This document shows positions 1-64,000 of a stretch of DNA of 64,000 bases, piece after piece. The notes beneath the pieces were generated by a model, which searched no databases, was not told where the DNA came from, and was given only the letters and a program-made list of their open reading frames with translations. Numbering within the stretch: position 1 is the stretch's first letter; each line of letters opens with the position of its first letter. The stretch covers positions 5,260-69,259 of the forward strand of contig JALOCB010000003.1 of assembly GCA_023227985.1 (NCBI GenBank). The letters are read 5' to 3'. The translations under genes were made by a program, and so were the position numbers. Origin of the DNA: Candidatus Omnitrophota bacterium (GTDB lineage: Bacteria > Omnitrophota > Gorgyraeia > Gygaellales > Profunditerraquicolaceae).

Positions 1-3
1 AGA

Positions 4-3000
4 ATGATCCAGCGTCTGGCTATTAATAATGGTACTGCCCACGGCAATAACTATGACGCTGACGGTAAACTTATTGAAACACAGATGAATTTGAAGATGA
101 CCGCGGCGATCGCCGAAGTTATTAAGGCGTATGGTATACAGATAGTCCAGCACGGCGTGACCGGAACGCCTATTAAAAATCTCCAGGCATTGCGTAATGT
201 CGGGATCAGGGCCGCTCATGTCGGGACCAATTGGCAGAATATTATTTGGGAAACTTTAGTTGCCCAGGCGCAGGCGGGTAATTCGACCGCTAAGTCCATA
301 GTAAACCGGATGATCGATGCGACTATCGCTAAGACTGCGGACGTGGAGAAGAAGTATAAAGTATCCGGCCGAAGCGCAGAAGCCAAGGATAGCGTTTATG
401 TCCCGGGAAAAGACAAGAACCTGGACAAGCTGATCGGTAAAGAATTAAAGATGGTATTAGGTGTTTTCAACGACGAGTTGGTTGCTCTTCCTGATGACTT
501 GATTGCCAAGATTGATGAGGCCACCGAAAAATCCGCTACCGAGCATATGCTGGGTTTCGGTTCTGACGGAACAGCCCAGATGGTAAAGGATGATTATGCG
601 GTTCAGGGGTTGGTTTATCCTGAAGATTTCTCCTCGATCAAAGGATTATATGCCTTTAAGGCGCTCGAAGGAACGGATAAGACGATTATGTGTTGTAATA
701 TACGTTCGCCTCTAAGCATTAGGGGTATTATGCGCGCGGCCCAAAAAACAGGCAGCGTGGTTATTTTTCAGCAGGCAATGAGCGAATTCGATTATACCTG
801 GAAAGGCGGCTATGCCCCGGAGAATGCGGCTAAGCTTGCCCGTAATATCAAAGAAGCTGCAAAAAAAGAAAATTTCCACGATTTCATGATTAAGGGCGAT
901 CATCTTACGGTTAAAGTTGATGATGCTTTCTTGAAGGATAAGGCGGCGCAGGATGCTGTTGCTGTGGTATTTGAGAAAATATTGGATGAACAGGATGTTT
1001 CCAAGCGGGAAGCATTGTTCAACGCTGCATCCAAAGACGAAGTTCTTTTAGCCAATGCCGGCGTAGCTAAAGCAATGAAAGCGGTAAATAAGGCTATGAC
1101 CTTGATCAAAGAAGAAGTTGCTTCGGATTTCACTGTTTTTGCTTTAGACGCGTCATTTATGCCTACCAGGCTTAATGTCCTGGTCAGCGCTTACCTGGCG
1201 GGGTTTATTCCCCAGGATGCAGGTTTGGAAGCTGAAGTTGGCGAGATTGGCGGAAAAGAAAATTCCACGGTTGCCGACGCGTTGGAATTCATTACCGGTA
1301 TCAGGTTCAAGGAAGAGGTTGTGGTCAGCCAGGGAGTGAAATATTCTCAGCTGGTCGGTCCGAGAAGGATCGGTGTTCTTACCGGCGGCGGACCTGCTTC
1401 CGGGCATAACGCGGTGATCGCGGCAATGGTCCGCGAAGCGGAGCAGCGGGGGATCGAGATCGTGGCTATCCCTGAAGGTTGGGCTGGTTTGACCAAGGAT
1501 GAAGTAGCCGCGCAAGCCAAGGTTATAACTATTAAAGATGTGGAAAAGTGGGGGAAGAAAGGCGGCACAATGCTGGGGACCAGCCGCACCAATCCGTATA
1601 AGAAAGAAGGGGACGCCCAGAAGGTTTGGGATAATATCCAGAAGTTAAAGCTTGACGGTCTGGTAACTCTCGGCGGTGATGATACCAACGGGGTTACTTC
1701 CAAACTGCAAAAAGAACATCCGGATTACTTATTCATTGGTCTGCCTAAGACCATGGATAATGATATAGCGCTTCCGGAGAGTGACGCGCAGACCTATGGT
1801 TTTGACAGCTTTACCGTCAAGGCCTCTGAATCGTTCGAGGCTGGAAAGATTGACGCGCAATCTACCCATAGGATACTGATCGCTGAAGTTTTTGGAAGGG
1901 CGGCCGGATTCGTTTCTGCGCGTATCGGGGCCAATATAGGGGCTACCCGCACACTGATCCCTGAAGAATTGGTTGATCTTTCAAAGTTAGTCGAGGATCT
2001 GCGCAGCTATTATAAGAATAATAAATACGGGGTTGTTGTGGTTGCCGAAGGGGCAAGCGTCAATGTTGATGGTTTCAAACTGGATGAAAACGGGGAATTG
2101 ACAGTTGTTAAGCCCGAAGACCCGGATGTAAAATTGTTGCTGGCCGCATTTAAGAGCGATCCTATGGCCAAAGCGGCTTTTATCAAGTCTATGAAAGCCG
2201 AGATGGATGATTTTGGCCACAAAAAACTGGAGAATGTCGGTCTTATTGTCGCAGCTGTGGTAAAAACCGCGTTAAAGGCGGATAAGATCGATATTAGCTT
2301 CGCCGGTAAAGCGGATTATCTTTTTCGCTCCGCCGATGTTTCCAAATTGGACGCTGAAATGACCACTATGCTGGGGAAGGCCGCTGTGGAGAAGATCGCG
2401 GATATCCAGAATGATCAGTTGCTTTACGCTTACAAGGGGCAGATTAAATCCATACCGTTTGCCCGGGAATTAGGCGGAAGGGTCCTGGATTACAAAGGCG
2501 CCCATAAAGATGAATATATGTTGGCCAACCTGGCGCTTATTGATGAAAAAACTGAAATAACGCTTTCGGATGCATCGGTTAATGAGGACTTGTTCCAGGC
2601 AGCGGTTAGAAACTTAAAAGGACTTAACCCGGGCGAATTAATGACTCTGAGTTTTTCGGAGATGAAGGTTTTGTTATGGAAGCTTAATAGCCTTGATCAA
2701 GAAACCGGGGACAATCAGGAAGTAGTTCAGTCTGTCAGAAGGATTCTGCATAGGATAGACGACAGGCAGATAGAACAGGTCAAGAAATTTGCCAATATCG
2801 GCGTGTTTGCCCGAGAAAATACTGCGTATAACCTGGAATCAGTGCTTAAGGATGACAATATCCTGGTTATCGCGGCTAACGCGCTTATTTTTCGCGCCGG
2901 AGCCTTTGCCGAATTCTATCATAATTGGGAGCCGGGAGTTAACCTCGCGGCGATCAAGTCTATGAAAGGCGGCAAAGAAGCTACTGCCGAGGAATTTGTC

Positions 3001-4767
3001 CGGCAGAACAGCCGTTATAACGGACCTTTTAGCCCGTATCAGTTAAAAGGTTTGCGCGTGCTTAAGGATGAACGCCGGGTGATTGATGGTGTCGCTGTTA
3101 ATTTCATTTTCGTGCCCGCGGATAAGAATATCGGAAGGCCGGATATCAAGATACCATATTTCGGCCCGGAAACAACTAACCAGCAGGTGCTTGATACTAT
3201 GAAGGCCTTAGGTTTAGAGTTGGATGTCATGGCCTATTACGGCCCGACCAGCGAAACGGTTCAGCCCAGGATATTCAAGGAGTTCATTGAGGCTGGATTG
3301 CCTGTTGTAGCAGCTTCTCCGGTCAACACCGACGCTGTAAAAAATATGCTCAAAGCTAAGTTTCAGCAGGAAGGTGTTGCGGATGATATGCTGGATGAAG
3401 CGGTGAGTAAGGCTTTTAAGGAAGGTTTGTATTCCGCTACCCGTAAAGAAATCGGCGCGGATGTCAAGATCGTGGATACTTTAAGCTGCACTTCCAATGC
3501 CATGATTTCGGTTATTAAAGCAATGTGGGATAAGTTCGGTATCGATCATGGTACCGGCCTGACTATTCATTCCCAGACTGATTCCAATGAGACTTTCCCG
3601 ATGAAAAGCGGCAGGGCCAGGGATCCCCTGGATATCGCCCGCGGCGATTCCATCCGTGACAACATAATCCCTGCTTCAACCGGCGCAAAAAAGAACCTCT
3701 TTAAGATGATCCCGGAATTAAAAGGCAGGTTCGAGATCACCGCTGTTCGCACCGGTACTGTTTCGGCTTCGACCTGGGAGATGACCATGGACCTTAAGAC
3801 TGAAGTGACCAGGGATGATGTCCTTGCGGCTTTAAAGGATTTCGCCCTGAATAAGACCGACGGGGTGGTGAAATTTCACGAAGGAGACCCGGACAGGAAT
3901 CCCGGGCCTCTGGACGCCAACGCCGTGGTCGGCTGGAATAATGTTTCTATTATCGACAGTTTATTGATCAATGTTCTGGATAATAAGAAAACAGTGACTA
4001 TTAAAGGTTTGTATGATAACCAATCAGCGGCGCCGAATCAAATGGTTTCTAAATGGTCGCCGTGGATGGTTGACGGTTTAAGGCTGCGCCAGATAGTCGG
4101 CGAAAAGAACAGCAAAAAGCTGAACAAAGCCGAAGCTGTAGCGTATGCCAAACTCAACGCCGGTTATGCCGGCCTGCTTAAAGCCGTAAGCGCGGTAAAA
4201 ACCAGCGGAGCTCTGGTGGTCAGCGCTGACGTGGTCTTAAAGAACGCCGGGACGCTTTCATCGCTCAAAGCCTTGAAAGAATCAGGCGCTCTTATTGAGA
4301 TCATTGTCCAGGCGAACAACAAGGCTGTCGCTGATAAAATGGTATCAATGGGCGTTGAACAATTCGCGAGCATTCAGTTCAAGCAGGTTAACGCGATAGT
4401 AGAAGAGTTGAATACCAAAGGTATAACTGATGAAAGAATAGTAGTGCTTAAGACCAAAGCTGAATCGAAAGAAGAAGTCAAGAATACCGTCAAGGTGGTC
4501 AATGTCGGCGAAGCTAAAGTCGCCGAATCTTCTGTTAATGCCATGTCGATAGCAGTGGCAAAGGCAGTAACCACCGTGTTGCAGGATAATACGGAGGTTG
4601 TTGATCAATATCAGCAGATGGCGAAGAATTACGCCGAAGCTAACGACGTCGAGCTAAGCAAACTGGAAGATCTGACCAGCCAGATCTCGGATATGCCGCT
4701 GGTTAAGGTGAGCGAAGAAGTGGTCAAGGCTCAGGTTACTTACGAAGAAACTGTAAACAAGATCTAA
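4..4767 (+). CDS. Giant multidomain glycolytic fusion protein, 5'-partial (>1587 aa): class II fructose-bisphosphate aldolase segments + PPi-type 6-phosphofructokinase + GAPDH + conserved C-terminal module
   Basis: ORF is open from window position 4, so the gene continues upstream. aa 1-90 match the class II FBA C-terminal half (GTAHGN..., IVQHGVTGTP vs FVFHGGSGST). aa ~200-450 match the class II FBA N-terminal/catalytic half (TIMCCNIRS..VVIFQQA; IKGDHL = HxDH; EVGEIGGKEN). aa ~455-850 match PFK (RRIGVLTGGGPASGHNAVI; GGDDTNG; PKTMDNDI; FGRAAG). aa ~930-1270 match GAPDH (catalytic SCTSNAM, HSQT, NIIPASTGAAK). aa ~1395-1587 form a module shared with the next gene. Confidence 0.8.
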   Translation: MIQRLAINNGTAHGNNYDADGKLIETQMNLKMTAAIAEVIKAYGIQIVQHGVTGTPIKNLQALRNVGIRAAHVGTNWQNIIWETLVAQAQAGNSTAKSIVNRMIDATIAKTADVEKKYKVSGRSAEAKDSVYVPGKDKNLDKLIGKELKMVLGVFNDELVALPDDLIAKIDEATEKSATEHMLGFGSDGTAQMVKDDYAVQGLVYPEDFSSIKGLYAFKALEGTDKTIMCCNIRSPLSIRGIMRAAQKTGSVVIFQQAMSEFDYTWKGGYAPENAAKLARNIKEAAKKENFHDFMIKGDHLTVKVDDAFLKDKAAQDAVAVVFEKILDEQDVSKREALFNAASKDEVLLANAGVAKAMKAVNKAMTLIKEEVASDFTVFALDASFMPTRLNVLVSAYLAGFIPQDAGLEAEVGEIGGKENSTVADALEFITGIRFKEEVVVSQGVKYSQLVGPRRIGVLTGGGPASGHNAVIAAMVREAEQRGIEIVAIPEGWAGLTKDEVAAQAKVITIKDVEKWGKKGGTMLGTSRTNPYKKEGDAQKVWDNIQKLKLDGLVTLGGDDTNGVTSKLQKEHPDYLFIGLPKTMDNDIALPESDAQTYGFDSFTVKASESFEAGKIDAQSTHRILIAEVFGRAAGFVSARIGANIGATRTLIPEELVDLSKLVEDLRSYYKNNKYGVVVVAEGASVNVDGFKLDENGELTVVKPEDPDVKLLLAAFKSDPMAKAAFIKSMKAEMDDFGHKKLENVGLIVAAVVKTALKADKIDISFAGKADYLFRSADVSKLDAEMTTMLGKAAVEKIADIQNDQLLYAYKGQIKSIPFARELGGRVLDYKGAHKDEYMLANLALIDEKTEITLSDASVNEDLFQAAVRNLKGLNPGELMTLSFSEMKVLLWKLNSLDQETGDNQEVVQSVRRILHRIDDRQIEQVKKFANIGVFARENTAYNLESVLKDDNILVIAANALIFRAGAFAEFYHNWEPGVNLAAIKSMKGGKEATAEEFVRQNSRYNGPFSPYQLKGLRVLKDERRVIDGVAVNFIFVPADKNIGRPDIKIPYFGPETTNQQVLDTMKALGLELDVMAYYGPTSETVQPRIFKEFIEAGLPVVAASPVNTDAVKNMLKAKFQQEGVADDMLDEAVSKAFKEGLYSATRKEIGADVKIVDTLSCTSNAMISVIKAMWDKFGIDHGTGLTIHSQTDSNETFPMKSGRARDPLDIARGDSIRDNIIPASTGAKKNLFKMIPELKGRFEITAVRTGTVSASTWEMTMDLKTEVTRDDVLAALKDFALNKTDGVVKFHEGDPDRNPGPLDANAVVGWNNVSIIDSLLINVLDNKKTVTIKGLYDNQSAAPNQMVSKWSPWMVDGLRLRQIVGEKNSKKLNKAEAVAYAKLNAGYAGLLKAVSAVKTSGALVVSADVVLKNAGTLSSLKALKESGALIEIIVQANNKAVADKMVSMGVEQFASIQFKQVNAIVEELNTKGITDERIVVLKTKAESKEEVKNTVKVVNVGEAKVAESSVNAMSIAVAKAVTTVLQDNTEVVDQYQQMAKNYAEANDVELSKLEDLTSQISDMPLVKVSEEVVKAQVTYEETVNKI
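4190..4767 (+). repeat. Copy A of a duplicated ~570-nt segment encoding the shared C-terminal module (paired with 12130..12698)
   Basis: The last ~60 nt (gatctgaccagccagatctcggatatgccgctggttaaggtgagcgaagaagtggtcaaggctcaggttacttacgaagaaactgtaaacaagatctaa) is about 80% identical to the last ~60 nt of the next gene (gacctgaccagccagatctcggagatacccatggccaaggtcagcgaagaagtcgctaaggcgcaggccacttatgaggagactataagcaagatataa). Protein-level similarity extends ~190 aa upstream (ALVVSADVVLKNAGTL... vs ALVVSANAVLNNAGTL...). Confidence 0.7.
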
Positions 4768-4773
4768 CATTCT

Positions 4774-4828
4774 CAAGACCCGGTCTTGCATCCCAATGAG
4801 TCCTAATGGGTTGCAAGACCGGGTCTTG
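4774..4828. repeat. Paired palindromic motif CAAGACCCGGTCTTG ... CAAGACCGGGTCTTG. It forms a ~22-bp stem hairpin 7 nt after the stop of giant gene 1.
   Basis: caagacccggtcttgca-tcccaatgagtcctaatggg-ttgcaagaccgggtcttg. The arms are reverse complements, and each 15-mer is itself a near-palindrome. No U-tract follows. Confidence 0.75.
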
Positions 4829-4925
4829 AACATGTCTTTATATGAATAAGATAAATCCGTTTCAATTTAAAAACCGCAACAGGCAGAAGTTGTAATTTAA
4901 TTCAAATCATCAACCGGAGGGAAAA

Positions 4926-7900
4926 ATGTTCGTAAGGTTATCCCAAAACAACCTGTTCAGGAAGATCGTCGGCATTCTTATTCTTTTACAATTTTCAGCC
5001 GGTTTTGCCGTGATTAGGGGTTATGCTGCTCCCGGAAATTTGCGGCCTGCCGCCGTCAAACAGGATGGTTCCCGGTCCGGGACTATCCAGAATTCGCTTG
5101 ACGCGGCCAGCCTGGATAAGGTTATAAAAACCCCGGTCATTCATAAGGACGGCGGTATAACCGGCCAGGATGTTTTTAAGAATATCCTTGGCGAATACCG
5201 TGTTTCCTCCACGATAAACAATCTCGCTTTCGGGACGTTCGTCCAGGGGCAGATCGACCTTAGTTCGGTTCAGAACCGGGAAGCGCTGGTCAATAATTTC
5301 GGGGAGATTAAGAGCAAAGATCGTTTTTTTACCCTTGAATACGCGGGAATTCCGCTTGCCCTGGTCAAGAAGGCCGAAACCGGAGAAATTACCGTCAAGA
5401 AAGTAGTCGAAGACATTGCTTCGATCCCGCTCAACATCCTTTCCGACAATGCCGAAAAGCTCAAAACCGAAGGTGTTACTTCCTCGGATATCCTGGTCCG
5501 CGATTTTCTTATCCTTGAAAAAAGGTCGCGTATCGACATCACTCAGTGCATGACCGTAGAGTTTGGCGAGCTGCGCGACTACGTATACAATCTGGCTAAA
5601 AATGTCGGCCAGGAAAAGGCACTGGAGATGGCATCGGCGTTTGCGGGTAAGGCTACCGTTGACGAGGCTATGGCGGAAGTCGGCGAGAAAGCTAAGCAGT
5701 TAGGCCGCGACCAAGCGAAGGACACAGGTCTGGCGCTGGCCGGCGGTAAGGGTTTGAGCCTTTCGGTCATGAGCCGCGTGGTTGACGTGCCGCCTGGTTT
5801 GAACGTTACTACTACCGCGTATTTTAAGTTCGTCAAAGATAATAAACAGGTCTGGGAGAAGATCTTTAATGAGCTGCAGACCTTGGATACTATGGATGAC
5901 CAGAAGCGCGACGTTGTCACTTCGGAGATCCGCGATGTCATTAAAAGCGCGCCGATACCCGAAGACATCAAGGCTGAGGTAACAGCAATGTACCACCAGC
6001 TAAGCGTTATCCGTTTTCTTGCCGGTAAACCTTCGCCCGCTCCGGTGGCTGTCCGCTCTTCCGGCACCAAAGAGGATATTCACGTTAAAACCTGGCTGCC
6101 GGTTTCCACCGGTTCCCAGGCCGGCCAGTCGGATACATTCCTTAATGTTAAGGGCGAACGGGATGTCCTGGATAAATTACGCGCCGATTGGGCGTCTTTA
6201 TTTACCGATCGCGCGGTCAGCTACCGTGATGACGCCACCTTCTTGCAGTTCTCTGGAGCCATCGATTTTAACGGTAAGACTTCTCAGGATGTCTATTGGG
6301 GGATCGTGGCGAAGCTTCGGGAATACTCCAAGAAACTGGATAAGCCTGAATATAACGTGTACGCTGACTTAATGAGTAAAGTCACCAGCCCTAACCCTGG
6401 GTCGGTGAGCCTGATGAACGCCATGGAGGAGATCCTGAGACAGGAATCGAATCCGGAGATGTCCAATGCCCTTGCCGTTCTGAAGAAGAAAGCAGAGGAG
6501 GTTGTGCATCCCGAACAGATCGGTATCGACGTTGTGATCATGCAGATGGCTAAGAGTTATCTTGCCGGCGTGCTTTTTACCGTCAATCCGGCGACCAAGA
6601 TGGCCGGTGTGGCCCAGTCGTTATACAAGTCATGGTATATGGGTGATGATTCGCTCGTGTACCGCGACGCGAAGACCGATATTATCCAGGGAACCAGGCC
6701 CATAGTGGTGAGCTTTGATGTGGCCTTCGGCTACGGCGAGAACGTAGTCGGCGGCAAGGTAAACCCGGACAAGTTCATTATGGGCACCTACGACGGCGAG
6801 AGCTGGTTTGTTATCGAGAAAAGCAAAGGCAATAAACTTATTCAGATGAAGGACGTGGAAGAAGTCATCGATCTCCTCAAAGACAAGATATCGGAAAAGG
6901 GCCAGCGGCAGCTCGCTATGACCGTGAAAGACGCGATCGCGTATGATGAGGTCGGCAAGCGGATCAACGGCATTATGGCGACCAAACTCTACGGTATCAA
7001 GTATCTTAAGGCGCTTGAGGGTAAAGAGGAAAGCGATAAAGACAAGAAGGCCCGCGTACAGGCTATCGCCAATGAGATTGCCGACATGGTCAAGAATAAG
7101 GTTTCCGAGGATGAAGTTGTCGCGTTCATCAAGGGTAACTTTGAGGTCGTTAACCGGAAGGGCTATAAAGGCATTCAGGAAATGGCGCTTTCGGGAGTGG
7201 TCAGGGAAGTGTTTGAGAAAGTCCAACAGGCCCAGGCTGAGACCGACCGGGGTATGTTTAAACTCTCAAAGCAGCTCGGCGATATGGGAAAGGCCGATAC
7301 GCTTATCCATATGATCAAGGAGGTTTGGGAGAATAAGGAATTTACTCTTTCCGACCGCCAGGCGATTCTTGACAAACTGAACCTTACCAACCAGGAATTG
7401 CGTAATATGAGTTACCTTATCCGCGCGCTGGTGGATAATAGCTTTACTTCAAATTATGAGACTACTTTAACCCACCAGGATACCTTTACTATGACCGATG
7501 ATCAGGCCCAGTATGTGGCGCGTATGGGTTGGGCGATCACCGAATATTATAAGGATGCCCGAGATATAGAGTATGCCATCGAGATAGATAAAACCGCTTC
7601 TTCCGACAAAGCGGTGAGGCTTTACGTTGTGGACGACCTGGGCAATGTCCAGGGAATGGACAATAATGGCAACCTGGTAACGGTGAAGTCCGAAAAGGAT
7701 AAAGCGCGTATAAAAGAAGCGAAGCTGCGCCTGTATAACGTGCAGGCCCGTCCGTATACCGCGGAATACTTGAAGGTGGATGTAATGCGCGCCCGGACCG
7801 AAGCGGATGAAAAGTGGCTTGAGGAGAATTCTCCTAAAGCGATTGCCAGCGGGACTAAGGGAGAGAACGCGACGCAGGGTTATGTGCTGGTGTTCGATCC

Positions 7901-10900
7901 TAACAAAGACGTTGCCTGGCACGCGGACCAGATCCGTCGTTTGAAAGCCGGAGATTTTACTGCGGAGGAAAAAGCCCAGATCATGGCTATGGGGTTTAAT
8001 CCCGAAGAGTATGGTTCAGGCAAAGAAAAGCAATTGTCGGTTATTCTTTATCTGCTTGAAGCTGACCCGAATCATGATCCGATCATGCGCCTGGTTGATT
8101 CGGTTGTTACTATCCGCGGCGGCGATACCTGCCACGCGGCTATCTTTTGCCGTGAACAAGGGATCCCTGCGGTCACCGGCGCGGGCAAGGTTATACTCAA
8201 CGGCCAATTGCTTAAGACCGGTGACGCGGTTACCGTTGATGCTAATAACGGGAATATTTACGAAATGCCCGCTGATGCCGGAGCGCGCATTCCGATCAAC
8301 TACGTGAAATTCAAGATTAAACCGTATGGCATCCCCGGCGACGACGACAATATGCCGTATCCGGGCATCGGCCAGATCATCGCCGCGGCAAGTGCCGCTC
8401 AGCAGAACTCGCCTATTATGCTTGCGGTTGACGCGGTCGGTAACTCGCTGACCCGCGCCGAGTTCAAAGGCGAAGAGATCGGTATCAACGTTTACGCCGG
8501 CTATGGCCATTATCTTTTACAGCAGATCAAGGCCGGAAAAATAAAGGAGCCAGTGAGGGTGCGTGTCCAGGAATTGATCCAGGGCAAGGTTCCCGGCGCA
8601 AAGAGGTTCGTGGACAATATTGAAAATGTTATGGCAGGCGCTTTTGCCAAGGATCCCGCCGCGCGTTCGGCATATCGCGACATTATGGGTAAGGATTTCA
8701 ATAAGGCGGATAGCCTGCAATTGCTGGAGTTTTTCGATTTGAAGAGCGACATTGAGCTGTATGGATTGGATGCGCTTAAACTGGTAAAACAGCAGGTTGA
8801 TATTCTTGATCTCGTTCCCCGGCTTCCGGAGAATATGTATCAGACGCTTGAATATCTTTATGGCGCCACTCAGCGCAGGCTCAACTATGATTATAATATT
8901 ATCGCCGATCTTCAGAACCATCCGTGGATACTGAAAGAAGTCGATTCTAAACTCGCGGAAAAGGGTTACGCGACGTTCAAGGAATACATCACTAACGAAT
9001 TCCTGTATTTTTACAATTTGATGGGTTTTACCATTGCGCCCGATCAGACCGCCAAGAACAGGGCTTACGATTTCGCCCAGGATAAGATCCGCGGCATGCC
9101 CGGTTCCGAGGTTTTTTCCTGGCCCGGAGTCAATCCGTTGGTCGGTTTGCGCGGTACGTCGTTGGAGATCGAGGCCTTTGACGAAGATTTCGGCGGCAAT
9201 CAGCTGGTATTGGATTTTCTTTTTGATTCCGTGATCCAGGCGCACCAGAATACCGGTAACCAAGCCTGGTTTTATGTGTTTGTCCGTTCTTCCCGGGAGT
9301 TAGAGACCCTGGATAAGATCATTGAGCACAAGGCTAAGCAGACCGGGAAGCTTCCGAAAGAGATCGGGATCATGATCGAAGTTCCCAGTGCCGCTTTGGT
9401 GGCTGATGAGCTTGCTGTTAAGATGTCCGAGATGGAGAAAAAATATAAGAAGTATGGCGTTGAGCATACTTTCTTTTCCTTCGGCACTAACGACTATTCG
9501 CATCTTGCTGGTATGGGTGACCGTGAAGACCCGCGAATGAAACTCAAGATTATGGATCCCGCAGCGATCGAAGCGATCGGCGAGATGAAAGCAGCGGGGT
9601 ATTATTATGATGATGCTGCTAAAGTGCTTCCGTTGATTGATGAAGGCGCTGATGTTATGCAGCAGCTTATGGAAACAGTGGTTGCTGCGGCTAATGGTTC
9701 AAGCGTGGCTACCTCGCTTTGCGGCGAGGCGATCACCGCCCTGGTTAACCGCGGGGATTATGAGACCGCAGGCAAGATAATGGCGCTTCTGGATTCTTTC
9801 GGCGTGAGCATGATGAAAGTCCGCCTCGCAGCTTCAATGACGCGCGTGGACACCATGGCGGCTACCAAAGGGATCACCATTCCGGAAGCCGGACGTTCGA
9901 TCCTGTTCGATTTGTCTGCCGGCGAGGTGAAACAGAAAAAGGGCGTCATCAAGGGCGAGATAATATTCGTTGATAATGCCGATGATCTCGTCCCGAACGT
10001 CCTTAAAGGCCTTCAGGGTCCGGAGCTGACGAAAAAGAAAGAGATGTTCAAGCTCCAGAGCCTGGAAAACGCCCGTTCGACTATGCGTACCTTCAATAAG
10101 ATCGTAATTATCACTAAAAACCTCGTTGCTCAGCAGGAGCCTGAGTTGGTCGCGGAGATGGGCAAAGCCGCATTCAGCAAGTTTGTCAATGACGGCCTGC
10201 TTAAAGATATCGGTAATGGGCAGTATGTCTGGACGAATCTGGGTGTAAAGACGGAGAAGTTCAACCAGGAATTGACAATTCAAGGTTTCTCTGAAAAAGA
10301 ACGTAAAGCTATTGAAGGTTTGTGGCAGAAGGCCTGGGATAACAGCATTGAAGGGCTTGAGCGCCGCGGAATTGATTGGGATGATCTACAATATGCCAAG
10401 GCTATAATCGTTGATGCGGACGTTAACCTTGATGGCTGGGATGTGTTCCGCAAGGACAAGAGTATTATTCCGACCCGTATCAAGGCTACGGTCAAAGGTA
10501 TAAGCTCCCGCCGTGCGGAGTTAGAAGGGCAATTGGCAACTATAGATTACGCCGCTAAGAAGGTCTACAAGGATTTTCTCAGCGTGGAAAAGATCGCTGC
10601 CGTCCTGCGCAGTCTTCCTATCCCAGCGGAAAAGCCTATGATAACTACGCAATCGGCTGTCGCGGAGAACGCCAACAGTGTATACCAGAAGATCGGGTAT
10701 CATCCTAAGCTCCTTCTTGCCTATGAGCGGAATGCTGTGAATGAACTTGGAAAGATATTCGAGGAATATGTAGGCAAGCTGGTTGAAGAAGTTGAAAAAG
10801 TTACTCAGGAGACCGACGTTCAGAAACGCGTATGGCTTTTACAGAAACTGCAGAATAAAGTTGGCGGGCTTGCGGAACCGATGATCAAATCGTTTATGAG

Positions 10901-12698
10901 CGATGTGCTTTCCGAGGCCATGCGCACAGGTGCGGTAACGCTGCCGGATAACTGGAACAAGAAGCTTTGGGAGGCCTATCGCAGCGACCTGGAAAGCGAG
11001 ATCAGTAAGATCCTTAACGGAAAGACGGTTGAGCAGTATTTTATCGCGCAGTTCAGCGAACAGATGAAGGAAGTGCTCTCCGCCAACAAAGGGGCATTGG
11101 TTGTCCATCTTTTGGGAAGCCTCAACTGTGTTGATTTCTTTAATATGAAAGGCGGTTTCCTGGTTGAACAGGTCAATCCCAACCCTGATTACGGCATTCT
11201 TGGAGCGGCGCGCGCAATAGGGGATATGTGGGAGATAAACCGCATGGAATTGTCCGCTTTTAAGGCGGTATGGGATAATCTGCCGGTTGACCAGCGCGGT
11301 AATTTTGGCCTGCAGATCACCAATCTCAAAGGCACCCAGTCCGGCGCGGTGGTGATCGGCTGGCGTAATATTCTGAAACAAACCGGTATTATCCCGGGGC
11401 AAGACGGTTTGCAGGTTGGCGTCAATATCGTCACTCCGGCGGATAGCATCGCTGCGGATAAGTATTTTGAGTACTTTAATACGCTCGGAAGCGGGTTAAG
11501 TTTTATCTCATATGATGCGTTGAAGCTTGGCGCTGCCTGGGCCGGCGTGGATATTTTTTGGAAGGAATGGAGGAGGCTGGCTAAGGAAGATGAGTTGTTG
11601 AGGTTCGGCGTCATGACCGGCTGGATGGCGGAAGCCAAGGCTCTGAGGTTCGGCGGCAAAGTCCTTTCCTTTGATATTTCTGACGAAGCCAAACAGACTG
11701 ACGGCGGCGCTGAGGTTGTGCCTTACCGGGTAGTGGTGGAGAATCTCTTCCGGGGGATCATTAAGAAATATGATGCTTTGGATAACGGCCAAGCTCTTTC
11801 TCTCGAAAAAGAAGAGTTGGAGGCAATACTCTGGATCTTGAATTCTTCTCCTTTTGAGAATATGTCAAGCCCGTTTGCCGCGATCAAGAGTATGAAGAAT
11901 ATCAGGAATGTGATCGAAAGGCTCAGCGATGACCAAAAGAAGGCCCTAAGTGTACTTTCACAGGGCTTGGTTTTTGTCAATCACGGGCTGGATAAAAAGG
12001 TGGCGGCATTGCTCGTAGACAAGAAGTTGCTCGACACCGCATATGAATCCGACACGGCGGTATATAAAGGGTTGAACAGCGGTTTTGACAGCTTCGCCAA
12101 TGCCTTGAAAGAGGTTAAGAATGCCGAGGGCGCTTTAGTGGTTAGCGCAAATGCTGTGTTGAATAACGCCGGAACGCTGAGAGTCCTGAGAGAAATAAAA
12201 GAAACCGGGCTGACCTTGGAAATAATCGTCCGGGCTGATACGGAAGATCAGGTGAATAAGCTGATTGCCCTTCGGGCAGACGAAGTCGCGACTATCCAGG
12301 CCAAGCGGCTGTCAGTTGTGCTCAGCGGCTTGAAGAACGCGGGTATAACCGATGGCAAGATAGTGGTGATTAAAGGCAAAGAAGAAGTAAAAGACGCGGT
12401 AGAAGCCGGCGTAAAGGTCGTAGAGATCTCCATGCCTAAAACAGAGGAGTCCAGTATCAACTCCATGGCCTTAGTTGCGGCAAAAGCGGTAATCATAGTG
12501 TTAAATGGTGAAGAAACGGTTGCCGCGCAATACCGGGAAATGGCGGTAAAATACGCCGCAGATAACAGCGTAACCTCTGAAGAATTGGATGATCTGCAGG
12601 ACCTGACCAGCCAGATCTCGGAGATACCCATGGCCAAGGTCAGCGAAGAAGTCGCTAAGGCGCAGGCCACTTATGAGGAGACTATAAGCAAGATATAA
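4926..12698 (+). CDS. Giant 2590-aa protein: N-terminal hydrophobic anchor/signal + pyruvate phosphate dikinase/PEP synthase-like enzyme + ~900 aa unassigned region + conserved C-terminal module
   Basis: RBS ggaggg lies 6 nt upstream of the ATG. N-terminus has the hydrophobic stretch IVGILILLQFSAGFAVI followed by RGYAAPGNLRPAAVK. PPDK N-terminal domain: GGKGLSLSVM...VPPGLNVTTTAYFKFV and VAVRSSGTKED...NVKGERDVLDKLRADWASLFTDRAVSYR. Phospho-His swivel motif: RGGDTCHAAIFCREQGIPAVTG. PEP-utilising TIM barrel: IGIMIEVPSAALVADE...FFSFGTNDYSHLAGMGDRED. The C-terminal ~190 aa are closely related to the C-terminus of the previous gene. Confidence 0.8.
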   Translation: MFVRLSQNNLFRKIVGILILLQFSAGFAVIRGYAAPGNLRPAAVKQDGSRSGTIQNSLDAASLDKVIKTPVIHKDGGITGQDVFKNILGEYRVSSTINNLAFGTFVQGQIDLSSVQNREALVNNFGEIKSKDRFFTLEYAGIPLALVKKAETGEITVKKVVEDIASIPLNILSDNAEKLKTEGVTSSDILVRDFLILEKRSRIDITQCMTVEFGELRDYVYNLAKNVGQEKALEMASAFAGKATVDEAMAEVGEKAKQLGRDQAKDTGLALAGGKGLSLSVMSRVVDVPPGLNVTTTAYFKFVKDNKQVWEKIFNELQTLDTMDDQKRDVVTSEIRDVIKSAPIPEDIKAEVTAMYHQLSVIRFLAGKPSPAPVAVRSSGTKEDIHVKTWLPVSTGSQAGQSDTFLNVKGERDVLDKLRADWASLFTDRAVSYRDDATFLQFSGAIDFNGKTSQDVYWGIVAKLREYSKKLDKPEYNVYADLMSKVTSPNPGSVSLMNAMEEILRQESNPEMSNALAVLKKKAEEVVHPEQIGIDVVIMQMAKSYLAGVLFTVNPATKMAGVAQSLYKSWYMGDDSLVYRDAKTDIIQGTRPIVVSFDVAFGYGENVVGGKVNPDKFIMGTYDGESWFVIEKSKGNKLIQMKDVEEVIDLLKDKISEKGQRQLAMTVKDAIAYDEVGKRINGIMATKLYGIKYLKALEGKEESDKDKKARVQAIANEIADMVKNKVSEDEVVAFIKGNFEVVNRKGYKGIQEMALSGVVREVFEKVQQAQAETDRGMFKLSKQLGDMGKADTLIHMIKEVWENKEFTLSDRQAILDKLNLTNQELRNMSYLIRALVDNSFTSNYETTLTHQDTFTMTDDQAQYVARMGWAITEYYKDARDIEYAIEIDKTASSDKAVRLYVVDDLGNVQGMDNNGNLVTVKSEKDKARIKEAKLRLYNVQARPYTAEYLKVDVMRARTEADEKWLEENSPKAIASGTKGENATQGYVLVFDPNKDVAWHADQIRRLKAGDFTAEEKAQIMAMGFNPEEYGSGKEKQLSVILYLLEADPNHDPIMRLVDSVVTIRGGDTCHAAIFCREQGIPAVTGAGKVILNGQLLKTGDAVTVDANNGNIYEMPADAGARIPINYVKFKIKPYGIPGDDDNMPYPGIGQIIAAASAAQQNSPIMLAVDAVGNSLTRAEFKGEEIGINVYAGYGHYLLQQIKAGKIKEPVRVRVQELIQGKVPGAKRFVDNIENVMAGAFAKDPAARSAYRDIMGKDFNKADSLQLLEFFDLKSDIELYGLDALKLVKQQVDILDLVPRLPENMYQTLEYLYGATQRRLNYDYNIIADLQNHPWILKEVDSKLAEKGYATFKEYITNEFLYFYNLMGFTIAPDQTAKNRAYDFAQDKIRGMPGSEVFSWPGVNPLVGLRGTSLEIEAFDEDFGGNQLVLDFLFDSVIQAHQNTGNQAWFYVFVRSSRELETLDKIIEHKAKQTGKLPKEIGIMIEVPSAALVADELAVKMSEMEKKYKKYGVEHTFFSFGTNDYSHLAGMGDREDPRMKLKIMDPAAIEAIGEMKAAGYYYDDAAKVLPLIDEGADVMQQLMETVVAAANGSSVATSLCGEAITALVNRGDYETAGKIMALLDSFGVSMMKVRLAASMTRVDTMAATKGITIPEAGRSILFDLSAGEVKQKKGVIKGEIIFVDNADDLVPNVLKGLQGPELTKKKEMFKLQSLENARSTMRTFNKIVIITKNLVAQQEPELVAEMGKAAFSKFVNDGLLKDIGNGQYVWTNLGVKTEKFNQELTIQGFSEKERKAIEGLWQKAWDNSIEGLERRGIDWDDLQYAKAIIVDADVNLDGWDVFRKDKSIIPTRIKATVKGISSRRAELEGQLATIDYAAKKVYKDFLSVEKIAAVLRSLPIPAEKPMITTQSAVAENANSVYQKIGYHPKLLLAYERNAVNELGKIFEEYVGKLVEEVEKVTQETDVQKRVWLLQKLQNKVGGLAEPMIKSFMSDVLSEAMRTGAVTLPDNWNKKLWEAYRSDLESEISKILNGKTVEQYFIAQFSEQMKEVLSANKGALVVHLLGSLNCVDFFNMKGGFLVEQVNPNPDYGILGAARAIGDMWEINRMELSAFKAVWDNLPVDQRGNFGLQITNLKGTQSGAVVIGWRNILKQTGIIPGQDGLQVGVNIVTPADSIAADKYFEYFNTLGSGLSFISYDALKLGAAWAGVDIFWKEWRRLAKEDELLRFGVMTGWMAEAKALRFGGKVLSFDISDEAKQTDGGAEVVPYRVVVENLFRGIIKKYDALDNGQALSLEKEELEAILWILNSSPFENMSSPFAAIKSMKNIRNVIERLSDDQKKALSVLSQGLVFVNHGLDKKVAALLVDKKLLDTAYESDTAVYKGLNSGFDSFANALKEVKNAEGALVVSANAVLNNAGTLRVLREIKETGLTLEIIVRADTEDQVNKLIALRADEVATIQAKRLSVVLSGLKNAGITDGKIVVIKGKEEVKDAVEAGVKVVEISMPKTEESSINSMALVAAKAVIIVLNGEETVAAQYREMAVKYAADNSVTSEELDDLQDLTSQISEIPMAKVSEEVAKAQATYEETISKI
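12130..12698 (+). repeat. Copy B of the duplicated C-terminal-module segment (paired with 4190..4767)
   Basis: See copy A. The two copies can be aligned codon by codon. Confidence 0.7.
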
Positions 12699-12704
12699 TA
12701 TATT

Positions 12705-12758
12705 GAGGCCGGGTCTTGTAACCGATTCAAACGCAAGGGAATACAAGACCGGGTCTTG
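12705..12758. repeat. Second occurrence of the (G)ACCGGGTCTTG palindromic motif pair, 7 nt after the stop of giant gene 2 and abutting the RBS of giant gene 3
   Basis: gaggccgggtcttgtaaccgattcaaacgcaagggaatacaagaccgggtcttg. Same core motif and same two-copy architecture as at 4774..4828. Confidence 0.7.
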
Positions 12759-12778
12759 ATAATTAGAGGAGGGAAAAG

Positions 12779-15700
12779 ATGTCCAGGCCGTCTAAAAACA
12801 ATAGTATCTCTAAAATAATTTCCGGCGTTGTGATCGCGCAATTTATCATGAGCAGTATAGCCCTGCGCGGTTATGCCGGCACAGACAATTTAAGGCCGGC
12901 TCCGGTCAAAGATTCCGACCGGATAAGCGTTCTGGCCGATGAATTGCAGAAAGACGGCGGCAAACTGGCTGAATGGATCCATATCTTAGCGGAAAATACA
13001 ATTGTGGGCGATGCCGCTAAAGGTTCGAACGTCGGCATGGTCATACGGCTGGGAAAGCTTGTTGAAGAGAATATATCCGGGTCCATATTAGGGCATTCGG
13101 CAAACCGGAAGGCGTATATAAAGGAAGTGGGCGCTCAAATCGCTGAAGGGCTGCGTTTGACCGGAATGGAAGAAAAGGCGATCGCGGCTGCCAGCCGCAA
13201 GATAGCTTTTTCCAGATACGATAACATCATGAATCACCGGATCCAGGCGATGTTTCAAGCAGGGATCAGGGAGATCTGCCTTTGCGTAGGCAGTGATAAG
13301 GATAAGCTCACCGTTGAGGAAGAGATATCGGATGTGCTTGCGCAGTTGCAGGTGTCTTTTGCCGATGTCTCTTTGGAACAAATAAAAAAGATAATTTTCC
13401 ACGTGGCTTGGGAGCCTGCGGCGAATATCGGCACCGGTACTGCTGTCGGTCCGGAAAAGATCAAGCTGGTCCATCAGGCTATCTATGAATTCTTTGCCGA
13501 GAAGTATAATACACCCTCCGGGTATATCGGCGATGTTTGGGGGAAGTCATTGAAAATACTTTACGGCGCAAGCGTTGACGGAAAGAACGTCGACGGCATA
13601 ATGGCGGTGAAAGAGGATAAAGGCATGGCTTTGGTGCACGGCGTGTTATTCGCTTCTTCGGGTAAAAAGGCCGATGGCTTCCTGGCTGTGGCCGAGGGGG
13701 TTAGCCGCGCCGCGGAAAGGGATAACGCCCAGTATGTCTGTTTTGTCAACCTTAAGGAATTCGCCAGGGCTGAGAAAGATGAGGCTTTGACTTTTGTCGT
13801 CGAGATCGTCCGGGCCATTGCTTTAGGACGGATCGATCCCCGGCATACCATTCTGGCGATCGCTGACCAGGATGTACATCTAAAGGAGTGGCAGGACGCG
13901 ATCGTCGGCAGAAGCGTTTCGATGTCGGACGGCGGATACGCGTATGTTGAAGGAACGAACTTTAAGGACAAGAATGTGCTTTTTCGCCCGGATTATAACA
14001 CTCCGGCTTCGGTAAAGACCGATGATCAGGGTAATGTTTTGTCGATCAAAATATCCGACGCAAGCAGGATCGTTGATTCCTTCCCGGCTTTGACCAAGAT
14101 CCTGAAAGATAAGCCAAAACATGTGGTTGTCGTTGTCCATTTCGAACCTAAGGTGTTGAATCCCGCGACCGGTAAGAAAGACAAGAAAAATCTGTCTACT
14201 AAAGTCACAGCGGACAAACTTAAAGAATTGCTGCCGGCGGAATATAAAGATAAGGTAATATTCCTGGCTGATTCAGTCAATGACAATGGGATTGCCGCCG
14301 AAGCAATGCGGGCTATAGAAAGTTATACTGATTCCGAGATCATCGTATTGGAAAATATCCGTTTTGCCAAAGGCGAAAAGAAAGGTGCCCCCGAGCTTAA
14401 TGATCCTAAAGGTGTAGCTTTACGCAAACAGCTTTCAGGATTAGCGGACGAATATGTGGTGGATGCCTTGGGTAATATTCATCGCGCCCACGCATCAATG
14501 CTGCCTTTGCCCGGGGTGCATAAAGTCATGGGCAGTCTTGTGGAAAAAGAGATTAAAGTGTTCAACCGGATACTTAACCCGGCGCATCCTTATGCCGGGG
14601 TTAACGGCGGTAATAAGGTTGAAGATAAAGTGGATACCATGGATGTGTCTTTGTCGACGATGCAGGAAGGCGACGCGATCATCATCGGCGGGGCTATGGC
14701 CTACACTTTTTTAAAGGCGCAGGATCCAACATTGAAATTGGGCAAATCACTTGTTCAGGCGGATAAAGTTGATCTGGCTAAGACTATACTTGAGAAGGCC
14801 GCCCGGAAGAAGGTGCGGATAATCCTTCCAGTGGACCATCGCATCTCGGATAAACTCGCTCCCGGAGCAGCAGAATTGGTTACTGAGGGGCTGGAAGTGC
14901 CGGATGGGTACATGGCGGTAGATATCGGACCCAAGACTGAAAAAATAGTCGCCGAGGTCTTAAGTAATGCCCAGACCGCTTTTTGGAACGGCCCAATGGG
15001 CGCGTTCGAGGATGAGGCTGGTGGTTTTAATAAGGGGACTTATACGGTTGCCAGGGAACTGCAGAAAATGGGCAGGTCCGGACGCCTGGCCGGTATCGGC
15101 GGCGGGGAGACACGTATGGCAGCAATTAAGGCCGGGGTTACCGATGCTGACGGCGTGTTCATGTCCAGCGGCGGCGGTTCCACGCAGGAATATTTCGCCA
15201 AGAAAGGCAATCTCCCGGTGATCAAGAATCTGGAGAATGACGAAACCGCCCAGAAAAATCTCGTCCTCGCGGGGAAATTGGGGGTAGAACCCGCGGATCT
15301 GGCGCGTTTTGAAGCGGCAGACAGCAGTATTTATAATGCCTTGGGAGATAAACTTTTCAACGGCTATATATCTCAGGTCAGAAGGTTGCTTCCCAGGTTT
15401 TCGACAGGCCAGAAATTAAACGGCGCTCTGTCCAAAGCAGAGGTCTCTGCGGAGGTGATTAAAGATTCGCGCGGAAACAATACTGTCCGGGCAACTTTAA
15501 AGATCGGGGATATTGTTACTGTCGGCGAAGTCCCTGCAGGCGCTTCCAAAGGGGCAGCTGAGGCTTTTGCTTTTCCGCCGAAGGAAATAGATAGGGCGAT
15601 CGCCAACGTGGCGAAGATCCAGGAGATACTTAAGAACAGCGGCCTGGATATAAGCAAACACAGCGATCTGCGCAAGACGGAACAATTGATCATTGCCGCG

Positions 15701-17302
15701 GCCGGTGAAAACTTCGCGACACTGGGCGCGAACGCCACAGTCCCTATTTCCTGGGCCTTGTGGAGGATGGCGGCAGCGTTGAATAATATGGAACTCTGGG
15801 AATACATCCGGATCAATGAGCCGGGAGTTGTCGGTAATGATCCGGTTTATTTCTATATGAACATATATAACGGCGGGCTGCACGCTTCCGGAGGCGACGC
15901 TTCGGTATTGGGTACAGTTTGGACCGAATTCCAGGAGATGCTGATCGTGCCCGTGGGCGCTAAAACTCACGCCGAAGGCGTGGCTATGGGAGATAAGATC
16001 GACCAGGAATTGAAGAAAATACTGAAAGGTAAATTCGCGGAAGCGGATATAATGCGTAAAGATGAAGCTGGTTTCGCGGTCAAAGGCCTGGGAAAAAGCG
16101 AAGACGCGATCGCTTATGTGGTACAGGCGATCAGGAACGCCGGCTATGAGCCCGGTAAAGACGTAAAGCTGGCTTTGGATGTCGCCGCGACCTCTTTCTA
16201 CGACGAGAAAGAGAATATATACAAGTTCCAGGGCCAGAAATTGACCTCAGCCGAGATGGTCGATTTTTACGTCAAACTGGTAAAGCAATATGACGGCCTG
16301 TTCCTTTCTATAGAAGACGGCCTGGCTGAAGAAGATTGGCAGGGATGGGTAGAGCTAACCGCGGCTATGAAAGAAAAAGGCGTCCTGACTATAGGCGATG
16401 ATCTGTACGTTACCCAGCACGGCCGGTTGAACAAAGGGCTGGCGATGAACGCGGCTACAGCGATCCTGATCAAGGTTAATCAAAATGGGACCCTGGGCGG
16501 AACTATCGATGTTATGAAGACCGCCAAGGCCAATGGCATTAAAGCTGTGGTATCGCACCGTTCCGGAGAAACTCTGGATGCCGGGATCGCGGATCTGGCT
16601 TACGCAACCCGGGCGTTCGGGCTTAAAACCGGGGATCCTCAACCTTTGGTTGATTTCCAGAATCCGAACGAACTGGTGCGCCGGGCTAAGTATGACAGGA
16701 TGATCGAGATCCAGAAACAAGAAAACATCCAAAATGACCCGGCATTATCCAGGCCTAAAGCGCTGTTGATCAATGCGGATTTTTTCAAATCCGGCGCGGT
16801 TAAGAACGCTGTGGCGGAAATAGCGAGATTAAACGGGAATATCAATGTGGTGATCTACGGAGATAATGCCGAAAAGCTAAAGACGCTGGTAGGAAATCCC
16901 GATATTATCGCGGTGCGGAGTTTGACTGCAGCTGTCTCTGAAATAGCTAACCGCGGGGTAAAATCTTCTCAGGATGCCGTTATTTTGACGCCTATGCCGT
17001 ATAGCTCGGAAACGTTTATTGTTCAAATCCGCAGCGGAGAAATAAGCACGCTGGCTTTGGCCAAGGCGGTAAAGCAGTTATTCAAGAACGACCGGATCAC
17101 CGCGGCTATGGATGAATTCTATAAATCGCTGGTTGATAACAAAGTGGTTTCCGAGCAGGACTACATAAATACAAGGGAAAAAATCCTAACGGATCTGATC
17201 GACGGTGTTTACAACCTGGGTGAGATTAAGTTGACAAAACAGGTATCTGATGTTATAGAAAAGGAGCGGCTGGTAACCGAAGAGTTCGTGGGTAAAGTGT
17301 AA
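12779..17302 (+). CDS. Giant 1507-aa fusion protein: N-terminal anchor + triosephosphate isomerase + phosphoglycerate kinase + enolase domains
   Basis: RBS aggagg lies upstream of the ATG. N-terminus has IISGVVIAQFIMSSIALRGYAGTDNLRPAPVK, sharing the RGYA..NLRPA.VK motif with the previous gene. TIM domain: GHSANRK, AWEPAANIGTGTA, ILYGASVDGKN. PGK domain: ENIRFAKGEKKG, GNIHRAHAS, GGAMAYTFLKA, VDIGPKT, FWNGPMGAFE, GIGGGET. Enolase domain: IKDSRGNNTV, MLIVPVGAK, LALDVAATSFY, LSIEDGLAEEDW, IGDDLYVTQ, ILIKVNQNGTL, VVSHRSGETLD. Confidence 0.8.
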   Translation: MSRPSKNNSISKIISGVVIAQFIMSSIALRGYAGTDNLRPAPVKDSDRISVLADELQKDGGKLAEWIHILAENTIVGDAAKGSNVGMVIRLGKLVEENISGSILGHSANRKAYIKEVGAQIAEGLRLTGMEEKAIAAASRKIAFSRYDNIMNHRIQAMFQAGIREICLCVGSDKDKLTVEEEISDVLAQLQVSFADVSLEQIKKIIFHVAWEPAANIGTGTAVGPEKIKLVHQAIYEFFAEKYNTPSGYIGDVWGKSLKILYGASVDGKNVDGIMAVKEDKGMALVHGVLFASSGKKADGFLAVAEGVSRAAERDNAQYVCFVNLKEFARAEKDEALTFVVEIVRAIALGRIDPRHTILAIADQDVHLKEWQDAIVGRSVSMSDGGYAYVEGTNFKDKNVLFRPDYNTPASVKTDDQGNVLSIKISDASRIVDSFPALTKILKDKPKHVVVVVHFEPKVLNPATGKKDKKNLSTKVTADKLKELLPAEYKDKVIFLADSVNDNGIAAEAMRAIESYTDSEIIVLENIRFAKGEKKGAPELNDPKGVALRKQLSGLADEYVVDALGNIHRAHASMLPLPGVHKVMGSLVEKEIKVFNRILNPAHPYAGVNGGNKVEDKVDTMDVSLSTMQEGDAIIIGGAMAYTFLKAQDPTLKLGKSLVQADKVDLAKTILEKAARKKVRIILPVDHRISDKLAPGAAELVTEGLEVPDGYMAVDIGPKTEKIVAEVLSNAQTAFWNGPMGAFEDEAGGFNKGTYTVARELQKMGRSGRLAGIGGGETRMAAIKAGVTDADGVFMSSGGGSTQEYFAKKGNLPVIKNLENDETAQKNLVLAGKLGVEPADLARFEAADSSIYNALGDKLFNGYISQVRRLLPRFSTGQKLNGALSKAEVSAEVIKDSRGNNTVRATLKIGDIVTVGEVPAGASKGAAEAFAFPPKEIDRAIANVAKIQEILKNSGLDISKHSDLRKTEQLIIAAAGENFATLGANATVPISWALWRMAAALNNMELWEYIRINEPGVVGNDPVYFYMNIYNGGLHASGGDASVLGTVWTEFQEMLIVPVGAKTHAEGVAMGDKIDQELKKILKGKFAEADIMRKDEAGFAVKGLGKSEDAIAYVVQAIRNAGYEPGKDVKLALDVAATSFYDEKENIYKFQGQKLTSAEMVDFYVKLVKQYDGLFLSIEDGLAEEDWQGWVELTAAMKEKGVLTIGDDLYVTQHGRLNKGLAMNAATAILIKVNQNGTLGGTIDVMKTAKANGIKAVVSHRSGETLDAGIADLAYATRAFGLKTGDPQPLVDFQNPNELVRRAKYDRMIEIQKQENIQNDPALSRPKALLINADFFKSGAVKNAVAEIARLNGNINVVIYGDNAEKLKTLVGNPDIIAVRSLTAAVSEIANRGVKSSQDAVILTPMPYSSETFIVQIRSGEISTLALAKAVKQLFKNDRITAAMDEFYKSLVDNKVVSEQDYINTREKILTDLIDGVYNLGEIKLTKQVSDVIEKERLVTEEFVGKV

Positions 17303-17331
17303 TTACCGCAGCTGATATAAAATGTTCTTTT

Positions 17332-17389
17332 AGAGGCCTCTGGAGAATTCCTATAAAGGATTATATCAGAGGCCTCTGATCTTTTGGGG
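17332..17389 (+). terminator. Paired palindrome AGAGGCCTCTG x2, followed by a T-tract: probable rho-independent terminator of the giant-gene operon
   Basis: tagaggcctctggag...atcagaggcctctgatcttttgggg. The second copy cagaggcctctg is followed by atcttttgggg. Confidence 0.55.
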
Positions 17390-17399
17390 CCCGAATGAA

Positions 17400-18701
17400 A
17401 TGTTAAGGCGCATCAGGACAATTAAAAAAAAGGTTAAAATCATATTCTGCGCGGCAGCCGCGGTTTGTGCGGTTGTGTGTTTTTTACCGGTAACCTGCCA
17501 GGCGGGTATGGCGGGTAGTGAACAGATAAGCGCGCTAAGCTTAAAAGGCATCCAATGGGAGAGCCTGCCGGGCGGGGGGACGCGCTTAAAGATCTTTGCT
17601 GACGGCTTAAAGGCCGGAAGGTTTGAGCCATTGATCGATCCGGAAGAGTCCGGGCGCAGGTTAATGGATTTTTTTATCCTGGGTTTGAATGTCCGGGAAG
17701 ACAAATTCTGGGCCAATCTTACTCCCGGCGATCCGGATAATATCATTGACCCGGATTTGGCCGGGACGCCCTTAGGCGAGGTTATGCTCAGGGCGGACCT
17801 GAGATTGAAAAAAGATTTCTGTGAATTGACCAACCCGCAGTTTTCCCAGCCCGGCAAAAAATACTGGGCAGCCTTATCGGAAAAAGCGGCGGAACTGGGC
17901 ATTAAGAAAATACCCGCGATGAACCGCGTGTGGATAGTCCCGGAAGAGGCTGCGGTTTATGAGGCCGGAAACGGGGCTTATATAACCGAAAGCCGGCTTA
18001 AGGTCTGCCTGAAAATAAATTATTCAGCCGGTCTTCTTAAGGACGGCGGCGGTAAGGCGTACGGCGAACTTTCGGAGTATGCCGGAGAATTGGTAAGGGA
18101 TATTATTTTGCCTGAATTGGATAAAAGGGTTAATGAGGATTTCCTCTATGCTGACCTGAGGCAGGTAAATAGGGCATTGATACTGGCCAGATGGTATAAT
18201 AACAAATTCGGCGATGGCGGGGGATTTAATTTAAAAAATACCCTGACAGCATCGAGCCGGCCTGAGATAAACGCGGGCTTGCTAAAGAAACAGATATATG
18301 ATGATTACATGGATTCTTTGAGCAATGGCGAATATGTGGTCGTCGGGCCGTCAGGCTGGTCCAGCGCATTGGATTATTTAAGGCCTAAGAAACGTTATAT
18401 CAGCGGAGGTGTTGATTTGCGCAAAAGTCCGGCAAGGCGCAGCCCGGCGCCTGCGGCAGCCTGGCAAGGCCGGGATCCGCAGTTTACATTTTTAGTGGAA
18501 ATATCCGCGCAGGCAGTTATGTCCGCGGGAGATAAAAATAATGCGATAAATGATTTTTCCGTCATAGGAAATATCGGGGATAATAATGTAGAAGGGCTAA
18601 TCCGGGATTTGCCGGGAATATCGCCTTCGCGTAATAACCGGGATGCGGAAACCGATATAAATAAAGGCGTTATAAGCGATATGGTATTATATAGTTTATA
18701 A
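17400..18701 (+). CDS. Hypothetical secreted/membrane-anchored protein (433 aa)
   Basis: Long ORF with coding-like composition. N-terminal hydrophobic segment IIFCAAAAVCAVVCFLPVTCQAG. No recognisable catalytic motif. Confidence 0.5.
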   Translation: MLRRIRTIKKKVKIIFCAAAAVCAVVCFLPVTCQAGMAGSEQISALSLKGIQWESLPGGGTRLKIFADGLKAGRFEPLIDPEESGRRLMDFFILGLNVREDKFWANLTPGDPDNIIDPDLAGTPLGEVMLRADLRLKKDFCELTNPQFSQPGKKYWAALSEKAAELGIKKIPAMNRVWIVPEEAAVYEAGNGAYITESRLKVCLKINYSAGLLKDGGGKAYGELSEYAGELVRDIILPELDKRVNEDFLYADLRQVNRALILARWYNNKFGDGGGFNLKNTLTASSRPEINAGLLKKQIYDDYMDSLSNGEYVVVGPSGWSSALDYLRPKKRYISGGVDLRKSPARRSPAPAAAWQGRDPQFTFLVEISAQAVMSAGDKNNAINDFSVIGNIGDNNVEGLIRDLPGISPSRNNRDAETDINKGVISDMVLYSL

Positions 18702-18704
18702 AAT

Positions 18705-18738
18705 ATCTTTACAGCAGCGCGGTTTTTGTTATAATAAA
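18705..18738 (+). promoter_or_regulatory. Candidate sigma70 promoter (TTTACA - 16 nt spacer - TATAAT) upstream of the PilZ gene
   Basis: tttacagcagcgcggtttttgttataat, in an AT-rich intergenic region. Confidence 0.3.
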
Positions 18739-18826
18739 AGCGAACGATAATAAGCCACGGCTATATCTTTTTATCTTTAAAAAAGGTTTTAAAAGTGAGA
18801 AGATATGGCCTTGTTTTTTACTATAA

Positions 18827-19549
18827 ATGGACATAAAAGAACGCAGGCAGGCAATAAGGTGGCAAATAAACAGCCCCGGGCAAATTGTTCTGGAGGACTG
18901 CCGGGCGTTAGTTAATTGCACTATACTTGATATAAGTTACCGGGGGGTCCAGGTATTGCTGGATAAACCTCTGGAGAATACCAAGTTATTCAAGATCAGC
19001 GTCGTACTTTCCGAGGAGTGCTACCTGGACAGCATCGACCTGCGCAGCGTCTGGCACAGGAAGGTTCCGGAAGGCGAGCTTTACGGCTTGTATTTTAACC
19101 GCATAAAAGACATAGATAAAGAGAAGATCTACAAATTTGTCTTTAAGCACGCACCAAGGCAAATACATCAACAGTGGTGGCAGGAATCTGACAAGGGGGG
19201 GGGTGAATCAATGGAAGATATGGGGACCAACGACAAGAGAGTCTTTGCGCGGTTTCCGGTGCAGATGGCTTTGAAATTCATTGATCTATTATCCAACAGG
19301 GAAGGCCAGGCGCATGCTTATGATATCAGCGCCAAGGGTTTGGGATTTATGGCGACCGAGGAATTAAAACCGCTTACACCGTTGGAGATGTGGCTACAGG
19401 TCCCGGATAAAGGGGAGCCGCTTTATACCAGAGGTGAAGTAGTCTGGTCAGAGATGGTCGAACCTAATAAATACAAGGCCGGGATCAATCTGGAAAGAGC
19501 GGACCTGATGGGTGTTTCCCGGGTTTTAAGGACCCTCAATACGATATAG
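18827..19549 (+). CDS. Tandem PilZ-domain protein (c-di-GMP receptor)
   Basis: Two copies of the PilZ signature. First: RRQAIRW ... DISYRGVQV. Second: KRVFARFPV ... DISAKGLGF (RxxxR ... D-x-S-x-x-G). Confidence 0.7.
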   Translation: MDIKERRQAIRWQINSPGQIVLEDCRALVNCTILDISYRGVQVLLDKPLENTKLFKISVVLSEECYLDSIDLRSVWHRKVPEGELYGLYFNRIKDIDKEKIYKFVFKHAPRQIHQQWWQESDKGGGESMEDMGTNDKRVFARFPVQMALKFIDLLSNREGQAHAYDISAKGLGFMATEELKPLTPLEMWLQVPDKGEPLYTRGEVVWSEMVEPNKYKAGINLERADLMGVSRVLRTLNTI

Positions 19550-19679
19550 TCTTGAGCTCAAGATCCCCACAGTAATAAAAGCCTTGACCAGGCAATTAAC
19601 CTGTGTTAAATTCGAATATTGTCTTCATTAGCCATTTCTGTAATATTCTGTTATCTCGTTCATATTTAGGAGGGGAATA

Positions 19680-20996
19680 ATGTTCAGAAACAGGGTCAGC
19701 TTCAAATCGTGGTCGGTTTTTTTAATGATTATCTTGGGTTTTTCCTGCCTTAGCGGATGCGCGGGCGAGAGCGGACAATCCGGTAAGTCTTTATTGATCT
19801 GGCATTGGATGACCGACAGGCAGCAGGCCTTTGACGAGTTGGCCAAAAGATACGAGGCTGCTTACGGAGTGAAAGTTAATTTTGATCTCTATGCGCCTTC
19901 GGACGCGTATTCCCAGAAAGTTCGGGCAGCTGCCCAAGGGGTTAATCTCCCTGATGTGTTCGGTATTTTAGCCGAAAAACGCGACTTTGCCGCGTTTGTC
20001 GAGGCCGGCCATATCCTTGACCTCACCTATTATATGGACGAGAACGCCGGCCAATGGCGCAATGTCTTCTTTGCCAAAGCCCTTCAGATAAATGAATTCC
20101 CCGCAGGCAACATTTATAAAGTAGCTCCGGGTATTTACGGCGTTCCCATAGATACTATGACCATACAGCTGGTTTATAACAAAGATCTGTTCAGGAAGAT
20201 GGGGCTTGATCCGGCAAAACCGCCGGTCACCTTCAGTGAATTCATCGGGATAGCCAAGAAAATAAAAGAAAATAACCTGCAGGGCCTGGTTTCAGGATGG
20301 GGTGAATACTGGCTGATTGATTGTTTCGCCAATAATTACGCCTTCAACCTTATGGGCCAGGACAAGGTCCTGGCTACCATAAAGGGGCAGGTCCCTTATA
20401 CCGATCCCGACTGGATTAAGGTTTTGGCCTTGTTCAAAGACATGCGCGATTCCGGCCTGTTGTATAGCGGAGCGATCGCTATGGTCAATAAGGACGCTGA
20501 GCAGGCTTTTGCCAATGAAAAAGCGGTTTTTGCTTTTAACGGCTCTTGGTGCGTGAATGTCTATAAGGAAATGAATCCTAAATTGAATTACGGGGTAATG
20601 CTTCCGCCTAAAATATCTGATAAATACCCGGTGAGCATCTGGGGAGGGGCAGGTTCTTCTTTTATGGTCAACGCCCGTTCGGCGAAAAAGGACGAGGCGG
20701 TAAAGTTCCTGAAATGGCTCACTGCCAAAGAACAGCAGGTTTATTTGTCGGAAGCGACTAATAATCTGCCGGCTAATAAAGAAAGCCTGAATACTATACC
20801 CAAGATCCTTTCCGCGTTCGCCAAGAACATAGATTACACCACCCATCCCAATATCTGGGGCGTGTCGGAGTTTCCTCTGGTGGTTGAGGCCCTGGATAAA
20901 GGGATACAGTCTATAATAATCGGGGAAAAGACCCCGGAACAAGTGGCCCAGGAAGTCCAAAGGACCAAGGAAAAAGAAATAGCGAAGAAGCGTTAA
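19680..20996 (+). CDS. ABC transporter substrate-binding lipoprotein (carbohydrate family)
   Basis: RBS aggagg upstream. Lipobox LSGCAG after a hydrophobic N-terminus. Size and composition are typical of a family-1 sugar substrate-binding protein, and it is followed by two permease genes. Confidence 0.75.
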   Translation: MFRNRVSFKSWSVFLMIILGFSCLSGCAGESGQSGKSLLIWHWMTDRQQAFDELAKRYEAAYGVKVNFDLYAPSDAYSQKVRAAAQGVNLPDVFGILAEKRDFAAFVEAGHILDLTYYMDENAGQWRNVFFAKALQINEFPAGNIYKVAPGIYGVPIDTMTIQLVYNKDLFRKMGLDPAKPPVTFSEFIGIAKKIKENNLQGLVSGWGEYWLIDCFANNYAFNLMGQDKVLATIKGQVPYTDPDWIKVLALFKDMRDSGLLYSGAIAMVNKDAEQAFANEKAVFAFNGSWCVNVYKEMNPKLNYGVMLPPKISDKYPVSIWGGAGSSFMVNARSAKKDEAVKFLKWLTAKEQQVYLSEATNNLPANKESLNTIPKILSAFAKNIDYTTHPNIWGVSEFPLVVEALDKGIQSIIIGEKTPEQVAQEVQRTKEKEIAKKR

Positions 20997-21006
20997 GGTT
21001 TAGCCA

Positions 21007-21921
21007 ATGAAAGTCAAAGCTACTTTAGAAAACTATCTTTTTGTCCTGCCGGCTGTGGCGATATTCAGCGTTTTCTATGTCATCCCGTTCATTTGGGTAT
21101 TTCAGCTGGGGATGTATGAATGGAACGGGATATCCGTAAGCAGGGTGTTCGTCGGCTTAAGCAATTTCAAGGAAATACTTTTTGGCGATCCCGTATGGTG
21201 GCAGGCAATGCGCCAGGTCGGCTACATAACCCTGTTTGCCCTTACCTTCCAGAATGCCCTGGCTTTTATGCTGGCAATGGCCTGCGACCGCGAGATAAGG
21301 CTTAAGAATTTTTACCGGGTCCTGTTTTTCATCCCGCCGGTATTATCCGAGGTAGTTGTCGGCCTGGTCTGGAAATACATAATCCTGAACAGCGACGGCC
21401 TGGTGAACCACGGCATCGCCACTGTCGGCCTGACTAATTTCTTTAATTCCTGGTTATCCCTGCCTAATCAACCTTTTACCGGCAATTGGACATCGCATAC
21501 CAATACCGCGTTGACCTGCGTGGCCATTGTGCATTCCTGGAAAGGTTTCGGCTGGGGGTTTTTGATCTTCCTGGCCGGTTTGCAGGGCATCCCGCGCGAG
21601 CTTTACGAGGCGGCCAAGGTGGACGGCGCCAATTCCTGGGATTGTTTCCGCAAGATAACCCTGCCTTTGATGGTCCCGGTGATCGTATTGGTGGCCATAC
21701 TGACTATCCTGGGCACTATGCAATCTTTTGTCCTGATAATTTCCCTTATCGGCGGCGAACTTGCCGGCCACACTACCGTGCCGGTTTTAAGAATACTGGC
21801 TTCAATGCGCGGATCTTCGCGGTTCGGTTATGCCTGCGCGCAGGGCATAAGTTTCGGGGTAATATTGGTAATGATATCTTTTATCCAGTATAAGTTCTCC
21901 CAAAAGTTCAAACAGGCTTAA
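21007..21921 (+). CDS. ABC transporter permease (MalF/UgpA-like)
   Basis: Six predicted TM segments. Permease EAA-like region ELYEAAKVDGANSWDCFRKITLP. Confidence 0.75.
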   Translation: MKVKATLENYLFVLPAVAIFSVFYVIPFIWVFQLGMYEWNGISVSRVFVGLSNFKEILFGDPVWWQAMRQVGYITLFALTFQNALAFMLAMACDREIRLKNFYRVLFFIPPVLSEVVVGLVWKYIILNSDGLVNHGIATVGLTNFFNSWLSLPNQPFTGNWTSHTNTALTCVAIVHSWKGFGWGFLIFLAGLQGIPRELYEAAKVDGANSWDCFRKITLPLMVPVIVLVAILTILGTMQSFVLIISLIGGELAGHTTVPVLRILASMRGSSRFGYACAQGISFGVILVMISFIQYKFSQKFKQA

Positions 21922-21925
21922 AAAA

Positions 21926-22774
21926 ATGAGATCGATCGCTTATTACAAAACAAAAAAGATATTCACCAACGTAATAATCCACATATTCCTTCTGTCGGTG
22001 GCCGTCTCCTGCGTATTCCCTTTGTTATGGATGGCGTCTTCGAGCCTTAAGACCCAGGAGACCATATTCAAGGATATGTCCATTGTCCCCAAGGAATTCC
22101 ATTTTGAGAACTACGTTGTTGCCTGGAAAGAAGGCGGGTTCGGAAGGTATTTCCTGAACAGCATATTTTATACCACTTCCGTGGTCGTCGGCATCATTAT
22201 CATTTCGTCCCTTGCCGCTTACGCCTTTTCCCGTTTCAGTTTTCCCGGGAAGAATTTTTTGTTTTACGTGTTTATGGCCGCGATGATGATCCCTATCCCG
22301 GGCAGCTTCGTGCCTTTATACGTCCTTTTGAATAAACTGCACCTGCGCAATACCGCGGTAGGTTATATATTGTGCATGATTAATGTTGGGCTATCCACCA
22401 GCATTTTTCTTTTAAAGACATTCTTCGACAAACTGCCGCATGAATTGGAAGACGCGGCCCGGATCGACGGATGCTCTAAATTCGGGATCTGGTGGCATGT
22501 GGCCCTGCCGTTGGCCAAACCGGTAATGGCCGTGGTTGTTGTTTTTAACGCGCTGAACGTCTGGAATGAATATGTCCTGGCGTTGATCATTTTTGACAGT
22601 AAAGGACTGATGCCTTTGCAGGTGGCTTTGACCACCTTCCAGGGGGAATTCATCACCCGCTATCCGCTGTTGATGGCCGGGCTTACAATAACGGCTTTGC
22701 CGATAATATTGGTCTATCTTTTAATGCAGAAATATATAGTCAAAGGCGTAACCCAGGGGGCTCTGGTAGGATGA
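21926..22774 (+). CDS. ABC transporter permease (MalG/UgpE-like)
   Basis: EAA motif LEDAARIDGCSKFGIWWHVALPLAKP. Multiple TM helices. Confidence 0.8.
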   Translation: MRSIAYYKTKKIFTNVIIHIFLLSVAVSCVFPLLWMASSSLKTQETIFKDMSIVPKEFHFENYVVAWKEGGFGRYFLNSIFYTTSVVVGIIIISSLAAYAFSRFSFPGKNFLFYVFMAAMMIPIPGSFVPLYVLLNKLHLRNTAVGYILCMINVGLSTSIFLLKTFFDKLPHELEDAARIDGCSKFGIWWHVALPLAKPVMAVVVVFNALNVWNEYVLALIIFDSKGLMPLQVALTTFQGEFITRYPLLMAGLTITALPIILVYLLMQKYIVKGVTQGALVG

Positions 22775-25086
22775 CCTTAAGATTAAACAACCTGATTTGC
22801 TTGTCCGTTTGTGTTTTATCAGCGGTTTTTTATCCCGGCGCGGGCTTTGCTCAGAATAACCCTGAAGCTGCGGATGCCCGGATGTCTTCTGCGGATTTGA
22901 TCAATAAATCCTGGGAGTCGCACGGCGCCAGGGATATAGAGGCTACATTCAAATATACGCAGGAATGCATTGATTATTATAAAGAAGACGCGGATAAACA
23001 ACAAGCGGCCTTGAGAGCTTTACCTAAGGGCAAGGATGAGATAGATAATGTCCAGGCCTTGAATGACGTGGCTACCGCGTATTTTATCCAGGCCGAATCT
23101 TATATGCGCCAGGAAAAACCGGATGAGGCCAAAAAGATATTTCAGTTGATCATCGATAAATATTATTACGCCCAGGCCTGGGATCAGCGCGGCTGGTATT
23201 GGCAGATATCCGAGGCGTCCAAGCAGAGCATCCAGAAGATGGAAAAGGGGACTATAGAACTTGAAAAGAAAGTAAAGGTCAGCCAGCTTCCCACCAAAAT
23301 AGACTTGTATGACCCGGGCAAAGAGGATTTCGTCAATTACGAGGAATACGGGGAGTTCGTCAATCTCGGCAAAGAAGATTATAAATACGTTATCACCGAC
23401 CAGGAAGGCTTAAGCCTGGCTGTAGGGGAAGGGATCTTTCCCAATACCTCTTCCGTCAGATGGGACCCGAAGTTCAAGAAAGCGCTCAAAGATAAGAGGC
23501 TGTACGGTAATCATTGGGATTTCGTGCATTCCCCCGATCTTGAGGCGGCGTTTTTTAAATGGGCTACCGGCTCTGAGCCTGCCGGTGTAAGGCTTTTTTA
23601 TACCGGGCTTATACTGGAAAAATCCGGCTTGATCAAGCACGCGCTAAAATGCTATTATGCCATATTGGTGCATTACCCCGGGAGTTACGGGTGGACGTAT
23701 TTCAAGACCCCCTGGTATATAGGATACGCGGCGATATCCAAGATAAATTTCCTGCTGAGCAAAAACCCGCAGTTAGGCTATAAGCTGGTTGACGCGGATA
23801 TAAAGATCAAGAACGGATTTGATAATAATGTGGCAAACGATATTGTGAGCGCAAACCCGGGGAGGTTCGTTAAGGTCACCCTGATGGATAAATTCAAGCC
23901 TAAACAATCCAAGGAGCTGTTAAGCATAAGGCGGCGCCTGGGTAAAGGCAAGGTCCATCTGCTCCAGTATGAGACAGGCGATTGGGAATTAATAGTCGAC
24001 GGAAAACCGTATGTGATCAAGGGCATAACTTATGCCCCTACCAAGGTCGGCCAATCCCCCGATGACGGGACATTAGGCAATTGGATGGAAGAGGATTTTA
24101 ACAACAACGGAAAAATCGACGGGCCGTACGATTCTTTCGTGGATAAGAACAGGAATAACCTCCAGGACGGCGATGAGCCGGTTGTCGGGGATTTTCATCT
24201 GTTAAAGGATATGGGGGTAAATACCATACGGCTTTATCACCATCCCAGCCCGGTGAATAAAGAGCTGCTGCGGGACCTGTATAATAAATACGGCATCAGG
24301 GTTATCCTGGGCGATTTTTTGGGTAAATATACCATAGGTTCAGGCGCGAAATGGAATCCGGGCACGGACTATAATAATGAAGAGCACCGCAAGAATATGA
24401 TGGACTCGGTGCTGGGCATGGTCAGGGAATTCAAGGATGAGCCTTTTGTATTGTTCTGGCTTTTGGGTAATGAGAATGTGTACGGTTACGCCTGCAACGC
24501 CGATAAGGACCCGGATGCGTTCTTTAAATTTGCCAACGACGTAGCCCGCCAGATCAAGGCTATTGACCCCGAGCATCCCGTGGCTATCTGCAGCGGGGAC
24601 GTGTTATACCTTGATAAATTCGGCCAGCACGCTCCGGATATCGACATCTTCGGGGCTAATGCCTATCGCGGAGAATATGGTTTCGGGTTTTTCTGGCGGC
24701 AGGTTAAGCAGGAAGCGGATAAAGCAGCTTTTATCACCGAATTCGGCTGTTCCGCGTATTCCGAAGGAAAAAATGAGGAAGAGTCCGAATTGCTGCAGGC
24801 GGAATATCATAACGGCAACTGGGATGACATTAAAAATAATATGGCTTTTTCCGAGGGCGCGGGAAACGCTTTGGGCGCTGTTGTCTTTGAATGGATGGAT
24901 GAATGGTGGAAGGGCTATGAACCGGCCATACATGACACTAAAGGGCTGTGGATGGGGCCTTTCCCGGATGGCTATATGCATGAGGAATGGCTGGGGATGA
25001 CCGGTCAGGGCGACGGCAAACTTAGCCCGTTCCTGCGTCAGCTGCGCAAGGCTTATTTCATGTATAAAAAGGAATGGAAAGAATGA
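22771..25086 (+). CDS. Secreted clan GH-A type glycoside hydrolase (771 aa), putative
   Basis: Signal peptide CLSVCVLSAVFYPGAGFA. TIM-barrel hydrolase motifs LLGNENVYG (acid/base NE) and FITEFGCSAY (nucleophile E). Paralogous to the gene at 26332..27684. Confidence 0.55.
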   Translation: MTLRLNNLICLSVCVLSAVFYPGAGFAQNNPEAADARMSSADLINKSWESHGARDIEATFKYTQECIDYYKEDADKQQAALRALPKGKDEIDNVQALNDVATAYFIQAESYMRQEKPDEAKKIFQLIIDKYYYAQAWDQRGWYWQISEASKQSIQKMEKGTIELEKKVKVSQLPTKIDLYDPGKEDFVNYEEYGEFVNLGKEDYKYVITDQEGLSLAVGEGIFPNTSSVRWDPKFKKALKDKRLYGNHWDFVHSPDLEAAFFKWATGSEPAGVRLFYTGLILEKSGLIKHALKCYYAILVHYPGSYGWTYFKTPWYIGYAAISKINFLLSKNPQLGYKLVDADIKIKNGFDNNVANDIVSANPGRFVKVTLMDKFKPKQSKELLSIRRRLGKGKVHLLQYETGDWELIVDGKPYVIKGITYAPTKVGQSPDDGTLGNWMEEDFNNNGKIDGPYDSFVDKNRNNLQDGDEPVVGDFHLLKDMGVNTIRLYHHPSPVNKELLRDLYNKYGIRVILGDFLGKYTIGSGAKWNPGTDYNNEEHRKNMMDSVLGMVREFKDEPFVLFWLLGNENVYGYACNADKDPDAFFKFANDVARQIKAIDPEHPVAICSGDVLYLDKFGQHAPDIDIFGANAYRGEYGFGFFWRQVKQEADKAAFITEFGCSAYSEGKNEEESELLQAEYHNGNWDDIKNNMAFSEGAGNALGAVVFEWMDEWWKGYEPAIHDTKGLWMGPFPDGYMHEEWLGMTGQGDGKLSPFLRQLRKAYFMYKKEWKE

Positions 25087-25217
25087 TGGTCTCGCGCTGA
25101 GACCTTTAGATATATGGGAGAAGAAAGGGGGTGTTTCAGGCAAATACGCTAACCTGCTTTCCGGCAAGACTTAAAAATAAGCGGAACAAAATATAATATA
25201 ACAAAGGAGGAGTAAAG

Positions 25218-26372
25218 ATGAAAAGAATTGTCATGATGGCGCTGGCTTTAGCGTTTATCCTTCCTATGGCGTACGCCCAGGAGAAGGACACCGCAGCCGC
25301 AGAGGTAAAGGAGTTTTGGGTGTATAAGGACAGGGGAGCCAGGGATAATCATTATGTCCCTTCGGGCTGGATGGGCGATTACGGCGACGTGAAACTGAAC
25401 GACCAGTCGACCGATAATCCTTATTCCGGGACTACCTGCCTGCAGTTTGTTTATACCGCCAAGAAATCCCAGGCGCAAGGCTGGGCAGGCGTGTATTGGC
25501 AGAATCCCCCGAATAACTGGGGCAGCAAAAAGGGCGGATTTGATCTTACCGGAATGACCAAGCTGACTTTCTGGGCCCGCGGGGCAAAAGGCGGGGAAAT
25601 ACTGCAAAAGTTCGTCATTGGGGGGCTTAAAGGCACTTATGCCGACTCAACGACTATTGAATTCGGACCGGTGGAACTTACCGATACCTGGAAACAGTAT
25701 ACCATTAACCTGGTAGGCAAGGACTTGACTTATATCAGCGGCGGGTTCGGATGGGTGACTACCGCGGACCTGAATCCCGAAGGAGCAACGATATACATTG
25801 ATGATATCAAATATGAAGTTGACACCATGATGAAGGCTGAAAGCAAAAAACAGGAAGCTATGCCTTTCTACATCTATGCGGATCGCTCTTCGGTAAACAA
25901 CCATTTTGTCCCTTCGGGCTGGATGGGCGATTACGGCGACATAAAATATGACGGCGCCAACAAAGAAGACGCGTATCTGGGCGACACCTGCGTTAAGATA
26001 ACCTACAGCGGCAAAGTCTCTCAGGGGGCGCGTTGGGCTGGTATGTACTGGCAGAATCCCGCTAACAACTGGGGGACCATAGACAAAGGTTTCGATCTTT
26101 CCAAGGCGACTAAAATCACCTTCTGGGCCCGCGGGGCAAAAGGCGGGGAGAGGATCGAAGAATTCAAGGTCGGCGGTATCATGGGAGAGTTCTCGGATTC
26201 CGACGCTGCCGGTATCGGCCCGGTCATCCTGAATAAGGAATGGGCCCAGTACAGCATTGATCTGAAAGGGAAAGACCTGTCATTCATCATCGGCGGATTC
26301 TGTTGGGCGACGAACATCGACGTGAATCCCGATGGAGCTATTTTCTATCTGGATGAGATCAAGTACGAATAA
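25218..26372 (+). CDS. Secreted protein with two tandem ~190-aa repeat modules (possible carbohydrate-binding modules)
   Basis: Signal peptide MKRIVMMALALAFILPMAYA. Internal duplication: HYVPSGWMGDYGDVK...GWAGVYWQNPPNNWG...TFWARGAKGGE is repeated as HFVPSGWMGDYGDIK...RWAGMYWQNPANNWG...TFWARGAKGGE. Confidence 0.5.
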   Translation: MKRIVMMALALAFILPMAYAQEKDTAAAEVKEFWVYKDRGARDNHYVPSGWMGDYGDVKLNDQSTDNPYSGTTCLQFVYTAKKSQAQGWAGVYWQNPPNNWGSKKGGFDLTGMTKLTFWARGAKGGEILQKFVIGGLKGTYADSTTIEFGPVELTDTWKQYTINLVGKDLTYISGGFGWVTTADLNPEGATIYIDDIKYEVDTMMKAESKKQEAMPFYIYADRSSVNNHFVPSGWMGDYGDIKYDGANKEDAYLGDTCVKITYSGKVSQGARWAGMYWQNPANNWGTIDKGFDLSKATKITFWARGAKGGERIEEFKVGGIMGEFSDSDAAGIGPVILNKEWAQYSIDLKGKDLSFIIGGFCWATNIDVNPDGAIFYLDEIKYE

Positions 26373-27684
26373 GCAGGAAGATAGTAACGTAAAAGGCATC
26401 AGCCACAAGCAGCAGGCTCAAAACCGCCGTTTATATCTGGCGGTGGTCGCAGGCCTGTTGCTTGTGGTTTTATTTTTCGGGTATATACTGATCGCCGTAA
26501 ATAAGCCCCGGCCCAGGGTGTACATAAAAAAATACCGTAACGGCAGTTACCGGATGTTCGCCTCCGGAAAGCCTTATGTGGTCAAAGGCGTTTGTTATAA
26601 CCCTATACCTGTCGGGTTGAGCCATGATTATGACTGGTGGTCTGATCCCTATAAGCCCTGGATGGTTGACGGCAAGCTGATGAAAGAAATGGGAATAAAT
26701 ACCATCCGGATCTACCAGACAGGGGAAAAACCCGAAAATGTCAAGCAGGTCATCCGCGAACTTTACGATAACTTCGGGATCCGCACGATCGTGGGGCATT
26801 GGCTGGGATTCTGGGAATATCCCTGTCCTTTGTACGGGGATGAGGAATTCCAGTCCCGGATCGGTAAAGAGGTTCTGGATATGGTCAATGAGTATAAAGA
26901 TGAACCCGGGGTGCTCTGCTGGATCCTGGGCAATGAGAACAATTATTCCTGCCTGGGCAGCGTAAATCCCTGGTCCAGCGACGATATAGACAAAGAGCCG
27001 GATCTTCAGAAACGCAGAGTTTTGCGCAACCGTATTTATTATTCTTTTGTTAATGATCTGGCTAAAAAGATACACGCGATCGATCCCGAACATCCGGTAG
27101 GCCTGGGTAACGGCGAATTGATCGGATTGGATTCGGCCCAGGAGTACGCATCCGAAGTGGATATGGTCGCCTGCATCATTTATCGGGGCAAGACGTTCGG
27201 CAATCTTTTTAAATCGTTGAAAGCGACTTTTGACAAGCCTATACTTTTGTCCGAGTTCGGCGCGGATGCCTATGACGCGTACTTGAAGAAAGAGGACCAG
27301 AATATGCAGGCTTTCTTCCTGGAATCGCTGTGGCGGCAGATCTATGAGAACCTTGCCGATAATAAGAAAGGCGCTGGGAATTGCCTGGGCGGGGTGATGT
27401 TCGAGTGGACCGATGAGTGGTGGAAACATAATTCGGTGGATCCGGAAAGCTGGAAGGTCCATGATACCGAATCCAACTGGTCCAACGGGAGTTATTATTT
27501 TGATATAAAGGCCCCCAAGAACATGAATATGAACGAGGAATGGTTCGGGATAATCGCTTTATCCGCCGACCAGAAGGATTTCGGCCTGGATATGCGTGTT
27601 CCCCGCAAGGCCTATTACGTGATCAGGGATTTCTGGAATAATCCCAAGGTTAAAGCCAGGAAGCAGAGGGGGAAATCAAAATGA
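26332..27684 (+). CDS. Membrane-anchored clan GH-A type glycoside hydrolase paralog (450 aa); true start probably downstream of 26372
   Basis: TM anchor LAVVAGLLLVVLFFGYILIAV. Motifs ILGNENNYS and LLSEFGADAY. Alignable with the 771-aa hydrolase (GINTIRIY, KDEPGVL). The listed start overlaps the previous gene by 41 nt. Confidence 0.55.
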   Translation: MELFSIWMRSSTNKQEDSNVKGISHKQQAQNRRLYLAVVAGLLLVVLFFGYILIAVNKPRPRVYIKKYRNGSYRMFASGKPYVVKGVCYNPIPVGLSHDYDWWSDPYKPWMVDGKLMKEMGINTIRIYQTGEKPENVKQVIRELYDNFGIRTIVGHWLGFWEYPCPLYGDEEFQSRIGKEVLDMVNEYKDEPGVLCWILGNENNYSCLGSVNPWSSDDIDKEPDLQKRRVLRNRIYYSFVNDLAKKIHAIDPEHPVGLGNGELIGLDSAQEYASEVDMVACIIYRGKTFGNLFKSLKATFDKPILLSEFGADAYDAYLKKEDQNMQAFFLESLWRQIYENLADNKKGAGNCLGGVMFEWTDEWWKHNSVDPESWKVHDTESNWSNGSYYFDIKAPKNMNMNEEWFGIIALSADQKDFGLDMRVPRKAYYVIRDFWNNPKVKARKQRGKSK

Positions 27685-29303
27685 AGATAAAAAACGGAAC
27701 GCAAGCGGTAATGTCGTTTTTTGCGGTATTGATTTCTATGTGTTACGCGGTTTCTGCCTTTTCCCAGCCGCAGCCGGCTTGCTGCGGGGATCTGCTTAAG
27801 CGGGCAAATTCTTCCGTGAACAGCCGGGAGCTTTTTGTTGATTTTCAGTCCTGCCAGGCCGAATACCTTAAGGATGGACGTTACAGCAACTTCGTGGATT
27901 TCTTAAAGGGCCTGGGACAGAAGAAAAAGGGCCTGGAGCCGCTCATTAATTATTTTACCGGCTTGACCCGTTATCTGCAGATGAGATTCCTGGAAGAAAA
28001 ACAGGCCTGGGATGAATATTTCAGCCAGGGCAATAATTACCGCGACGAGATCTCCGCGTCCCTGGATAAAGCGGTTAAATCCACTGACGCGAATGAGGCG
28101 TTGAATATTCACGCCCGGCTGATATTGTGGCGGTTCCATTATGACCAGCAGGATGTGTTCGCGGAACAATCCCTGACGGATCTGTTTAACTCCGCGATCG
28201 AATACGCAAAGACCGGGCAGGACCTGTCTGTGGTGAAAAAGACCGCGGACACCCTGATTTCTTACGGGGAGAGGTCAAAAGCGGCCCAGTTATACAAGCT
28301 TTATATTAACACGGTGATCGCCGCCGGGACAAAAGCCGATGATATAAAAGCTTTGGCTTTAGGGTTTTTAAATGAGGGCAATATTGAATTGGCCCAAACC
28401 GCCTTTGACAGCTATATAAAGAAGGTGATCGAGACCTTCACCGCTGAAGAAAAAGCCGCGGCTTTGAGAGAGGTGGCGCTTTTATTCGCCTGGAAGGAGC
28501 CGGAGGCTAAGGACGGTTTATACGCGGAGAAGATATTCAAAGCGATGGAAGAGGGGTGCGGTAAAGACGCATTTGATGAGGAGCTTTTGTATCTAAGGGC
28601 GTATAACCTGGAGCGGGTCAAGGAATACTCGTCCGCCAAGGATGTTTATATAGAACTTTTGACCCGTTTCCCGCAGACCCAATACGCGCAAACCTGCGCT
28701 TATAAGATCGGGTTGATCGCGTTATACATCGATAGGGATGAAAGCACAGCCAGGCAGTATTTTGAAAAGGGCGTTCAGGGCGATCCTTCCGGATCATCGG
28801 GGCTTTCCAGCTTATATCAATTGGGGGTATTGACCCAGTGGGAAGATGAGCTTACCCGGGCCCAGGGTTATTATGATAAACTGATCGAAAACGCGCAAGG
28901 CAGCGGTTTTTCGGATATCGTTGCCTTGACCAAAGACAGGCAAGCCGAGATCAACAGCGAAAAACCTTTGGATAACAACATCAAGATCATGCTGGACCTG
29001 GCTTTGAAGCCGGATAATTCCAATCTGGATATGTCTAAGGTGCAGACTAAAGTTTCTCCGTCAGTGTCCGGGATAGACGGGGAATTTACCATAACCTCCA
29101 GCGCGACCTCGCCGCAAAGCGGATGTATGCAGGTGGCTTTGGACTATATATGGGCGGGTGATCTGGGAAAAATAACCCCTTCCGCCGACTCGTCCGCGTT
29201 AACCGTTGCTTATTCCGATCCCGGGACAAAGATAGTCGGTCTTGTAGTTATGTGCCCCTATGGGGTATTGGACAGGAGCATTGATATAATCGACGTTGAA
29301 TAA
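27681..29303 (+). CDS. Hypothetical secreted helical-repeat (TPR-like) protein
   Basis: Signal peptide MSFFAVLISMCYAVSAFSQP. Helix-rich repetitive composition. Last gene of the sugar-utilisation cluster. Confidence 0.45.
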   Translation: MKIKNGTQAVMSFFAVLISMCYAVSAFSQPQPACCGDLLKRANSSVNSRELFVDFQSCQAEYLKDGRYSNFVDFLKGLGQKKKGLEPLINYFTGLTRYLQMRFLEEKQAWDEYFSQGNNYRDEISASLDKAVKSTDANEALNIHARLILWRFHYDQQDVFAEQSLTDLFNSAIEYAKTGQDLSVVKKTADTLISYGERSKAAQLYKLYINTVIAAGTKADDIKALALGFLNEGNIELAQTAFDSYIKKVIETFTAEEKAAALREVALLFAWKEPEAKDGLYAEKIFKAMEEGCGKDAFDEELLYLRAYNLERVKEYSSAKDVYIELLTRFPQTQYAQTCAYKIGLIALYIDRDESTARQYFEKGVQGDPSGSSGLSSLYQLGVLTQWEDELTRAQGYYDKLIENAQGSGFSDIVALTKDRQAEINSEKPLDNNIKIMLDLALKPDNSNLDMSKVQTKVSPSVSGIDGEFTITSSATSPQSGCMQVALDYIWAGDLGKITPSADSSALTVAYSDPGTKIVGLVVMCPYGVLDRSIDIIDVE

Positions 29304-29322
29304 CCGCCTGCCACGGTAGGTA

Positions 29323-29362
29323 AAACAAAAAACCCGCTCAAAATTCCGAGCGGGTTTTTTGT
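29323..29362. terminator. Bidirectional rho-independent terminator
   Basis: aaaacaaaaaacccgctcaaaattccgagcgggttttttgtt: an A-tract, a 9-bp GC-rich stem, and a T-tract. It serves the + strand TPR gene and the - strand tRNA-fMet. Confidence 0.8.
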
Positions 29363-29408
29363 TGGAAATTGCGGGGGCCAGATTTGAACTGACGGCCTTC
29401 AGGTTATG

Positions 29409-30033
29409 CTTGCTACTACAGCTTTAGCTGCTCCGCTATCAAGCGGATTCGTAGTCTGGACTATATCTTGACCAACTATCGTTGGCCCCTGCCGTTTAGT
29501 CTCTACACTTTTCTCCGTTGCCGGAGACTTAGCTCGGTATTACCTTGACTTGCGTCGAGGGTTTCACCGAATTTGACAGGATATCCTTCAACCGTTACCG
29601 GTTGAGGAGCCCTTCGGACAATAAACTCCATCGTTGCCTGTACAGTGCGGACATCGGTTTGCGCTGTCGTTTGCCGCTTTCGACTAAACTGATGGTGCTG
29701 CCGAATTTGGTAAAGACAGAGCAGGGGACGATGTAGAACACATTCAGGGGTTCGATTACAGCACCGCAAAATCGAAATCATCCGCGTCATATCTCGCCCG
29801 CAACATCCTTCGTCTGTTCGTCTTGGTCCGTCTGACATCGACACAATACATGTCGTTTTTCTGGTCGAACCAAGCGCTTTTGACTTGAATGCGCAGAAGT
29901 TTACCATCCAGGTCGATCGCCAGATCATAAGGGAGGCGATCCCCGAACGGTTTGAGCACCCTGAACCCTTGTTTCAGGAGTTCAGTGATGACGGCAGATT
30001 CTGCGATGTCAGATTTGAGTTTTTTATCCATTG
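29409..30033 (-). ncRNA. Group I intron (IC3-like) inserted between U33 and C34 of the tRNA-fMet anticodon loop
   Basis: Exon ends with U at -1 and the intron ends with G (omega G). The core elements GUCAAAUUCGGUGAAACC, CCGAGCUAAG, GUGUAGAGACUAAACGGCAGGGG (R/P7) and AAGAUAUAGUCCAGAC (S/P7') closely match the Azoarcus tRNA-Ile and cyanobacterial tRNA IC3 introns. A 91-codon ORF occupies the 5' part of the intron. Confidence 0.8.
29756..30031 (-). CDS. Intron-encoded ORF (91 aa), putative PD-(D/E)xK-like homing endonuclease
   Basis: The AUG is at intron nucleotides 3-5 (CA-AUGGAUAAAAAA), in frame with the upstream exon. Sequence MDKKLKSDIAESAVITELLKQGFRVLKPFGDRLPYDLAIDLDGKLLRIQVKSA..., with E...PYD...IDLDGK / IQVK resembling a restriction-endonuclease-fold core. 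The analogous cyanobacterial tRNA-fMet intron encodes the PD-(D/E)xK enzyme I-Ssp6803I. The six-frame ORF 29756..30061 is this ORF spuriously extended into the tRNA exon. Confidence 0.45.
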   Translation of the reverse strand: MDKKLKSDIAESAVITELLKQGFRVLKPFGDRLPYDLAIDLDGKLLRIQVKSAWFDQKNDMYCVDVRRTKTNRRRMLRARYDADDFDFAVL

Positions 30034-30126
30034 AGCCTGACGAGCTACCGGACTGCTCCACCCCGCGAATCTATTATGAAAGAACAGGTATATTTTACTC
30101 TTATTTTAAAGAGTTCAAAGCCTTAT

Positions 30127-31688
<1,562 letters not shown>

Positions 31689-31855
31689 TTAAATGGTTAT
31701 CAGATTGAAGAATTTTAACACACAAACTTTGCCCGGTCAAGACAATTAAATGGGCATACCGGCGCAGTAGTTGTTGACTTGTGGTTTCGGATATGCTATC
31801 TTTGGGGGGTAGGGAAGTCAGGAACGGCGGGTATGCCGCCCAGAAAGGTTAAATT

Positions 31856-33514
31856 ATGAATTGGAAAAAGTTTAAATTCCTGGTTAGTTTGTATTGGGTC
31901 CGGGTGCTGGTGATCGGGGCGTGTATAGCGTTGCTGGTGTCCTTGACAGTCATTATCATCAACGGCTTAAAGGCCTGGAATGCGTCTGAATCTTATCTGC
32001 GGCAGTCGCAATTGGCCTCTGTGCCTTTACAGATGTTCACCTGGGGGATAATGGGGATCATCCAGGCGACCATATATGTTTTCATGATGTACTGGCTTTT
32101 TTATAAAAGAGGATCCAGTTCTTTTACCCAGACCAATAAAAAAGCCATTGCGGGAGAAGAGCTGAAAGTCACCTGGAATGACGTTATCGGGATGGATGAG
32201 GCAAAGCAGGAGGCTTTGGAAATCGTCAAATTGATCACCGACCGGGCGGAACTGCAGCGCATCGGCGGAAAGATATTAAGAGGAATACTGATGATGGGCC
32301 CTCCGGGCTGCGGCAAGACTTATTTAGCCAAAGCCATTGCCACCGAGGCTAAGCTTCCGTTCATTTCCATGTCCGGTTCGGAATTCGTGGAGATGTTCGT
32401 CGGCGTGGGGGCGGGCAGGATCCGCAGCCTCTTTAAAAGGGCCAGGCAGTTCGCGGAGTTGAAAGGCGGCTGCATAATCTTTATCGATGAAATAGACGCA
32501 GTCGGCGCGCAAAGATCGGTTGATCGCGGTTTCGGCGGCCAGACCGAGGCGAATACCACGGTAAATCAGCTATTGGTCGAAATGGACGGGTTAAAGGAAA
32601 AAGACACGAATATCGTGATCATCGGCGCCACTAATGCCCCGGAGCGTTTTCTGGACGCGGCGCTTTTGCGCCCGGGCAGGTTCGACCGGAAGATACACGT
32701 GGATAAGCCCAATCTTGAAGACCGGCAGAAGCTTTTTGAATATTACCTTAAGACCGTTAAATACGACCAGGCAAACGTCAAGGTGGACCGGCTGTCCAGG
32801 ATCACCGTTGGCCAGAGCCCTGCGGATATCGCCAATATCGTCCGGGAAGCGGCGCTTATTACCATACGTACCAGAAAATCCCTGATAACTATGCAGGAAA
32901 TAGACGAGGCCAGGGAGAGGATCGCCTTAGGTATTAAACGCAGGATAAAATTAAGGGATGAAGAAAAATTGCAGGCGGCTTATCATGAAGCAGGGCATGC
33001 CATTGTCACCTATTTAATGGTGCCTACCCAGGACGTGTTCAAGATCACTATTACCCCCCGAGGGCACACCGGCGGAGTGACCTGGATACCGCAGAGGGAA
33101 GAGATATTCATCCGCGACCAAAAGCAGCTTTTAAACACGATAAAGATATGCCTGGGCTCGTACGCCGCGGAAAAGCTGGAGTTGGGGATCACTACCGCCG
33201 GGGTAAGCGGAGACTTCAGCGAGGCGTTGTTAATCGCCCATAATATGGCCTGGAGTTGGGGCATGGGCAAATCCGGTCTGCTGGGTAATTTTGAAGCGCT
33301 GGATTCGCACGCGCATATGTCGGACGGTACAAAAATGAGATTGGATGCCGATGTGCAGGAGATACTCCAGTCCTGCCTGAAGGAAGTAGAGGAATTGTTA
33401 AAAAAAGAAGAGCCATTACTTAAGCGGCTGGCCGAAGAATTGATCGCCAAAGAAGAACTGAACTATGACGAGATCGAAGGTATTTTTAAGGAATTCGGCA
33501 AAGCTAGGCCTTAA
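31856..33514 (+). CDS. ftsH: ATP-dependent zinc metalloprotease FtsH-like (AAA+ ATPase + M41 protease)
   Basis: Two N-terminal TM helices. Walker A GPPGCGKT, Walker B IIFIDEID, SRH region. Zinc motif HEAGHAIV. Confidence 0.85.
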   Translation: MNWKKFKFLVSLYWVRVLVIGACIALLVSLTVIIINGLKAWNASESYLRQSQLASVPLQMFTWGIMGIIQATIYVFMMYWLFYKRGSSSFTQTNKKAIAGEELKVTWNDVIGMDEAKQEALEIVKLITDRAELQRIGGKILRGILMMGPPGCGKTYLAKAIATEAKLPFISMSGSEFVEMFVGVGAGRIRSLFKRARQFAELKGGCIIFIDEIDAVGAQRSVDRGFGGQTEANTTVNQLLVEMDGLKEKDTNIVIIGATNAPERFLDAALLRPGRFDRKIHVDKPNLEDRQKLFEYYLKTVKYDQANVKVDRLSRITVGQSPADIANIVREAALITIRTRKSLITMQEIDEARERIALGIKRRIKLRDEEKLQAAYHEAGHAIVTYLMVPTQDVFKITITPRGHTGGVTWIPQREEIFIRDQKQLLNTIKICLGSYAAEKLELGITTAGVSGDFSEALLIAHNMAWSWGMGKSGLLGNFEALDSHAHMSDGTKMRLDADVQEILQSCLKEVEELLKKEEPLLKRLAEELIAKEELNYDEIEGIFKEFGKARP

Positions 33515-34349
33515 TATATGCGTCTTTATATTCGCCTGCCTGGGTTGTTCGGCATCTCTCGTTCCCACCTATTCCAAATCCGAAGTTGAAAAAGCTATCA
33601 CCGGTATATTGAGCGTCGAGTATAAAGATGACGCCGTGGCGAAGCTCGCCGGTTCCACGCTGTGGGTATATCTCCCGATGGAAGATATATTCGAAAAAGC
33701 CGAAAAGCCGGAAAAAAACCTGGAGAAATTCATCATTGAAAAGAACACCGCCCGGTTCCTCGGCGACCAGGTGCACTGCGTCTATCGGATAAAAGCCATC
33801 CCGGAAAGGCAGACAAGCCAGGAATATGTCTTCAGCAAGAAGGCTCGGGAAAAGATGAGCAACGCTATCCAGGTATTGCGCCGGGTTATCTTAAGCATCG
33901 ACCGCGGCGAGCGCAATGAGATAAAATTCTTCATCCTGGCCGCCTCAGACATAAATAACGGGATGGAGCTCACAGAGACAATATACGCCCCGGACCTGCT
34001 AAAGGTCAGTTATGGGGCGATCTCTCCGGGGGAATACCAGCACAGAATAAGCATTAACTACGGGGTTAACCCCGGGGCGGTAGGCGATAAGGATGGCAGG
34101 CACTTGGAATATAAGGACCTGACTTTAAGGGAGTTTATTTCACGCCAGATAATCCAGCGGATCGCCTTGAAATTCCAAAAACCCGAGGTGGAGCAGAGCG
34201 CGGATGTGGATAAGGAGGTCGCCAGGATCATCGGCGATACATTGAGGATCTACCGGGTAAGGAATGTTTCCCGCGCATGGCTGGATAATCTGTTCACCAA
34301 AAGCAGGGTTGAATTGACGCATTCCCAGATCTACAATAAGAGGGATTGA
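33465..34349 (+). CDS. Hypothetical lipoprotein (294 aa)
   Basis: Lipobox-like FACLGCSAS after a hydrophobic stretch. The listed ATG overlaps the ftsH 3' end by 50 nt. Confidence 0.45.
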   Translation: MTRSKVFLRNSAKLGLNICVFIFACLGCSASLVPTYSKSEVEKAITGILSVEYKDDAVAKLAGSTLWVYLPMEDIFEKAEKPEKNLEKFIIEKNTARFLGDQVHCVYRIKAIPERQTSQEYVFSKKAREKMSNAIQVLRRVILSIDRGERNEIKFFILAASDINNGMELTETIYAPDLLKVSYGAISPGEYQHRISINYGVNPGAVGDKDGRHLEYKDLTLREFISRQIIQRIALKFQKPEVEQSADVDKEVARIIGDTLRIYRVRNVSRAWLDNLFTKSRVELTHSQIYNKRD

Positions 34350-34958
34350 TCAGAGGATTTTTACTTTCCTGCCGTTGACCTTTAATCTCCGCGACAAGAA
34401 TAATTTTATCGCCTGAGGATAAAGTTTGTGCTCGGCCCGGTGTATCCTGGCTTCCAGGTTTTTCAGGGTGTCTTGTCTGTTTATCCCCACCGCGGATTGC
34501 AGGATGATCGGGCCATGGTCCGTTTCTTCATCGACGAAATGCACGGTCACGCCGGTGAATCTTACCCCGTAGTCAAAAGCGTCTTTTATCCCGTGTTCCC
34601 CCTTAAACGCGGGAAGCAGAGAGGGATGGATATTGATTATCCGGTTGGGGTAAGCGCGGATAAAAGACGGCGATAATATGCGCATGAACCCTGCCAGGAC
34701 TATCAGGTCTATTTTGGAGTTTTTGAGATGTTTTATGATCCCGGCTTCAAACGCCTCTTTTGAGGGGAAATCCTTTCTTGGGGCCAACAGGATATTTATT
34801 CCCGCTTTCTTCGCTTTCCCCAATACCGGGGCTTTTGGGGTATCGCATACAAGCAGTTTAAGCGAAGATCCCTTAAGAACGCCTTTTTTGACCGCCTGGG
34901 CTATCGCCGAAAAATTACTTCCTTTTCCTGAAGCGAATACCGCGATATTCTTTTTCAT
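34350..34958 (-). CDS. purN: Phosphoribosylglycinamide formyltransferase
   Basis: IAVFASGKGSNF, LAGFMRIL, NIHPSLLPAFKG. These are the formyl-transferase folate-binding motifs. Confidence 0.85.
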   Translation of the reverse strand: MKKNIAVFASGKGSNFSAIAQAVKKGVLKGSSLKLLVCDTPKAPVLGKAKKAGINILLAPRKDFPSKEAFEAGIIKHLKNSKIDLIVLAGFMRILSPSFIRAYPNRIINIHPSLLPAFKGEHGIKDAFDYGVRFTGVTVHFVDEETDHGPIILQSAVGINRQDTLKNLEARIHRAEHKLYPQAIKLFLSRRLKVNGRKVKIL

Positions 34959-34985
34959 TTGGAAACCGCCTGTGTTATAAATCGT

Positions 34986-35774
34986 TTATTTTACGATCGT
35001 GATCGTTTTTGCCGGGCATACCTTTACGCACTCCCCGCACGAGGTGCATTTATTATGGTCTATTACCGCCAGGTAATCTATTACGTGGATCGCGTCGTAT
35101 TTACAGGCCTTTTCGCATATCTTGCAGGCGATGCATCCTACCGGGCAGACTGTTTTAGTATCTTTCCCCGGTTCATGCAAAGAACAGGCCGCAATGACTT
35201 TATTGTTAATGGGTACCAGGCTGAACAGTTTTTTAGGGCATACCTGCGCGCATTTATTGCAGGCCTTGCATTTTTGGATATCCACTACCGGAAGCCCTTC
35301 TTCCGACATCGTAATCGCTGAGAAAGGGCAGGCTTTGGCGCAGGTCCCGAATCCCAAACATCCCTCAAGACATTGTTTCTGGCCGCCTAAGTGCAGTTTA
35401 GCGGATAAACAGTCTTTTACCCCTTTATAGATGAATCTGTCTTTTACTTTTTTCCCGCCGTTGCAGCGCAGTCGGGCCACTTTCTTGATCTTTTTCTCGA
35501 GCTTTTGCCCCAGCAATACCGCGATAGCCTCTTTAACCTTGTCATCCGCCACCTTGCATCCGTCAGCCAGGACTTTTTCTTCAAGTAAAGCCTCGGCAAA
35601 ACCGGCGCATCCTGCCTGGCCGCAGGCGCCGCAGTTCACGCCCGGCAATATCCCCTGGATCTTTTCCAAGCGGGGGTCGACCTTGACCTCGAATTTTTTC
35701 GAGGCAAAAGCCAGGCCTATGCCGAATAAAAGGCCCAGTAGTCCCAGAGACATTACAGGTAATAGTATATCCAT
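34986..35774 (-). CDS. rnfB: Rnf electron-transport complex subunit B (polyferredoxin)
   Basis: N-terminal TM segment. CGACGQAGCAGFAEA motif plus several CxxCxxCxxxCP 4Fe-4S motifs. Last gene of the rnf cluster. Confidence 0.75.
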   Translation of the reverse strand: MDILLPVMSLGLLGLLFGIGLAFASKKFEVKVDPRLEKIQGILPGVNCGACGQAGCAGFAEALLEEKVLADGCKVADDKVKEAIAVLLGQKLEKKIKKVARLRCNGGKKVKDRFIYKGVKDCLSAKLHLGGQKQCLEGCLGFGTCAKACPFSAITMSEEGLPVVDIQKCKACNKCAQVCPKKLFSLVPINNKVIAACSLHEPGKDTKTVCPVGCIACKICEKACKYDAIHVIDYLAVIDHNKCTSCGECVKVCPAKTITIVK

Positions 35775-35776
35775 AA

Positions 35777-36385
35777 TTAGAATTTAAACCCGTTGAATCC
35801 CATAAAGCTTAAGCTCATGATCCCGGCGATGATAAAACCAAGCGGAAAATCCTTCAAGGCCTTGGGGACGTCGCAAAGTTCCAGCCTTTCCCTGATCCCG
35901 GACATTAGAAGCATGGCCAAGGTGAAGCCCAGGCCTGCGCAGACCGCTTGAAAAACAGAATAAAGGAAGCTTGCTGGGACAGCTTTGCCTTGAGCAAAGA
36001 ACATATCCGAATTCAAAACAGCCACGCCCAGTACCGCGCAATTTACCGTGATCAACGGAAGGTATATCCCGAAAAAGCGGTAAAGCGCCGGAGCGAATTT
36101 CCTTATCATCATTTCCACCAATTGAACGAACGCGGCAATTACCAGGATGAAAGAGATCGTCCGCAGATAGGTGATGTTGAAAGGTATAAGAAGAAAACGG
36201 TAAATGAACCAGGTGATGATCGAAGACATCGTGATAACGAACATTACCGCGAAACTCATTGCCAGCGCCGGTTTGGTTTGTTTGGAGATAGCGATAAAAG
36301 AGCACAAGCCCAGGAACCGCGAAAGGATCACATTGTTGATGAATACCGCGGAGATAAATATGGTCAGGAATACGGCTATACTCAT
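35777..36385 (-). CDS. rnfA: Rnf complex subunit A
   Basis: A ~200-aa polytopic membrane protein paralogous to the RnfE ORF immediately upstream. The A/E order matches rnfCDGEAB. Confidence 0.85.
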   Translation of the reverse strand: MSIAVFLTIFISAVFINNVILSRFLGLCSFIAISKQTKPALAMSFAVMFVITMSSIITWFIYRFLLIPFNITYLRTISFILVIAAFVQLVEMMIRKFAPALYRFFGIYLPLITVNCAVLGVAVLNSDMFFAQGKAVPASFLYSVFQAVCAGLGFTLAMLLMSGIRERLELCDVPKALKDFPLGFIIAGIMSLSFMGFNGFKF

Positions 36386-36975
36386 TTATCCCTTCTTTTT
36401 ATGACATTGAACAATCCCAAAAGCAATCCGATCACCAGAAGCGCGCCTGACGGCATCGCAATGACAGCCGCCGGTTCAAATCCCTTGACAATATTCAGGC
36501 CGAAGATCTTGCCGGCTCCCGCTAATTCCCGGATCCCGGAGATAAGCAAAAGAGCCAGGGTAAAGCCTATGCCCATTCCGATGCCGTCGAACAGGGAATG
36601 CCAGATATTGTTCTTGGAGGCGAATGCCTCTGCCCGCCCGAGGACCATGCAATTGACCACTATCAAGGGCACGTATATCCCCAGCGCCCGGTTCAGGGCC
36701 GGGCTGTAAGCCTTCATCAGCAGTTCGGTAATGGTGACGAAGGTGGCTATCACCACTATGAAACAGGGTATGCGGATCTTATTCGGGACGAAACCCTTGA
36801 TCATCGATATGATGATATTGGAAAATACCAGGACAAAGGTCGCGGCGGCCCCCATCCCCAGGCCGTTGATCATGGATATGGAAACCGCCAGGGTAGGACA
36901 GAGGCCCAGCGCCAGGACAAAGGTGGGGTTTTCTTTGATTATGCCTTTAACGCATTCTTGGAAGATATTTTTCAC
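36382..36975 (-). CDS. rnfE: Rnf complex subunit E
   Basis: Polytopic membrane protein related to the adjacent RnfA. It sits in the rnfCDGEAB arrangement. Confidence 0.85.
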   Translation of the reverse strand: MKNIFQECVKGIIKENPTFVLALGLCPTLAVSISMINGLGMGAAATFVLVFSNIIISMIKGFVPNKIRIPCFIVVIATFVTITELLMKAYSPALNRALGIYVPLIVVNCMVLGRAEAFASKNNIWHSLFDGIGMGIGFTLALLLISGIRELAGAGKIFGLNIVKGFEPAAVIAMPSGALLVIGLLLGLFNVIKRRDK

Positions 36976-37913
36976 TTTACTCCGTAGACCCTGTTCTTGG
37001 TGAAACGGTCGATCAATGGCGCGGCGGCGTTCATCATCAGTATGGCGTAAGAAACGCCTTCAGGGTATCCGCCCCAGACCCGGATGACCGCGGTCAGCAG
37101 GCCGCAACCGACGCCGAAAATAATATGGCCTTTGCGCGTCAAAGGCGATGTGACATAATCCGTGGCCATGAAAAAAGCACCCAGGACCAGCCCTCCGGAG
37201 AGGATATGAAAAACCCAGTCCCCGGTGAATAGGTTTTTCCCGGCGAATAAATAGGTGAATATGCCGGTAGTGGCGATAAAACTTAAAGGTATATGCCAGG
37301 AGATATAGCCTCTTAAGAGAAGAAAGGCTGCGCCTAAGATGAGCGCCAGTATGCTTACTTCTCCTATACAGCCGCTGTGATTGCCCAGAAAAAGGTTGAA
37401 ATAATTGATATGCTCGATGGCTTTGCCTTCTTTAAGCAGGGCCAGAGGGGTAGCCTGGGTCACAGTGTCATAGGTTAAAGGCTGAATGAACGTGGTCATA
37501 TATTTTGGCCAGGAGGCCAGCAGGAATACCCTGCCAACCAGAGCCGGGTTGAAGATATTCTGTCCCAGTCCTCCAAAAACCATTTTTCCTAAAGCGATGG
37601 CTACGAAAGAGCCGACTATCGGTATCCAGAAAGGAACGCTCGGGCCGAGGTTATAGGCTAAAAGCAGCCCGGTCAGGAACGCGCTGCCGTCTAAAACAGA
37701 GACTTTGCGTTTGGTGATCAGCTGAATGCCGGTTTCGGTGATCAGCGCGGAGGCTATAGCCAGAAGGATAATCCAGAGCGCCTGGTTGCCGAAAATCCAT
37801 ATGCCTGAAAGCCCTGCCGGGGCCAGGCTTAGGGCCACCAGCCACATTATCCGGCTCGTTGATTCCCGGGTGTGCATATGCGGAGAGCCGCTGACTATAA
37901 GCTTAGTTCCCAT
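36972..37913 (-). CDS. rnfD: Rnf complex subunit D (NqrB family)
   Basis: 313-aa polytopic membrane protein between rnfC and rnfG. Glycine-rich conserved TM segments typical of RnfD/NqrB. Confidence 0.8.
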   Translation of the reverse strand: MGTKLIVSGSPHMHTRESTSRIMWLVALSLAPAGLSGIWIFGNQALWIILLAIASALITETGIQLITKRKVSVLDGSAFLTGLLLAYNLGPSVPFWIPIVGSFVAIALGKMVFGGLGQNIFNPALVGRVFLLASWPKYMTTFIQPLTYDTVTQATPLALLKEGKAIEHINYFNLFLGNHSGCIGEVSILALILGAAFLLLRGYISWHIPLSFIATTGIFTYLFAGKNLFTGDWVFHILSGGLVLGAFFMATDYVTSPLTRKGHIIFGVGCGLLTAVIRVWGGYPEGVSYAILMMNAAAPLIDRFTKNRVYGVK

Positions 37914-38487
37914 TTAACAGCCTTTTTATCTCCTGGGTTTTTTCTTTTACGGAATCGATCACTGCCTGTGAAGAAATAGTGGCTCCGGTTATCGCCTGGA
38001 TCCCGGAAAGGCCGCGTATATCCTTGCCGGAGAACTGTTCGCCAAACCAGGGTTTTTCGGCGGTGTCCTGTTTTTTGCCTTTAATGAAATCAAATATGGT
38101 GGTGTCGTCTTTTATTTCAGTTATGCGCGAGCCCAAGCCCGGGGTTTCATTCTGGGCCAATACTTTTATGGCGTTTATCGTGCCGTCTTTTTTCATTCCG
38201 ACCATAGTCTCGATCACGCTGGAATAGCCTTTGCCCGAGGCTTTGAAGGCGGCGCCGATAACCCCGCCTGTTCCGTTCAAAGCGCGGTAATAAATGATCC
38301 CGTTATTTTGCCTCACCGGCTCAAAGCTGGCTGCTTCCGGCAGCACTTCTTTTAAACTTTTTTCTGTTTCCCGGTTAAGCTGAATGGTGATCTGGGGCAG
38401 GGTCAGCCGGTTAACTATTGCCAATAGGCCGGTGGCTACCAGGCAGATAAGTCCCAGGATCAATCCGTAACGCAGCAGTGCCCTCAT
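37903..38487 (-). CDS. rnfG: Rnf complex subunit G (FMN-binding)
   Basis: N-terminal TM anchor plus an FMN-binding domain (...ITGATISSQAV...). Confidence 0.75.
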   Translation of the reverse strand: MRALLRYGLILGLICLVATGLLAIVNRLTLPQITIQLNRETEKSLKEVLPEAASFEPVRQNNGIIYYRALNGTGGVIGAAFKASGKGYSSVIETMVGMKKDGTINAIKVLAQNETPGLGSRITEIKDDTTIFDFIKGKKQDTAEKPWFGEQFSGKDIRGLSGIQAITGATISSQAVIDSVKEKTQEIKRLLNGN

Positions 38488-39767
38488 CTTGATAATTCCA
38501 TTTTCGCTAATTTCACCGTTTGGGTTAGCCTGCGGTTAGACGGGCAGATAAAGTTGCATAAGCCGCATTCAATACAATCCAAAACCCCGTATCCTTTTGC
38601 TTCTTGCCACAGCCCTTTTGCCGCGGACAGGTTGATCAGGCAGGGCATAAGTCCCATCGGACAGTTCCGGACGCAGGCTGCGCAGCGGATACAAGGCTGC
38701 TCTTCCAGCATTTTAGCTTCTTGGGCGTCAAGCAGGATAACGCCGGTGGTGGATTTTATTACCGGGACCTGGTCGGTGTACTGGGCTATGCCCATCATCG
38801 GCCCGCCTATTATCATTTTTGCCGGTTCGGTTCTCAGCGGACCGCAGAATGCGATCAATTCCTTTACAGGCGTGCCGATCCGGGCAAGTATATTTTTGGG
38901 GTTTTCGAGAAGGCTGCCGGTCACGGTCACTACCCGTTCGTAAAGCGGCTTGGACCTGTAAACACTTTCGTAAACGGCAAAGACCGTGGATACATTCTGC
39001 ACGTTCACGCCCAGGTCAAAGGGGAGTTTGCCGGGAGGCAGCTCTTTGTTCAATATCTGTTTTATCAGTTGTTTTTCCCCGCCCTGCGGGTAAAGTGATC
39101 TCAATACCCTCAATTGATAAGGGGTGGCTTTGAGTTCTTTCTCCAGTATCTTTATCGCGGATTCTTTATTGTCTTCTATGGCGACGTAAATCTTGCCGCA
39201 GTTAAGGCAGTTTTTTATCAGGGTTATGCCGTTTATTATCTCCTGAGTTTTTTCAAGCACTAATTGTGAGTCGCCGGTCAGGTATGGTTCGCATTCGGCG
39301 ATATTGATGATCAGCGAATCTATTGGTTTGGGCGGATTAAGCTTGATGTGAGTGGGAAAAGCCGCTCCGCCCATGCCGACTATGCCGGCGCTGAAAACAG
39401 CTCCACGGATTTGCTCGGGGGTCGACCTTTCGGCTTCTTCTTTAGTTTTGTCTGCCTGGGCGCTGAAGGGCAGGTCCTTGCCGTCGTTCTCGATGATTAT
39501 CGTCCGGCACATCCCGCGGCTGGGGTGCGGCCAGTTTCGGATGGCGGTTACTTTGCCGGATATCGAGCTGTGGACAGGGGAATAAACCTTGGCTTCGGAC
39601 TGCGCGATAAGCTGTCCGCGCAAAACAGCATCCCCGGGTTTTACCAGGATATTGTCGCAAGGGGCTCCGATATGCTGGCTTATGGGTATATACGCGTTCG
39701 CGGGTAATGGCGCGTTCTCTATCGGTTTGTCCTGGGTGTGGAATTTATTCTCTTCTAATCTAACCAT
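38484..39767 (-). CDS. rnfC: Rnf complex subunit C
   Basis: IPISQHIGAP at the N-terminus. Two CxxCxxCxxxCP ferredoxin motifs near the C-terminus. NADH/FMN-binding region. Confidence 0.85.
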   Translation of the reverse strand: MVRLEENKFHTQDKPIENAPLPANAYIPISQHIGAPCDNILVKPGDAVLRGQLIAQSEAKVYSPVHSSISGKVTAIRNWPHPSRGMCRTIIIENDGKDLPFSAQADKTKEEAERSTPEQIRGAVFSAGIVGMGGAAFPTHIKLNPPKPIDSLIINIAECEPYLTGDSQLVLEKTQEIINGITLIKNCLNCGKIYVAIEDNKESAIKILEKELKATPYQLRVLRSLYPQGGEKQLIKQILNKELPPGKLPFDLGVNVQNVSTVFAVYESVYRSKPLYERVVTVTGSLLENPKNILARIGTPVKELIAFCGPLRTEPAKMIIGGPMMGIAQYTDQVPVIKSTTGVILLDAQEAKMLEEQPCIRCAACVRNCPMGLMPCLINLSAAKGLWQEAKGYGVLDCIECGLCNFICPSNRRLTQTVKLAKMELSR

Positions 39768-40996
39768 GATATTTTATGATGGACGATCAGGTTGATGATT
39801 CCCAATAGCGCGATTATGCAGCCTACTGCCACAAGGATATAGGTATGGGATAATTTGTCCGCCAGCTTGCTGCTGATGAACATGAATGTGAGGAATCCCA
39901 GATGCATTACGATTTCCAGAGAGCTGAAAACTTTGCCCATCATATGATTCGCGCTCACATTGTGAACTATAGTGTTGGAGGCGATCATAATCGGCGAAAT
40001 AGACATGCCTAGGCACAGAGATAATACGGCCGCGACTATGAAAACAGGATAGCGGGATATGCCTAAAGCGAAGGCAACAAGCATTATACCGCTTAAGATC
40101 AATGATGTAAAGATGGTTTTGTAGTGTGAGAGTTTGTGCCCGCAGTGGCCGTATATCAGCGAGCCGGTGAACAGGCCCAGGCCCAAGAACATGATCAATA
40201 ACCCCAGGTCTTTAGTGGCGGAATGCAGGGTTTTTTGGATGAAAACTATCGCGACTACGTATACCGAGCCCAGCGCCGCGAAAAGGGCGAACATCACCCC
40301 TGCGGTGAAGCGTATCTCTTTGTTTTTCCAGACATAAAAAATGCTTTCTTTTATGTCGCTGCCGATGGTTTTTTTGATCGCGCCGACTATTTCCTGGCTG
40401 GTCTTTTTTATATCAATCCGGGCAAAGCGGTTCTTTTTACTGATAAAGAAGAGCAATCCCGCGGATACGATAAAGCTTAAGCCGTCAAGGTAGAATCCGG
40501 CTTTGGCGCCTAATTTTTCAACGATCAGGCCGCTTATTCCGAAACCCAATACCGCGGCGATCATCCCTGTAGTATTGACCAGGGAGTTGGCGGCTACAAG
40601 GTCTTCTGCCGCTACCAGTTCCGGGACTATCGCCAGTTTTGCCGGGATAAAAAAGCGACCTAATGAGAAGACAACAAAAATAACAATGTATATACCGATG
40701 AACTTATTATAAAGGAACAGGAGTGGGATGGTCAGGACCAGGCATGCCCTTAATGAATCGCAAATGAACATAGTTTTTCGCCGGTCCCAGCGGTCAACAT
40801 AGGCCCCGGCGATCGGGCCGATCAAAAATACCGGGATCAGGGTAAATGAGAGTATTTTGGCGATCTGCCAGGTTGATCCGGGGACCAGGCCTATCAGGGC
40901 CATCTGGCTGAGGCGGTCTCCTAATTGGGAGATGATCTGGCTTAGCCAGAGCAGGGAGAAGTCGCGATTACGTAAAACCTTGGTAAACCTGGACAT
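39755..40996 (-). CDS. MFS transporter
   Basis: 413 aa, about 12 TM helices. MFS-like charged loop GAYVDRWDRRK. Confidence 0.7.
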   Translation of the reverse strand: MSRFTKVLRNRDFSLLWLSQIISQLGDRLSQMALIGLVPGSTWQIAKILSFTLIPVFLIGPIAGAYVDRWDRRKTMFICDSLRACLVLTIPLLFLYNKFIGIYIVIFVVFSLGRFFIPAKLAIVPELVAAEDLVAANSLVNTTGMIAAVLGFGISGLIVEKLGAKAGFYLDGLSFIVSAGLLFFISKKNRFARIDIKKTSQEIVGAIKKTIGSDIKESIFYVWKNKEIRFTAGVMFALFAALGSVYVVAIVFIQKTLHSATKDLGLLIMFLGLGLFTGSLIYGHCGHKLSHYKTIFTSLILSGIMLVAFALGISRYPVFIVAAVLSLCLGMSISPIMIASNTIVHNVSANHMMGKVFSSLEIVMHLGFLTFMFISSKLADKLSHTYILVAVGCIIALLGIINLIVHHKISWLD

Positions 40997-41093
40997 TGGT
41001 TTTAATTAGAATACGGTTTTTTATTAATAAAATACGATGGTTTTCCGCAGCAAGCCATTTTGGGGCCTGCGGAAGGATATATGGCGAAATACA

Positions 41094-41166
41094 AGCCGGC
41101 GGAGGGAATCGAACCCACGACCCACGATTTACGAAACCGTTGCTCTACCAACTGAGCTACGCCGGC
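41094..41166 (-). tRNA. tRNA-Thr(CGU)
   Basis: Reverse complement GCCGGCGUAGCUCAGUUGGUAGAGCAACGGUUUCGUAAAUCGUGGGUCGUGGGUUCGAUUCCCUCCGCCGGCU folds as a cloverleaf. Anticodon loop UUCGUAA, T-loop GGUUCGAUUCC. Confidence 0.85.
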
Positions 41167-41354
41167 ATAAATTTTAAAATAAAACTTTTCTAATCATTAT
41201 ATCAACTTTTAAGCAATAGTCAAATTATACCGGTTCAAAACATAAACATTCCGGTATCTTTAATTATTAAAAATACTTGACTTATGTATAGCTACGTAGT
41301 ATAAATAAAAAAACACCTGAAGATTTTTTCTTAATGCCGAGAAAGGTTGCGTAA

Positions 41355-42593
41355 ATGCCGCACGCGAATTTCCAGAATGACGATCTCTCCGAGAAAGAAC
41401 GACGCAATATAGACATACTTGAACTCCTGCGAAAACGCGGCCCGATAAGCCGTCCCGATATCTCCAAAGAAATAGGGATCAATGTGGTCACTATCTCGAA
41501 TTACATCGACGATTTCATAAAGCATAATCTGGTTTATGAAAAGGAGCTTGATGTTTCCGAGGGCGGCAGGAGGCCTGTGCTTTTGGATTTGAATTCCCAG
41601 GGCGGTTATATAGTCGGTGTGGGGCTGAACCTGATGAATATGGTGGGGCTGCTGGTGGATTTAAAAGGCAATATCATCACTAAGACGCAGATCGCCCGGC
41701 CGCAGAAACTGTCGGTAAAGGATATCACCGAATGCCTCCTGGAGATCATCCGCGAGATATTCCGCAGGTCTAAGGATTACTCCGCTAACATAAAGGGCAT
41801 CGGCGTAGGCATAGCCGGCCTGGTCAGCAAGCAGGATGGTTCTATACACTGGCCGCAAAAAATGGACCATTACTATACTTACGCCTCGGTAGACCTGCCG
41901 CTCAAGAACCTCATCGAACGCGAATTCAATTTGCCTACCTTGATTGAGAATGACGCTACCAGCGCCTGTTTCGGTGAATATTGGCTGGGCCTGGAGACCG
42001 GTATAAAAAACATGATCTATATGTTTTCCGGCGTAGGCTGCGGCTTGTTGATGAACGGCCAGATATACCGGGGGACCCAGGGGTACGCCGGAGAGGTCGC
42101 GGTTTATAATTACAAAGAACAGGACCTCTTCAATTGCCAGGCGGGAAATGATTGTTTTCTAAAGCGCTGGGAAATGGACCTGGGAATAGTAGAAGACGTC
42201 AAAGCCGCGCTGGCTAAAGACCCGGAAGCCGCTTCCCGTTTTTTTAAATTGACTTCCGCTAATATCGATAATATAGACCTGAAAAGCGTTTTTATCGGCG
42301 CCCGGACCAATGATCCGATCATCCTCGCGGCTTTAGAGAAAGCAGCTAAGCGCCTGGGAATAAAGATAGCTTCCCTGGTTAATTTCCTGAACCCCGAAAT
42401 GGTGGTTCTTGGGGGCGGGCTGGAAGAAGCGGGGGACGCTTTCTTGAATAAAGTTTCCTCGACTGTAAGGGAGTGGGCTTTCAGGGAAGTCACTTCGGAC
42501 CTTAAGATCGTTTACTCGCAGCTGCGCGAAAACGCCGTTTCGTTGGGCGCTGCGAGTTTAGTGATGCAGCGGCTTTTCGCCCAGGTATGGTAA
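41355..42593 (+). CDS. ROK family protein (NagC/XylR-type regulator or sugar kinase) with N-terminal HTH
   Basis: HTH ILELLRKRGPISRPDISKEIGINVVTISNYI. ROK glycine-rich motifs GVGLNLMN...GIGVGIAG. Confidence 0.7.
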   Translation: MPHANFQNDDLSEKERRNIDILELLRKRGPISRPDISKEIGINVVTISNYIDDFIKHNLVYEKELDVSEGGRRPVLLDLNSQGGYIVGVGLNLMNMVGLLVDLKGNIITKTQIARPQKLSVKDITECLLEIIREIFRRSKDYSANIKGIGVGIAGLVSKQDGSIHWPQKMDHYYTYASVDLPLKNLIEREFNLPTLIENDATSACFGEYWLGLETGIKNMIYMFSGVGCGLLMNGQIYRGTQGYAGEVAVYNYKEQDLFNCQAGNDCFLKRWEMDLGIVEDVKAALAKDPEAASRFFKLTSANIDNIDLKSVFIGARTNDPIILAALEKAAKRLGIKIASLVNFLNPEMVVLGGGLEEAGDAFLNKVSSTVREWAFREVTSDLKIVYSQLRENAVSLGAASLVMQRLFAQVW

Positions 42594-42603
42594 AAAGGAG
42601 TTA

Positions 42604-43863
42604 TTGATGACAGATAGGAAAGTAATAGTCATTATCGGCCTCTTAATTATAATCGCGGTGATCGCGATGTTCGCTTACGGTAAGGTCAATCAGGTGAGCG
42701 TGCTGCAGAGCGATAAGGCCGGCCTGGAAGAGGAAAAAAAGACCCTGGGCGTGAAACTGGAAAGCCTTACCCAGGAGAACCGGGCCTTTAAAGATAAGAT
42801 CATTTCTTTCAACGAGCGCCTGGAAAAACTGGGCACGGAAAAAGGCGAGATACATAAAAGATTTGAATTGGCGGTAAAAGAGAAAGAAGAGCTGAAGAAT
42901 GAGATACGGAAACTGAATAGGGATATCGCCGCGGAGAAAGAAAGATCGGCGATAATCAAATCCGCTCCCCGCAGCTCGGATGCGGCTTCTGAAAAGGGGC
43001 CGGGCGAATTGGAGGGCGATACCTACTGGGCGGGGATATTGAAGAATAAGGCTGAATTGGAATTAGAGATAGAGACCCTGCGTGACGATCTGGATGCCTT
43101 AAAAGAAACTAACGCGAAATTAACGCGGGCTAAGAATGATCTTATCCTGGAGTTGAAGAGCCAAAACCGCGGCACACTCGATTCCGAGCGCCAGCTTATG
43201 TATAATAATAAGGTAATAGACAGCCTGACCCAGGAGCTTTTCCGCGAGAAATCCGATAAATTGATCATTCAGGCTAACCTTAATTCGCTGGAAGCGGATA
43301 ACGCTTTGCTGAAAGACCAGTTGAATGGCCTGGATGCACGTAAAGCCGAACTGGAAAATAAATTCGCGGAATTGCAGGCAAAAAATAAGCTTATGGAGAA
43401 TGATCTTACCCGGATGGAGGTGTTCATCCGCCAGAAGGTAATGCAGATGGATAATCTTAAAGAGGAATTGGGCAATTTGCATCAGCCGAAGATTGTTCCG
43501 TTTGTAAGCCCGGAACCGGCACGGGCAGTTTCATCGCAAAAAGCGGCCGCGGAATCGAGGAAAGAGGCTGTGCAGCTTCAGCCTATAGTAGTGCGCCCCC
43601 AGGACGCGGGTAAAGGCAGATCAGCGCCGGTTGCGGTCCAGGCCAATAAGGCCGAGGTATTGGCGGTAAACCCGGAAAACAACTTTGTGATCATTAATAC
43701 CGGTGAGGCCGCCGGGGTAAAGGTAGGGGATAGATTCCGTGTTCATAATAAGAAAAGGCAAACTATAAGCGATATTGAGGTCATCCAGGTCCGTAAGAAT
43801 ATCGCGGCCTGCGATATAAAGAACCAGAATTATACTATTGAAGTAGGCGACGAGGTCAAATAG
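42604..43863 (+). CDS. Hypothetical membrane-anchored coiled-coil protein (419 aa)
   Basis: N-terminal TM segment VIVIIGLLIIIAVIAMFAY. About 300 aa with heptad-like E/K/L-rich composition. Small C-terminal beta-rich domain. Confidence 0.45.
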   Translation: MMTDRKVIVIIGLLIIIAVIAMFAYGKVNQVSVLQSDKAGLEEEKKTLGVKLESLTQENRAFKDKIISFNERLEKLGTEKGEIHKRFELAVKEKEELKNEIRKLNRDIAAEKERSAIIKSAPRSSDAASEKGPGELEGDTYWAGILKNKAELELEIETLRDDLDALKETNAKLTRAKNDLILELKSQNRGTLDSERQLMYNNKVIDSLTQELFREKSDKLIIQANLNSLEADNALLKDQLNGLDARKAELENKFAELQAKNKLMENDLTRMEVFIRQKVMQMDNLKEELGNLHQPKIVPFVSPEPARAVSSQKAAAESRKEAVQLQPIVVRPQDAGKGRSAPVAVQANKAEVLAVNPENNFVIINTGEAAGVKVGDRFRVHNKKRQTISDIEVIQVRKNIAACDIKNQNYTIEVGDEVK

Positions 43864-43906
43864 CTTTATAGGCCGGCAGTCGACCTGTTATCCGGAATAA
43901 TAAATA

Positions 43907-44932
43907 GTGCGCACAAAGAAAACATCCTCTAAAACTATTTCCATCAAGGACGTTGCCAGGCTGGCTAAGGTTTCTATCAGCACTGTTTCCCGGGTCATAA
44001 ATAAGAGCCCTTCGGTCAAGGCAGCCAGTAAGGCCCGGGTCATCCAAGTGGTAAAAGATCTGCATTTCCAGCCCTCTGTTTCCGCACAGCGCCTGGCTAC
44101 CGGTAAAAGCAACGTGGTCGCTCTGGTCATTCCCCGGTACGAAGGCATATTTTATTCTTTCTACGCGCTGGAATTGATCCGGGGCATAGGCACATTGGCC
44201 TCGGCATTGAAGCTGGACCTGCTTCTGCATCTTACTGAAAGCAATTCAACGCTGAACCTTAAAGGCGTCGGCGGAGTGATCTTTGCGGATATTATCGCCA
44301 ACCGCCTGCAGTTGGAGGATGCTTTGAGTTGCGGCATCCCCGCGGTATTGATCAATAATTACGCCGAAGACCTGAACGTCACCTGCCTGGCTATCGATAA
44401 TAAGAAAGGCGCGGAGGAAGCGGTGAATTACCTTATCGGGCTCGGCCATAAAAAGATCGCCCATATTACCGGCGATATCGTTACCCAGGCCGCCAGCCAT
44501 CGTTTGCTCGGATATAAGGCGGCGATGGATGAGAACAAGATCGCCTTCAGGCCGGATTATGTGATCAATACGGATTATTCCCGCGGCCAGGCCAGGGGCG
44601 CCGCTGAAAAACTGCTTGATCTGCCGGATCGGCCTACCGCCGTATTTGTGGCTTCCGACTCTATGGCGCTGGAGGTTATTGCGGTGGCCAGGGAGCGCGG
44701 GATCCGGATCCCCCAGGATCTGTCGGTGGTCGGTTTTGACGATAACCCTTCCGGGCTTTACGGCCCGGTGGCGTTGACCACGGTAAGGCAGCCTTTGGTA
44801 AAAATGGCGCAGGATTCGGTAAAAGAATTGAATATCCTGATGGCGGACAAGAACGCCGGCAAGAAAACTCAGGCTAAAAAGATCTTCCTCCCCGCTGAAT
44901 TAGTGATCAGGGAGTCTTGCCAGCAGATATAG
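43907..44932 (+). CDS. LacI family transcriptional regulator
   Basis: HTH SIKDVARLAKVSISTVSRVINKS. Periplasmic-binding-like sugar-binding core. Confidence 0.8.
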   Translation: MRTKKTSSKTISIKDVARLAKVSISTVSRVINKSPSVKAASKARVIQVVKDLHFQPSVSAQRLATGKSNVVALVIPRYEGIFYSFYALELIRGIGTLASALKLDLLLHLTESNSTLNLKGVGGVIFADIIANRLQLEDALSCGIPAVLINNYAEDLNVTCLAIDNKKGAEEAVNYLIGLGHKKIAHITGDIVTQAASHRLLGYKAAMDENKIAFRPDYVINTDYSRGQARGAAEKLLDLPDRPTAVFVASDSMALEVIAVARERGIRIPQDLSVVGFDDNPSGLYGPVALTTVRQPLVKMAQDSVKELNILMADKNAGKKTQAKKIFLPAELVIRESCQQI

Positions 44933-44974
44933 CCAGTCGCAGTTCGATCTTTCGTAATGGCCGGAAGGAATAAA

Positions 44975-45021
44975 ATACAACAAGTTGTATTGTTGTAGAT
45001 TAAAAATACAATATGTTGTAT
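44975..45021 (+). promoter_or_regulatory. Two NrdR boxes (ATACAACAAGTTGTAT and ATACAATATGTTGTAT) with centres 31 bp apart
   Basis: Both boxes are 16-bp palindromes matching the NrdR operator consensus (acaCwAtATaTwGtgt-like). They lie upstream of a class II ribonucleotide reductase gene. Confidence 0.75.
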
Positions 45022-45028
45022 TTTTTTA

Positions 45029-45057
45029 TTGACATGTTATTTTGGCGGTGATATACT
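45029..45057 (+). promoter_or_regulatory. Sigma70-type promoter for the nrd gene (TTGACA - 17 nt spacer - TATACT)
   Basis: ttgacatgttattttggcggtgatatact, about 60 nt upstream of the RBS aggagg and the ATG at 45120. Confidence 0.6.
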
Positions 45058-45119
45058 CACAAGATGTCAGCGGTATTTTTGTCAGATCAGGTTCAACGGT
45101 TTTATTATAGGAGGAGAAA

Positions 45120-47405
45120 ATGTCGTTAGCGCTTTCCCAGAATGCCCTCAGGGTGCTGGAGAGAAGGTACCTTAAGAGGGACAAGTCCGGCAAGGTCATT
45201 GAGACCCCGGAGGAGATGTTTCACCGGGTCGCCAGGGCTATCGCCGAAGCCGAGCTGAAGTATAACAAAACGGAAAAAGATGTGGCCCGGATGGAAGATG
45301 AATTTTACCGGGTGATGACCTCGTTGGAATTTGTCCCTAATTCCCCCTGCCTGATGAACGCCGGACGGGACCTGGGGCAGTTAAGCGCCTGTTTTACCCT
45401 GCCGATAGAAGATTCCATGGATTCGATATTCGAAACGCTAAAAGCGACCGCGATGATCCATAAGTCGGGTGGCGGCACCGGTTTTTCTTTCTCACGCCTG
45501 CGTTCCAAGAATTCCGTGGTCAAGACCACCGGCGGCGTAGCTTCCGGCCCGGTTTCTTTTATGCGGGTCTATGACGCGGCCACAGAGGCGGTAAAACAGG
45601 GCGGGACCCGGCGCGGCGCGAATATGGGCATCCTGGGAGTGGATCATCCCGACATCCTGGAATTCATCACCTGCAAGGAAAACAACAAGGAGATAGTCAA
45701 TTTCAATATCTCGGTAGCTATTACCGACGAATTTATGGAGAAATTGAAGACCGGCCAGAAGTATAATCTTATAGACCCTCATACCAAGCAGGTCTATAAG
45801 GAGATCAATCCCAAAGAGGTGTTCGACCTGGTGGTGAAACAGGCGCACAAGAACGGCGAGCCGGGGATTATTTACATTGACAAAATAAACATCGAAAATC
45901 CTACTCCGCACTTAGGCAAGATGGAGAGCACTAATCCGTGCGGGGAGCAGCCGCTTCTGCCTTATGAAAGCTGCGACCTGGGCTCGATAAACCTGGCGGT
46001 GTTATATAAACAGTCGGGTTCCCGCTGTGTAGTCGATTGGGACGAGATCAAAAAAGTGGTCAGGTTGGGCGTGCATTTTCTGGATAATCTGATCGACGTT
46101 AATAAGTTCCCTTTGCCGGAGATTGAGAAAGCGACTACCTCTACCCGCAAGATCGGGCTGGGCGTGATGGGTTGGGCAAGCCTCCTGATAAAACTGGGCA
46201 TACCTTATAACAGCCAGGAAGCGGTGGATCTGGCGGAAAAGGTAATGTCGTTCATATTAGACGAAGGCTTGAAGAAATCGCAGGAGCTGGCGAGGGAAAA
46301 AGGGACTTTTCCGACTTACAAGGGTTCGACCTGGGATAAGAAGAATATCCTTATGCGCAACGCCACCCTGACTACGATAGCCCCTACCGGCACGATCAGC
46401 ATTATCGCCGGTCCGTGTTCTTCGGGCATAGAGCCGTTATTCGCGATAGTATATTACCGCAATGTAATGGATAACGATAAGTTGGTGGAAGTTGACCCGT
46501 TGTTCGAGAAGATCGCCAAGGAGCGCGGATTCTACAGCCGGGAATTAATGGAGAAGATCGCCGAAAGCAGTTCATTGAAGGATATCGAGGGTATTCCGGA
46601 GGACGTAAAGAGGATTTTTGTCACTGCCCATGATATCTCTCCGGAGTGGCACGTGAAGATGCAGGCGGCTTTCCAGAAATACGTGCACAACGCGGTTTCC
46701 AAGACGATAAACTTTCCGCATGAGGCTATTTCCGAAGATGTGCGCAAGGCGTACCTCCTGGCGTATGAGTTGGGGTGCAAAGGCATAACGGTTTACCGCG
46801 ACCGCAGCCGCGAAGAGCAGGTGTTGAATATAAACCATAAGACAGAGGCTCCGCAGTCGCAGGAGTCGAAAAGCGAACCGGGAAAGATCACGCCCAGGCC
46901 AAGGCCTGAGGTTATCTTTGGGACCACTACCAAGGTCTCGACCGGCTGCGGCAACCTTTACGTCACTATTAATATCGACGAAGAAGGCAAGCCTTTTGAA
47001 CTTTTTACCCAGATGGGAAAGGCCGGCGGATGCGCCGGCAGCCAGCTTGAGGCATTGGGCCGCATGGTATCTCTGGGCTTCCGCGCGGGGGTGGAAGTTA
47101 AATCTATTATGGAGCAACTGCGCAATATACGCTGCCCTTCCCCTTCCTGGGAAAAAGGCCAGAGGATATTCTCTTGCGCTGACGCGATCGCCCGGGTCAT
47201 AGAAAAAAGGCTTGTAAGTACCCAGGCGCATAAGTCCGCGCTGGAGACAGCTCCGATAGCCATGAAACATTCTCATCATGACGACAACGGGCTGGAAGAT
47301 AACGCTCAGGGAGAGATCGTGGGGATGTGCCCTGACTGCGGCGGCACGCTGCGGCATGAAGAAGGCTGTATAAAATGCCATAGCTGCGGTTTTTCCAAGT
47401 GCTAA
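45120..47405 (+). CDS. nrdJ: Adenosylcobalamin-dependent (class II) ribonucleotide reductase
   Basis: Class II RNR motifs SPCLMNAG, NPCGEQPL. Active-site thiyl-radical Cys region. C-terminal CxxC zinc ribbon CPDCGG...CIKCHSCG. Confidence 0.9.
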   Translation: MSLALSQNALRVLERRYLKRDKSGKVIETPEEMFHRVARAIAEAELKYNKTEKDVARMEDEFYRVMTSLEFVPNSPCLMNAGRDLGQLSACFTLPIEDSMDSIFETLKATAMIHKSGGGTGFSFSRLRSKNSVVKTTGGVASGPVSFMRVYDAATEAVKQGGTRRGANMGILGVDHPDILEFITCKENNKEIVNFNISVAITDEFMEKLKTGQKYNLIDPHTKQVYKEINPKEVFDLVVKQAHKNGEPGIIYIDKINIENPTPHLGKMESTNPCGEQPLLPYESCDLGSINLAVLYKQSGSRCVVDWDEIKKVVRLGVHFLDNLIDVNKFPLPEIEKATTSTRKIGLGVMGWASLLIKLGIPYNSQEAVDLAEKVMSFILDEGLKKSQELAREKGTFPTYKGSTWDKKNILMRNATLTTIAPTGTISIIAGPCSSGIEPLFAIVYYRNVMDNDKLVEVDPLFEKIAKERGFYSRELMEKIAESSSLKDIEGIPEDVKRIFVTAHDISPEWHVKMQAAFQKYVHNAVSKTINFPHEAISEDVRKAYLLAYELGCKGITVYRDRSREEQVLNINHKTEAPQSQESKSEPGKITPRPRPEVIFGTTTKVSTGCGNLYVTINIDEEGKPFELFTQMGKAGGCAGSQLEALGRMVSLGFRAGVEVKSIMEQLRNIRCPSPSWEKGQRIFSCADAIARVIEKRLVSTQAHKSALETAPIAMKHSHHDDNGLEDNAQGEIVGMCPDCGGTLRHEEGCIKCHSCGFSKC

Positions 47406-47424
47406 ACTGATTTAACAAATACAT

Positions 47425-47468
47425 AGTCCCTTGTCCGGCTTCTGCCGGGCAAGGGACTGCTTATTTTA
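47425..47468 (+). terminator. Rho-independent terminator after nrdJ
   Basis: agtcccttgtccggcttctgccgggcaagggact followed by gcttatttta. Confidence 0.75.
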
Positions 47469-47543
47469 TACCCTAAAAGTATTGTTCACCCGGGTATTAA
47501 TTTACGATAAACACCGGCTTTTAGGCCGGGGCGGGATAAATCT

Positions 47544-48830
47544 ATGCGGAATATAATTTACATGATATTGGACGGATTGGCGGACCTGCCGGTCAAAGAG
47601 CTCGGGCAGAAAACCCCTTTAGAGGCGGCGTATACGCCTAATCTGGACCGATTGGCCCAGATGGGCGTCACCGGATCGGTTGATCCGGTTAAGGAAGGGA
47701 TATTCCCGGAATCCGATCTGGCGGTAATAAGCCTTTTAGGCTACGATGTCGGTAAATATTACACCGGACGCGGTCCTCTGGAGGCGTTTGCCTGCGGCAT
47801 AAGCATCGAAGACGGCAATCTCGCTTTGAGGGTTAATTTCGCCAGCGCGGATGATGATGGACGGATTATAATGGACCGGCGCTGCGCCAAAAGCCTTTCA
47901 TTTGAAGAGGCGTCGTTTTTGGCCGGCCAGATCAATTCCCGGGTGACTTTATCCGGCGCGACGTTTGAATTCAAGAATACTGTCGGCCACCGCGGGGTGC
48001 TGGTCATCCGGGGGATACGCTCTAAATTATCCGGATGGATAACTAACACTGACCCGGCATATGACCGCAGGGGGATATTGGGCGCTCCTTGCAAGGAATT
48101 TTCCAATAAGCTTTTGGATTGCCAGCCGATGCCCGGCTACGAGGATATGCCTCAGGCGGTCGAGGCCGCGAACCTGGTGAATGAATTCACCCGGAAATCC
48201 CATCAGGTGCTTAATGAATGCGGCGTTAACAAGAAGAGGCTGAGCGAGAACAAACTTCCGGCTAACCTGATCTTATCGCGTTATGCCGGGGACAGGCTGC
48301 CGGGTTTTGCGCCGATCGGCGAGCTTTATAAAGATATTAAATTCGGTTGTTTCGTGGAAATGCCGGTGGAAAGAGGGATCGCGCTTTTGACCGGAATGGA
48401 TATTATAGCCGTGCCTTCATCGAGCGGGCATATGGACGTGGATTATCCGGTATGGGCCAAGGTGGCTTTAGACGCAATGAACGGTTATAACGGGGTATAT
48501 ATACATATCAAAGGCCCTGATGAGGCCGGCCACGATAAAGACCATTTAAAGAAAAAAGCGGTTATCGAGGCGATAGATAAATTTCTTTTCGGCAATATTA
48601 TCCCTAACATCGATCTTAAAAAGACGATAGTTTGTGTCACCTCGGACCATATCACTGATTCTGTCCTGGGCCGGCATTCTTTTGGATGCGTTCCTCTGCT
48701 TATTTCCGGAGGCAAGATCAAGCCTGACGGGACATTGAGCTTCTCTGAAAAGGCGGCTAAGCTTGGCTCGTTGGGGTTGCTCAAGGGTCAGGATATTCTT
48801 GCCTTGCTTGTGAAAACCGCTCAAGGGTAG
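47544..48830 (+). CDS. apgM: Archaeal-type cofactor-independent phosphoglycerate mutase
   Basis: IIYMILDGLADLP, metal-binding SDH (VTSDHITD), about 430 aa. This is the ApgM family. Confidence 0.8.
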   Translation: MRNIIYMILDGLADLPVKELGQKTPLEAAYTPNLDRLAQMGVTGSVDPVKEGIFPESDLAVISLLGYDVGKYYTGRGPLEAFACGISIEDGNLALRVNFASADDDGRIIMDRRCAKSLSFEEASFLAGQINSRVTLSGATFEFKNTVGHRGVLVIRGIRSKLSGWITNTDPAYDRRGILGAPCKEFSNKLLDCQPMPGYEDMPQAVEAANLVNEFTRKSHQVLNECGVNKKRLSENKLPANLILSRYAGDRLPGFAPIGELYKDIKFGCFVEMPVERGIALLTGMDIIAVPSSSGHMDVDYPVWAKVALDAMNGYNGVYIHIKGPDEAGHDKDHLKKKAVIEAIDKFLFGNIIPNIDLKKTIVCVTSDHITDSVLGRHSFGCVPLLISGGKIKPDGTLSFSEKAAKLGSLGLLKGQDILALLVKTAQG

Positions 48831-48902
48831 TATAATACTCGCATTATAAATCAAATAGGTATAGATGGAGTTAAAGGCACGGGGAACAGGTTCTTTATTC
48901 CT

Positions 48903-50825
48903 ATGTCTTTAATTATGCCTCAAAATCCGGCAAGCATGAATAATTACGATGTCATAGTGATCGGCGCAGGGCACGCGGGCATAGAAGCCGCGTTAGCCGG
49001 CGCCAGGCTTGGTTGTAAGACGCTGATGGTCACTTTACGCGCTGATACCATCGGGCATATGAGCTGTAACCCGGCAATAGGCGGGGTGGGGAAAGGACAG
49101 TTGGTCAAAGAGATCGACGCCTTGGGCGGGGAAATGGGACTGGCCGCTGATGCCTGCGCCATGCAATTGCGTATCCTTAACGCCTCTAAAGGGGCGGCAG
49201 TCCAGTCATCCCGCGCCCAGATAGACCGTAAGCTTTATAAAGAATATATGATCCGGGCGGTCAGCGGTCAGGACGGCCTTTTTATTAAGGAGACTGAGGT
49301 ATCCGGGTTAATCATCGAGGGCGGCATGGTAAAAGGGGTGATCACGGATAAAGACGAGCGGATAAGCGCGGAATGCGTGGTTATCGCCTCAGGGACGTTC
49401 CTCGACGGATTGATTCACGTAGGGCTTAACCATTATCCCGGTGGCAGGATAAATGAGCCTGCCTCAGTCAAGCTCTCCGCCCGCCTTAAAGCAGAAGGCC
49501 TCAAACTTTTGCGTTTCAAGACCGGGACCTGCCCCCGGTTGGATAAAAAGAGCATTGATTATTCCAGGCTGATCGTGCAGGAAGGCGATAAGCCGCCCAA
49601 GCCGTTTTCTTTCTCTACCCCGCGAATAAGACAGGAACAAGTCCCCTGCCATATCACTTATACCAATCCCGGGACGCATCAGATCATCCGGGATAATCTG
49701 GATAAATCCCCGCTTTACGCCGGGATAATAAAGTCCACCGGCGTGCGCTATTGCCCGTCTATTGAGGATAAAATAGTCAAGTTCAGCGATAGACAAAGAC
49801 ACCAGGTATTCCTTGAGCCGGAAGGTTATGATACTGATCAGGTCTATCCTAATGGCCTGTCTACCAGTCTTCCGGAAGATATTCAGCTTAAAATGGTGCG
49901 TTCGATCGAAGGGTTAGAACAGGCGCGTATACTTCAGTTTGGCTATGGGATAGAGCATACGGTAGTTGAACCTACCCAGCTTTTTCCGACATTGGAAACT
50001 AAAGCTCTCGGCAATCTTTACCTGGCCGGGCAGATAAACGGGACCACCGGTTATGAAGAGGCCGCTGCCCAGGGGTTGGTCGCCGGGATCAACGCCGCTT
50101 TACGCTGCCAGAAAAGGGACCCTTTTGTACTTGACCGCGCCTCCAGTTATATAGGCGTGTTGATCGACGATCTTACTACAAAAGGGACTAATGAGCCGTA
50201 CCGGATGTTCACTTCCCGGGTAGAATACCGGTTGATCCTGCGCGAGGACAACGCGGACCTTAGGCTGACTCTTTTAGGCTATGATATCGGGCTGGTAAAA
50301 CATGATAAAGCCGCCCAGGTGAAGAAAAAACAGGAATTGATCGCGCAAGGCTTCGCCTATCTGAAAAAGACATCCTTAAAACCGTCGGCGAAACTTGATC
50401 TTCAACTGTCCGGAATGGATACTGCGGGATTAAAGAAAAAGACTGCTCTTGAGGATATCCTTAAGCGTCCGCAGATAGATTTTGCGAAATTGCGTTCGTT
50501 GGACGGGGTGAATATACAGCTCCCAGAATTAGTTTCCCAACAACTGGAAATCGAGGTAAAATATAAAGGATTTATCCAGCGTCAATGCAATGAAGTGGAA
50601 CGTTTCCGCAATCTGGAGAAGATAAGAATACCGGCGGGTATGGATTTCTCGCAGGTTAAAAGCCTTTCCCGGGAGATAAGGGAGAAGCTTGCCAAATTCA
50701 TGCCGATCAACCTGGGGCAGGCGGCGCGGATATCCGGGATCACGCCGGCGGCGATCTCAATGCTAATGGTTTTTTTAAGGAAAAATAATGCCGAGCACAG
50801 CAGAGATAAATTATCGCAGGCTTAA
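48903..50825 (+). CDS. mnmG: tRNA uridine 5-carboxymethylaminomethyl modification enzyme MnmG (GidA)
   Basis: FAD-binding YDVIVIGAGHAGIEAALA. Conserved GQINGTTGYEEAAAQG. 640 aa. Confidence 0.9.
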   Translation: MSLIMPQNPASMNNYDVIVIGAGHAGIEAALAGARLGCKTLMVTLRADTIGHMSCNPAIGGVGKGQLVKEIDALGGEMGLAADACAMQLRILNASKGAAVQSSRAQIDRKLYKEYMIRAVSGQDGLFIKETEVSGLIIEGGMVKGVITDKDERISAECVVIASGTFLDGLIHVGLNHYPGGRINEPASVKLSARLKAEGLKLLRFKTGTCPRLDKKSIDYSRLIVQEGDKPPKPFSFSTPRIRQEQVPCHITYTNPGTHQIIRDNLDKSPLYAGIIKSTGVRYCPSIEDKIVKFSDRQRHQVFLEPEGYDTDQVYPNGLSTSLPEDIQLKMVRSIEGLEQARILQFGYGIEHTVVEPTQLFPTLETKALGNLYLAGQINGTTGYEEAAAQGLVAGINAALRCQKRDPFVLDRASSYIGVLIDDLTTKGTNEPYRMFTSRVEYRLILREDNADLRLTLLGYDIGLVKHDKAAQVKKKQELIAQGFAYLKKTSLKPSAKLDLQLSGMDTAGLKKKTALEDILKRPQIDFAKLRSLDGVNIQLPELVSQQLEIEVKYKGFIQRQCNEVERFRNLEKIRIPAGMDFSQVKSLSREIREKLAKFMPINLGQAARISGITPAAISMLMVFLRKNNAEHSRDKLSQA

Positions 50826-51471
50826 AAAGTTATGCCTGGATTCCGGGGCAGGCCTGTTCGGCGTAGCGGACATATCCGGGATAAAAAAAGATTTCCTTCT
50901 TTCCCCGGGAATACTTCCTAAATGCGCCAGCGCGGTCGTTTTAGGCGCCGGGCTTTGCCGCGGGGTATTGGAAGATATAAACGGCGCTCCTACCAGGCTT
51001 TATTTCCACCATTATAAAATAGTTAATTCGTTTCTGGACATGACCGCTTTTAAGCTCGCCGGTTTTATCCAGAAGCAGGGTTATTTCAGTCTTCCCATAC
51101 CCGCCACTCAAATCGTCGACTGGAAAAAACAATCGGCGCATTTGTCGCATAAGAAAATCGGATACCTCGCCGGTATAGGTTGGATCGGCAGGAATAACCT
51201 GCTGGTAAATAAAGAGCTCGGGGCCGCGTTCAGGCTTACCTGCGTGCTTACCGATATGCCCGTCAAAAGAGATAAACCTTCAAAAGAAAACTGCGCGTCA
51301 TGCCGGAGCTGCGTTAATGTCTGCCCGGGCAAGGCCATCGGAGAAAGACCCGAGGATTTCGACCATATGAAATGTTTTGAACAGATGAAGATATTCCAGG
51401 GCCCGCGTCAGGTCGAGCAGTATGTTTGCGGGGTCTGTATAAAGGTCTGCGGGAGAAAAAATGAGGGGTAA
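50788..51471 (+). CDS. 4Fe-4S cluster protein, epoxyqueuosine reductase (QueG)-like; start uncertain
   Basis: CASCRSCVNVCP and CGVCIKVC motifs. The listed start overlaps mnmG by 38 nt. Confidence 0.4.
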   Translation: MPSTAEINYRRLKKLCLDSGAGLFGVADISGIKKDFLLSPGILPKCASAVVLGAGLCRGVLEDINGAPTRLYFHHYKIVNSFLDMTAFKLAGFIQKQGYFSLPIPATQIVDWKKQSAHLSHKKIGYLAGIGWIGRNNLLVNKELGAAFRLTCVLTDMPVKRDKPSKENCASCRSCVNVCPGKAIGERPEDFDHMKCFEQMKIFQGPRQVEQYVCGVCIKVCGRKNEG

Positions 51472-52318
51472 GTTTTTTGCGTTTGTTTTTTTAACCTTCT
51501 TCACGCTCATAACATTTGGGGCGTATGCCGCTGATGACGAAATTCTGATAGAGGGGCCGGAGAAGATGGCGAAGTTCGCCGAGCCCTGGGTGGAAAAATT
51601 CCGGCAGGATGAGCCCGGGGTTGCCATACGCTTCGCTGTGTGTACGGCGAGAGAAGGTTTTACTGACCTGTCCCTCGGGGAATGCGATATTGTTATAAAC
51701 GTGTCCCGGCCCCAAGATATCTTTAGATGGGAAGAGAGTAAGGTAAATAAAACCGTGGTGGCCGCGGAAGGGGTTGTTTTTGTGGTAAATCCGCAGAATC
51801 CGGTTGATAAGCTTACTATGAGCGAACTCGCAGATATCCTGTCAGGGGAGACGATAAATTGGGAGGATGTGGGCGGAGCATTCGGAGAGATAACCGTGTA
51901 TGGGCCTCCGGCTAATTCCTGGGTAAATGATTTTGTTGAAGAAAGCATTTTGAGCGTTTTTTCGCCTTCCGGCAAGAAAAATATCGCTTACCGGGTGAAT
52001 GATTTTCTTTCGAATGCCGAGATACGCCAACAGGTGGCCGTACAGCCGTTAGCCTTGGGTTATTATCCCGGGACCTATGTCCCCGCCGGACTGAAGATGT
52101 TATCCGTAGCGAGCCCCACTTCCGGAGAATACTTTACCCCGGTCAAAGATAAGATGCTTGATGCGCGTTATCCTGTTCAGCGCCCTGTTTTTTTCTGGAC
52201 CAGCGGGTCAAATCCCGCGGTCAGGATGTTCATCGAACGCGTTCTTTCCAGGGATTATCAGGAGATGCTTTCTGCCTATGGGTTTTATCCGGCGGCGGCG
52301 AATGACAAAAGCGAGTGA
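51461..52318 (+). CDS. Periplasmic substrate-binding protein (PstS/PBP-like), putative
   Basis: Signal peptide FAFVFLTFFTLITFGAYA. Periplasmic-binding-protein-like composition. Weak identification. Confidence 0.4.
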   Translation: MRGKFFAFVFLTFFTLITFGAYAADDEILIEGPEKMAKFAEPWVEKFRQDEPGVAIRFAVCTAREGFTDLSLGECDIVINVSRPQDIFRWEESKVNKTVVAAEGVVFVVNPQNPVDKLTMSELADILSGETINWEDVGGAFGEITVYGPPANSWVNDFVEESILSVFSPSGKKNIAYRVNDFLSNAEIRQQVAVQPLALGYYPGTYVPAGLKMLSVASPTSGEYFTPVKDKMLDARYPVQRPVFFWTSGSNPAVRMFIERVLSRDYQEMLSAYGFYPAAANDKSE

Positions 52319-52341
52319 TCCATTAAAACAGAGGGGTTAAT

Positions 52342-53268
52342 ATGATCAATGAAAGCCTTAAGAATTTGTTTTCAAACATCGAAAAGGTGATCATCGGAAA
52401 ATCCGAGACCATACGCTTATTGATAATCGGGATGCTGACCAACGGACATATCCTGATCGAGGATGTCCCGGGCCTGGGCAAGACCATGCTGTCATTGGCT
52501 TTGGCCAAATCCATCGGCGGAGATTTCAAGAGGATCCAATTCACCCCGGACCTTCTGCCTTCGGATGTAACGGGGGGTTCGATCTACAACCCCAAGACCG
52601 GCGAGTTTGATTTCCGCAAGGGCCCGGTCTTCACCAATATCCTTCTGGCGGATGAAATAAACCGGACCACCCCCAGGACTCAGTCGGCGCTTTTGGAGTG
52701 TATGCAGGAAAGCCGGGTCACTCTTGACGGCCAGACCTTTGTTCTGCCCGCGCCTTTTATGGTCATCGCCACACAGAATCCTATTGAGCATCAGGGCACG
52801 TATTCTTTGCCTGAGGCGCAGGTGGACCGCTTCCTGATGAAGATCGATATGGGTTATCTCAGCACGGCCGAAGAGGTCAAGGTGATCAGCGGCCAGAAGG
52901 TCAAGCATCCTGTCGATGATGTCCTGCCGGCAATGGAACTCGTCGAAGTTCTCAGGCTGCAGGCGGAAGTAAAGAACGTGGATATCTCCGAAAATGTCCT
53001 GGAATATATCGTAAAGCTGGTATCGTCCACCCGCAGGCAGGATGATATAAAATTGGGGGCCAGCCCGCGCGCGTCCATAGCTTTGATGAAAGCGGGTTCC
53101 GCCTGGGCTTTCCTGGAAGGCCGTAATTATGTGGTCCCCGACGACATAGTAAAGCTCCTGCCGTGGGTCTTAAAACACAGGATCGTGCTGCAGCATAAGG
53201 CGCTTATCGCCGGGCATACTGCGGATTCGGTGATAAGCGAGATCATCAAAAGCGTACCAATACCATAG
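52342..53268 (+). CDS. MoxR-family AAA+ ATPase
   Basis: Walker A GVPGLGKT, Walker B ILLADEINR. MoxR-type sensor region. Confidence 0.85.
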   Translation: MINESLKNLFSNIEKVIIGKSETIRLLIIGMLTNGHILIEDVPGLGKTMLSLALAKSIGGDFKRIQFTPDLLPSDVTGGSIYNPKTGEFDFRKGPVFTNILLADEINRTTPRTQSALLECMQESRVTLDGQTFVLPAPFMVIATQNPIEHQGTYSLPEAQVDRFLMKIDMGYLSTAEEVKVISGQKVKHPVDDVLPAMELVEVLRLQAEVKNVDISENVLEYIVKLVSSTRRQDDIKLGASPRASIALMKAGSAWAFLEGRNYVVPDDIVKLLPWVLKHRIVLQHKALIAGHTADSVISEIIKSVPIP

Positions 53269-53272
53269 TTTT

Positions 53273-54523
53273 ATGTTCAGGAAATGCGCGGTAAAATGGG
53301 GTTTTCTGCTGTTGATCGCGGCCGCTAATTTTATCATCGGCTACAGGACTTCCATAAAATTCTTCTATTTTTTCTTCGGGTTCCTCTTTTGTTTTATCTT
53401 TCTTTCATTATTCTACGCCTTCCTGTCCGCGTTTATAGCCAGAATATCGTTTACGCGTAAAGCCGGCGCTAAAGTAGTTGAAGACGACGCCCTCGAGATT
53501 GAGGTAACGCTTAGCAACAAAACAATATTGCCGTTGTTTAACGTGGTTATGGAAGACGCGCTGCCTTGCGCCGCGCCGGGGGGGAAGGCTGAATTTATCT
53601 TTTTTGACGGCCTTGCCCCAGGCTCCACCCTGGTGATCAAATACAACTGTGCCTGTCCGGACAGGGGCATATATATGTTAGGCCCTTTTAAGGCGTATTT
53701 TTTCGATCCCCTGGGCCTGTTTTTCTTTGAAAAGCGGTATAACGTATATTCCCAGGTCTATGTTTATCCCAGGGTGTTCCCTATATACAAATTCCCGCGT
53801 TTAGCTAAGGGCGTCCAGCCGTGGTTCGGCATAAATACCGCACGTTCTAGCGGGGATGAGGACGAGTTCTTCGGGGTCAGGGAATATAAGGATGGCGATC
53901 CGATAAAACGGATACACTGGCCTTCTACCGCTAAAAAGAACCGGCTGATAGTAAAACAATTCCAGAACCAGAGTTTTCACCGGGCGACGGTCATATTCAA
54001 TCTGGAAAAGGATAAGGACTACGGCCAGGGCAAGGAAAGTATTGCCGAATACACCGTAAGAATAGCCGCTTCGGTATGCAAATATCTTTTTGACAGCAAT
54101 GTATCGATAGAAATGATCGCGCACGCCGGCGAGATCGTCCATATTCCGTTCAACCGGGGTTCGGAACACTTGGATAATATCTTTAAATTCCTGGCTATGG
54201 CCAGGCCGGAAAGCGGGGTGGGGCTGGCCGAGATAATCCCGGAATTCCTGAGTTATATCCCTGACGATACCACATTGATAATTGTAGCTACAGTAGAGGA
54301 CCTGGGTTATATCGCCCAGATGCTTCCTTTGGCCAAAGGCAATATATCGCTTATTCCGCTGGTCTTGATATCATCCACGTTCCTGGAGCCTTCCGGCAAA
54401 CTGGAAAAAGCGGATATCCTCAAAGATATAAATATACACATCCCGGGGTTAGTTAATTTTAATCCGGTGTTCTTTACCTGCGGGGTCTCGCCGCAAGAAA
54501 GCTTCCTGAAGATAAGTCAATGA
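53273..54523 (+). CDS. DUF58-family protein (MoxR partner)
   Basis: N-terminal TM helices. Conserved GDEDEFFGVREYKDGDPIKRIHW motif typical of DUF58. Confidence 0.7.
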   Translation: MFRKCAVKWGFLLLIAAANFIIGYRTSIKFFYFFFGFLFCFIFLSLFYAFLSAFIARISFTRKAGAKVVEDDALEIEVTLSNKTILPLFNVVMEDALPCAAPGGKAEFIFFDGLAPGSTLVIKYNCACPDRGIYMLGPFKAYFFDPLGLFFFEKRYNVYSQVYVYPRVFPIYKFPRLAKGVQPWFGINTARSSGDEDEFFGVREYKDGDPIKRIHWPSTAKKNRLIVKQFQNQSFHRATVIFNLEKDKDYGQGKESIAEYTVRIAASVCKYLFDSNVSIEMIAHAGEIVHIPFNRGSEHLDNIFKFLAMARPESGVGLAEIIPEFLSYIPDDTTLIIVATVEDLGYIAQMLPLAKGNISLIPLVLISSTFLEPSGKLEKADILKDINIHIPGLVNFNPVFFTCGVSPQESFLKISQ

Positions 54524-57363
54524 AAGAAAAAGACCGTTTTCTGTCAGTTGAAATGTTTATTACCGCCTGCCTTGTGTGCTCTGCCGCTTTTCTGGTAGAG
54601 CGGCAGGTATCGTTTTATTTCCCGCTTTTGATAATAGGCCTTGCTTGCGGTTTGAGCTTCAGTTGGCTGACGCGGAACAAAGCTGTAACTTGGTTGAATA
54701 GCGCGATCGGCGTAAGCGCGGTGATTATTTTATCCTGGCTGGTTTTTTCAGTTTATACTTCTTCTTTTGTTTACCGTGGTGTGGTCGCTTTATGCCTGAA
54801 AGGGATGATCGCGCTGATCATCGTCTTAAGTTTTAACGCCGCCTCGCCAAGGGTGCTTTCCGACATACAGGCATTAAGCCTGCCGTTATTTATGGGCCAC
54901 GCGGTTTGGTTAAGGCAATATTCCGGTGAAGCCGCTTTCGCGGTGCTGGCTTATCTTGTCTTTGGGGCGTTTGTTCTTAAAGTCAAATTCCGGGGTTCAT
55001 TTAAGAACGTTTCCCCGGAGCTCTTTCAGGGCAACCGGTCTTTTTTGATACTTATATCGTTTTTTCTTTGTTCCATCTCCGGCGCCTGGATGATCGCGTC
55101 AAATTGCAAAAAAACTGACCTGAGCGGCGGGGTCCTGCGTGTCGCCGGCGCAGGCGGGTATTCCCCGGCGGAGGAAATGGATAAACAGAATTACGAACTG
55201 CAGGATAAATTGCAAGAGCGGATGCAGCGCTTGATATTGAGATCCGGCTCGGGTGGGGGAAGCCCGGCGGTGTTTTCCGCTTTAAGCGTTTTGTTGAATA
55301 AAGAAAGCGCTGTCCTTGATCTGGATAGGGCTGAACAGTCCCTGGCGGATTTTATCAGGGGAAGCGGGTATATCAAGGGCGATGAGCTGGTTACGCTGGA
55401 AAGCAGTTTGGACAGGAAGATAGCTTATAATAGCGGCAAGATCCGGGATGATATAAACAACAGCCTTAGAAAGAGCCCGTTCAATATTAAGGACAGGATG
55501 AAAATTTTAAGCAGGCTTGACCGGTTTGACAGCCGGGATCCATCCCCTGCGTTTTTTGATCTGGAAGGGGATATCCAGGATGTGATTCAGAGTTCCTCAT
55601 TTGCCTCCGGGCTGAAGAAAGAAATATCGGAATTGGCCTCCTCGCTTAAGGATTGGAAATCCCTGGCGCTTTACCGCGAAAAGAATAAATCGCTAAAGGG
55701 GCGCGTGGAACTGTTGAAAAAAGGATTAAAAGAGGAAATCGCCAAGCTGCTCTGGCAAGTCGGTAAAGCCCGGGAGCCCGCGGATGTCAGGGAAATAGCC
55801 GCGGAGATCGAAAGGCTTAAAAAAGGCCTGTCCGGCGATACTCGGGATATCGTTAATGGGATAAAAGAGTCGCTGGACCTGAAAGCCGGGATGATCATCT
55901 CTGAGGGGTTCCGGGAATCCGGAGAAAAGCTTAAGGCTTTAGGTTTATCCGAAGATGACCAAAGGATCGTTCAAAAGGGCATAGATAATCTTAAGAAAAC
56001 CCGGGATCACCGGGATTTTCTGAAAAAATACGAGGAATTAGAAAGAGTATTAGAGGATAATGATCTGCGGTCCGATGGGTTAATAGGGAAAAGCGTTGAG
56101 GCTTTAAGAGAAAACTTTATCAGAAAGATAAAAAACAGGATCGCTCAGGCGTTGGAAGGGAGCGGGCTGCCTGACAACGGGGAAAAGATCATGAGCTTGG
56201 TGCGGGGAATGGAGTCATCCGGGACAGCGCAGGGATTGGATAATTCCGCCGGTAAGGCCAAAGGCCTGGTTGATGACGCCAAGAGCAAAGGTTTTATTAC
56301 CGAGGAGACAGGGGGCGATATTAAAGGGGGTATTGACGGGATTACCGGGTTGATGAAAGAGCAAAAGGATGTTTCTGCCCAAGGCGGCCAAGATGTGTCT
56401 GAGCCGGAAAGCGCGATCAGAGCACAGACCGATAGTATCGGCTCTAGTCTGGAACAAAGCGGGCTTGCTGACTCCGGCGAAGATATTATGAATTTGGTAA
56501 GGTATATGGCGTCAGCCGGGTCTGAGCAGGATCTTAATGACGCCGCAGATGAAGCCGAAGTCAGGGAAGGGGACGCGGAAAATGGAACATTATCTGATGA
56601 TTATCAGCAAAGTATGCTTTCTGCCATTAAAGGATCGGATCTGGGTGAAGATGAACAAAAGGCTTTAAGCCGTTTAACCGAAGGGTTATTTAAAGCCCAG
56701 ACAATAGCGCAGATGGAAAAGTCGAACGAAGGAGTAAAAGAGCAGGTTAGATCGTTGAGACAAGGCGTTTCCGAAAAAGACTGGCCGGATAAGTTCGCTG
56801 CTGAATTCCAGGAAATCAAGGATATGCTTAAGATGATCAAGATAGGGGAGCGGAATGTCCGGTTAAGGAATACGCTGGAACAATTGAAAAGCATTGATCC
56901 GGATAACGCCGAGGGGTTCGCGGAACAGATGGATAAAATCGTAAAAAGCAAGACCGCGGAAGAGGCGGATGAGGAAATTAAAAAGCTTGAACAAAGTCTG
57001 AAGAACAATCCGGGCTTTCTGTTTAATAAATCTTTTAAAAAAAACGAACCCTCCCCCGGGTTGCGGATCGATCTTCTCCCCCGCCGGGTCGTTATGCCTA
57101 AAGGCGGGTATATTTTTTTGCGGCCTGTCGCGGTTTATGACGGCGTAGATATAAGGGATATAAGCGCTGAAGTGGAATGGGTTTCCCGGGAACCGGTAAT
57201 AGCGCGCGTGGATAAAAGAGGCGCGGTAACCGCTTTAGCCCCCGGCGATACGATGGTCTTCTGCCGGTTTAAAGGTGTCGAAAGTCAAAAGGCCCGGATA
57301 AAAGTTATCGCGGCTATCGGGGAAGATGTTTATAAAACCCTTAAAAGAGAGTTGGAAAAGTGA
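54520..57363 (+). CDS. Large membrane protein (947 aa) with polytopic N-terminus, internal sequence repeats and a C-terminal Big_2-like domain
   Basis: Five or more TM helices in the first 200 aa. A repeated unit SGLPDNGEKIMSLVRGMESSGTAQGLDN occurs again as SGLADSGEDIMNLVRYMASAGSEQDLND. The C-terminal beta-rich domain resembles bacterial Ig-like domains. Confidence 0.5.
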   Translation: MKEKDRFLSVEMFITACLVCSAAFLVERQVSFYFPLLIIGLACGLSFSWLTRNKAVTWLNSAIGVSAVIILSWLVFSVYTSSFVYRGVVALCLKGMIALIIVLSFNAASPRVLSDIQALSLPLFMGHAVWLRQYSGEAAFAVLAYLVFGAFVLKVKFRGSFKNVSPELFQGNRSFLILISFFLCSISGAWMIASNCKKTDLSGGVLRVAGAGGYSPAEEMDKQNYELQDKLQERMQRLILRSGSGGGSPAVFSALSVLLNKESAVLDLDRAEQSLADFIRGSGYIKGDELVTLESSLDRKIAYNSGKIRDDINNSLRKSPFNIKDRMKILSRLDRFDSRDPSPAFFDLEGDIQDVIQSSSFASGLKKEISELASSLKDWKSLALYREKNKSLKGRVELLKKGLKEEIAKLLWQVGKAREPADVREIAAEIERLKKGLSGDTRDIVNGIKESLDLKAGMIISEGFRESGEKLKALGLSEDDQRIVQKGIDNLKKTRDHRDFLKKYEELERVLEDNDLRSDGLIGKSVEALRENFIRKIKNRIAQALEGSGLPDNGEKIMSLVRGMESSGTAQGLDNSAGKAKGLVDDAKSKGFITEETGGDIKGGIDGITGLMKEQKDVSAQGGQDVSEPESAIRAQTDSIGSSLEQSGLADSGEDIMNLVRYMASAGSEQDLNDAADEAEVREGDAENGTLSDDYQQSMLSAIKGSDLGEDEQKALSRLTEGLFKAQTIAQMEKSNEGVKEQVRSLRQGVSEKDWPDKFAAEFQEIKDMLKMIKIGERNVRLRNTLEQLKSIDPDNAEGFAEQMDKIVKSKTAEEADEEIKKLEQSLKNNPGFLFNKSFKKNEPSPGLRIDLLPRRVVMPKGGYIFLRPVAVYDGVDIRDISAEVEWVSREPVIARVDKRGAVTALAPGDTMVFCRFKGVESQKARIKVIAAIGEDVYKTLKRELEK

Positions 57364-59600
57364 AACGGGCAAGCGTGAAATACAGGATGGATCTTGTCGC
57401 TCTGGCGTTATTTTGCTGCATATGGTTTTTTGCTTATTGCCAGTCGGCAGAAGCCGGGGAAATCCAGACTTCAAAGGGCAAAGTCATCACCGGCATCGAT
57501 ACGGATGAGGCACTCAAGAAATACGGCATGCCTGATTCTATCCGCGATGATTTTTGGTATTATTCTCCCCCGCGGGAATTTTTTATTTATTTCCCGGGCA
57601 AGACTGAGCAGGTTTATCTTTATCCGCAGGCCTGCAAATCCCCTCCGGGAGAAGCGATAGCGTTCCGGGTATTTGCCGGTACCCCGGAATCCGGGATAAC
57701 CGATGTTAGCGCGGATTCGAAAATACTGGTTAGTGACCCTAAGGCCTGCAAGGTCACTGGGCGAAACGTTGTTATCCCGCGATATACCGGCGAGTATCAG
57801 GTTTTTGCCGGGTATAATGGGAGATTGAGCGGCCCGGCTTATCTTAGCTGCAAAGAAGTAGAGCGGCAAGAAGGCAAAAAGGTAATTATAAATGTCCTGC
57901 CGTATAAAGCGCGAGTCCCTATGGGCAGAGTTACCGAATTTACGGCATTAGGGGTTTTTCCTCTTGAAGGATATACGGTAAAGGATATCAGCGCCAAGGC
58001 CAAATGGTTTATCCGTCAAGACACTAATGTTATGCCTTGCCGGAATAATACACTTTCTTTTTCTTCCGCGGGCAAGTTCGATGTTTTCTGTGAATACGCG
58101 GATGAGCAAAGTCCGGTTCAGCCTGTCTATGCCAGGAAAAGCCGCGATAATCCGCCGCATATTCTGAGGAATATACTTCTTTTACCTGAATCAGTCAAGC
58201 TTAAAGTAAAACAAACGGTGTTTCTGAAAGCCTTCGGGACATACTATGATAATAAAGTGGTTGATATCACCGCGGATGTGCGCTGGTTGATTTCCGATAA
58301 AAAAATAGGGAATATACTGCAAAACGGTGTCTTTTACGCCCGGACCCCGGGAAGCACCGAGATAACCGCCAGTTTTGCCGGCCGCCTGAAGAGTTTGCCT
58401 ATAAGAATATCCGTTAGAGAATCCGTTGATCCCGAGAGAAATAGGACCAAGTCTGATAAGCCGCCGGAGAAAGACCCCGACGAGGATAAAAATAAAGATA
58501 ATGATAATGAAACGCCCCTGAACCGGCCCGGCCAGGAGGATGCCGATGACCCGGTCCGGCAAACTCAGAACGATGGCAATCGGATGAATGGCAAGGCGTT
58601 AAAAAAACAGGTTAAATTGGTCCGGATAAAGATATCCCCCGGGGATCTTAAAGTGCCTTCCGGCAAAGAAGCCGGATTAAAGGCTGTCGCTATATACAGT
58701 GACGGAAGGGAAAAAGATATTACTTCGGTTGGTGATTGGGCGGCGCGTGATGAAAACATCGCTGTTGTTGCCCAGGGCAGACTTTCCGGATTGTCCGCCG
58801 GAAAAACTAATGTCAGCGTGAAGATGCGGGGAGTGGAAAGCGAGCCTGTGCCGGTCACGGTTACGGGCCCGGACCTGCTTTCTATAATAGTTGCTCCGCA
58901 GAAAGCTAAATTATCCCGCCTTGACCGGATGCGATTAAAAGCGCAAGGTTATTATTCGGATTTTTCGTTTAAGGATATAACTTTACAAGCGGCTTGGCCG
59001 GTCACCGGACGGCGGATATTGAAAGTCGAGAAGTCCGTGATCATTCCTTTGGGATTCGGTAAAACTGTGATCAACGCCGAATATGCCGGGGTAAGATCGC
59101 TTCCGGTGAGCGTTGAGATAGTTTTTACCTGGGCCTGGTTTTGGCGGGTATGCCGCATGATTCTGGCGCAACTTGTTTTGGTTTTATTTTTATTGTTTCT
59201 CATATTTTATCTGATGATCAAACACAAGGCTAAAAAGATCCTCGGGCTCAAGGACAATCCCCGGGGATTTATCAGCGCGGCCTACAATAATTTGAAGCGG
59301 GTTATGGGTATATTTGGTTTTCAGGACCGGCCAGGCCAGGCGCCATTGACCTTTGCCAGGCTGGCCGAAGAAAAATTCCGCATAAAAGGCCGGGTATTTA
59401 TCAGCTTGACCGAGAAATTGGAGGAAGCCTTGTATAGCCGAAATTCGCTTAGCTTTGAAGACGTTAATTCAGCCAATTTGTATTATGAACTGGCATTGAA
59501 AGATATATCGGCTAATTATGGAAAGGTTTCCCTGGCGCTTAAATACCTGCGGGCTTTGGTAAAAATGACCCCTTTCGCATTGAAAACGACAAAATATTGA
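57360..59600 (+). CDS. Bacterial Ig-like (Big_2) repeat protein with C-terminal TM anchor (746 aa)
   Basis: Signal peptide. Repeated beta-rich ~90-aa modules. TM segment ILAQLVLVLFLLFLIFYLMI near the C-terminus. Translationally coupled to the upstream gene. Confidence 0.5.
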   Translation: MKRASVKYRMDLVALALFCCIWFFAYCQSAEAGEIQTSKGKVITGIDTDEALKKYGMPDSIRDDFWYYSPPREFFIYFPGKTEQVYLYPQACKSPPGEAIAFRVFAGTPESGITDVSADSKILVSDPKACKVTGRNVVIPRYTGEYQVFAGYNGRLSGPAYLSCKEVERQEGKKVIINVLPYKARVPMGRVTEFTALGVFPLEGYTVKDISAKAKWFIRQDTNVMPCRNNTLSFSSAGKFDVFCEYADEQSPVQPVYARKSRDNPPHILRNILLLPESVKLKVKQTVFLKAFGTYYDNKVVDITADVRWLISDKKIGNILQNGVFYARTPGSTEITASFAGRLKSLPIRISVRESVDPERNRTKSDKPPEKDPDEDKNKDNDNETPLNRPGQEDADDPVRQTQNDGNRMNGKALKKQVKLVRIKISPGDLKVPSGKEAGLKAVAIYSDGREKDITSVGDWAARDENIAVVAQGRLSGLSAGKTNVSVKMRGVESEPVPVTVTGPDLLSIIVAPQKAKLSRLDRMRLKAQGYYSDFSFKDITLQAAWPVTGRRILKVEKSVIIPLGFGKTVINAEYAGVRSLPVSVEIVFTWAWFWRVCRMILAQLVLVLFLLFLIFYLMIKHKAKKILGLKDNPRGFISAAYNNLKRVMGIFGFQDRPGQAPLTFARLAEEKFRIKGRVFISLTEKLEEALYSRNSLSFEDVNSANLYYELALKDISANYGKVSLALKYLRALVKMTPFALKTTKY

Positions 59601-59685
59601 TTTTACCTGGTTTAAATGGTATAATCCATCAATATTAAGTAATCTTAAGCAAGACAGCGTTATTTCAGTTGAGGTGCGATAAAAT

Positions 59686-61293
59686 ATGGTTCAGGATCTT
59701 ATTTTTGGGGTAGTGGGCGGTCTCGGCTTGTTTATATATGGGATAAACGAGATGAGCGAGGGCCTGCATAAAGCCTGCGGGGACAGGATGCGCAGGATAC
59801 TGCATAACCTTACCGGCAATCCTGTAAAAGGCGTTTTAGTCGGAGCGTGTATCACTTCGGTCATTCAGTCTTCTTCCGCCACTACTGTTATGGTCGTGGG
59901 GTTTGTTAATGCAGGGTTAATGAATATGATCCAGGCTTTAGGGGTTATATTCGGCGCCAATATCGGAACGACAATAACCGGGCAATTGATCGCTTTCCGG
60001 CTTACCGCATACGCGCTTCCTATTATAGGCTTGGGCATGCTTATTTTATTGGTTTGCCCGAAGAAAAAGCATAAATATATCGGCGAGTTCTTGCTGGGTT
60101 TTGGCATTCTTTTTTTGGGGTTGAATATACTTACCGGCGTAGTAGAACCTCTTGGCCAGTATCCGTGGTTCAAGAATATATTCATCAGTTTCAGTAAAAA
60201 CCCCTTTTTAGGGATATTGGCCGGTTTTGTGGTCACCGCCACCTTGCAGAGCAGCTCGGTTGGGACCGGTATGGTAATCGGTTTGGCAATGGTAAACCTG
60301 ATCGATCTAAAGGCGGCAATACCGCTAGTATTGGGCTGCGATATCGGGACTTGCGTTACGGCGTTGATCGCTTCAGTGAACACGAATATTGCCGCGAAGC
60401 GGGTCGCGGTAGGCCATATATTGTTTAATATCATCGGCGCGCTGATATTCCTGCCGTTTCTGGGGGTATTTGAAAACCTGGCTATTCATACATCGAGCAT
60501 GCTGCCCCGGCAGATCGCTAACGCGAATACCTTGTTTAAGATAATAAATACGGTTATATTTCTGGTATTTGTGAAGTATTACGCGGCTTTTCTCACGAAA
60601 ATAGTGAAAGGCAAGGAAGAAGAGGATGTCGATTATTTGCCTAAATACCTGGAACGGCATCTGCTGAATACTCCACCCATAGCTATTGAAGCCGCGATCA
60701 AAGAGATCGTCAGGGTTATGTATTTGACCAAAAAAATGGTCAATGCCGCTATGAACGGTTTATTGAGGAATGAAAACAAGAACCTGGAAAAGATCGTCCG
60801 CAACGAAGAGGCGGTCGATTCTTTGAGGGACGCGATCACGAATTATCTGGTTGAGATCATGCAGCAGGAATTAAGCCCGCAGGAATCGAAAAAGATACCG
60901 CCGCTTATCCACGCGATCAATGATGTGGAAAGGATCGGCGACCACGCGGAGAATTTAAGAGCCTTGGCTGAACAGAGGATCGACAGCAATATTTCTCTTT
61001 CCCGGGAAGCGCTGGATGAATTAAGAACGATGTTTGTTGATTTGAACCTGATGATCGACAGCGCGATCGGCGCCTTGTCTTCGAATAACATTGATGAGGC
61101 GAAGAAAGTGCTCGATCAGGAGCCGGAGATCAATACATTAAGAGACAGGTTAAAGAACAACCATGTAAAACGCCTTGAAAACCGGGTTTGTAATGTCCCT
61201 TCCGGGGTGATTTTTCTGGATACTATAAACAACCTGGAAAAGATCGGGGATCATCTTGTTAATGTGGCTCAAGCCGTAAAACAGGGGTTATGA
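59686..61293 (+). CDS. Na+/phosphate cotransporter family protein with PhoU-like C-terminal domains
   Basis: Duplicated membrane repeats (NptA-like: GANIGTTITGQ, VVTATLQSSS). C-terminal helical PhoU-like repeats (RIGDHAENL, KIGDHLVNV). Confidence 0.8.
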   Translation: MVQDLIFGVVGGLGLFIYGINEMSEGLHKACGDRMRRILHNLTGNPVKGVLVGACITSVIQSSSATTVMVVGFVNAGLMNMIQALGVIFGANIGTTITGQLIAFRLTAYALPIIGLGMLILLVCPKKKHKYIGEFLLGFGILFLGLNILTGVVEPLGQYPWFKNIFISFSKNPFLGILAGFVVTATLQSSSVGTGMVIGLAMVNLIDLKAAIPLVLGCDIGTCVTALIASVNTNIAAKRVAVGHILFNIIGALIFLPFLGVFENLAIHTSSMLPRQIANANTLFKIINTVIFLVFVKYYAAFLTKIVKGKEEEDVDYLPKYLERHLLNTPPIAIEAAIKEIVRVMYLTKKMVNAAMNGLLRNENKNLEKIVRNEEAVDSLRDAITNYLVEIMQQELSPQESKKIPPLIHAINDVERIGDHAENLRALAEQRIDSNISLSREALDELRTMFVDLNLMIDSAIGALSSNNIDEAKKVLDQEPEINTLRDRLKNNHVKRLENRVCNVPSGVIFLDTINNLEKIGDHLVNVAQAVKQGL

Positions 61294-61330
61294 TAAAAGG
61301 TCTGTTCCGGTCTCGGGCCTGTTCAGTTCA

Positions 61331-62047
61331 ATGAAGATCAAGATCATAAAATGGATCAAGAAACAGGTGTCCCGGGCTAAAGCGGGCGGTTTGGTTTTAG
61401 GCTTAAGCGGAGGATTGGATTCCTGCGTAGCCGCTGTCCTGGCAATTAAAGCCTTGGGAAAGAACAGGGTTTTGAGTTTGATATTGCCCTGTCACAGCCA
61501 TAATAACGACTTAAAGCATGCCCGGATGGTCAGCCGGAAATTCGGCATAAAGAATAAGGTTATTGATCTTTCAGGGATATATGACAGCCTTTTGAAAGCC
61601 TTGCCGGCTGCGGACAGGATGACCCGGGCTAATCTCAGGCCCAGGCTGCGGATGATGGTCCTTTATTATTTTGCCCGGAAATTAAAGTACCTGGTCTGCG
61701 GGACGAGCAATAAATCCGAATTAATGACCGGTTATTTCACGAAGTACGGGGATGGGGCCAGCGATATCCTGCCTATTGGGGATCTGGTGAAATCCCGGGT
61801 CAAGGCATTGGCGCGTGAGCTGGGCATACCCGAAGCAGTCATAGCTAAACCGCCTACAGCCGGACTCTGGGACGGCCAGACCGATGAAGCGGACCTGGGC
61901 ATTACTTATCTGGAACTGGATGATATTCTGTTGCGCCTGGGAAAAAGGCGTAAACAGGTCATTGCCGGAGCTAAGGTCAATAAGGTAAAGAGGCTTATTA
62001 AGAATTCCGAACATAAAAGGCATAAGCCTGCTGTTTGCAGAATATAG
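61331..62047 (+). CDS. nadE: NH3-dependent NAD+ synthetase
   Basis: PP-loop LGLSGGLDS. 238 aa. Motifs TSNKSE and GDG. Confidence 0.8.
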   Translation: MKIKIIKWIKKQVSRAKAGGLVLGLSGGLDSCVAAVLAIKALGKNRVLSLILPCHSHNNDLKHARMVSRKFGIKNKVIDLSGIYDSLLKALPAADRMTRANLRPRLRMMVLYYFARKLKYLVCGTSNKSELMTGYFTKYGDGASDILPIGDLVKSRVKALARELGIPEAVIAKPPTAGLWDGQTDEADLGITYLELDDILLRLGKRRKQVIAGAKVNKVKRLIKNSEHKRHKPAVCRI

Positions 62048-62060
62048 CCAAAACGGAGGG

Positions 62061-62549
62061 ATGATGGACGAGATATTGGAGATATTGGAGAAAGACTGCC
62101 GGACTACCAGCGAAGAGATAGCCAAGATGCTGAAGAAAAAACCGGCTGAGGTGAAAAAGGCGGTAGCCAAATATGAAAAGGACGGAGTGATCCTCAAGTA
62201 TAAGGCGGTCATCAACCGGGAATTGGTCCGCGATTCCGATAATGAGGTCCGGGCGCTGATCGAGGTAAATCTTATACCCCAGAAGGATGTGGGTTTTGAT
62301 AAGATCGCCGAACGGATATACCTCTTCCCGGAAGTTTCAAGCTGTTTTTTGCTTTCCGGGACATATGACCTTTTGTTGATCGTAAGGGGCAAAGATATCC
62401 ATACTGTTTCCAGGTTCATCTCCGAAAAGCTTTCCCCGATGGAAAATGTCAGAGGCGTGGTCACGCATTTTTTGCTGAAGAAATACAAGGAAGACGGAGT
62501 GATCTTAAAACAAAAAGAGGATAATAAAAGGATAGCTATTTCGTATTAA
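62061..62549 (+). CDS. Lrp/AsnC family transcriptional regulator
   Basis: N-terminal HTH followed by an RAM/ACT-like domain. 162 aa. Confidence 0.75.
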   Translation: MMDEILEILEKDCRTTSEEIAKMLKKKPAEVKKAVAKYEKDGVILKYKAVINRELVRDSDNEVRALIEVNLIPQKDVGFDKIAERIYLFPEVSSCFLLSGTYDLLLIVRGKDIHTVSRFISEKLSPMENVRGVVTHFLLKKYKEDGVILKQKEDNKRIAISY

Positions 62550-62564
62550 AGCGCGGGTAATCTT

Positions 62565-63728
62565 ATGAATAAAAATATTGTCGCCACAAAAGTCGAGCAG
62601 ATGCAGCCCTCAGGCATACGGGTATTCTTTGACCTTGTCCTGGGTATGAAGGATATTATATCCCTGGGTGTGGGAGAGCCGGATTTTGTCACGCCGTGGC
62701 AGATCCGTGAAGCAGGGATCACTTCCCTTGAAGAAGGCTTTACCTCGTATACCTCGAATAAGGGGCTGTATAAGCTGCGTCTGTCGATCAGCCGCCACCT
62801 GAAGAATAAATACGGACTGGAATATTCGCCTGACGACGAGATATTGGTTACCGTGGGCGTAAGCGAAGGGATCGATTTGGCTTTGCGCACGATCGTCAAC
62901 CCCGGGGATAAGATCCTGGTGCCGAGGCCGGGTTATGTCTCTTACGGCCCGATGGCTGAGCTTGCGGGCGGGATACCGGTATATATCGACACTTCCAAAG
63001 ACGGGTTCAAGCTGACCCCGGAGAATATTTCTCGGTGCATCGACAAAAAGACCAAAGGCATCATCCTGAATTATCCCGTTAATCCCACCGGGGTTTCTTA
63101 TACCCGAAAGGAGCTGGAGGCGATAAAAAAGGTCCTGTTAAAGCACGGTATTTTATGTATGTCGGATGAGATCTATAGTGATCTCACCTACGATTTTGAG
63201 CATATCTCTTTCCCGTCGTTGAGCGGGGCAAAGGAAAACACCGTTTATTTCAACGGATTCTCTAAAAGTTTTGCCATGACCGGCTGGCGCGTGGGGTATG
63301 CCTGCGGGCCCAAGGCGATTATCGACGCGATGACTAAGATACATCAATATACGATAATGTGCGTGCCTATTACCAGCCAGATGGCGGCATGCGAGGCGTT
63401 GCAGACAGGTAAGCGGTCTGTCGAAGAAATGAAGCGGGAATATAAGCGAAGGCGGGAATTCGTTTTTAGCGAACTTAACCGTATCGGATTAACCTGTTCC
63501 AAGCCCCAGGGCGCATTTTACGCTTTCGCCTCGGTGAAGAAGACCGGCATGCACTGCATGGATTTTGCCAGGAAACTGCTGGCTGAGCAGAAAGTCGCGG
63601 TTGTCCCCGGGACAGCTTTCGGGGAGCAATTCACGGATTTTATCCGTATCTCATACGCCTCGAGTTTTGATAATCTTAAAGAGGCGTTCAGCCGGATGGC
63701 CGCGTGCATGGCGGACATTAAAAGATAA
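62565..63728 (+). CDS. Pyridoxal-phosphate-dependent aminotransferase class I/II (aspartate aminotransferase-like)
   Basis: SLGVGEPDF, PLP-lysine motif FSKSFAMTGWRVGY, NPTG. 387 aa. Confidence 0.85.
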   Translation: MNKNIVATKVEQMQPSGIRVFFDLVLGMKDIISLGVGEPDFVTPWQIREAGITSLEEGFTSYTSNKGLYKLRLSISRHLKNKYGLEYSPDDEILVTVGVSEGIDLALRTIVNPGDKILVPRPGYVSYGPMAELAGGIPVYIDTSKDGFKLTPENISRCIDKKTKGIILNYPVNPTGVSYTRKELEAIKKVLLKHGILCMSDEIYSDLTYDFEHISFPSLSGAKENTVYFNGFSKSFAMTGWRVGYACGPKAIIDAMTKIHQYTIMCVPITSQMAACEALQTGKRSVEEMKREYKRRREFVFSELNRIGLTCSKPQGAFYAFASVKKTGMHCMDFARKLLAEQKVAVVPGTAFGEQFTDFIRISYASSFDNLKEAFSRMAACMADIKR

Positions 63729-63840
63729 TTTATACCCGAACTCAATGGAGAGGGCGGTGTTGCGATGAGATCTGACACCCGGCGCAATTGGAATATGCGC
63801 CGGTGTTGATTCTCTAATCAAGGAGGGTTCAGTGGCTAAG

Positions 63841-64000
63841 ATGACCAATCAGGAGATACTGAAGATAGTCAAGGAGCGCAAGATAAAGTTTATCCGCTTA
63901 TGTTTCACCGATGTCCTGGGTTTTTTGAAAGGGTTTGCTATTACCCCTGATGAATTGCCCGGTGCATTGGAAGAGGGAATGGGATTTGACGGTTCGTCGA
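63841..64000 (+). CDS. glnA: Glutamine synthetase, N-terminal fragment (3'-truncated by window end)
   Basis: MTNQEILKIVKERKIKFIRLCFTDVLGFLKGF... is a typical GS beta-grasp N-terminus (FIRLCFTD ~ FVRLQFTD). RBS aggagg lies upstream. Confidence 0.6.
   Translation, partial: MTNQEILKIVKERKIKFIRLCFTDVLGFLKGFAITPDELPGALEEGMGFDGSS

What the first reader, a model, noticed from the sequence alone, without database searches (positions are those of the whole stretch)
4190..4767. Conserved ~190-aa C-terminal module shared by giant genes 1 and 2, ~80% identical at nucleotide level
The last ~190 aa of gene 1 and gene 2 align throughout (ALVVSADVVLKNAGTL...EDLTSQISDMPLVKVSEEVVKAQVTYEETVNKI vs ALVVSANAVLNNAGTL...QDLTSQISEIPMAKVSEEVAKAQATYEETISKI). 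The 3' ends are near-identical in DNA, which implies recent duplication or gene conversion. A common C-terminal module on different enzyme fusions could be a docking or oligomerisation domain that assembles the megaproteins into one complex. Gene 3 has a different C-terminus.
Basis: seen in the sequence. Interest (0 to 1): 0.7.

Follow-up and report, generated by a model that had tools for sequence, protein, structure and literature searches.

The report
Shared tail domain on glycolytic megaproteins
Three neighbouring giant genes of an uncultured Omnitrophota bacterium, each a fusion of several sugar-breakdown enzymes, all end in the same previously undescribed ~200-residue domain that looks like a disabled phosphatase and most likely serves to dock or sort these proteins rather than to catalyse anything.

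Summary
The similarity is real, but it is a protein-level similarity and it is old. The tails of gene 1 and gene 2 align over 224 aa at 45-46% identity. DNA identity is 59%, not ~80%; only the last 30 codons reach 79%. There is no recent duplication.

Gene 3 does not have a different C-terminus. It carries a divergent copy of the same domain (profile-profile probability 98%, E 1.8e-13; same order of secondary-structure elements).

An exhaustive search found 95 cluster representatives. Nearly all carry the domain at the extreme C-terminus of proteins of up to about 2,500 aa. In the full-length members scanned, it follows glycolytic or gluconeogenic enzyme fusions. Most full-length members also share an N-terminal Sec-type leader with a D-N/H-L-R-P motif. 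Most named members are Omnitrophota MAGs; two are labelled Deltaproteobacteria.

The operon is syntenic in five independent loci. Four of the five independent genomes carry both domain subtypes.

Best reading: a non-catalytic docking or sorting handle. No binding was tested.

The parts
4093..4764 (+). Type-1 C-terminal module of gene 1 (residues 1364-1587): two N-terminal helices, a five-stranded HAD-like alpha/beta core, then helices, a small hairpin (PLVKV) and a terminal helix ending ...YEETVNKI.
12012..12695 (+). Type-1 C-terminal module of gene 2 (residues 2363-2590), ending ...YEETISKI.
   Evidence: 46% identity to the gene 1 module. Family HMM E 5.9e-70.
16655..17299 (+). Type-2 (divergent) C-terminal module of gene 3 (last 215 residues), ending ...EEFVGKV.
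4..4767 (+). Gene 1 (5'-truncated by the window; 1683 aa in the near-identical contig L001). Contains class II aldolase, PFK (GGDDT motif) and GAPDH (SCTSN), then the module.
   Evidence: Pfam. L001 gene table. Motifs.
4926..12698 (+). Gene 2 (2590 aa): leader, PEP synthase/PPDK-like enzyme (catalytic His in GGDTCHAA), about 700 aa without any Pfam match, then the module.
   Evidence: Pfam and NCBIfam. Motif.
12779..17302 (+). Gene 3 (1507 aa): leader, TIM, PGK and enolase, then the type-2 module. A 99%-identical protein is in NCBI as 'MAG: phosphoglycerate kinase [Candidatus Omnitrophota bacterium]'.
   Evidence: Pfam. Homologue search.
4926..5156 (+). N-terminal leader of gene 2 (residues 1-77): basic n-region, hydrophobic stretch, RGYA, NLRPAAVK motif, KDGG.
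   Evidence: Read from the translation. Family-wide motif statistics.
12779..12961 (+). N-terminal leader of gene 3 (residues 1-61) with the same RGYA / NLRPAPVK / KDGG pattern.
   Evidence: the g2-g3 local alignment lies at the N-termini. Family statistics.
17400..18701 (+). Conserved 433-aa ORF with a signal peptide and no Pfam, NCBIfam or PDB match. It directly follows the last megaprotein gene and is a candidate partner of the system.
   Evidence: 44% identity to its L002 counterpart and 37% to its L004 counterpart. ORFs of similar size sit at the same position in L006 and at the P0104 locus. No family match.
18827..19549 (+). PilZ-domain protein, syntenic with the operon in every locus examined.
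   Evidence: Pfam PF07238, E 4e-19. Synteny.

Best explanation
The segment is a previously unannotated protein domain of about 190-225 aa. It derives from, or converges on, the HAD-phosphatase Rossmannoid fold and has lost the catalytic aspartates.

It serves as the common C-terminal 'handle' of a class of Omnitrophota megaproteins that are fusions of glycolytic or gluconeogenic enzymes. The same proteins also share an N-terminal Sec-type leader carrying a D-N/H-L-R-P motif.

I propose that the handle is a protein-protein interaction module. It would hold the separately encoded polypeptides of one pathway together, or tie them to a common partner such as the conserved 433-aa ORF downstream, so that the enzymes work as one assembly.

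Two paralogous subtypes exist. Type 1 sits on the aldolase/PFK/GAPDH and PPDK polypeptides. Type 2 sits on the TIM/PGK polypeptide. They normally occur together in one operon, which suggests heterotypic pairing or distinct positions in the assembly.

Shown:
- homology of the three tails;
- the fold;
- loss of the HAD catalytic motif;
- strict terminal position;
- independence from the cargo;
- lineage restriction;
- synteny.

Inferred: that the domain binds anything at all, and what it binds.
For: 1. All three co-directional megaprotein genes end in the domain, and no other ORF in the 64 kb has it.
2. An exhaustive HMM search of 1.84 billion representatives gave 95 hits at E<=1e-3, 72 of them at E<=1e-10. 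In nearly all, the match runs to the last residue of proteins up to 2543 aa long.
3. Cargo in 32 full-length members: PPDK/PEP synthase 8, PFK 7, PGK 5, GAPDH 5, class II aldolase 5, F420-oxidoreductase-like 5, enolase 2, TIM 2, plus GPI, GlpX, UDPGP and aldose epimerase. The domain is therefore cargo-independent but specific to this pathway.
5. The position of the HAD nucleophile motif DxDxT reads G/S-A-N/D-x-I in 67 sequences, so the domain is not a phosphatase.
6. Both subtypes co-occur in four of five independent genomes (window/L001, L002, L004, L006).
7. The domain evolves faster than the fused enzymes: 42% versus 77% identity for gene 1 orthologues and 33% versus 59% for gene 3. Its phylogeny does not follow cargo orthology. 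This is expected for an interaction module that co-evolves or is exchanged within a genome.
Against: - No interaction was tested.
- Conserved polar residues (N51, K62, N149, Q214, Y217) could equally line a small-molecule site.
- The co-occurring N-terminal signal peptide and the conserved hydrophobic C-terminal residue (83/97 tails end in I/V/L) would also fit a sorting signal.
- One genome has the operon but no detectable module (L005), so the module is not indispensable to the architecture.
Confidence: 0.45

Rival explanations
1. The module is a sorting, export or anchoring domain. [quoted passage not shown]
For: - 57 of 59 full-length members examined carry a hydrophobic leader followed by a conserved D-N/H-L-R-P-x-A-A-K motif.
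- The flanking charge is about +4 on the N side against +0.8 on the C side, i.e. the N-in/C-out pattern of a signal peptide.
- The module is always at the very end, and the last residue is I/V/L in 83/97 tails.
- Two preprints predict signal peptides or extracellular placement for Omnitrophota giant proteins that contain glycolytic domains.
- A conserved signal-peptide ORF of unknown function follows the operon.
Against: - To my knowledge, no known secretion or sorting C-terminal domain has a 200-aa alpha/beta HAD-like fold.
- No recognisable secretion-system genes flank the operon in any of the loci.
- An exported ATP- and NAD-dependent pathway makes little bioenergetic sense.
- The phosphoglycerate mutase step needed between PGK and enolase is encoded only by a leaderless gene (47544-48830).
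Confidence: 0.2
2. The module is a ligand-sensing regulatory pseudo-phosphatase. It would bind a phosphorylated metabolite (a sugar phosphate, PPi or Pi) at the degenerate HAD site and allosterically tune the fused enzymes.
For: - HAD-like core.
- Nearly invariant polar residues in loops and helices flanking the core strands (N51, K62, N149), together with Q214 and Y217 of the terminal helix.
- The cargo consists exclusively of enzymes acting on phosphorylated intermediates.
Against: - The same module sits on enzymes with unrelated regulation.
- It evolves faster than the enzymes.
- W73, conserved in 56/67 members, is Q or R in the two window copies, so the putative site is not strictly kept.
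- No ligand test was possible.
Confidence: 0.15
3. The similarity reflects a recent duplication or gene conversion of the 3' ends, and the shared segment has no function of its own.
For: - The last 30 codons are 79% identical in DNA, and a 20-nt run is identical.
- The gene 1 module groups with the modules of PPDK-type genes rather than with its orthologues (bootstrap 75).
- There is a modest excess of identical codons.
Against: - Overall DNA identity is 59%.
- The domain is conserved in 95 cluster representatives (named ones mostly Omnitrophota MAGs) with invariant positions and a confident fold.
- The window/L002 orthologue pair of the gene 2 module (57% identity) is closer than the gene 1/gene 2 pair within the window (49%).
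Confidence: 0.03
4. The module is an active HAD-type phosphatase or mutase that supplies a missing pathway step.
For: HAD-like fold. Phosphoglycerate mutase is absent from the fusions.
Against: - The nucleophile Asp of motif I is G or S in the family consensus, and the second Asp is mostly N.
- Pfam HAD models match 1 of 27 members, at E 0.058.
- A separate ApgM-type mutase gene is present in the window (47544-48830).
Confidence: 0.03

Closest known systems
HAD (haloacid dehalogenase) superfamily phosphatases, e.g. MDP-1 (PDB 1u7o)
   Different: - The catalytic DxDxT motif is replaced by G/S-A-N/D-x-I.
- There is no sequence-profile match.
- Extra N-terminal helices and a C-terminal helix-hairpin-helix have no counterpart.
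- Foldseek finds no hit at E<=1e-3.
Non-catalytic HAD-like domains used for assembly or peptide recognition: the C-terminal domain of vertebrate CMP-sialic acid synthetase (3ewi) and Tim50 (from memory, not tested here)
   Different: No detectable sequence relation. The lineage and cargo are different. The function of the present domain is untested.
Docking domains of modular polyketide synthases and NRPS (from memory)
   Same: Terminal modules on successive giant polypeptides of one pathway, encoded in one operon. N- and C-terminal elements are both conserved. The modules evolve and are exchanged independently of the catalytic parts.
   Different: PKS and NRPS docking domains are short helical peptides or small bundles, not a 200-aa alpha/beta domain. 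The pathway here is central carbon metabolism. No pairing has been shown.
Omnitrophota giant 'Archaeovorin' / multi-enzyme metabolic proteins (West-Roberts et al. 2023, bioRxiv 10.1101/2023.11.21.568195; bioRxiv 10.64898/2026.06.07.730766)
   Same: Same phylum. N-terminal signal peptide or TM segment, and TIM, GPI, FBPase, aldolase and PPDK domains fused in very long polypeptides.
   Different: Those papers deal with proteins of 10,000 aa or more, and the passages I searched and read in them do not mention this C-terminal domain, the leader motif or the three-gene operon. In the exhaustive search the domain was found only in proteins of 2543 aa or less.
Fused or targeted glycolytic enzymes elsewhere: the Thermotoga PGK-TIM fusion (NCBIfam NF010569), stramenopile TPI-GAPDH with mitochondrial presequences (PMC3527533), and kinetoplastid glycosomes with PTS1/PTS2 (from memory)
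   Same: Fusion of consecutive glycolytic enzymes. Terminal signals shared by a whole pathway's enzymes. Gene 3 matches the PGK/TIM bifunctional model.
   Different: Far larger fusions (3 or more enzymes each). A bacterial Sec-type leader plus a folded C-terminal domain, rather than a tripeptide or presequence.

Membership tests
HAD superfamily | Rossmannoid alpha/beta core with HAD topology | tested here: met
HAD superfamily | Motif I DxDx(T/V), with the nucleophilic Asp at the end of strand 1 | tested here: not met
   The consensus of 67 sequences after strand 1 is g-A-n-x-i-l-x-N-a-G. A45 is invariant, position 44 is G or S, and position 46 is N (D in gene 1).
HAD superfamily | Motif II (Ser/Thr), motif III (Lys) and motif IV (acidic pair) at the ends of strands 2 and 4 | tested here: inconclusive
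   The end of strand 2 reads V-W-A, with no Ser or Thr. A weakly conserved S-x-x-D follows strand 4, and K62 is nearly invariant. No residue-level structural alignment was available to assign equivalences.
HAD superfamily | Significant match to a HAD sequence profile (e.g. Pfam PF00702, PF13419) | tested here: not met
   PF00702 matches 1 of 27 members, at E 0.058. No family matches consistently. The PDB profile search returned 0 hits at E<=10.
Any curated protein family (Pfam-A, NCBIfam) | Score at or above the family's gathering threshold | tested here: not met
   The best match is TrkA_N at E 0.0078, 17 bits against a cut-off of 23.8.
PKS/NRPS-type docking domains | Terminal elements on successive polypeptides of one pathway | tested here: met
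   The module lies at the C-terminus of all three operon proteins. A conserved leader lies at the N-terminus of genes 2 and 3 and of the gene 1 orthologue P0006.
PKS/NRPS-type docking domains | Specific binding between the C-terminal element of one chain and a partner element of another | not testable with these tools
   Only single-chain prediction is offered.
Secretion or sorting C-terminal domains (T9SS CTD, LPXTG, PEP-CTERM and similar) | Short beta-sandwich domain, or a motif plus a TM helix, at the C-terminus | tested here: not met
   The model is a 224-aa alpha/beta domain ending in an amphipathic helix, with no C-terminal hydrophobic segment.
Secretion or sorting C-terminal domains | N-terminal Sec signal peptide on the same protein | tested here: met
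   Basic n-region, an uncharged stretch of median 22 aa, small-x-small residues, and N/C flank net charge of +4 versus +0.8 in 75 proteins. This is a rule-based reading; no dedicated predictor was available.
Cohesin-dockerin | Dockerin EF-hand repeat pair | tested here: not met
   No dockerin or cohesin Pfam hit in the three proteins or in 32 family members.

The most novel reading that the evidence does not exclude
The conserved N-terminal leader (signal peptide plus D-N/H-L-R-P motif plus KDGG) and the C-terminal HAD-like module are the two ends of an undescribed sorting-and-assembly system. This system would export a complete set of fused glycolytic enzymes across the cytoplasmic membrane and assemble them there, in the periplasm or on the cell surface. 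If so, predatory or epibiotic Omnitrophota run a second, extracytoplasmic glycolysis on material taken from prey. The type-1 and type-2 modules, or the module and the leader peptide, would provide the specific contacts.
Probability: 0.12. Interest if true: 0.9.

Novelty: new variant of a known kind. Interest (0 to 1): 0.62.

Why it matters
Glycolysis is normally carried out by separate soluble enzymes, and whether and how they form a 'metabolon' is a long-standing question. In this lineage the pathway has been hard-wired into two to five giant polypeptides. These share the same N-terminal leader and the same C-terminal folded domain.

That gives a natural, genetically defined system in which assembly or sorting of a whole central pathway can be tested with a single 200-aa domain. 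It also defines a new domain family, useful for annotating the many unannotated Omnitrophota long proteins.

The finding sharpens a puzzle already raised in the literature: why do glycolytic domains in this phylum carry export signals? If the module proves to be a specific docking unit, it could be reused to build synthetic enzyme assemblies.

Tried and rejected
- **Word-indexed homologue search, gene 1 module alone:** no hit. With a 27-sequence profile it returned only 3 fragments. The exhaustive search showed this was a limit of the word index, not absence.
- **Pattern scans of 185,579 GTDB species genomes:** two scans found no relative. A third query was rejected as too divergent. These scans rely on one or two short peptide patterns, so the negative result is weak. 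NCBI MAGs do encode the family.
- **Exact look-up of gene 3:** not on record. A 99%-identical protein is.
- **Plasmid tblastn:** no match.
- **Foldseek against the PDB:** nothing at E<=1e-3.
- **AFDB library:** not available.
- **Module-pair modelling as a single chain with a natural disordered linker from the window:**
  - with unpaired rows, MAFFT split each single module across the two halves or stacked them all on one half;
  - no valid job could be built, and I used the last structure job on the gene 3 module instead.
- **Recent gene conversion:** considered and rejected.
- **Active phosphatase:** considered and rejected.
- **An RNA or terminator element explaining the conserved 3' end:** considered and rejected. 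No terminator-like site lies in 4600-5000, and the conservation is explained at protein level.
- **P0054, the one 'multi-copy' hit:** a Cys/Thr-rich repeat protein and a spurious match.
- **Literature searches:** no description of this domain or operon.
Full report
**What is at the coordinates.** The first 17.3 kb of the window hold three co-directional genes separated by gaps of 158 and 80 nt.
- Gene 1 (4..4767) is cut by the window start. It has no upstream stop codon, and its aldolase match begins at profile position 167. It contains class II fructose-bisphosphate aldolase, phosphofructokinase and GAPDH.
- Gene 2 (4926..12698, 2590 aa) is a PEP-synthase/pyruvate-phosphate-dikinase-like enzyme followed by about 700 residues with no Pfam match.
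- Gene 3 (12779..17302, 1507 aa) is triosephosphate isomerase, phosphoglycerate kinase and enolase.

The enzyme domains score well below NCBIfam's equivalog cut-offs, so they are divergent paralogues. They nevertheless keep the signature active-site motifs GGDDT, SCTSN, GGDTCHAA, WEP..NIGTG, NGPMGAFE and SHRSGET.

**Checking the observation.** The two tails are clearly homologous.
- A local alignment covers gene 1 residues 1364-1587 and gene 2 residues 2363-2590, with 102 of 224 positions identical and one short gap.
- An HMM built from the pair finds nothing else among 684 six-frame segments of the window.

The nucleotide claim fails.
- Codon-aligned DNA identity is 59%.
- The '79%' printed by the aligner is a mean column majority, not pairwise identity.
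- Only the last 30 codons reach 79% identity.
- The longest shared run is 20 nt.
- Among identical residues, codon identity is 49% in the first 180 codons and 61% in the last 45. Codon usage predicts 36-40%, and the two regions do not differ significantly.

So this is an old, protein-level similarity and not a recent DNA copy.

**Gene 3.** Several stronger tests say otherwise.
- A family HMM of 67 sequences matches gene 3 residues 1327-1489 collinearly (profile positions 38-221 of 235, E 6.8e-5).
- The reverse profile, built from gene 3 orthologues, hits the gene 1 tail at E 3e-6.
- Profile-profile comparison gives probability 98%, E 1.8e-13 over 180 columns.
- AlphaFold2 models of the two types show the same order of helices and strands.

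I therefore call them type 1 (ending ...YEETV.KI) and type 2 (ending ...EF[MIV].K[VI]) of one domain.

**What the domain is.** It matches no Pfam or NCBIfam family and no PDB sequence, even as a profile.
- The type-1 model is confident (pLDDT 95.5, pTM 0.92). It has two N-terminal helices, a five-stranded alpha/beta core, two long helices, a small hairpin formed by the conserved P-L-V-K-V, and a terminal helix.
- Foldseek finds no hit at E<=1e-3 and lists generic Rossmann reductases at TM about 0.3. The HAD assignment is therefore a fold-level resemblance resting on one method.
- The defining HAD motif I (DxDxT, with the nucleophilic Asp after strand 1) reads G/S-A-N/D-x-I across 67 sequences. 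A45 is invariant.
- Other nearly invariant positions are N51, G53, K62, W73, N149, M151, L153, P202, L203, Q214 and Y217.

I conclude that this is a non-catalytic, HAD-like domain. It fails membership of the HAD superfamily as an enzyme family.

**Distribution.** The exhaustive HMM search of 1.84 billion cluster representatives returned 95 proteins at E<=1e-3 and 72 at E<=1e-10. Lengths reach 2543 aa, and the match runs to the last residue in nearly all of them. No protein longer than that carries the domain, although Omnitrophota are known for proteins of 10,000 to 147,000 aa.

Thirty-two full-length members carry PPDK/PEP synthase, PFK, PGK, GAPDH, aldolase, enolase, TIM, cupin-type GPI, GlpX FBPase, UDP-glucose pyrophosphorylase, aldose epimerase and an F420-oxidoreductase-like domain.

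Of the members that carry a source name, most are annotated only by their enzyme part and come from 'Candidatus Omnitrophota/Omnitrophica bacterium' MAGs. Two are labelled Deltaproteobacteria. A protein 99% identical to gene 3 is 'MAG: phosphoglycerate kinase [Candidatus Omnitrophota bacterium]', which places the window in that phylum.

**The other end of the proteins.** Genes 2 and 3 share an N-terminal pattern, and it turns out to be family-wide.
- The pattern is a basic n-region, an uncharged stretch (median 22 residues), small-x-small residues (often Y-A), then D-[NH]-L-R-[P]-x-[AS]-A-K, and about 20 residues later K-D-G-G.
- L is present in 57/57 aligned leaders, R in 51/57, and D at position -2 in 34/57.
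- Net charge is about +4 on the N side of the hydrophobic stretch and +0.8 on the C side. By the positive-inside rule this is a Sec signal peptide or an N-in/C-out anchor.
- The gene 1 orthologue P0006 has the same leader, so gene 1 very probably has it too, outside the window.

**Genomic context.** The arrangement recurs in five independent loci besides the near-identical contig L001. The order is:
- megaprotein genes;
- a 400-430-aa ORF with a signal peptide and no family match (window 17400-18701; 44% and 37% identical to its L002 and L004 counterparts);
- a PilZ protein;
- a sugar ABC transporter (absent from the stretch seen at one locus);
- a GH2 glycosidase.

The enzymes are distributed differently among the polypeptides in different genomes. 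Examples are PPDK-TIM-PGK in one chain in L006, and GPI on its own 660-aa chain in L004.

Type-1 and type-2 modules are both present in the window, L002, L004 and L006. L005 has the operon but neither type is detectable.

The window also encodes a leaderless canonical enolase (30393-31682, 39% identical to the enolase part of gene 3). It further encodes a leaderless cofactor-independent phosphoglycerate mutase (47544-48830). This is the one step between PGK and enolase that the fusions lack.

**Evolutionary behaviour.** The module diverges faster than the enzymes it is attached to. Between the window and L002, cargo versus module identity is:
- gene 1: 77% versus 42%;
- gene 3: 59% versus 33%;
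- gene 2: 65% versus 57%.

In an NJ tree the window's gene 1 module groups with the modules of PPDK-type genes (bootstrap 75). It does not group with the modules of orthologous aldolase-PFK-GAPDH genes, which form their own group (bootstrap 60). This points to an old exchange of modules between paralogues.

**Mechanism.**

*Shown.* The domain is cargo-independent, pathway-specific, strictly C-terminal and catalytically disabled. It occurs in two co-occurring subtypes, on proteins that also share an export-type leader, inside a conserved operon.

*Inferred.* The domain is an interaction handle that either joins the polypeptides of the pathway or attaches them to a common partner. I give this a probability of 0.45. 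The reasons are:
- the terminal, exchangeable, fast-evolving behaviour resembles docking modules of other multi-polypeptide assembly lines;

*Rivals.*
- A sorting or anchoring domain acting with the signal peptide (0.2).
- A ligand-sensing pseudo-phosphatase (0.15).
- A functionless product of recent duplication or gene conversion (0.03).
- An active phosphatase (0.03).

I could not test binding.

**Comparison with the literature.** West-Roberts et al. (bioRxiv 10.1101/2023.11.21.568195) note TIM, GPI, FBPase, aldolase and PPDK domains in Omnitrophota 'Archaeovorin' giant proteins. They were puzzled by the predicted extracellular location of these domains. A 2026 preprint (10.64898/2026.06.07.730766) describes 'multi-enzyme metabolic' giants and reports that 94% of the long proteins carry a signal peptide or TM helices. 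In the passages of these and the other papers I searched and read, I found no mention of this C-terminal domain, the leader motif or the three-gene glycolytic operon.

**Verdict.** The finding is real, but partly mis-measured and partly mis-read.
- The shared module exists and extends to all three genes.
- It is not a recent DNA duplicate.
- It defines a new HAD-like, non-catalytic domain family, known so far mostly from Omnitrophota MAGs, on glycolytic megaproteins.
- Its docking role is plausible but untested.

Noticed in passing
window 4926-5156 and 12779-12961; family members P0001-P0116: The megaproteins share a conserved N-terminal leader: a signal-peptide-like segment, then D-[NH]-L-R-P-x-A-A-K, then K-D-G-G about 20 residues later. 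It is present in 57 of 59 full-length members examined. The flanking charge bias predicts that the bulk of the protein is translocated.
   Followed up: partly
window 30393-31682 (-) and 47544-48830 (+): A leaderless canonical enolase (39% identical to the enolase part of gene 3) and a leaderless ApgM-type phosphoglycerate mutase lie in the same window. The mutase step is the one missing from the fusions, which matters for deciding whether the megaproteins act inside or outside the cytoplasm.
   Followed up: partly
window 17400-18701; L002 14724-15929; L004 18640-19893: A conserved 400-430-aa ORF with a signal peptide and no Pfam, NCBIfam or PDB match always follows the last megaprotein gene (44% and 37% identity across genomes). 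It is a candidate partner of the system.
   Followed up: partly
window 17400-25086; loci L002, L004, L005, L006: The downstream genes (hypothetical ORF, PilZ protein, sugar ABC transporter, GH2 glycosidase) are syntenic with the megaprotein genes in five independent loci.
   Followed up: partly
g3 residue 384 (window ~13929), g2 residues 75 and 2259; family-wide: The tripeptide D-G-G occurs 66 times in the family against 24 expected. It tends to sit after the leader and at domain junctions, e.g. between TIM and PGK in gene 3. It may be a linker or processing motif.
   Followed up: partly
loci L002, L004, L005, L006 and the P0104 locus: The same set of enzyme domains is distributed differently among two to five polypeptides in different genomes. 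Examples are PPDK-TIM-PGK in one chain, GPI alone with a module, and GlpX-aldolase. Gene fission and fusion are therefore frequent within the operon.
   Followed up: partly
L005 (GCA_028716245.1, JAQUQW010000003.1): One genome has the same operon and leaders, but neither module type is detectable at its C-termini. It may carry a third, more divergent tail, or the module may have been lost.
   Followed up: no
window 4672-4691 and 12603-12622: A 20-nt run is exactly identical in the two tails and encodes L-T-S-Q-I-S. None is expected by chance in shuffles. It could be a trace of a short conversion tract or simply shared codon preference.
   Followed up: partly
C-termini of P0001-P0116: 83 of 97 type-1 tails end in I, V or L, and 47 of 97 end in K-[IVL]. 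Type-2 tails mostly end in K-V. This superficially resembles C-terminal tripeptide signals, and no receptor is known.
   Followed up: no
window 9876-12011 (gene 2 residues ~1651-2362): About 700 residues between the PPDK-like enzyme and the module have no Pfam match at E<=1. This region is conserved in the orthologue P0053.
   Followed up: no
window 1672-1686 (gene 1 residues 557-561): The PFK domain has GGDDT rather than GGDGS. From memory, this marks pyrophosphate-dependent phosphofructokinases. Together with the PPDK-like enzyme it suggests a PPi-economising pathway.
   Followed up: no
window 34986-39767 (-): ORFs resembling Rnf complex subunits (polyferredoxin-like, membrane, and NADH-binding types). 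This identification comes from reading the translations only. It fits the fermentative or acetogenic Omnitrophota metabolism described in PMC10066038.
   Followed up: no

What the first reader, a model, noticed from the sequence alone, without database searches (positions are those of the whole stretch)
4774..17389. Paired self-complementary motifs placed 7-50 nt after each giant gene's stop codon
CAAGACCCGGTCTTG followed by CAAGACCGGGTCTTG lies 7 nt after the stop of gene 1. gaGGCCGGGTCTTG followed by CAAGACCGGGTCTTG lies 7 nt after the stop of gene 2 and runs into the RBS of gene 3. AGAGGCCTCTG occurs twice, beginning 29 nt after the stop of gene 3, before a T-tract. Each pair can form either one long hairpin or two short ones. 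Only the last has a U-tract. The first two look like intercistronic RNA elements (processing or stability sites, or a palindromic operator for a dimeric regulator) rather than terminators. That would allow differential expression of the megaproteins from one transcript.
Basis: seen in the sequence. Interest (0 to 1): 0.55.

Follow-up and report, generated by a model that had tools for sequence, protein, structure and literature searches.

The report
Dispersed REP-like hairpins after giant genes
The paired palindromes after the first two giant genes are copies of a small hairpin-forming repeat that is scattered through several Omnitrophota genomes, much like the REP/REPIN repeats of E. coli and Pseudomonas, so they are not a control element special to this locus; the third hairpin is a separate, locus-specific structure that looks like a terminator.

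Summary
Long hairpins start 0-6 nt after the stops of gene 1 (4767-4835, -44 kcal/mol) and gene 2 (12701-12761, -28 kcal/mol). A third starts 27 nt after the stop of gene 3 (17330-17379, -29 kcal/mol) and is followed by TCTTTT. The "two palindromes" are the two arms of one hairpin. Alone, each 15-mer folds at only -4.3 kcal/mol.

The doublet CAAGACCSGGTCTTG-spacer-CAAGACCSGGTCTTG occurs at 27 loci in four Omnitrophota MAGs, 17 of them in one MAG, plus two loci in MAGs with other labels. These copies are extragenic and mostly lie between co-directional genes, a median of about 6 nt after the upstream stop. Spacers differ between genomes. Both orientations occur, and some copies are recent. This is the architecture of REP doublets (REPINs).

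Elements A and B have exact cores, and their 25-nt spacers resemble those of one subfamily. A sits at the same site in relatives whose gene 3 product is 67-86% identical, with three compensatory pair changes. B is absent from those relatives. C was not found dispersed.

A and B are not canonical terminators: they have no U-tract, and there is no room for a promoter before gene 3. Their effect on mRNA stability, processing or ribosome stalling is inferred, not shown. The window's own genome beyond 64 kb and the presence of a RAYT transposase could not be tested.

The parts
4767..4835 (+). Element A: a REP-doublet (REPIN-like) hairpin. The cores are at 4774-4788 (C-centred) and 4814-4828 (G-centred), with a 25-nt spacer at 4789-4813. 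The extended arms are 4767-4795 and 4807-4835, so the base of the hairpin touches the stop codon of gene 1.
   Evidence: The structure is conserved at the orthologous site in L001, L004 and L007, with 3 compensatory pairs. It is identical in the 99.7%-identical contig L082. The spacer resembles the 25-nt subfamily.
12701..12761 (+). Element B: a second doublet of the same family. The left core (12704-12718) is degenerate and the right core (12744-12758) is exact, with a 25-nt spacer at 12719-12743. It ends 7 nt before the RBS of gene 3.
   Evidence: It is absent after gene 2 in L004, L007, L008 and L009. Three of its four arm differences are G.U pairs on the sense RNA: -28.1 kcal/mol on the + strand against -17.7 on the - strand.
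17330..17385 (+). Hairpin C: the inverted pair TAGAGGCCTCTG / CAGAGGCCTCTG with a 24-nt spacer that forms a small internal stem-loop, followed by TCTTTT (17380-17385). Its core differs from A and B, and it was not shown to be dispersed.
   Evidence: It is conserved only in the 86% relative L001 (and its duplicate L065), and absent in L004, L006 and L007.
1..4767 (+). Gene 1, cut off by the 5' end of the window: a fusion of FBP aldolase II, PFK and GAPDH. It is the cistron upstream of element A.
4926..12698 (+). Gene 2 (2590 aa): pyruvate phosphate dikinase domains plus a long extension. Its C-terminal module is homologous to that of gene 1. It is the cistron upstream of element B.
12779..17302 (+). 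Gene 3 (1507 aa): a fusion of TIM, PGK and enolase. It is the cistron upstream of hairpin C.
17400..18701 (+). Gene 4 (433 aa, no Pfam match). It starts 21 nt after hairpin C and is followed by a strong promoter-like site at 18708-18735.

Best explanation
Elements A and B belong to a family of short repetitive extragenic palindromes arranged as inverted doublets. Each doublet has two 15-nt palindromic cores, CAAGACC(C/G)GGTCTTG, in opposite orientation around a variable spacer. This is the architecture described for REPINs (REP doublets forming hairpins).

The family is scattered through several Omnitrophota genomes, almost always in the short gap between two co-directional genes and a few nucleotides after the upstream stop codon. 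That much is shown.

It is inferred that the doublets spread as single-stranded hairpins, through a RAYT/IS200-like HUH transposase or through gene conversion.

It is also inferred that, once transcribed inside the gene 1-gene 4 message, each doublet folds into an 18-26 bp hairpin. By analogy with E. coli REPs, such a hairpin can block 3'-to-5' exonucleases and so stabilise the upstream cistron. It can offer a long duplex to RNase III. Because it starts within 15 nt of the stop codon, it can also hinder terminating ribosomes and lower the yield of the upstream protein. Transcription must largely read through it, because the next gene has no room for a promoter of its own.

Element A has been kept at its site for a long time and may have been co-opted. 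B is a later gain in this lineage. Hairpin C is a different, locus-specific hairpin with a short U-tract, and is most simply a leaky terminator or attenuator or a 3' stabiliser.
For: Dispersal. The pattern GGTCTTG-N5-35-CAAGACCSGGTCTTG hit 40 loci among GTDB species representatives. Twenty-seven are in four Omnitrophota MAGs (VGKK01 17, JBDRKE01 6, JBAZTA01 2, JAHJJA01 2), and two more full doublets are in MAGs with other labels. The other 11 hits are one core plus a half-site inside ORFs of unrelated GC-rich genomes.

Context. About 21 of 34 elements have both an ORF stop upstream and an ORF start downstream on the same strand. The median distance is about 6 nt from the stop and about 20 nt to the next start. 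None is clearly convergent.

Doublet structure. The central base alternates C/G between the two cores. Spacers are specific to each genome (10 nt in VGKK, 25 in JBDRKE, CAZKSS and the window, 22 in JBAZTA, 4-20 in JAHJJA) and extend the stem.

Recent copying. Three doublets follow three unrelated genes within 1.4 kb in L036, and two of them have identical spacers.

Membership of A and B. Their cores are exact, their spacers are 25 nt long, and the spacers score against the subfamily profile with shuffle p of 2e-4 to 2e-3.

Gain and loss. A is present in L001, L004 and L007; B is absent there.

Structure kept at site A. There are 23 pairs, 3 of them with compensatory double changes.

Not a terminator. 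There is no U-tract, canonical terminators exist elsewhere in the window, and no promoter-like site lies in the gaps.

No Rfam family matches.

Literature. The REPIN definition is in PMC3337134. The finding that REPs within 15 nt of a stop codon stall ribosomes is from Liang 2015, as summarised in PMC12306157.
Against: The window's own genome was not in the collections searched. In its 64 kb the motif occurs only at these two sites, and in about 100 kb of syntenic DNA from relatives it occurs only at site A. Dispersal in this particular genome is therefore inferred from other species.

No RAYT or other cognate protein was identified. A tblastn search with E. coli RayT against the 0.79 Mb of DNA held found nothing, which is uninformative.

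The 5' GTAG motif typical of RAYT-linked REPs is absent. The same core in genomes of 32-49% GC is unusual for REPs, which tend to be species-specific, and could point to a conserved host factor instead.

Across the family, G.U pairs on the sense strand do not outnumber those on the antisense strand (8 against 7). There is thus no general sign of selection on the RNA structure.

More distant orthologous loci (L008, L009) carry an unrelated hairpin at the same place after gene 1. This hints at a need for a hairpin at that site that a purely selfish-element view does not predict.

No expression data were available.
Confidence: 0.68

Rival explanations
1. This is a locus-specific intercistronic regulatory RNA, the first reader's view: processing or stability sites that evolved to set the ratio of the three glycolytic megaproteins made from one transcript.
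For: All three hairpins lie just after the stop codons in tight intercistronic gaps. Hairpin A is conserved with compensatory changes. Distant relatives have a different hairpin at the same place after gene 1. B keeps its pairing on the sense strand through G.U pairs.
Against: The same doublet follows many unrelated genes in other Omnitrophota. B and C are missing from most orthologous loci. There is no excess of sense-strand G.U pairs across the family.
Confidence: 0.12
2. These are intrinsic terminators or attenuators without a U-tract that split the cluster into separate transcription units.
For: They are strong GC-containing hairpins downstream of stop codons. A is followed by a 97-nt AT-rich gap and by the conserved sequence AACATGTCTTTATA. 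C has TCTTTT 2 nt after the stem.
Against: A and B have no U-tract, while the window's canonical terminators do. B, C and most family members end 10-25 nt before the next start codon, which leaves no room for a promoter. No promoter-like sites lie in the gaps. No family member lies between convergent genes.
Confidence: 0.1
3. The 15-bp palindrome is a binding site in duplex DNA for a conserved dimeric host protein, such as a nucleoid-associated or topological factor (as with gyrase or IHF at E. coli BIMEs), or an operator.
For: The palindrome is perfect, and the identical core is kept in genomes of 32-49% GC, which is more conservation than is usual for REPs. No strand asymmetry was found.
Against: The spacing between the two cores ranges from 4 to 25 nt, so there is no fixed helical phasing. 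At site A the orthologues change the core sequence but keep complementarity between the arms; in L001 the arms are no longer self-palindromic. The position inside operons after stop codons is not typical of operators.
Confidence: 0.08
4. This is chance, or a by-product of local duplication: B is simply copied along with the homologous 3' end of gene 1, and C arose by tandem duplication of a 36-nt unit that contains a palindrome.
For: The last ~130 nt of genes 1 and 2 are clearly homologous. At C, a 27-nt direct repeat of 78% identity with 36-nt spacing includes the palindrome.
Against: The spacers of A and B share only 12 of 25 positions, no more than either shares with elements in other genomes. 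The flanks beyond the stop codon are unrelated. The family is plainly dispersed elsewhere. For C this origin remains possible.
Confidence: 0.02

Closest known systems
REPINs (REP doublets forming hairpins) of Pseudomonas fluorescens SBW25 and other bacteria, with their RAYT transposases (PMC3116915, PMC3337134)
   Same: There are two short palindromic REP cores in inverted orientation. The central bases of each palindrome mark its orientation. The spacer varies in length and sequence but extends the hairpin. The elements are extragenic, occur in many copies per genome, and include recent copies.
   Different: These elements are much shorter: 34-55 nt in total with 15-nt cores, against about 89 nt. 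The cores are perfect palindromes. No GTAG-type 5' motif is seen. No RAYT has been identified. The same core is shared by several species with different GC content, whereas REPIN populations are usually specific to a lineage.
E. coli REP/BIME elements (for example malE-malF and nrdAB)
   Same: They are extragenic palindromes inside operons, often 1-20 nt after a stop codon. They occur as inverted pairs with short linkers. They act as mRNA stabilisers, and when they lie within 15 nt of the stop codon they lower translation of the upstream gene (Liang 2015, as summarised in PMC12306157).
   Different: The sequence is unrelated. E. coli REPs are imperfect palindromes of about 35 nt. No functional data exist for the Omnitrophota family.
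Inverted pairs of DNA uptake sequences that form terminator-like hairpins after genes in Neisseria and Haemophilus (from general knowledge)
   Same: A short conserved motif occurs as an inverted pair downstream of genes and is shared across related species.
   Different: Uptake sequences occur about once per kilobase, are not themselves palindromic, and also lie inside genes. The density here is far lower and the elements are almost all extragenic.
MITEs and Correia-type miniature elements
   Same: They are small, non-autonomous, dispersed elements with inverted ends that are co-transcribed with neighbouring genes.
   Different: No target-site duplications are visible at the flanks. The elements are well below typical MITE size, which is 100 nt or more.

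Membership tests
REP / REPIN-like repeats | A short palindromic core that can form a stem-loop | tested here: met
   The 15-nt core CAAGACC(C/G)GGTCTTG folds as a 6-bp stem at -4.3 kcal/mol.
REP / REPIN-like repeats | [quoted passage not shown] | tested here: met
   A, B and most family members are doublets with opposite centres, C/G or G/C depending on the genome. The hairpins fold at -21 to -44 kcal/mol.
REP / REPIN-like repeats | Many copies dispersed in one genome | tested here: inconclusive
   This is met in related genomes: 17 exact doublets in MAG VGKK01 and 6 in JBDRKE01. For the window's own genome only 64 kb is available, with 2 copies, and that genome was not in the collections searched.
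REP / REPIN-like repeats | Predominantly extragenic location | tested here: met
   About 31 of 34 elements lie outside long ORFs, mostly between co-directional genes. The possible exceptions are L035 and L046 3434-3483; at L043 no ORF was called on either side.
REP / REPIN-like repeats | A cognate RAYT (HUH Y1 transposase) gene in the genome, often flanked by the repeats | tested here: inconclusive
   A tblastn search with E. coli RayT against all 0.79 Mb of DNA held gave no credible hit. This sample is far too small, and whole genomes could not be searched.
REP / REPIN-like repeats | A conserved 5' GT(A/G)G tetranucleotide next to the palindrome (typical of RAYT-associated REPs; from general knowledge) | tested here: not met
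   The cores begin with CAAG and end with CTTG, and the flanks show no conserved GTAG.
Intrinsic (Rho-independent) terminator | A GC-rich stem of about 5-14 bp with a short loop, immediately followed by a U-tract | tested here: not met
   A and B have 18-26-bp stems and 11-21-nt loops, and are followed by AACATG and ATAATT. C meets this partly, with TCTTTT 2 nt after the stem but a 24-nt loop region. Canonical examples in the same window are at 29324-29363 and 47425-47458.
Known structured RNA family (Rfam 15) | A match at or above a family's gathering score | tested here: not met
   There were no gathering-level hits at the three sites. In E-value mode only sub-threshold miRNA-precursor models matched, which is generic long-hairpin noise.
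MITE | Terminal inverted repeats with target-site duplications, and a length of roughly 100-400 nt | tested here: not met
   No duplicated flanks are seen, and the elements are 34-55 nt long.

The most novel reading that the evidence does not exclude
The 15-nt palindrome is not merely selfish DNA. It would be a phylum-wide 'punctuation' hairpin, kept unchanged across Omnitrophota of very different GC content because a conserved host factor reads it, such as an RNase III-type nuclease, a hairpin-binding protein or a domesticated HUH enzyme. It would sit directly after stop codons to uncouple neighbouring cistrons. At this locus it would set the relative output of the giant glycolytic fusion proteins encoded on one very long transcript.
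Probability: 0.15. Interest if true: 0.6.

Novelty: new member of a known kind. Interest (0 to 1): 0.3.

Why it matters
This removes a tempting but wrong reading, that of a bespoke regulator of the megaprotein operon. It replaces that reading with a testable one: Omnitrophota, a phylum of small, largely uncultured and probably host-dependent cells with compact genomes, carry a REP-doublet family that no paper in the held literature describes.

Three features make the family worth a closer look. Its core is identical in several species. It is very small. It sits almost on top of stop codons, the position where E. coli REPs are reported to reduce translation of the upstream gene.

In practice the motif is a useful marker when curating Omnitrophota assemblies. 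Long perfect hairpins cause assembly and gene-calling errors, and in one relative a copy lies inside an uninterrupted reading frame. The family would also be a handle for looking for the cognate transposase or binding protein.

Tried and rejected
1. Exact-protein look-up of gene 3 found nothing on record. Homologues were then found by search, and eight syntenic contigs were fetched. Two others could not be read because the sample files were too large.

2. Strand-specific RNA selection. B's three sense-strand G.U pairs looked promising, but across the family the count is 8 sense against 7 antisense. This is not general evidence.

3. Relative orientation of A and B. I first read the spacers as being in opposite orientation. 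A profile test showed that both orientations score significantly, because the spacer is itself partly palindromic. The orientation is therefore undetermined and I dropped the claim.

4. Hairpin C as a second dispersed family. The exact pair pattern in JGI metagenomes returned only the orthologue (L065) plus unrelated tandem repeats and hairpins from other organisms. No other copy exists in the loci held. Dispersal was not shown.

5. Rfam at gathering and E-value thresholds gave no family.

6. Viral contigs gave one half-match, so there is no link to phages.

7. The RAYT search in the DNA held found nothing and is uninformative.

8. The sigma-70 promoter scan of the three gaps found nothing. 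The consensus may not apply to this phylum.

9. Protein comparison between the window and the repeat-bearing MAG loci, done to gauge relatedness, found no shared orthologous regions.
Full report
**1. What is in the sequence**

The window opens inside a run of four co-directional genes. Gene 1 is cut by the window start and ends at 4767. Gene 2 is 4926-12698, gene 3 is 12779-17302 and gene 4 is 17400-18701.

- CAAGACCCGGTCTTG at 4774-4788 and CAAGACCGGGTCTTG at 4814-4828, six bases after the TAA of gene 1.
- TGAGGCCGGGTCTTG at 12704-12718 and CAAGACCGGGTCTTG at 12744-12758, after the TAA of gene 2.

With up to three mismatches the 15-mer has 7 matches in 64 kb against 1.2 expected. No shuffle out of 100 reached 7, and the only good copies are these four.

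The second copy of each pair is the reverse complement of the first. Only the central base distinguishes the two, so each pair is one long inverted repeat. For A the arms are 29 nt long and 90% complementary.

As RNA the three regions fold at -44.0, -28.1 and -28.8 kcal/mol, with z-scores of -9.6, -5.5 and -3.9. A single 15-mer folds at only -4.3 kcal/mol and the 12-mers of C at 0 to -1.5. The 'two short hairpins' alternative exists but is thermodynamically minor.

**2. Organism and locus**

The three large genes encode fusions of glycolytic enzymes:
- Gene 1: aldolase, PFK and GAPDH.
- Gene 2: pyruvate phosphate dikinase plus a long extension.
- Gene 3: TIM, PGK and enolase.

The best homologues of gene 3 come from Candidatus Omnitrophota MAGs. 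I fetched syntenic contigs at 99.7% DNA identity (L082) and, by protein identity of gene 3, at 86% (L001-3), 68% (L004/5), 67% (L006/7) and 38-42% (L008, L009, L010, L083).

**3. What the relatives show at the three sites**

After gene 1, every relative down to 67% identity has a long hairpin starting 6-7 nt after the stop codon.

In L004 and L007 the loop is only 8 nt, so the two 'palindromes' are simply adjacent arms. In L001 the arms are no longer self-palindromic but still pair with each other. RNAalifold on the four distinct sequences gives 23 pairs, three of them with compensatory double changes (A-U to G-C, G-C to C-G, C-G to A-U) and several one-sided wobble changes.

At 41-42% identity (L008, L009) an unrelated hairpin, GCCTGCT...AGCAGGC, occupies the same place.

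After gene 2 the element is absent in L004, L008 and L009. In L001 and L007 different hairpins take its place.

After gene 3 the AGAGGCCTCT hairpin is present only in L001 and its duplicates.

A is therefore old at its site. B is a gain in the window's lineage, and C is specific to the closest clade. 'One element after each giant gene' is not a conserved design.

**4. The decisive test: is the motif dispersed?**

I scanned one genome per GTDB species for GGTCTTG-N5-35-CAAGACCSGGTCTTG. Forty loci matched.
- Eleven are a single core plus a 7-nt half-site inside ORFs of unrelated, mostly GC-rich genomes. This is of the order of my rough estimate of the chance rate, a few hits.
- Twenty-seven lie in four Omnitrophota MAGs: VGKK01 has 17, JBDRKE01 has 6, JBAZTA01 has 2 and JAHJJA01 has 2.
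- Two more full doublets lie in MAGs labelled 'uncultured bacterium' and 'Planctomycetales'.

The cores are identical to those in the window, while the spacer is specific to each genome:
- 10 nt in VGKK01, which gives a perfect 18-bp stem with a tetraloop at -35 kcal/mol.
- 25 nt in JBDRKE01 and CAZKSS01.
- 22 nt in JBAZTA01.
- 4-20 nt in JAHJJA01.

In L036, three doublets follow three unrelated genes within 1.4 kb, and two of them have identical spacers. That indicates recent copying. Some loci carry three or four cores in a row.

The host loci range from 32% to 49% GC.

The spacers of A and B are 25 nt long. They score against a profile of the JBDRKE/CAZKSS spacers with shuffle p-values of 2e-4 to 2e-3. 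A and B are no more alike than either is to elements in other genomes: 12 of 25 positions match. B is therefore not simply a copy of A carried along with the homologous 3' end of the gene.

The window's own locus was not among the hits. Its genome is thus not in that collection, and dispersal in this particular genome is inferred rather than shown.

**5. Context of the family**

I used simple ORF calls around 34 elements. About 21 have both an ORF ending upstream and an ORF starting downstream on the same strand. The stop-to-element distances run from -3 to 87 nt, with a median of about 6. The element-to-start distances have a median of about 20. None lies clearly between convergent genes.

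Both loop orientations occur relative to transcription. Counting imperfect arm positions, G.U pairs on the sense strand (8) do not outnumber those on the antisense strand (7). B's three sense-strand wobbles therefore remain an anecdote, even though they make the + strand fold at -28.1 against -17.7 kcal/mol for the - strand.

**6. What it is**

The anatomy matches the published description of REPINs. These are two REP palindromes in inverted orientation, with the central bases marking orientation. The spacer varies in length and sequence but keeps the hairpin. The elements are extragenic and occur in many copies (PMC3337134; PMC3116915).

It also recalls E. coli BIMEs. I therefore file A and B as REP-doublet (REPIN-like) repeats.

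Two defining features are open or unmet. No RAYT was found, but only 0.79 Mb could be searched. The GTAG-type 5' motif is absent.

Rfam has no matching family. I found no paper that describes such repeats in Omnitrophota.

**7. How it most likely works**

Shown: the elements lie on the transcribed strand in gaps too short for a promoter. B ends 20 nt before the ATG of gene 3, and C ends 21 nt before gene 4. No sigma-70-like site lies in any of the three gaps.

A and B lack a U-tract. The window does have canonical terminators, at 29324-29363 (A-tract, stem, T-tract) and at 47425-47458. Efficient termination at B would silence the TIM-PGK-enolase gene, so read-through must be the rule.

Inferred: in the mRNA each doublet forms an 18-26-bp duplex whose base touches or nearly touches the stop codon. 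For E. coli REPs three roles are reported, and all are plausible here:
- A barrier to 3' exonucleases, which stabilises the upstream cistron.
- Reduced translation of the upstream gene when the REP lies within 15 nt of the stop codon (Liang 2015, as summarised in PMC12306157).
- Attenuation of transcription.

A long perfect duplex is also a plausible RNase III substrate. None of these effects could be tested.

Because A has kept its structure across substantial divergence, and distant relatives have another hairpin there, co-option at that one site is credible. For B and for the family as a whole, a neutral or selfish status is the default.

Hairpin C has the same doublet layout but a different core. 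No other copy turned up in the JGI metagenome scan apart from the orthologue. With its TCTTTT tail it is best read as a leaky terminator or a 3' stabiliser. It may have arisen by a 36-nt tandem duplication. Alternatively it may belong to a second REP group that could not be detected without the genome.

**8. Verdict**

This is a new member of a known kind. Interest is modest. What lifts it somewhat is the unusual conservation of one 15-nt core across species, the small size of the element, and its position right next to stop codons.

Noticed in passing
window 1-17302: The three 'giant genes' are fusions of glycolytic enzymes. Gene 1 carries FBP aldolase II, PFK and GAPDH. Gene 2 carries pyruvate phosphate dikinase domains within a 2590-aa protein. 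Gene 3 carries TIM, PGK and enolase. Genes 2 and 3 have hydrophobic N-termini. The cluster is syntenic in about ten Omnitrophota-type contigs and is followed by PilZ, sugar ABC transporter, MFS and GH2 genes. A 2026 preprint (10.64898/2026.06.07.730766) mentions 'multi-enzyme metabolic' giant proteins in Omnitrophota, but the passages I retrieved from it do not describe this operon.
   Followed up: partly
window 29366-29633, - strand: Rfam finds a complete group I intron at 29437-29633 (61.6 bits). Directly 3' of it lies a tRNA-like T-arm and acceptor end (GGCCGTCAGTTCAAATCTGGCCCCCGCA, 29366-29405). ARAGORN calls no tRNA there even with introns allowed. The host gene of the intron is unresolved.
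   Followed up: partly
window 4560-4767 and 12490-12698: Genes 1 and 2 share a homologous C-terminal module (…LTSQIS..P..KVSEEV.KAQ.TYEET..KI*), with clear DNA similarity over the last ~130 nt. The same …SKI* ending recurs on genes 1 and 2 of relatives and on an extra 454-aa gene in L001. Its function is unknown.
   Followed up: partly
gene 2 orthologues: window 4926-12698; L001 4003-9959; L004 5681-9955; L008 2157-9962: Gene 2 is mosaic among relatives. It is 2590-2601 aa in the window, L082 and L008, but 1424-1500 aa in L001, L004 and L007, with a different N-terminus. In L001 it is followed by a terminator-like hairpin (GGTTCCCATGTGCC-ATA-GGCACATGGGAACC plus a T-rich tail) and by an extra gene.
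   Followed up: no
L046 3434-3483 (MAG JAHJJA01): One REP-like doublet lies inside an uninterrupted reading frame that joins a PurS-like 72-aa segment to a ~920-aa downstream ORF whose first residues look PurL-like; neither assignment was checked against a database. Either the element is translated in frame or the gene call is wrong.
   Followed up: no
L036 1941-3997 (MAG JBAZTA01): Three doublets lie in 1.4 kb after unrelated small genes. An integrase-like fragment (…YHDLKHTYVSQL…) sits just upstream, so this may be a hypervariable or integrated region.
   Followed up: no
L064 2017-2058, L069 634-674, L074 3833-3875 (metagenome contigs, GC 0.36-0.45): AGAGGCCTCTG…CAGAGGCCTCT hairpins with the same core as hairpin C are flanked by repeated GATTACACAGATT units. 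This is a different repeat family in unidentified hosts.
   Followed up: partly
window 18708-18735: This is the best sigma-70-like promoter match in the first 20 kb (TTTACA-16-TATAAT with an upstream TG, 11 of 12). It lies just after gene 4 and before the PilZ gene, which suggests that the giant-gene transcription unit ends at gene 4.
   Followed up: no
window 4756-4767 and orthologues: The last codons of genes 1 and 2 (…CAAGATCTAA and …CAAGATATAA) contain CAAGAT, a near match to the REP half-site CAAGACC that lies just upstream of the inserted elements. This may be coincidence or a target preference.
   Followed up: no

What the first reader, a model, noticed from the sequence alone, without database searches (positions are those of the whole stretch)
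4926..13000. Shared N-terminal hydrophobic anchor and (L/I)RGYA(A/G)xxNLRPAxVK motif on the giant enzymes
Giant genes 2 and 3 both begin with a ~20-aa hydrophobic segment (IVGILILLQFSAGFAVI / IISGVVIAQFIMSSIAL). Each is followed by a nearly identical motif: RGYAAPGNLRPAAVK in gene 2 and RGYAGTDNLRPAPVK in gene 3. Cytosolic glycolytic enzymes do not normally carry signal or anchor sequences. A conserved post-anchor motif suggests a common targeting, processing or tethering mechanism for the megaproteins, for example membrane tethering or export to a compartment.
Basis: seen in the sequence. Interest (0 to 1): 0.75.

Follow-up and report, generated by a model that had tools for sequence, protein, structure and literature searches.

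The report
Shared export-type leader on glycolytic megaproteins
Every giant fused glycolytic enzyme in this Omnitrophota gene cluster begins with the same signal-peptide-like leader plus an "LRP" box and ends with the same unknown C-terminal module, so a whole sugar-breakdown pathway looks earmarked for a common membrane or export route, which is very unusual for these normally cytosolic enzymes.

Summary
Genes 2 and 3 start (strong Shine-Dalgarno sites) with a basic n-region, a 17-residue hydrophobic core, R-G-Y-A, then NLRPAxVK. The missing 5' end of gene 1, recovered from the source contig, carries the same design (…MAAA|GIVSSSNLRPKAV…KDGG).

A profile of this module finds 77 protein clusters among 1.84 billion representatives. 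Nearly all match at residue 1, and every locus with an organism label is Omnitrophota.

Full-length members carry EMP or sugar-metabolism enzymes: GPI, PFK, FBA, TIM, GAPDH, PGK, iPGM, enolase, PPDK. They almost always end in a second shared module, a HAD-like fold without the catalytic DxD motif, with a conserved free C-terminus (…EFMxKV / …YEETISKI).

The "RGYA" part is best read as a signal-peptidase-I c-region (Ala at -1 in 55/65 members). The truly conserved box is [D/N]-x-L-R-P, 4–7 residues later, often followed by a short helix and DGG.

The proteins are specifically about 6-fold depleted in cysteine. No Pfam or NCBIfam model and no paper I could search describes the tag.

Best reading (confidence about 0.5): a lineage-specific Sec-type leader plus sorting box that exports these enzymes. 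Main rival: an uncleaved tether holding a cytoplasmic metabolon. Localisation needs experiment.

The parts
1..4767 (+). Giant gene 1, 3' 1588 codons (class-II aldolase halves, PFK, GAPDH, CT module). Its first 85 codons lie upstream of the window and carry the same leader.
4201..4764 (+). C-terminal (CT) module of gene 1, ending ...YEETVNKI
   Evidence: CT HMM E=3.4e-40; 47% identical to the g2 CT
4767..4835 (+). Intercistronic RNA hairpin built from two copies of the palindrome CAAGACC(C/G)GGTCTTG
   Evidence: dG -44 kcal/mol, z -9.9
4916..4920 (+). Shine-Dalgarno GGAGG of gene 2
4926..12698 (+). Giant gene 2 (2590 aa): leader, PPDK/PEP-synthase-like domains, 755 aa without a Pfam hit, CT module
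4926..5027 (+). g2 signal-peptide-like segment, aa 1-34: n-region MFVRLSQNNLFRK, h-region IVGILILLQFSAGFAVI, c-region RGYA (predicted SPase I site after A34)
5037..5060 (+). g2 LRP box NLRPAAVK (aa 38-45)
5148..5156 (+). g2 DGG that closes the leader (aa 75-77)
11700..11708 (+). g2 internal DGG (aa 2259-2261), about 115 aa upstream of the CT module
12111..12695 (+). CT module of gene 2, ending ...YEETISKI
   Evidence: CT HMM E=1.4e-41
12701..12761 (+). Second intercistronic hairpin carrying the same palindrome
   Evidence: dG -28 kcal/mol, z -5.9
12768..12772 (+). Shine-Dalgarno GGAGG of gene 3
12779..17302 (+). Giant gene 3 (1507 aa): leader, TIM, PGK, enolase, CT module
12779..12877 (+). g3 signal-peptide-like segment, aa 1-33: MSRPSKNNSISK / IISGVVIAQFIMSSIAL / RGYA
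12887..12910 (+). g3 LRP box NLRPAPVK (aa 37-44)
12953..12961 (+). g3 DGG closing the leader (aa 59-61), preceded by the short helix RISVLADELQK
13928..13936 (+). g3 DGG at the TIM|PGK junction (aa 384-386). Its position is conserved in most of the aligned g3 orthologues while the flanks diverge.
16742..17299 (+). CT module of gene 3 (HAD-like alpha/beta core, helices, terminal helix ending ...EEFVGKV)
17400..18701 (+). Conserved ~400-aa protein with an N-terminal signal/lipoprotein-like segment, always downstream of the cluster. Function unknown.
18827..19549 (+). PilZ-domain protein, conserved in synteny
19680..25086 (+). Sugar ABC importer (lipoprotein SBP plus two permeases) and a signal-peptide-bearing GH2-like protein, conserved in synteny
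30393..31658 (-). Leaderless canonical enolase (421 aa). It is a second enolase, 36% identical to the g3 enolase domain.

Best explanation
The N-terminal element is a lineage-specific, extended Sec/SRP-type signal sequence followed by a conserved sorting box. It forms the front half of a two-ended tag that marks every polypeptide of an Omnitrophota glycolysis (EMP) gene cluster.

SHOWN:
(1) The module has this layout. The n-region is about 13 aa with net charge +3. The core is 15-17 hydrophobic residues with an invariant Phe. A helix-breaking S/P follows, then small-[Y/F]-Ala. The box [D/N]-x-L-R-P-x-A begins 4-7 residues later. A short amphipathic helix and K/R-DGG often follow.
(2) It is strictly N-terminal.
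(3) Each separate gene product has its own copy.
(4) It co-occurs with a ~190-215-aa C-terminal module. That module has a HAD-like fold, has lost the catalytic DxD motif, and ends in a conserved free C-terminus (…EFMxKV-COOH).
(5) The cargo between the two ends is EMP or sugar-metabolism enzymes, and their catalytic motifs are intact where I checked.
(6) These proteins are selectively depleted in cysteine.

INFERRED:
- The leader takes the nascent megaprotein to SecYEG.
- Signal peptidase I cuts after …(S/G/A)-Y-A.
- The LRP box then lies near the new N-terminus, its Leu at about +5 or +8. Together with the helix and DGG it acts as a post-export sorting, retention or maturation signal.
- The C-terminal module, with its free C-terminal peptide, docks the enzymes to each other or to a common partner.
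- The result is an extracytoplasmic (periplasmic or surface) multi-enzyme assembly.
For: - Layout and conservation.
- Family statistics: Ala at -1 in 55/65 members; S/A/G/V at -3; predicted leader length 34 aa; N-flank more positive than C-flank in 49/66; the Leu of LR sits 4 or 7 residues after the predicted site.
- Ordinary exported proteins of the same window end their signal peptides in the same way, for example MAYA|Q, GAYA|A and GFA|Q.
- There is only one hydrophobic segment per giant protein.
- Profile search: 77 clusters at E<=1e-3 among 1.84e9 representatives. Matches start at residue 1-3, or at an internal Met where the gene call was over-extended; one hit looks spurious.
- Per-polypeptide rule: every gene of the cluster carries both modules in L014, L005, L006 and L008-L012. 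Only g1-g3 carry them in 87 kb of this contig.
- Pairing with the CT module and the enzyme cargo.
- Cysteine: 0.19% in the giants against 1.21% in the other window proteins, Fisher p=2e-14. Only Cys is affected. The family-wide figure is 0.26% over 103,000 residues. The neighbouring 14,046-aa giant has 2.16%.
- A leaderless canonical enolase and apgM coexist in the window. This fits two sets of enzymes working in two places.
- Published topology predictions also place metabolic domains of Omnitrophota giant proteins outside the cytoplasm (10.1101/2023.11.21.568195; 10.64898/2026.06.07.730766).
Against: - PFK, GAPDH, PGK and PPDK need ATP/ADP, NAD+ and PPi, which a periplasm normally lacks.
- The cluster is conserved next to a sugar ABC importer, and a cytoplasmic ROK kinase lies in the window. 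That arrangement suggests these enzymes process imported, cytoplasmic sugar.
- A published survey detects PFK in complete Omnitrophota genomes only at relaxed thresholds. The tagged enzymes may therefore be the only copies.
- A basic residue at -4 (RGYA/VRSYA) and the conserved K-x17-R spacing with an interfacial Tyr also fit a stable transmembrane anchor.
- Cleavage and export were not predicted with a dedicated tool (none was available) and have not been measured.
- No partner for the LRP box or the CT module was identified.
Confidence: 0.5

Rival explanations
1. Cytoplasmic-face tether. The hydrophobic segment is an uncleaved N-terminal membrane anchor. The conserved basic residues after it (R of RGYA, R of LRP, K) act as the positive-inside determinant. 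The enzyme domains therefore stay in the cytoplasm and form a membrane-bound glycolytic metabolon beside the sugar importer. The CT modules hold the polypeptides together.
For: - Cofactor logic: the enzymes depend on ATP, NAD+ and PPi.
- Synteny with the ABC sugar importer, the GH2-like protein and PilZ is conserved across distant Omnitrophota.
- A ROK kinase and a LacI regulator lie in the window.
- The K-x17-R spacing and an Arg/Tyr pair sit at the end of the hydrophobic core.
- Catalytic motifs are intact over deep divergence.
- PFK is found only at relaxed thresholds in complete genomes.
Against: - The N-flank carries +3 and is more positive than the C-flank in 49/66 members. That predicts N-in/C-out.
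- The -3/-1 small-residue pattern is conserved, which an anchor would not need.
- A 6-fold, Cys-specific depletion has no obvious reason in a cytoplasmic protein.
- Leaderless enolase and apgM already exist.
Confidence: 0.25
2. Uncleaved type II signal-anchor. The leader inserts N-in/C-out but is not cut, so the megaproteins are displayed on the outer face of the cytoplasmic membrane. The LRP box acts as a juxtamembrane spacer or recognition site.
For: - The uncharged stretch is 17 residues, at the long end for signal peptides.
- A basic residue at -4 is unusual in cleaved c-regions.
- Charge bias and Cys depletion fit an outside location.
Against: - Ala at -1 and small residues at -3 are conserved family-wide.
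- The same xYA ending occurs in ordinary signal peptides of the window.
- The g3 core is only marginally hydrophobic for a stable transmembrane helix (mean Kyte-Doolittle 1.72 over 19 residues).
Confidence: 0.15
3. Double-glycine-type leader. The functional unit is the whole segment up to DGG. A C39-like peptidase, of the kind reported inside Omnitrophota giant proteins, removes it. The same peptidase also cuts the inter-domain DGG sites and releases single enzymes from the polyproteins. This could act in addition to Sec export.
For: - DGG lies within the first 100 aa in 41 of 72 members, preceded by an amphipathic h-x-x-h-x-x-E-L helix.
- DGG is position-conserved at the TIM|PGK junction and before the CT module while its flanks diverge.
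- C39 domains are reported in Omnitrophota giants (10.1101/2023.11.21.568195).
Against: - Beyond residue 100, DGG is not enriched overall (39 observed, 35.5 expected).
- The spacing differs from the LSxxELxxIxGG consensus (my knowledge of class II bacteriocin leaders).
- Classical GG leaders have no hydrophobic core.
- No C39 or ABC-exporter gene was detected in the parts of the 87 kb that were annotated.
- Many members lack DGG.
Confidence: 0.08
4. No specific feature: two ordinary signal peptides that resemble each other by composition, or mis-called start codons.
For: Signal peptides are compositionally similar in general.
Against: - Pairwise E=3e-11.
- An independent hit on g1 at E=7.6e-11.
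- 77 N-terminal hits tied to one cargo class and one C-terminal module.
- Strong SD sites at both starts.
- Other signal peptides of the window do not match.
Confidence: 0.02

Closest known systems
Specialised conserved signal peptides of very large exported proteins: ESPR of autotransporters/TpsA (Pfam PF13018) and the YSIRK-G/S signal of Gram-positive surface proteins
   Same: Longer than usual (about 34 aa). Sequence is conserved inside the n- and h-regions. Restricted to one class of very large proteins in one lineage. Presumably tunes the targeting of cargo that is hard to export.
   Different: No sequence match to either family (Pfam and NCBIfam scans). The cargo is globular metabolic enzymes, not beta-helical adhesins. 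There is an additional conserved LRP box after the predicted cleavage site.
Cellulosomal enzyme architecture (signal peptide, variable catalytic domains, C-terminal dockerin)
   Same: A constant N-terminal export signal and a constant C-terminal module frame interchangeable catalytic domains. Many paralogues exist per genome and are encoded in clusters. This suggests assembly on a common partner.
   Different: The C-terminal module is HAD-like, not a dockerin. No cohesin-like scaffold was identified. The cargo is intracellular-type EMP enzymes, not glycoside hydrolases.
Glycosome targeting in kinetoplastids (PTS1 C-terminal tripeptide / PTS2 N-terminal peptide on glycolytic enzymes)
   Same: A whole glycolytic pathway carries shared terminal targeting tags. 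The free C-terminus here (…S-K-I, …T-K-V, …G-K-V) superficially resembles S-K-L.
   Different: This is an analogy only. The organism is a bacterium with no known peroxins. The N-terminal tag is a hydrophobic Sec-type signal, not PTS2. No compartment is known.
Omnitrophota giant proteins ('archaeovorins', West-Roberts et al. 2023 preprint; 2026 complete-genome preprint)
   Same: Same phylum. Fused FBA, PPDK, PGK and TIM domains. Predicted signal peptides or TM segments. PilZ genes downstream. One such giant (>14,046 aa) lies just upstream of this cluster.
   Different: Those papers describe proteins of 10,000 to over 100,000 aa and their Pfam content. They do not describe this leader, the LRP box, the CT module or the Cys depletion. 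The tail of the neighbouring giant has neither module and is Cys-rich.
Fused glycolytic enzymes such as the PGK-TIM fusion of Thermotoga maritima (from my own knowledge)
   Same: Consecutive EMP enzymes on one polypeptide.
   Different: The Thermotoga fusion is cytosolic, with no signal sequence and no shared terminal modules.

Membership tests
Sec-type signal peptide cleaved by signal peptidase I | Positively charged n-region at the extreme N-terminus | tested here: met
   The n-region is about 13 aa with median net charge +3. All credible profile hits start at the protein N-terminus.
Sec-type signal peptide cleaved by signal peptidase I | Hydrophobic h-region of roughly 7-15 residues | tested here: inconclusive
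   The core is 15-17 residues between flanking K and R. That is the upper end for signal peptides and the lower end for transmembrane anchors.
Sec-type signal peptide cleaved by signal peptidase I | c-region with small neutral residues at -3 and -1 | tested here: met
   Position -1 is Ala in 55/65 members and -3 is S/A/G/V. Bona fide exported proteins of the window have the same xYA| ending.
Sec-type signal peptide cleaved by signal peptidase I | Actual cleavage and translocation | not testable with these tools
   Needs N-terminomics or reporter fusions. SignalP and DeepTMHMM were not available.
Lipoprotein (SPase II) signal | Lipobox L-[AS]-[GA]-C | tested here: not met
   The g2 and g3 leaders contain no Cys. 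The g1 Cys lies inside the hydrophobic core.
Tat signal peptide | Twin-arginine S/T-R-R-x-F-L-K motif | tested here: not met
   The n-regions carry dispersed K/R and no RR-x-F-L-K.
Type IV pilin-like (class III) signal | G/A | F/M-T-L-x-E before the hydrophobic stretch | tested here: not met
   No Gly-Phe junction and no Glu at +5.
ESPR / YSIRK conserved signal peptides | Match to the Pfam/NCBIfam models | tested here: not met
   No hit even at E<=10.
Double-glycine (C39/PCAT) leader | GG at the leader end, with hydrophobic residues at -4, -7 and -12 | tested here: inconclusive
   DGG follows an amphipathic helix in many members, but the spacing is one residue shorter than the consensus, -4 is Lys, and many members lack DGG.
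Double-glycine (C39/PCAT) leader | Cognate C39-peptidase ABC exporter encoded nearby | tested here: not met
   None was detected in the parts of the 87 kb of this contig that were annotated, nor in the flanks of L005-L007 and L014.
HAD superfamily (for the C-terminal module) | Rossmannoid HAD fold | tested here: met
HAD superfamily (for the C-terminal module) | Catalytic motif I, DxD at the end of strand 1 | tested here: not met
   Strand 1 reads ALLINADFF, ALVVSANAV or LIIGANTVF, with no conserved Asp pair. There is no Pfam HAD hit.
Dockerin (cellulosome) | Dockerin type I repeat (PF00404) | tested here: not met
   No Pfam hit in any CT module.

The most novel reading that the evidence does not exclude
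Omnitrophota run a complete EMP pathway outside the cytoplasm, either in the periplasm, on the cell surface or at the contact with prey. A dedicated two-ended address tag delivers and assembles it: a conserved Sec-type leader with an LRP box at the front, and a HAD-like C-terminal docking module with a conserved free C-terminus at the back. This would be a bacterial counterpart of the glycosome, or a 'glycolytic cellulosome'.
Probability: 0.3. Interest if true: 0.92.

Novelty: new variant of a known kind. Interest (0 to 1): 0.75.

Why it matters
Glycolytic enzymes are the textbook cytosolic proteins. When they turn up on bacterial surfaces it is usually called moonlighting and happens without signal peptides.

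Here, a whole phylum of ultra-small, possibly predatory bacteria encodes the entire pathway as large fused proteins. Each one carries the same conserved export-type leader, the same C-terminal module and a secretion-like cysteine depletion.

If the enzymes really leave the cytoplasm, current metabolic reconstructions of Omnitrophota are wrong about location, because they count these genes as ordinary cytoplasmic glycolysis. The predator's feeding mechanism would also need rethinking.

If the enzymes are tethered on the cytoplasmic face instead, this is a genetically hard-wired membrane metabolon.

Either way, the tag gives a precise, searchable handle: two HMMs and a predicted cleavage site. 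Existing proteomes and simple reporter fusions can test it.

Tried and rejected
- **Word-index protein searches:** searches with the N-module alignment A2 and the CT alignment A4 returned almost nothing. The exhaustive HMM search was what worked.
- **GTDB genome scan:** The narrow A7 scan returned only 5 loci, all Omnitrophota.
- **Family and structure libraries:** Pfam, NCBIfam and PDB-sequence searches gave no hit for the leader, the CT module or the conserved downstream ~400-aa protein.
- **Structure of the downstream protein:** single-sequence AF2 failed (pLDDT 35). An alignment including orthologues from other loci was not accepted. The afdb50 fold library was unavailable.
- **Literature:** Kizina et al. 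2022 (PMC9004380), the paper most likely to hold proteomic evidence, is not in the library.
- **DGG as a general inter-domain signal:** it is not enriched overall after residue 100. I keep it only as a position-specific observation.
- **Missing mutase as an argument for the cytoplasm:** I considered that the lack of a phosphoglycerate mutase in the tagged set points to a cytoplasmic location. I rejected this because other Omnitrophota have leader-tagged iPGM.
- **Other signal types:** lipoprotein, Tat and pilin-type signals were rejected on sequence.
- **Cluster-member look-up:** it gave no names or taxonomy.

Full report
**What is in the window.** Three co-directional giant genes occupy the first 17.3 kb.
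- g1 (1..4767, 5' end cut by the window) encodes class-II aldolase, PFK and GAPDH domains.
- g2 (4926..12698, 2590 aa) encodes a PPDK/PEP-synthase-like enzyme plus 755 aa without any Pfam hit.
- g3 (12779..17302, 1507 aa) encodes TIM, PGK and enolase.

The nearest database protein, 99% identical to g3, is labelled Candidatus Omnitrophota. The window is part of a 137-kb ENA metagenome contig. On that contig the cluster follows a >14,046-aa giant gene.

**The observation.** It is correct at the stated coordinates.
- g2 starts MFVRLSQNNLFRK-IVGILILLQFSAGFAVI-RGYA-APG-NLRPAAVK.
- g3 starts MSRPSKNNSISK-IISGVVIAQFIMSSIAL-RGYA-GTD-NLRPAPVK.

Both ATGs are the first starts of their ORFs and lie 6-7 nt after GGAGG. 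The two N-termini align with E=3e-11. The motif codons differ between the genes, so selection acts on the peptide. The motif is absent from the rest of the six-frame translation.

I recovered the missing start of g1 from the source contig. It reads MFARNGKTSVLVMVCFAVIGIFLFASMAAAGIVSSSNLRPKAVGNSDEAKAIQSDLFINKDGG. An HMM built without this sequence detects it at E=7.6e-11.

**How far it extends.** Homologues of g3 down to 30% identity share the design. A 64-position profile of the module (A2) was searched exhaustively against 1.84 billion representative proteins. It found 77 clusters at E<=1e-3 and 11 at E<=1e-10.

Apart from one spurious repetitive hit, the matches begin at residue 1-3, or at an internal Met where the gene call was over-extended. 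The broad consensus is MFxQFxKKTLFSKxISGxVAVSFIxTSVPVRSYA, then 0-6 residues, then [D/N]-[K/N/S]-L-R-P-x-A. RGYA is therefore a clade-specific version of the c-region. The invariant features are a Phe in the core, small-[Y/F]-Ala, and L-R(-P).

Every locus that carries an organism label is Omnitrophota. One homologue (P0010) is labelled Deltaproteobacteria by NCBI, probably a binning error.

**A two-ended tag.** The last ~190-215 residues of g1, g2 and g3 are homologous. g1 and g2 are 47% identical there, and g3 is more distant.

Local BLAST and HMM searches show that full-length leader-bearing proteins almost always end in this module. Between the two ends they carry variable combinations of enzymes: GPI, PFK, FBPase, FBA, DeoC-type aldolase, TIM, GAPDH, PGK, iPGM, enolase, PPDK, PGM/PMM and aldose epimerase. 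Single-enzyme versions exist (leader-PGK-CT, leader-ENO-CT), and so does a leader-CT-only protein.

In five other Omnitrophota contigs, every gene of the tandem cluster has its own leader and its own CT module. In a close relative, an extra 454-aa gene is just leader plus spacer plus CT. In the 87 kb available from this contig, only g1-g3 have either module.

Most members stop exactly six residues after a conserved [E/K]-[F/T] position, giving …EFMxKV-COOH or …YEETISKI-COOH. This suggests the free C-terminus matters.

**What the leader looks like mechanistically.** Across 66 N-termini:
- the n-region is about 13 aa with net charge +3;
- the uncharged stretch is about 20 residues, with a 15-17-residue core;
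- position -1 is Ala in 55/65 members and -3 is S/A/G/V;
- the N-flank is more positive than the C-flank in 49/66 members;
- the predicted leader length is 34 aa;
- the Leu of LRP lies 4 or 7 residues after the predicted cut.

Ordinary exported proteins of this window (a GH2-like protein, binding proteins) have shorter signal peptides that end the same way, xYA| or xFA|. Each giant has only this one hydrophobic segment. Lipobox, twin-arginine and prepilin features are absent. By the standard rules this is a long Sec/SPase-I signal peptide. The LRP box would then lie near the mature N-terminus, which is typical of sorting or retention signals.

After the box, many members have an amphipathic h-x-x-h-x-x-(D/E)-L helix and then (K/R)-DGG.

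**An independent signature.** The three giants contain 11 Cys in 5,684 residues (0.19%). The other proteins of the window have 1.21% (Fisher p=2e-14). The depletion is specific to Cys. The ratio is 0.13 against cytosolic proteins and 0.18 against signal-peptide proteins of the window, while all other residues lie between 0.46 and 1.5.

The depletion holds family-wide, at 0.26% over 72 proteins. It is not a property of giant proteins as such, because the neighbouring giant's tail has 2.16%. From general knowledge (not checked here), low cysteine is characteristic of bacterial extracellular proteins and of proteins secreted unfolded. I count this as support for an extracytoplasmic fate.

**What argues the other way.** The enzyme domains look functional. 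The enolase and PGK catalytic motifs are intact. These enzymes need ATP/ADP, NAD+ and PPi.

The cluster is conserved, in the same order, upstream of four other genes:
- a ~400-aa unknown signal-bearing protein;
- a PilZ protein;
- a sugar ABC importer;
- a GH2-like protein.

This order holds in organisms whose g3 orthologues are only 31-42% identical. A ROK kinase and a LacI regulator also lie in the window. This reads like a sugar-utilisation unit whose glycolysis should be cytoplasmic.

A basic residue at -4, the constant K-x17-R spacing and an interfacial Tyr would also suit a permanent anchor. A leaderless canonical enolase (36% identical to the tagged one) and a leaderless apgM also lie in the window. 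That is what one would expect if tagged and untagged enzymes work in different places, but I could not survey a whole genome.

**DGG.** DGG closes the leader in 41 of 72 members. It is position-conserved at the TIM|PGK junction and before the CT module in several lineages, while the flanking residues diverge. Overall it is not enriched beyond residue 100 (39 observed, 35.5 expected). I detected no C39 peptidase or ABC exporter nearby. Processing at DGG is therefore a minor hypothesis.

**Literature.** Preprints on Omnitrophota giant proteins note FBA, PPDK, PGK and TIM domains. They predict signal peptides or TM segments, and they explicitly flag the extracellular prediction as uncertain. None of the papers I could search describes the conserved leader, the LRP box, the shared C-terminal module or the cysteine depletion.

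**Verdict.** The finding is real, non-random and phylum-wide. It is part of a previously undescribed two-ended tag on EMP enzymes.

Most likely (about 0.5) the front end is a cleaved Sec-type leader with a post-cleavage sorting box, and it sends the enzymes out of the cytoplasm. A cytoplasmic-face tether (about 0.25) and an uncleaved outside anchor (about 0.15) remain open. Public proteomes and simple reporter fusions would decide between them.

Noticed in passing
window 4767-4835 and 12701-12761; also L013 17917-17929: Very stable intercistronic RNA hairpins built from the palindrome CAAGACC(C/G)GGTCTTG, placed immediately after the stop codons of g1 and g2 (dG -44 and -28 kcal/mol; z -9.9 and -5.9). 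The palindrome occurs 3 times in the window against 0.1 expected. Possible roles: mRNA processing or stabilisation, an attenuator, or a REP-like element.
   Followed up: partly
window 1-17302 (g1-g3) versus the rest of the window: Cysteine-specific depletion in the giants: 0.19% against 1.21% in the other window proteins. No other amino acid deviates by more than about 2-fold. The neighbouring >14,046-aa giant is Cys-rich (2.16%).
   Followed up: yes
window 10-369 and about 680-1300 (g1): The class-II aldolase domain appears with its halves in swapped order. Pfam positions 167-273 come first and positions 15-154 come about 100 residues later. This could be a circular permutation or two partial copies.
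   Followed up: no
window 13928-13936, 11700-11708; P0001-P0010, P0014, P0016, P0018: DGG tripeptides sit at domain junctions (TIM|PGK, and before the CT module). Their position is conserved while the flanking residues diverge.
   Followed up: partly
window 17400-18701 (orthologues at L005 14724-15926, L006 18640-19890, L014 14634-15938): A conserved ~400-aa protein with a signal/lipoprotein-like N-terminus always follows the cluster. Its strongly conserved motifs include DKFWVNLNP…ADLRLKKD and VNED.LYADLR. It has no Pfam or PDB relative and no conserved Cys or His. It is a candidate partner of the tagged enzymes.
   Followed up: partly
window 30393-31658 (-) and 47544-48830 (+): A leaderless canonical enolase (next to an ftsB/DivIC-like gene) and a leaderless archaeal-type phosphoglycerate mutase coexist with the tagged enzymes. 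The window's tagged set shows no recognisable mutase, but other Omnitrophota have leader-tagged iPGM (P0029, P0038, P0054).
   Followed up: partly
L014 8595-9959 (P0031): A 454-aa family member consists only of leader, spacer and CT module. It carries two tandem LRP boxes (DNLRPAPVKNIGHLRPVAAKK).
   Followed up: no
window 12950-13900 (g3 TIM domain): The N-terminal third of the TIM domain is too divergent for Pfam (only profile positions 94-242 match). The segment AENTIVG aligns with FAENFKVGG in relatives, so the catalytic Lys may be replaced in g3. The His and Glu motifs (GHSANR, WEPAANIGTG) are present.
   Followed up: no
L002 1-3054 and 3259-4788 (upstream of the window): The cluster lies directly downstream of a giant gene of more than 14,046 codons, truncated by the contig end, and a 509-aa protein with one N-terminal hydrophobic segment. 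Neither carries the leader or the CT module.
   Followed up: partly
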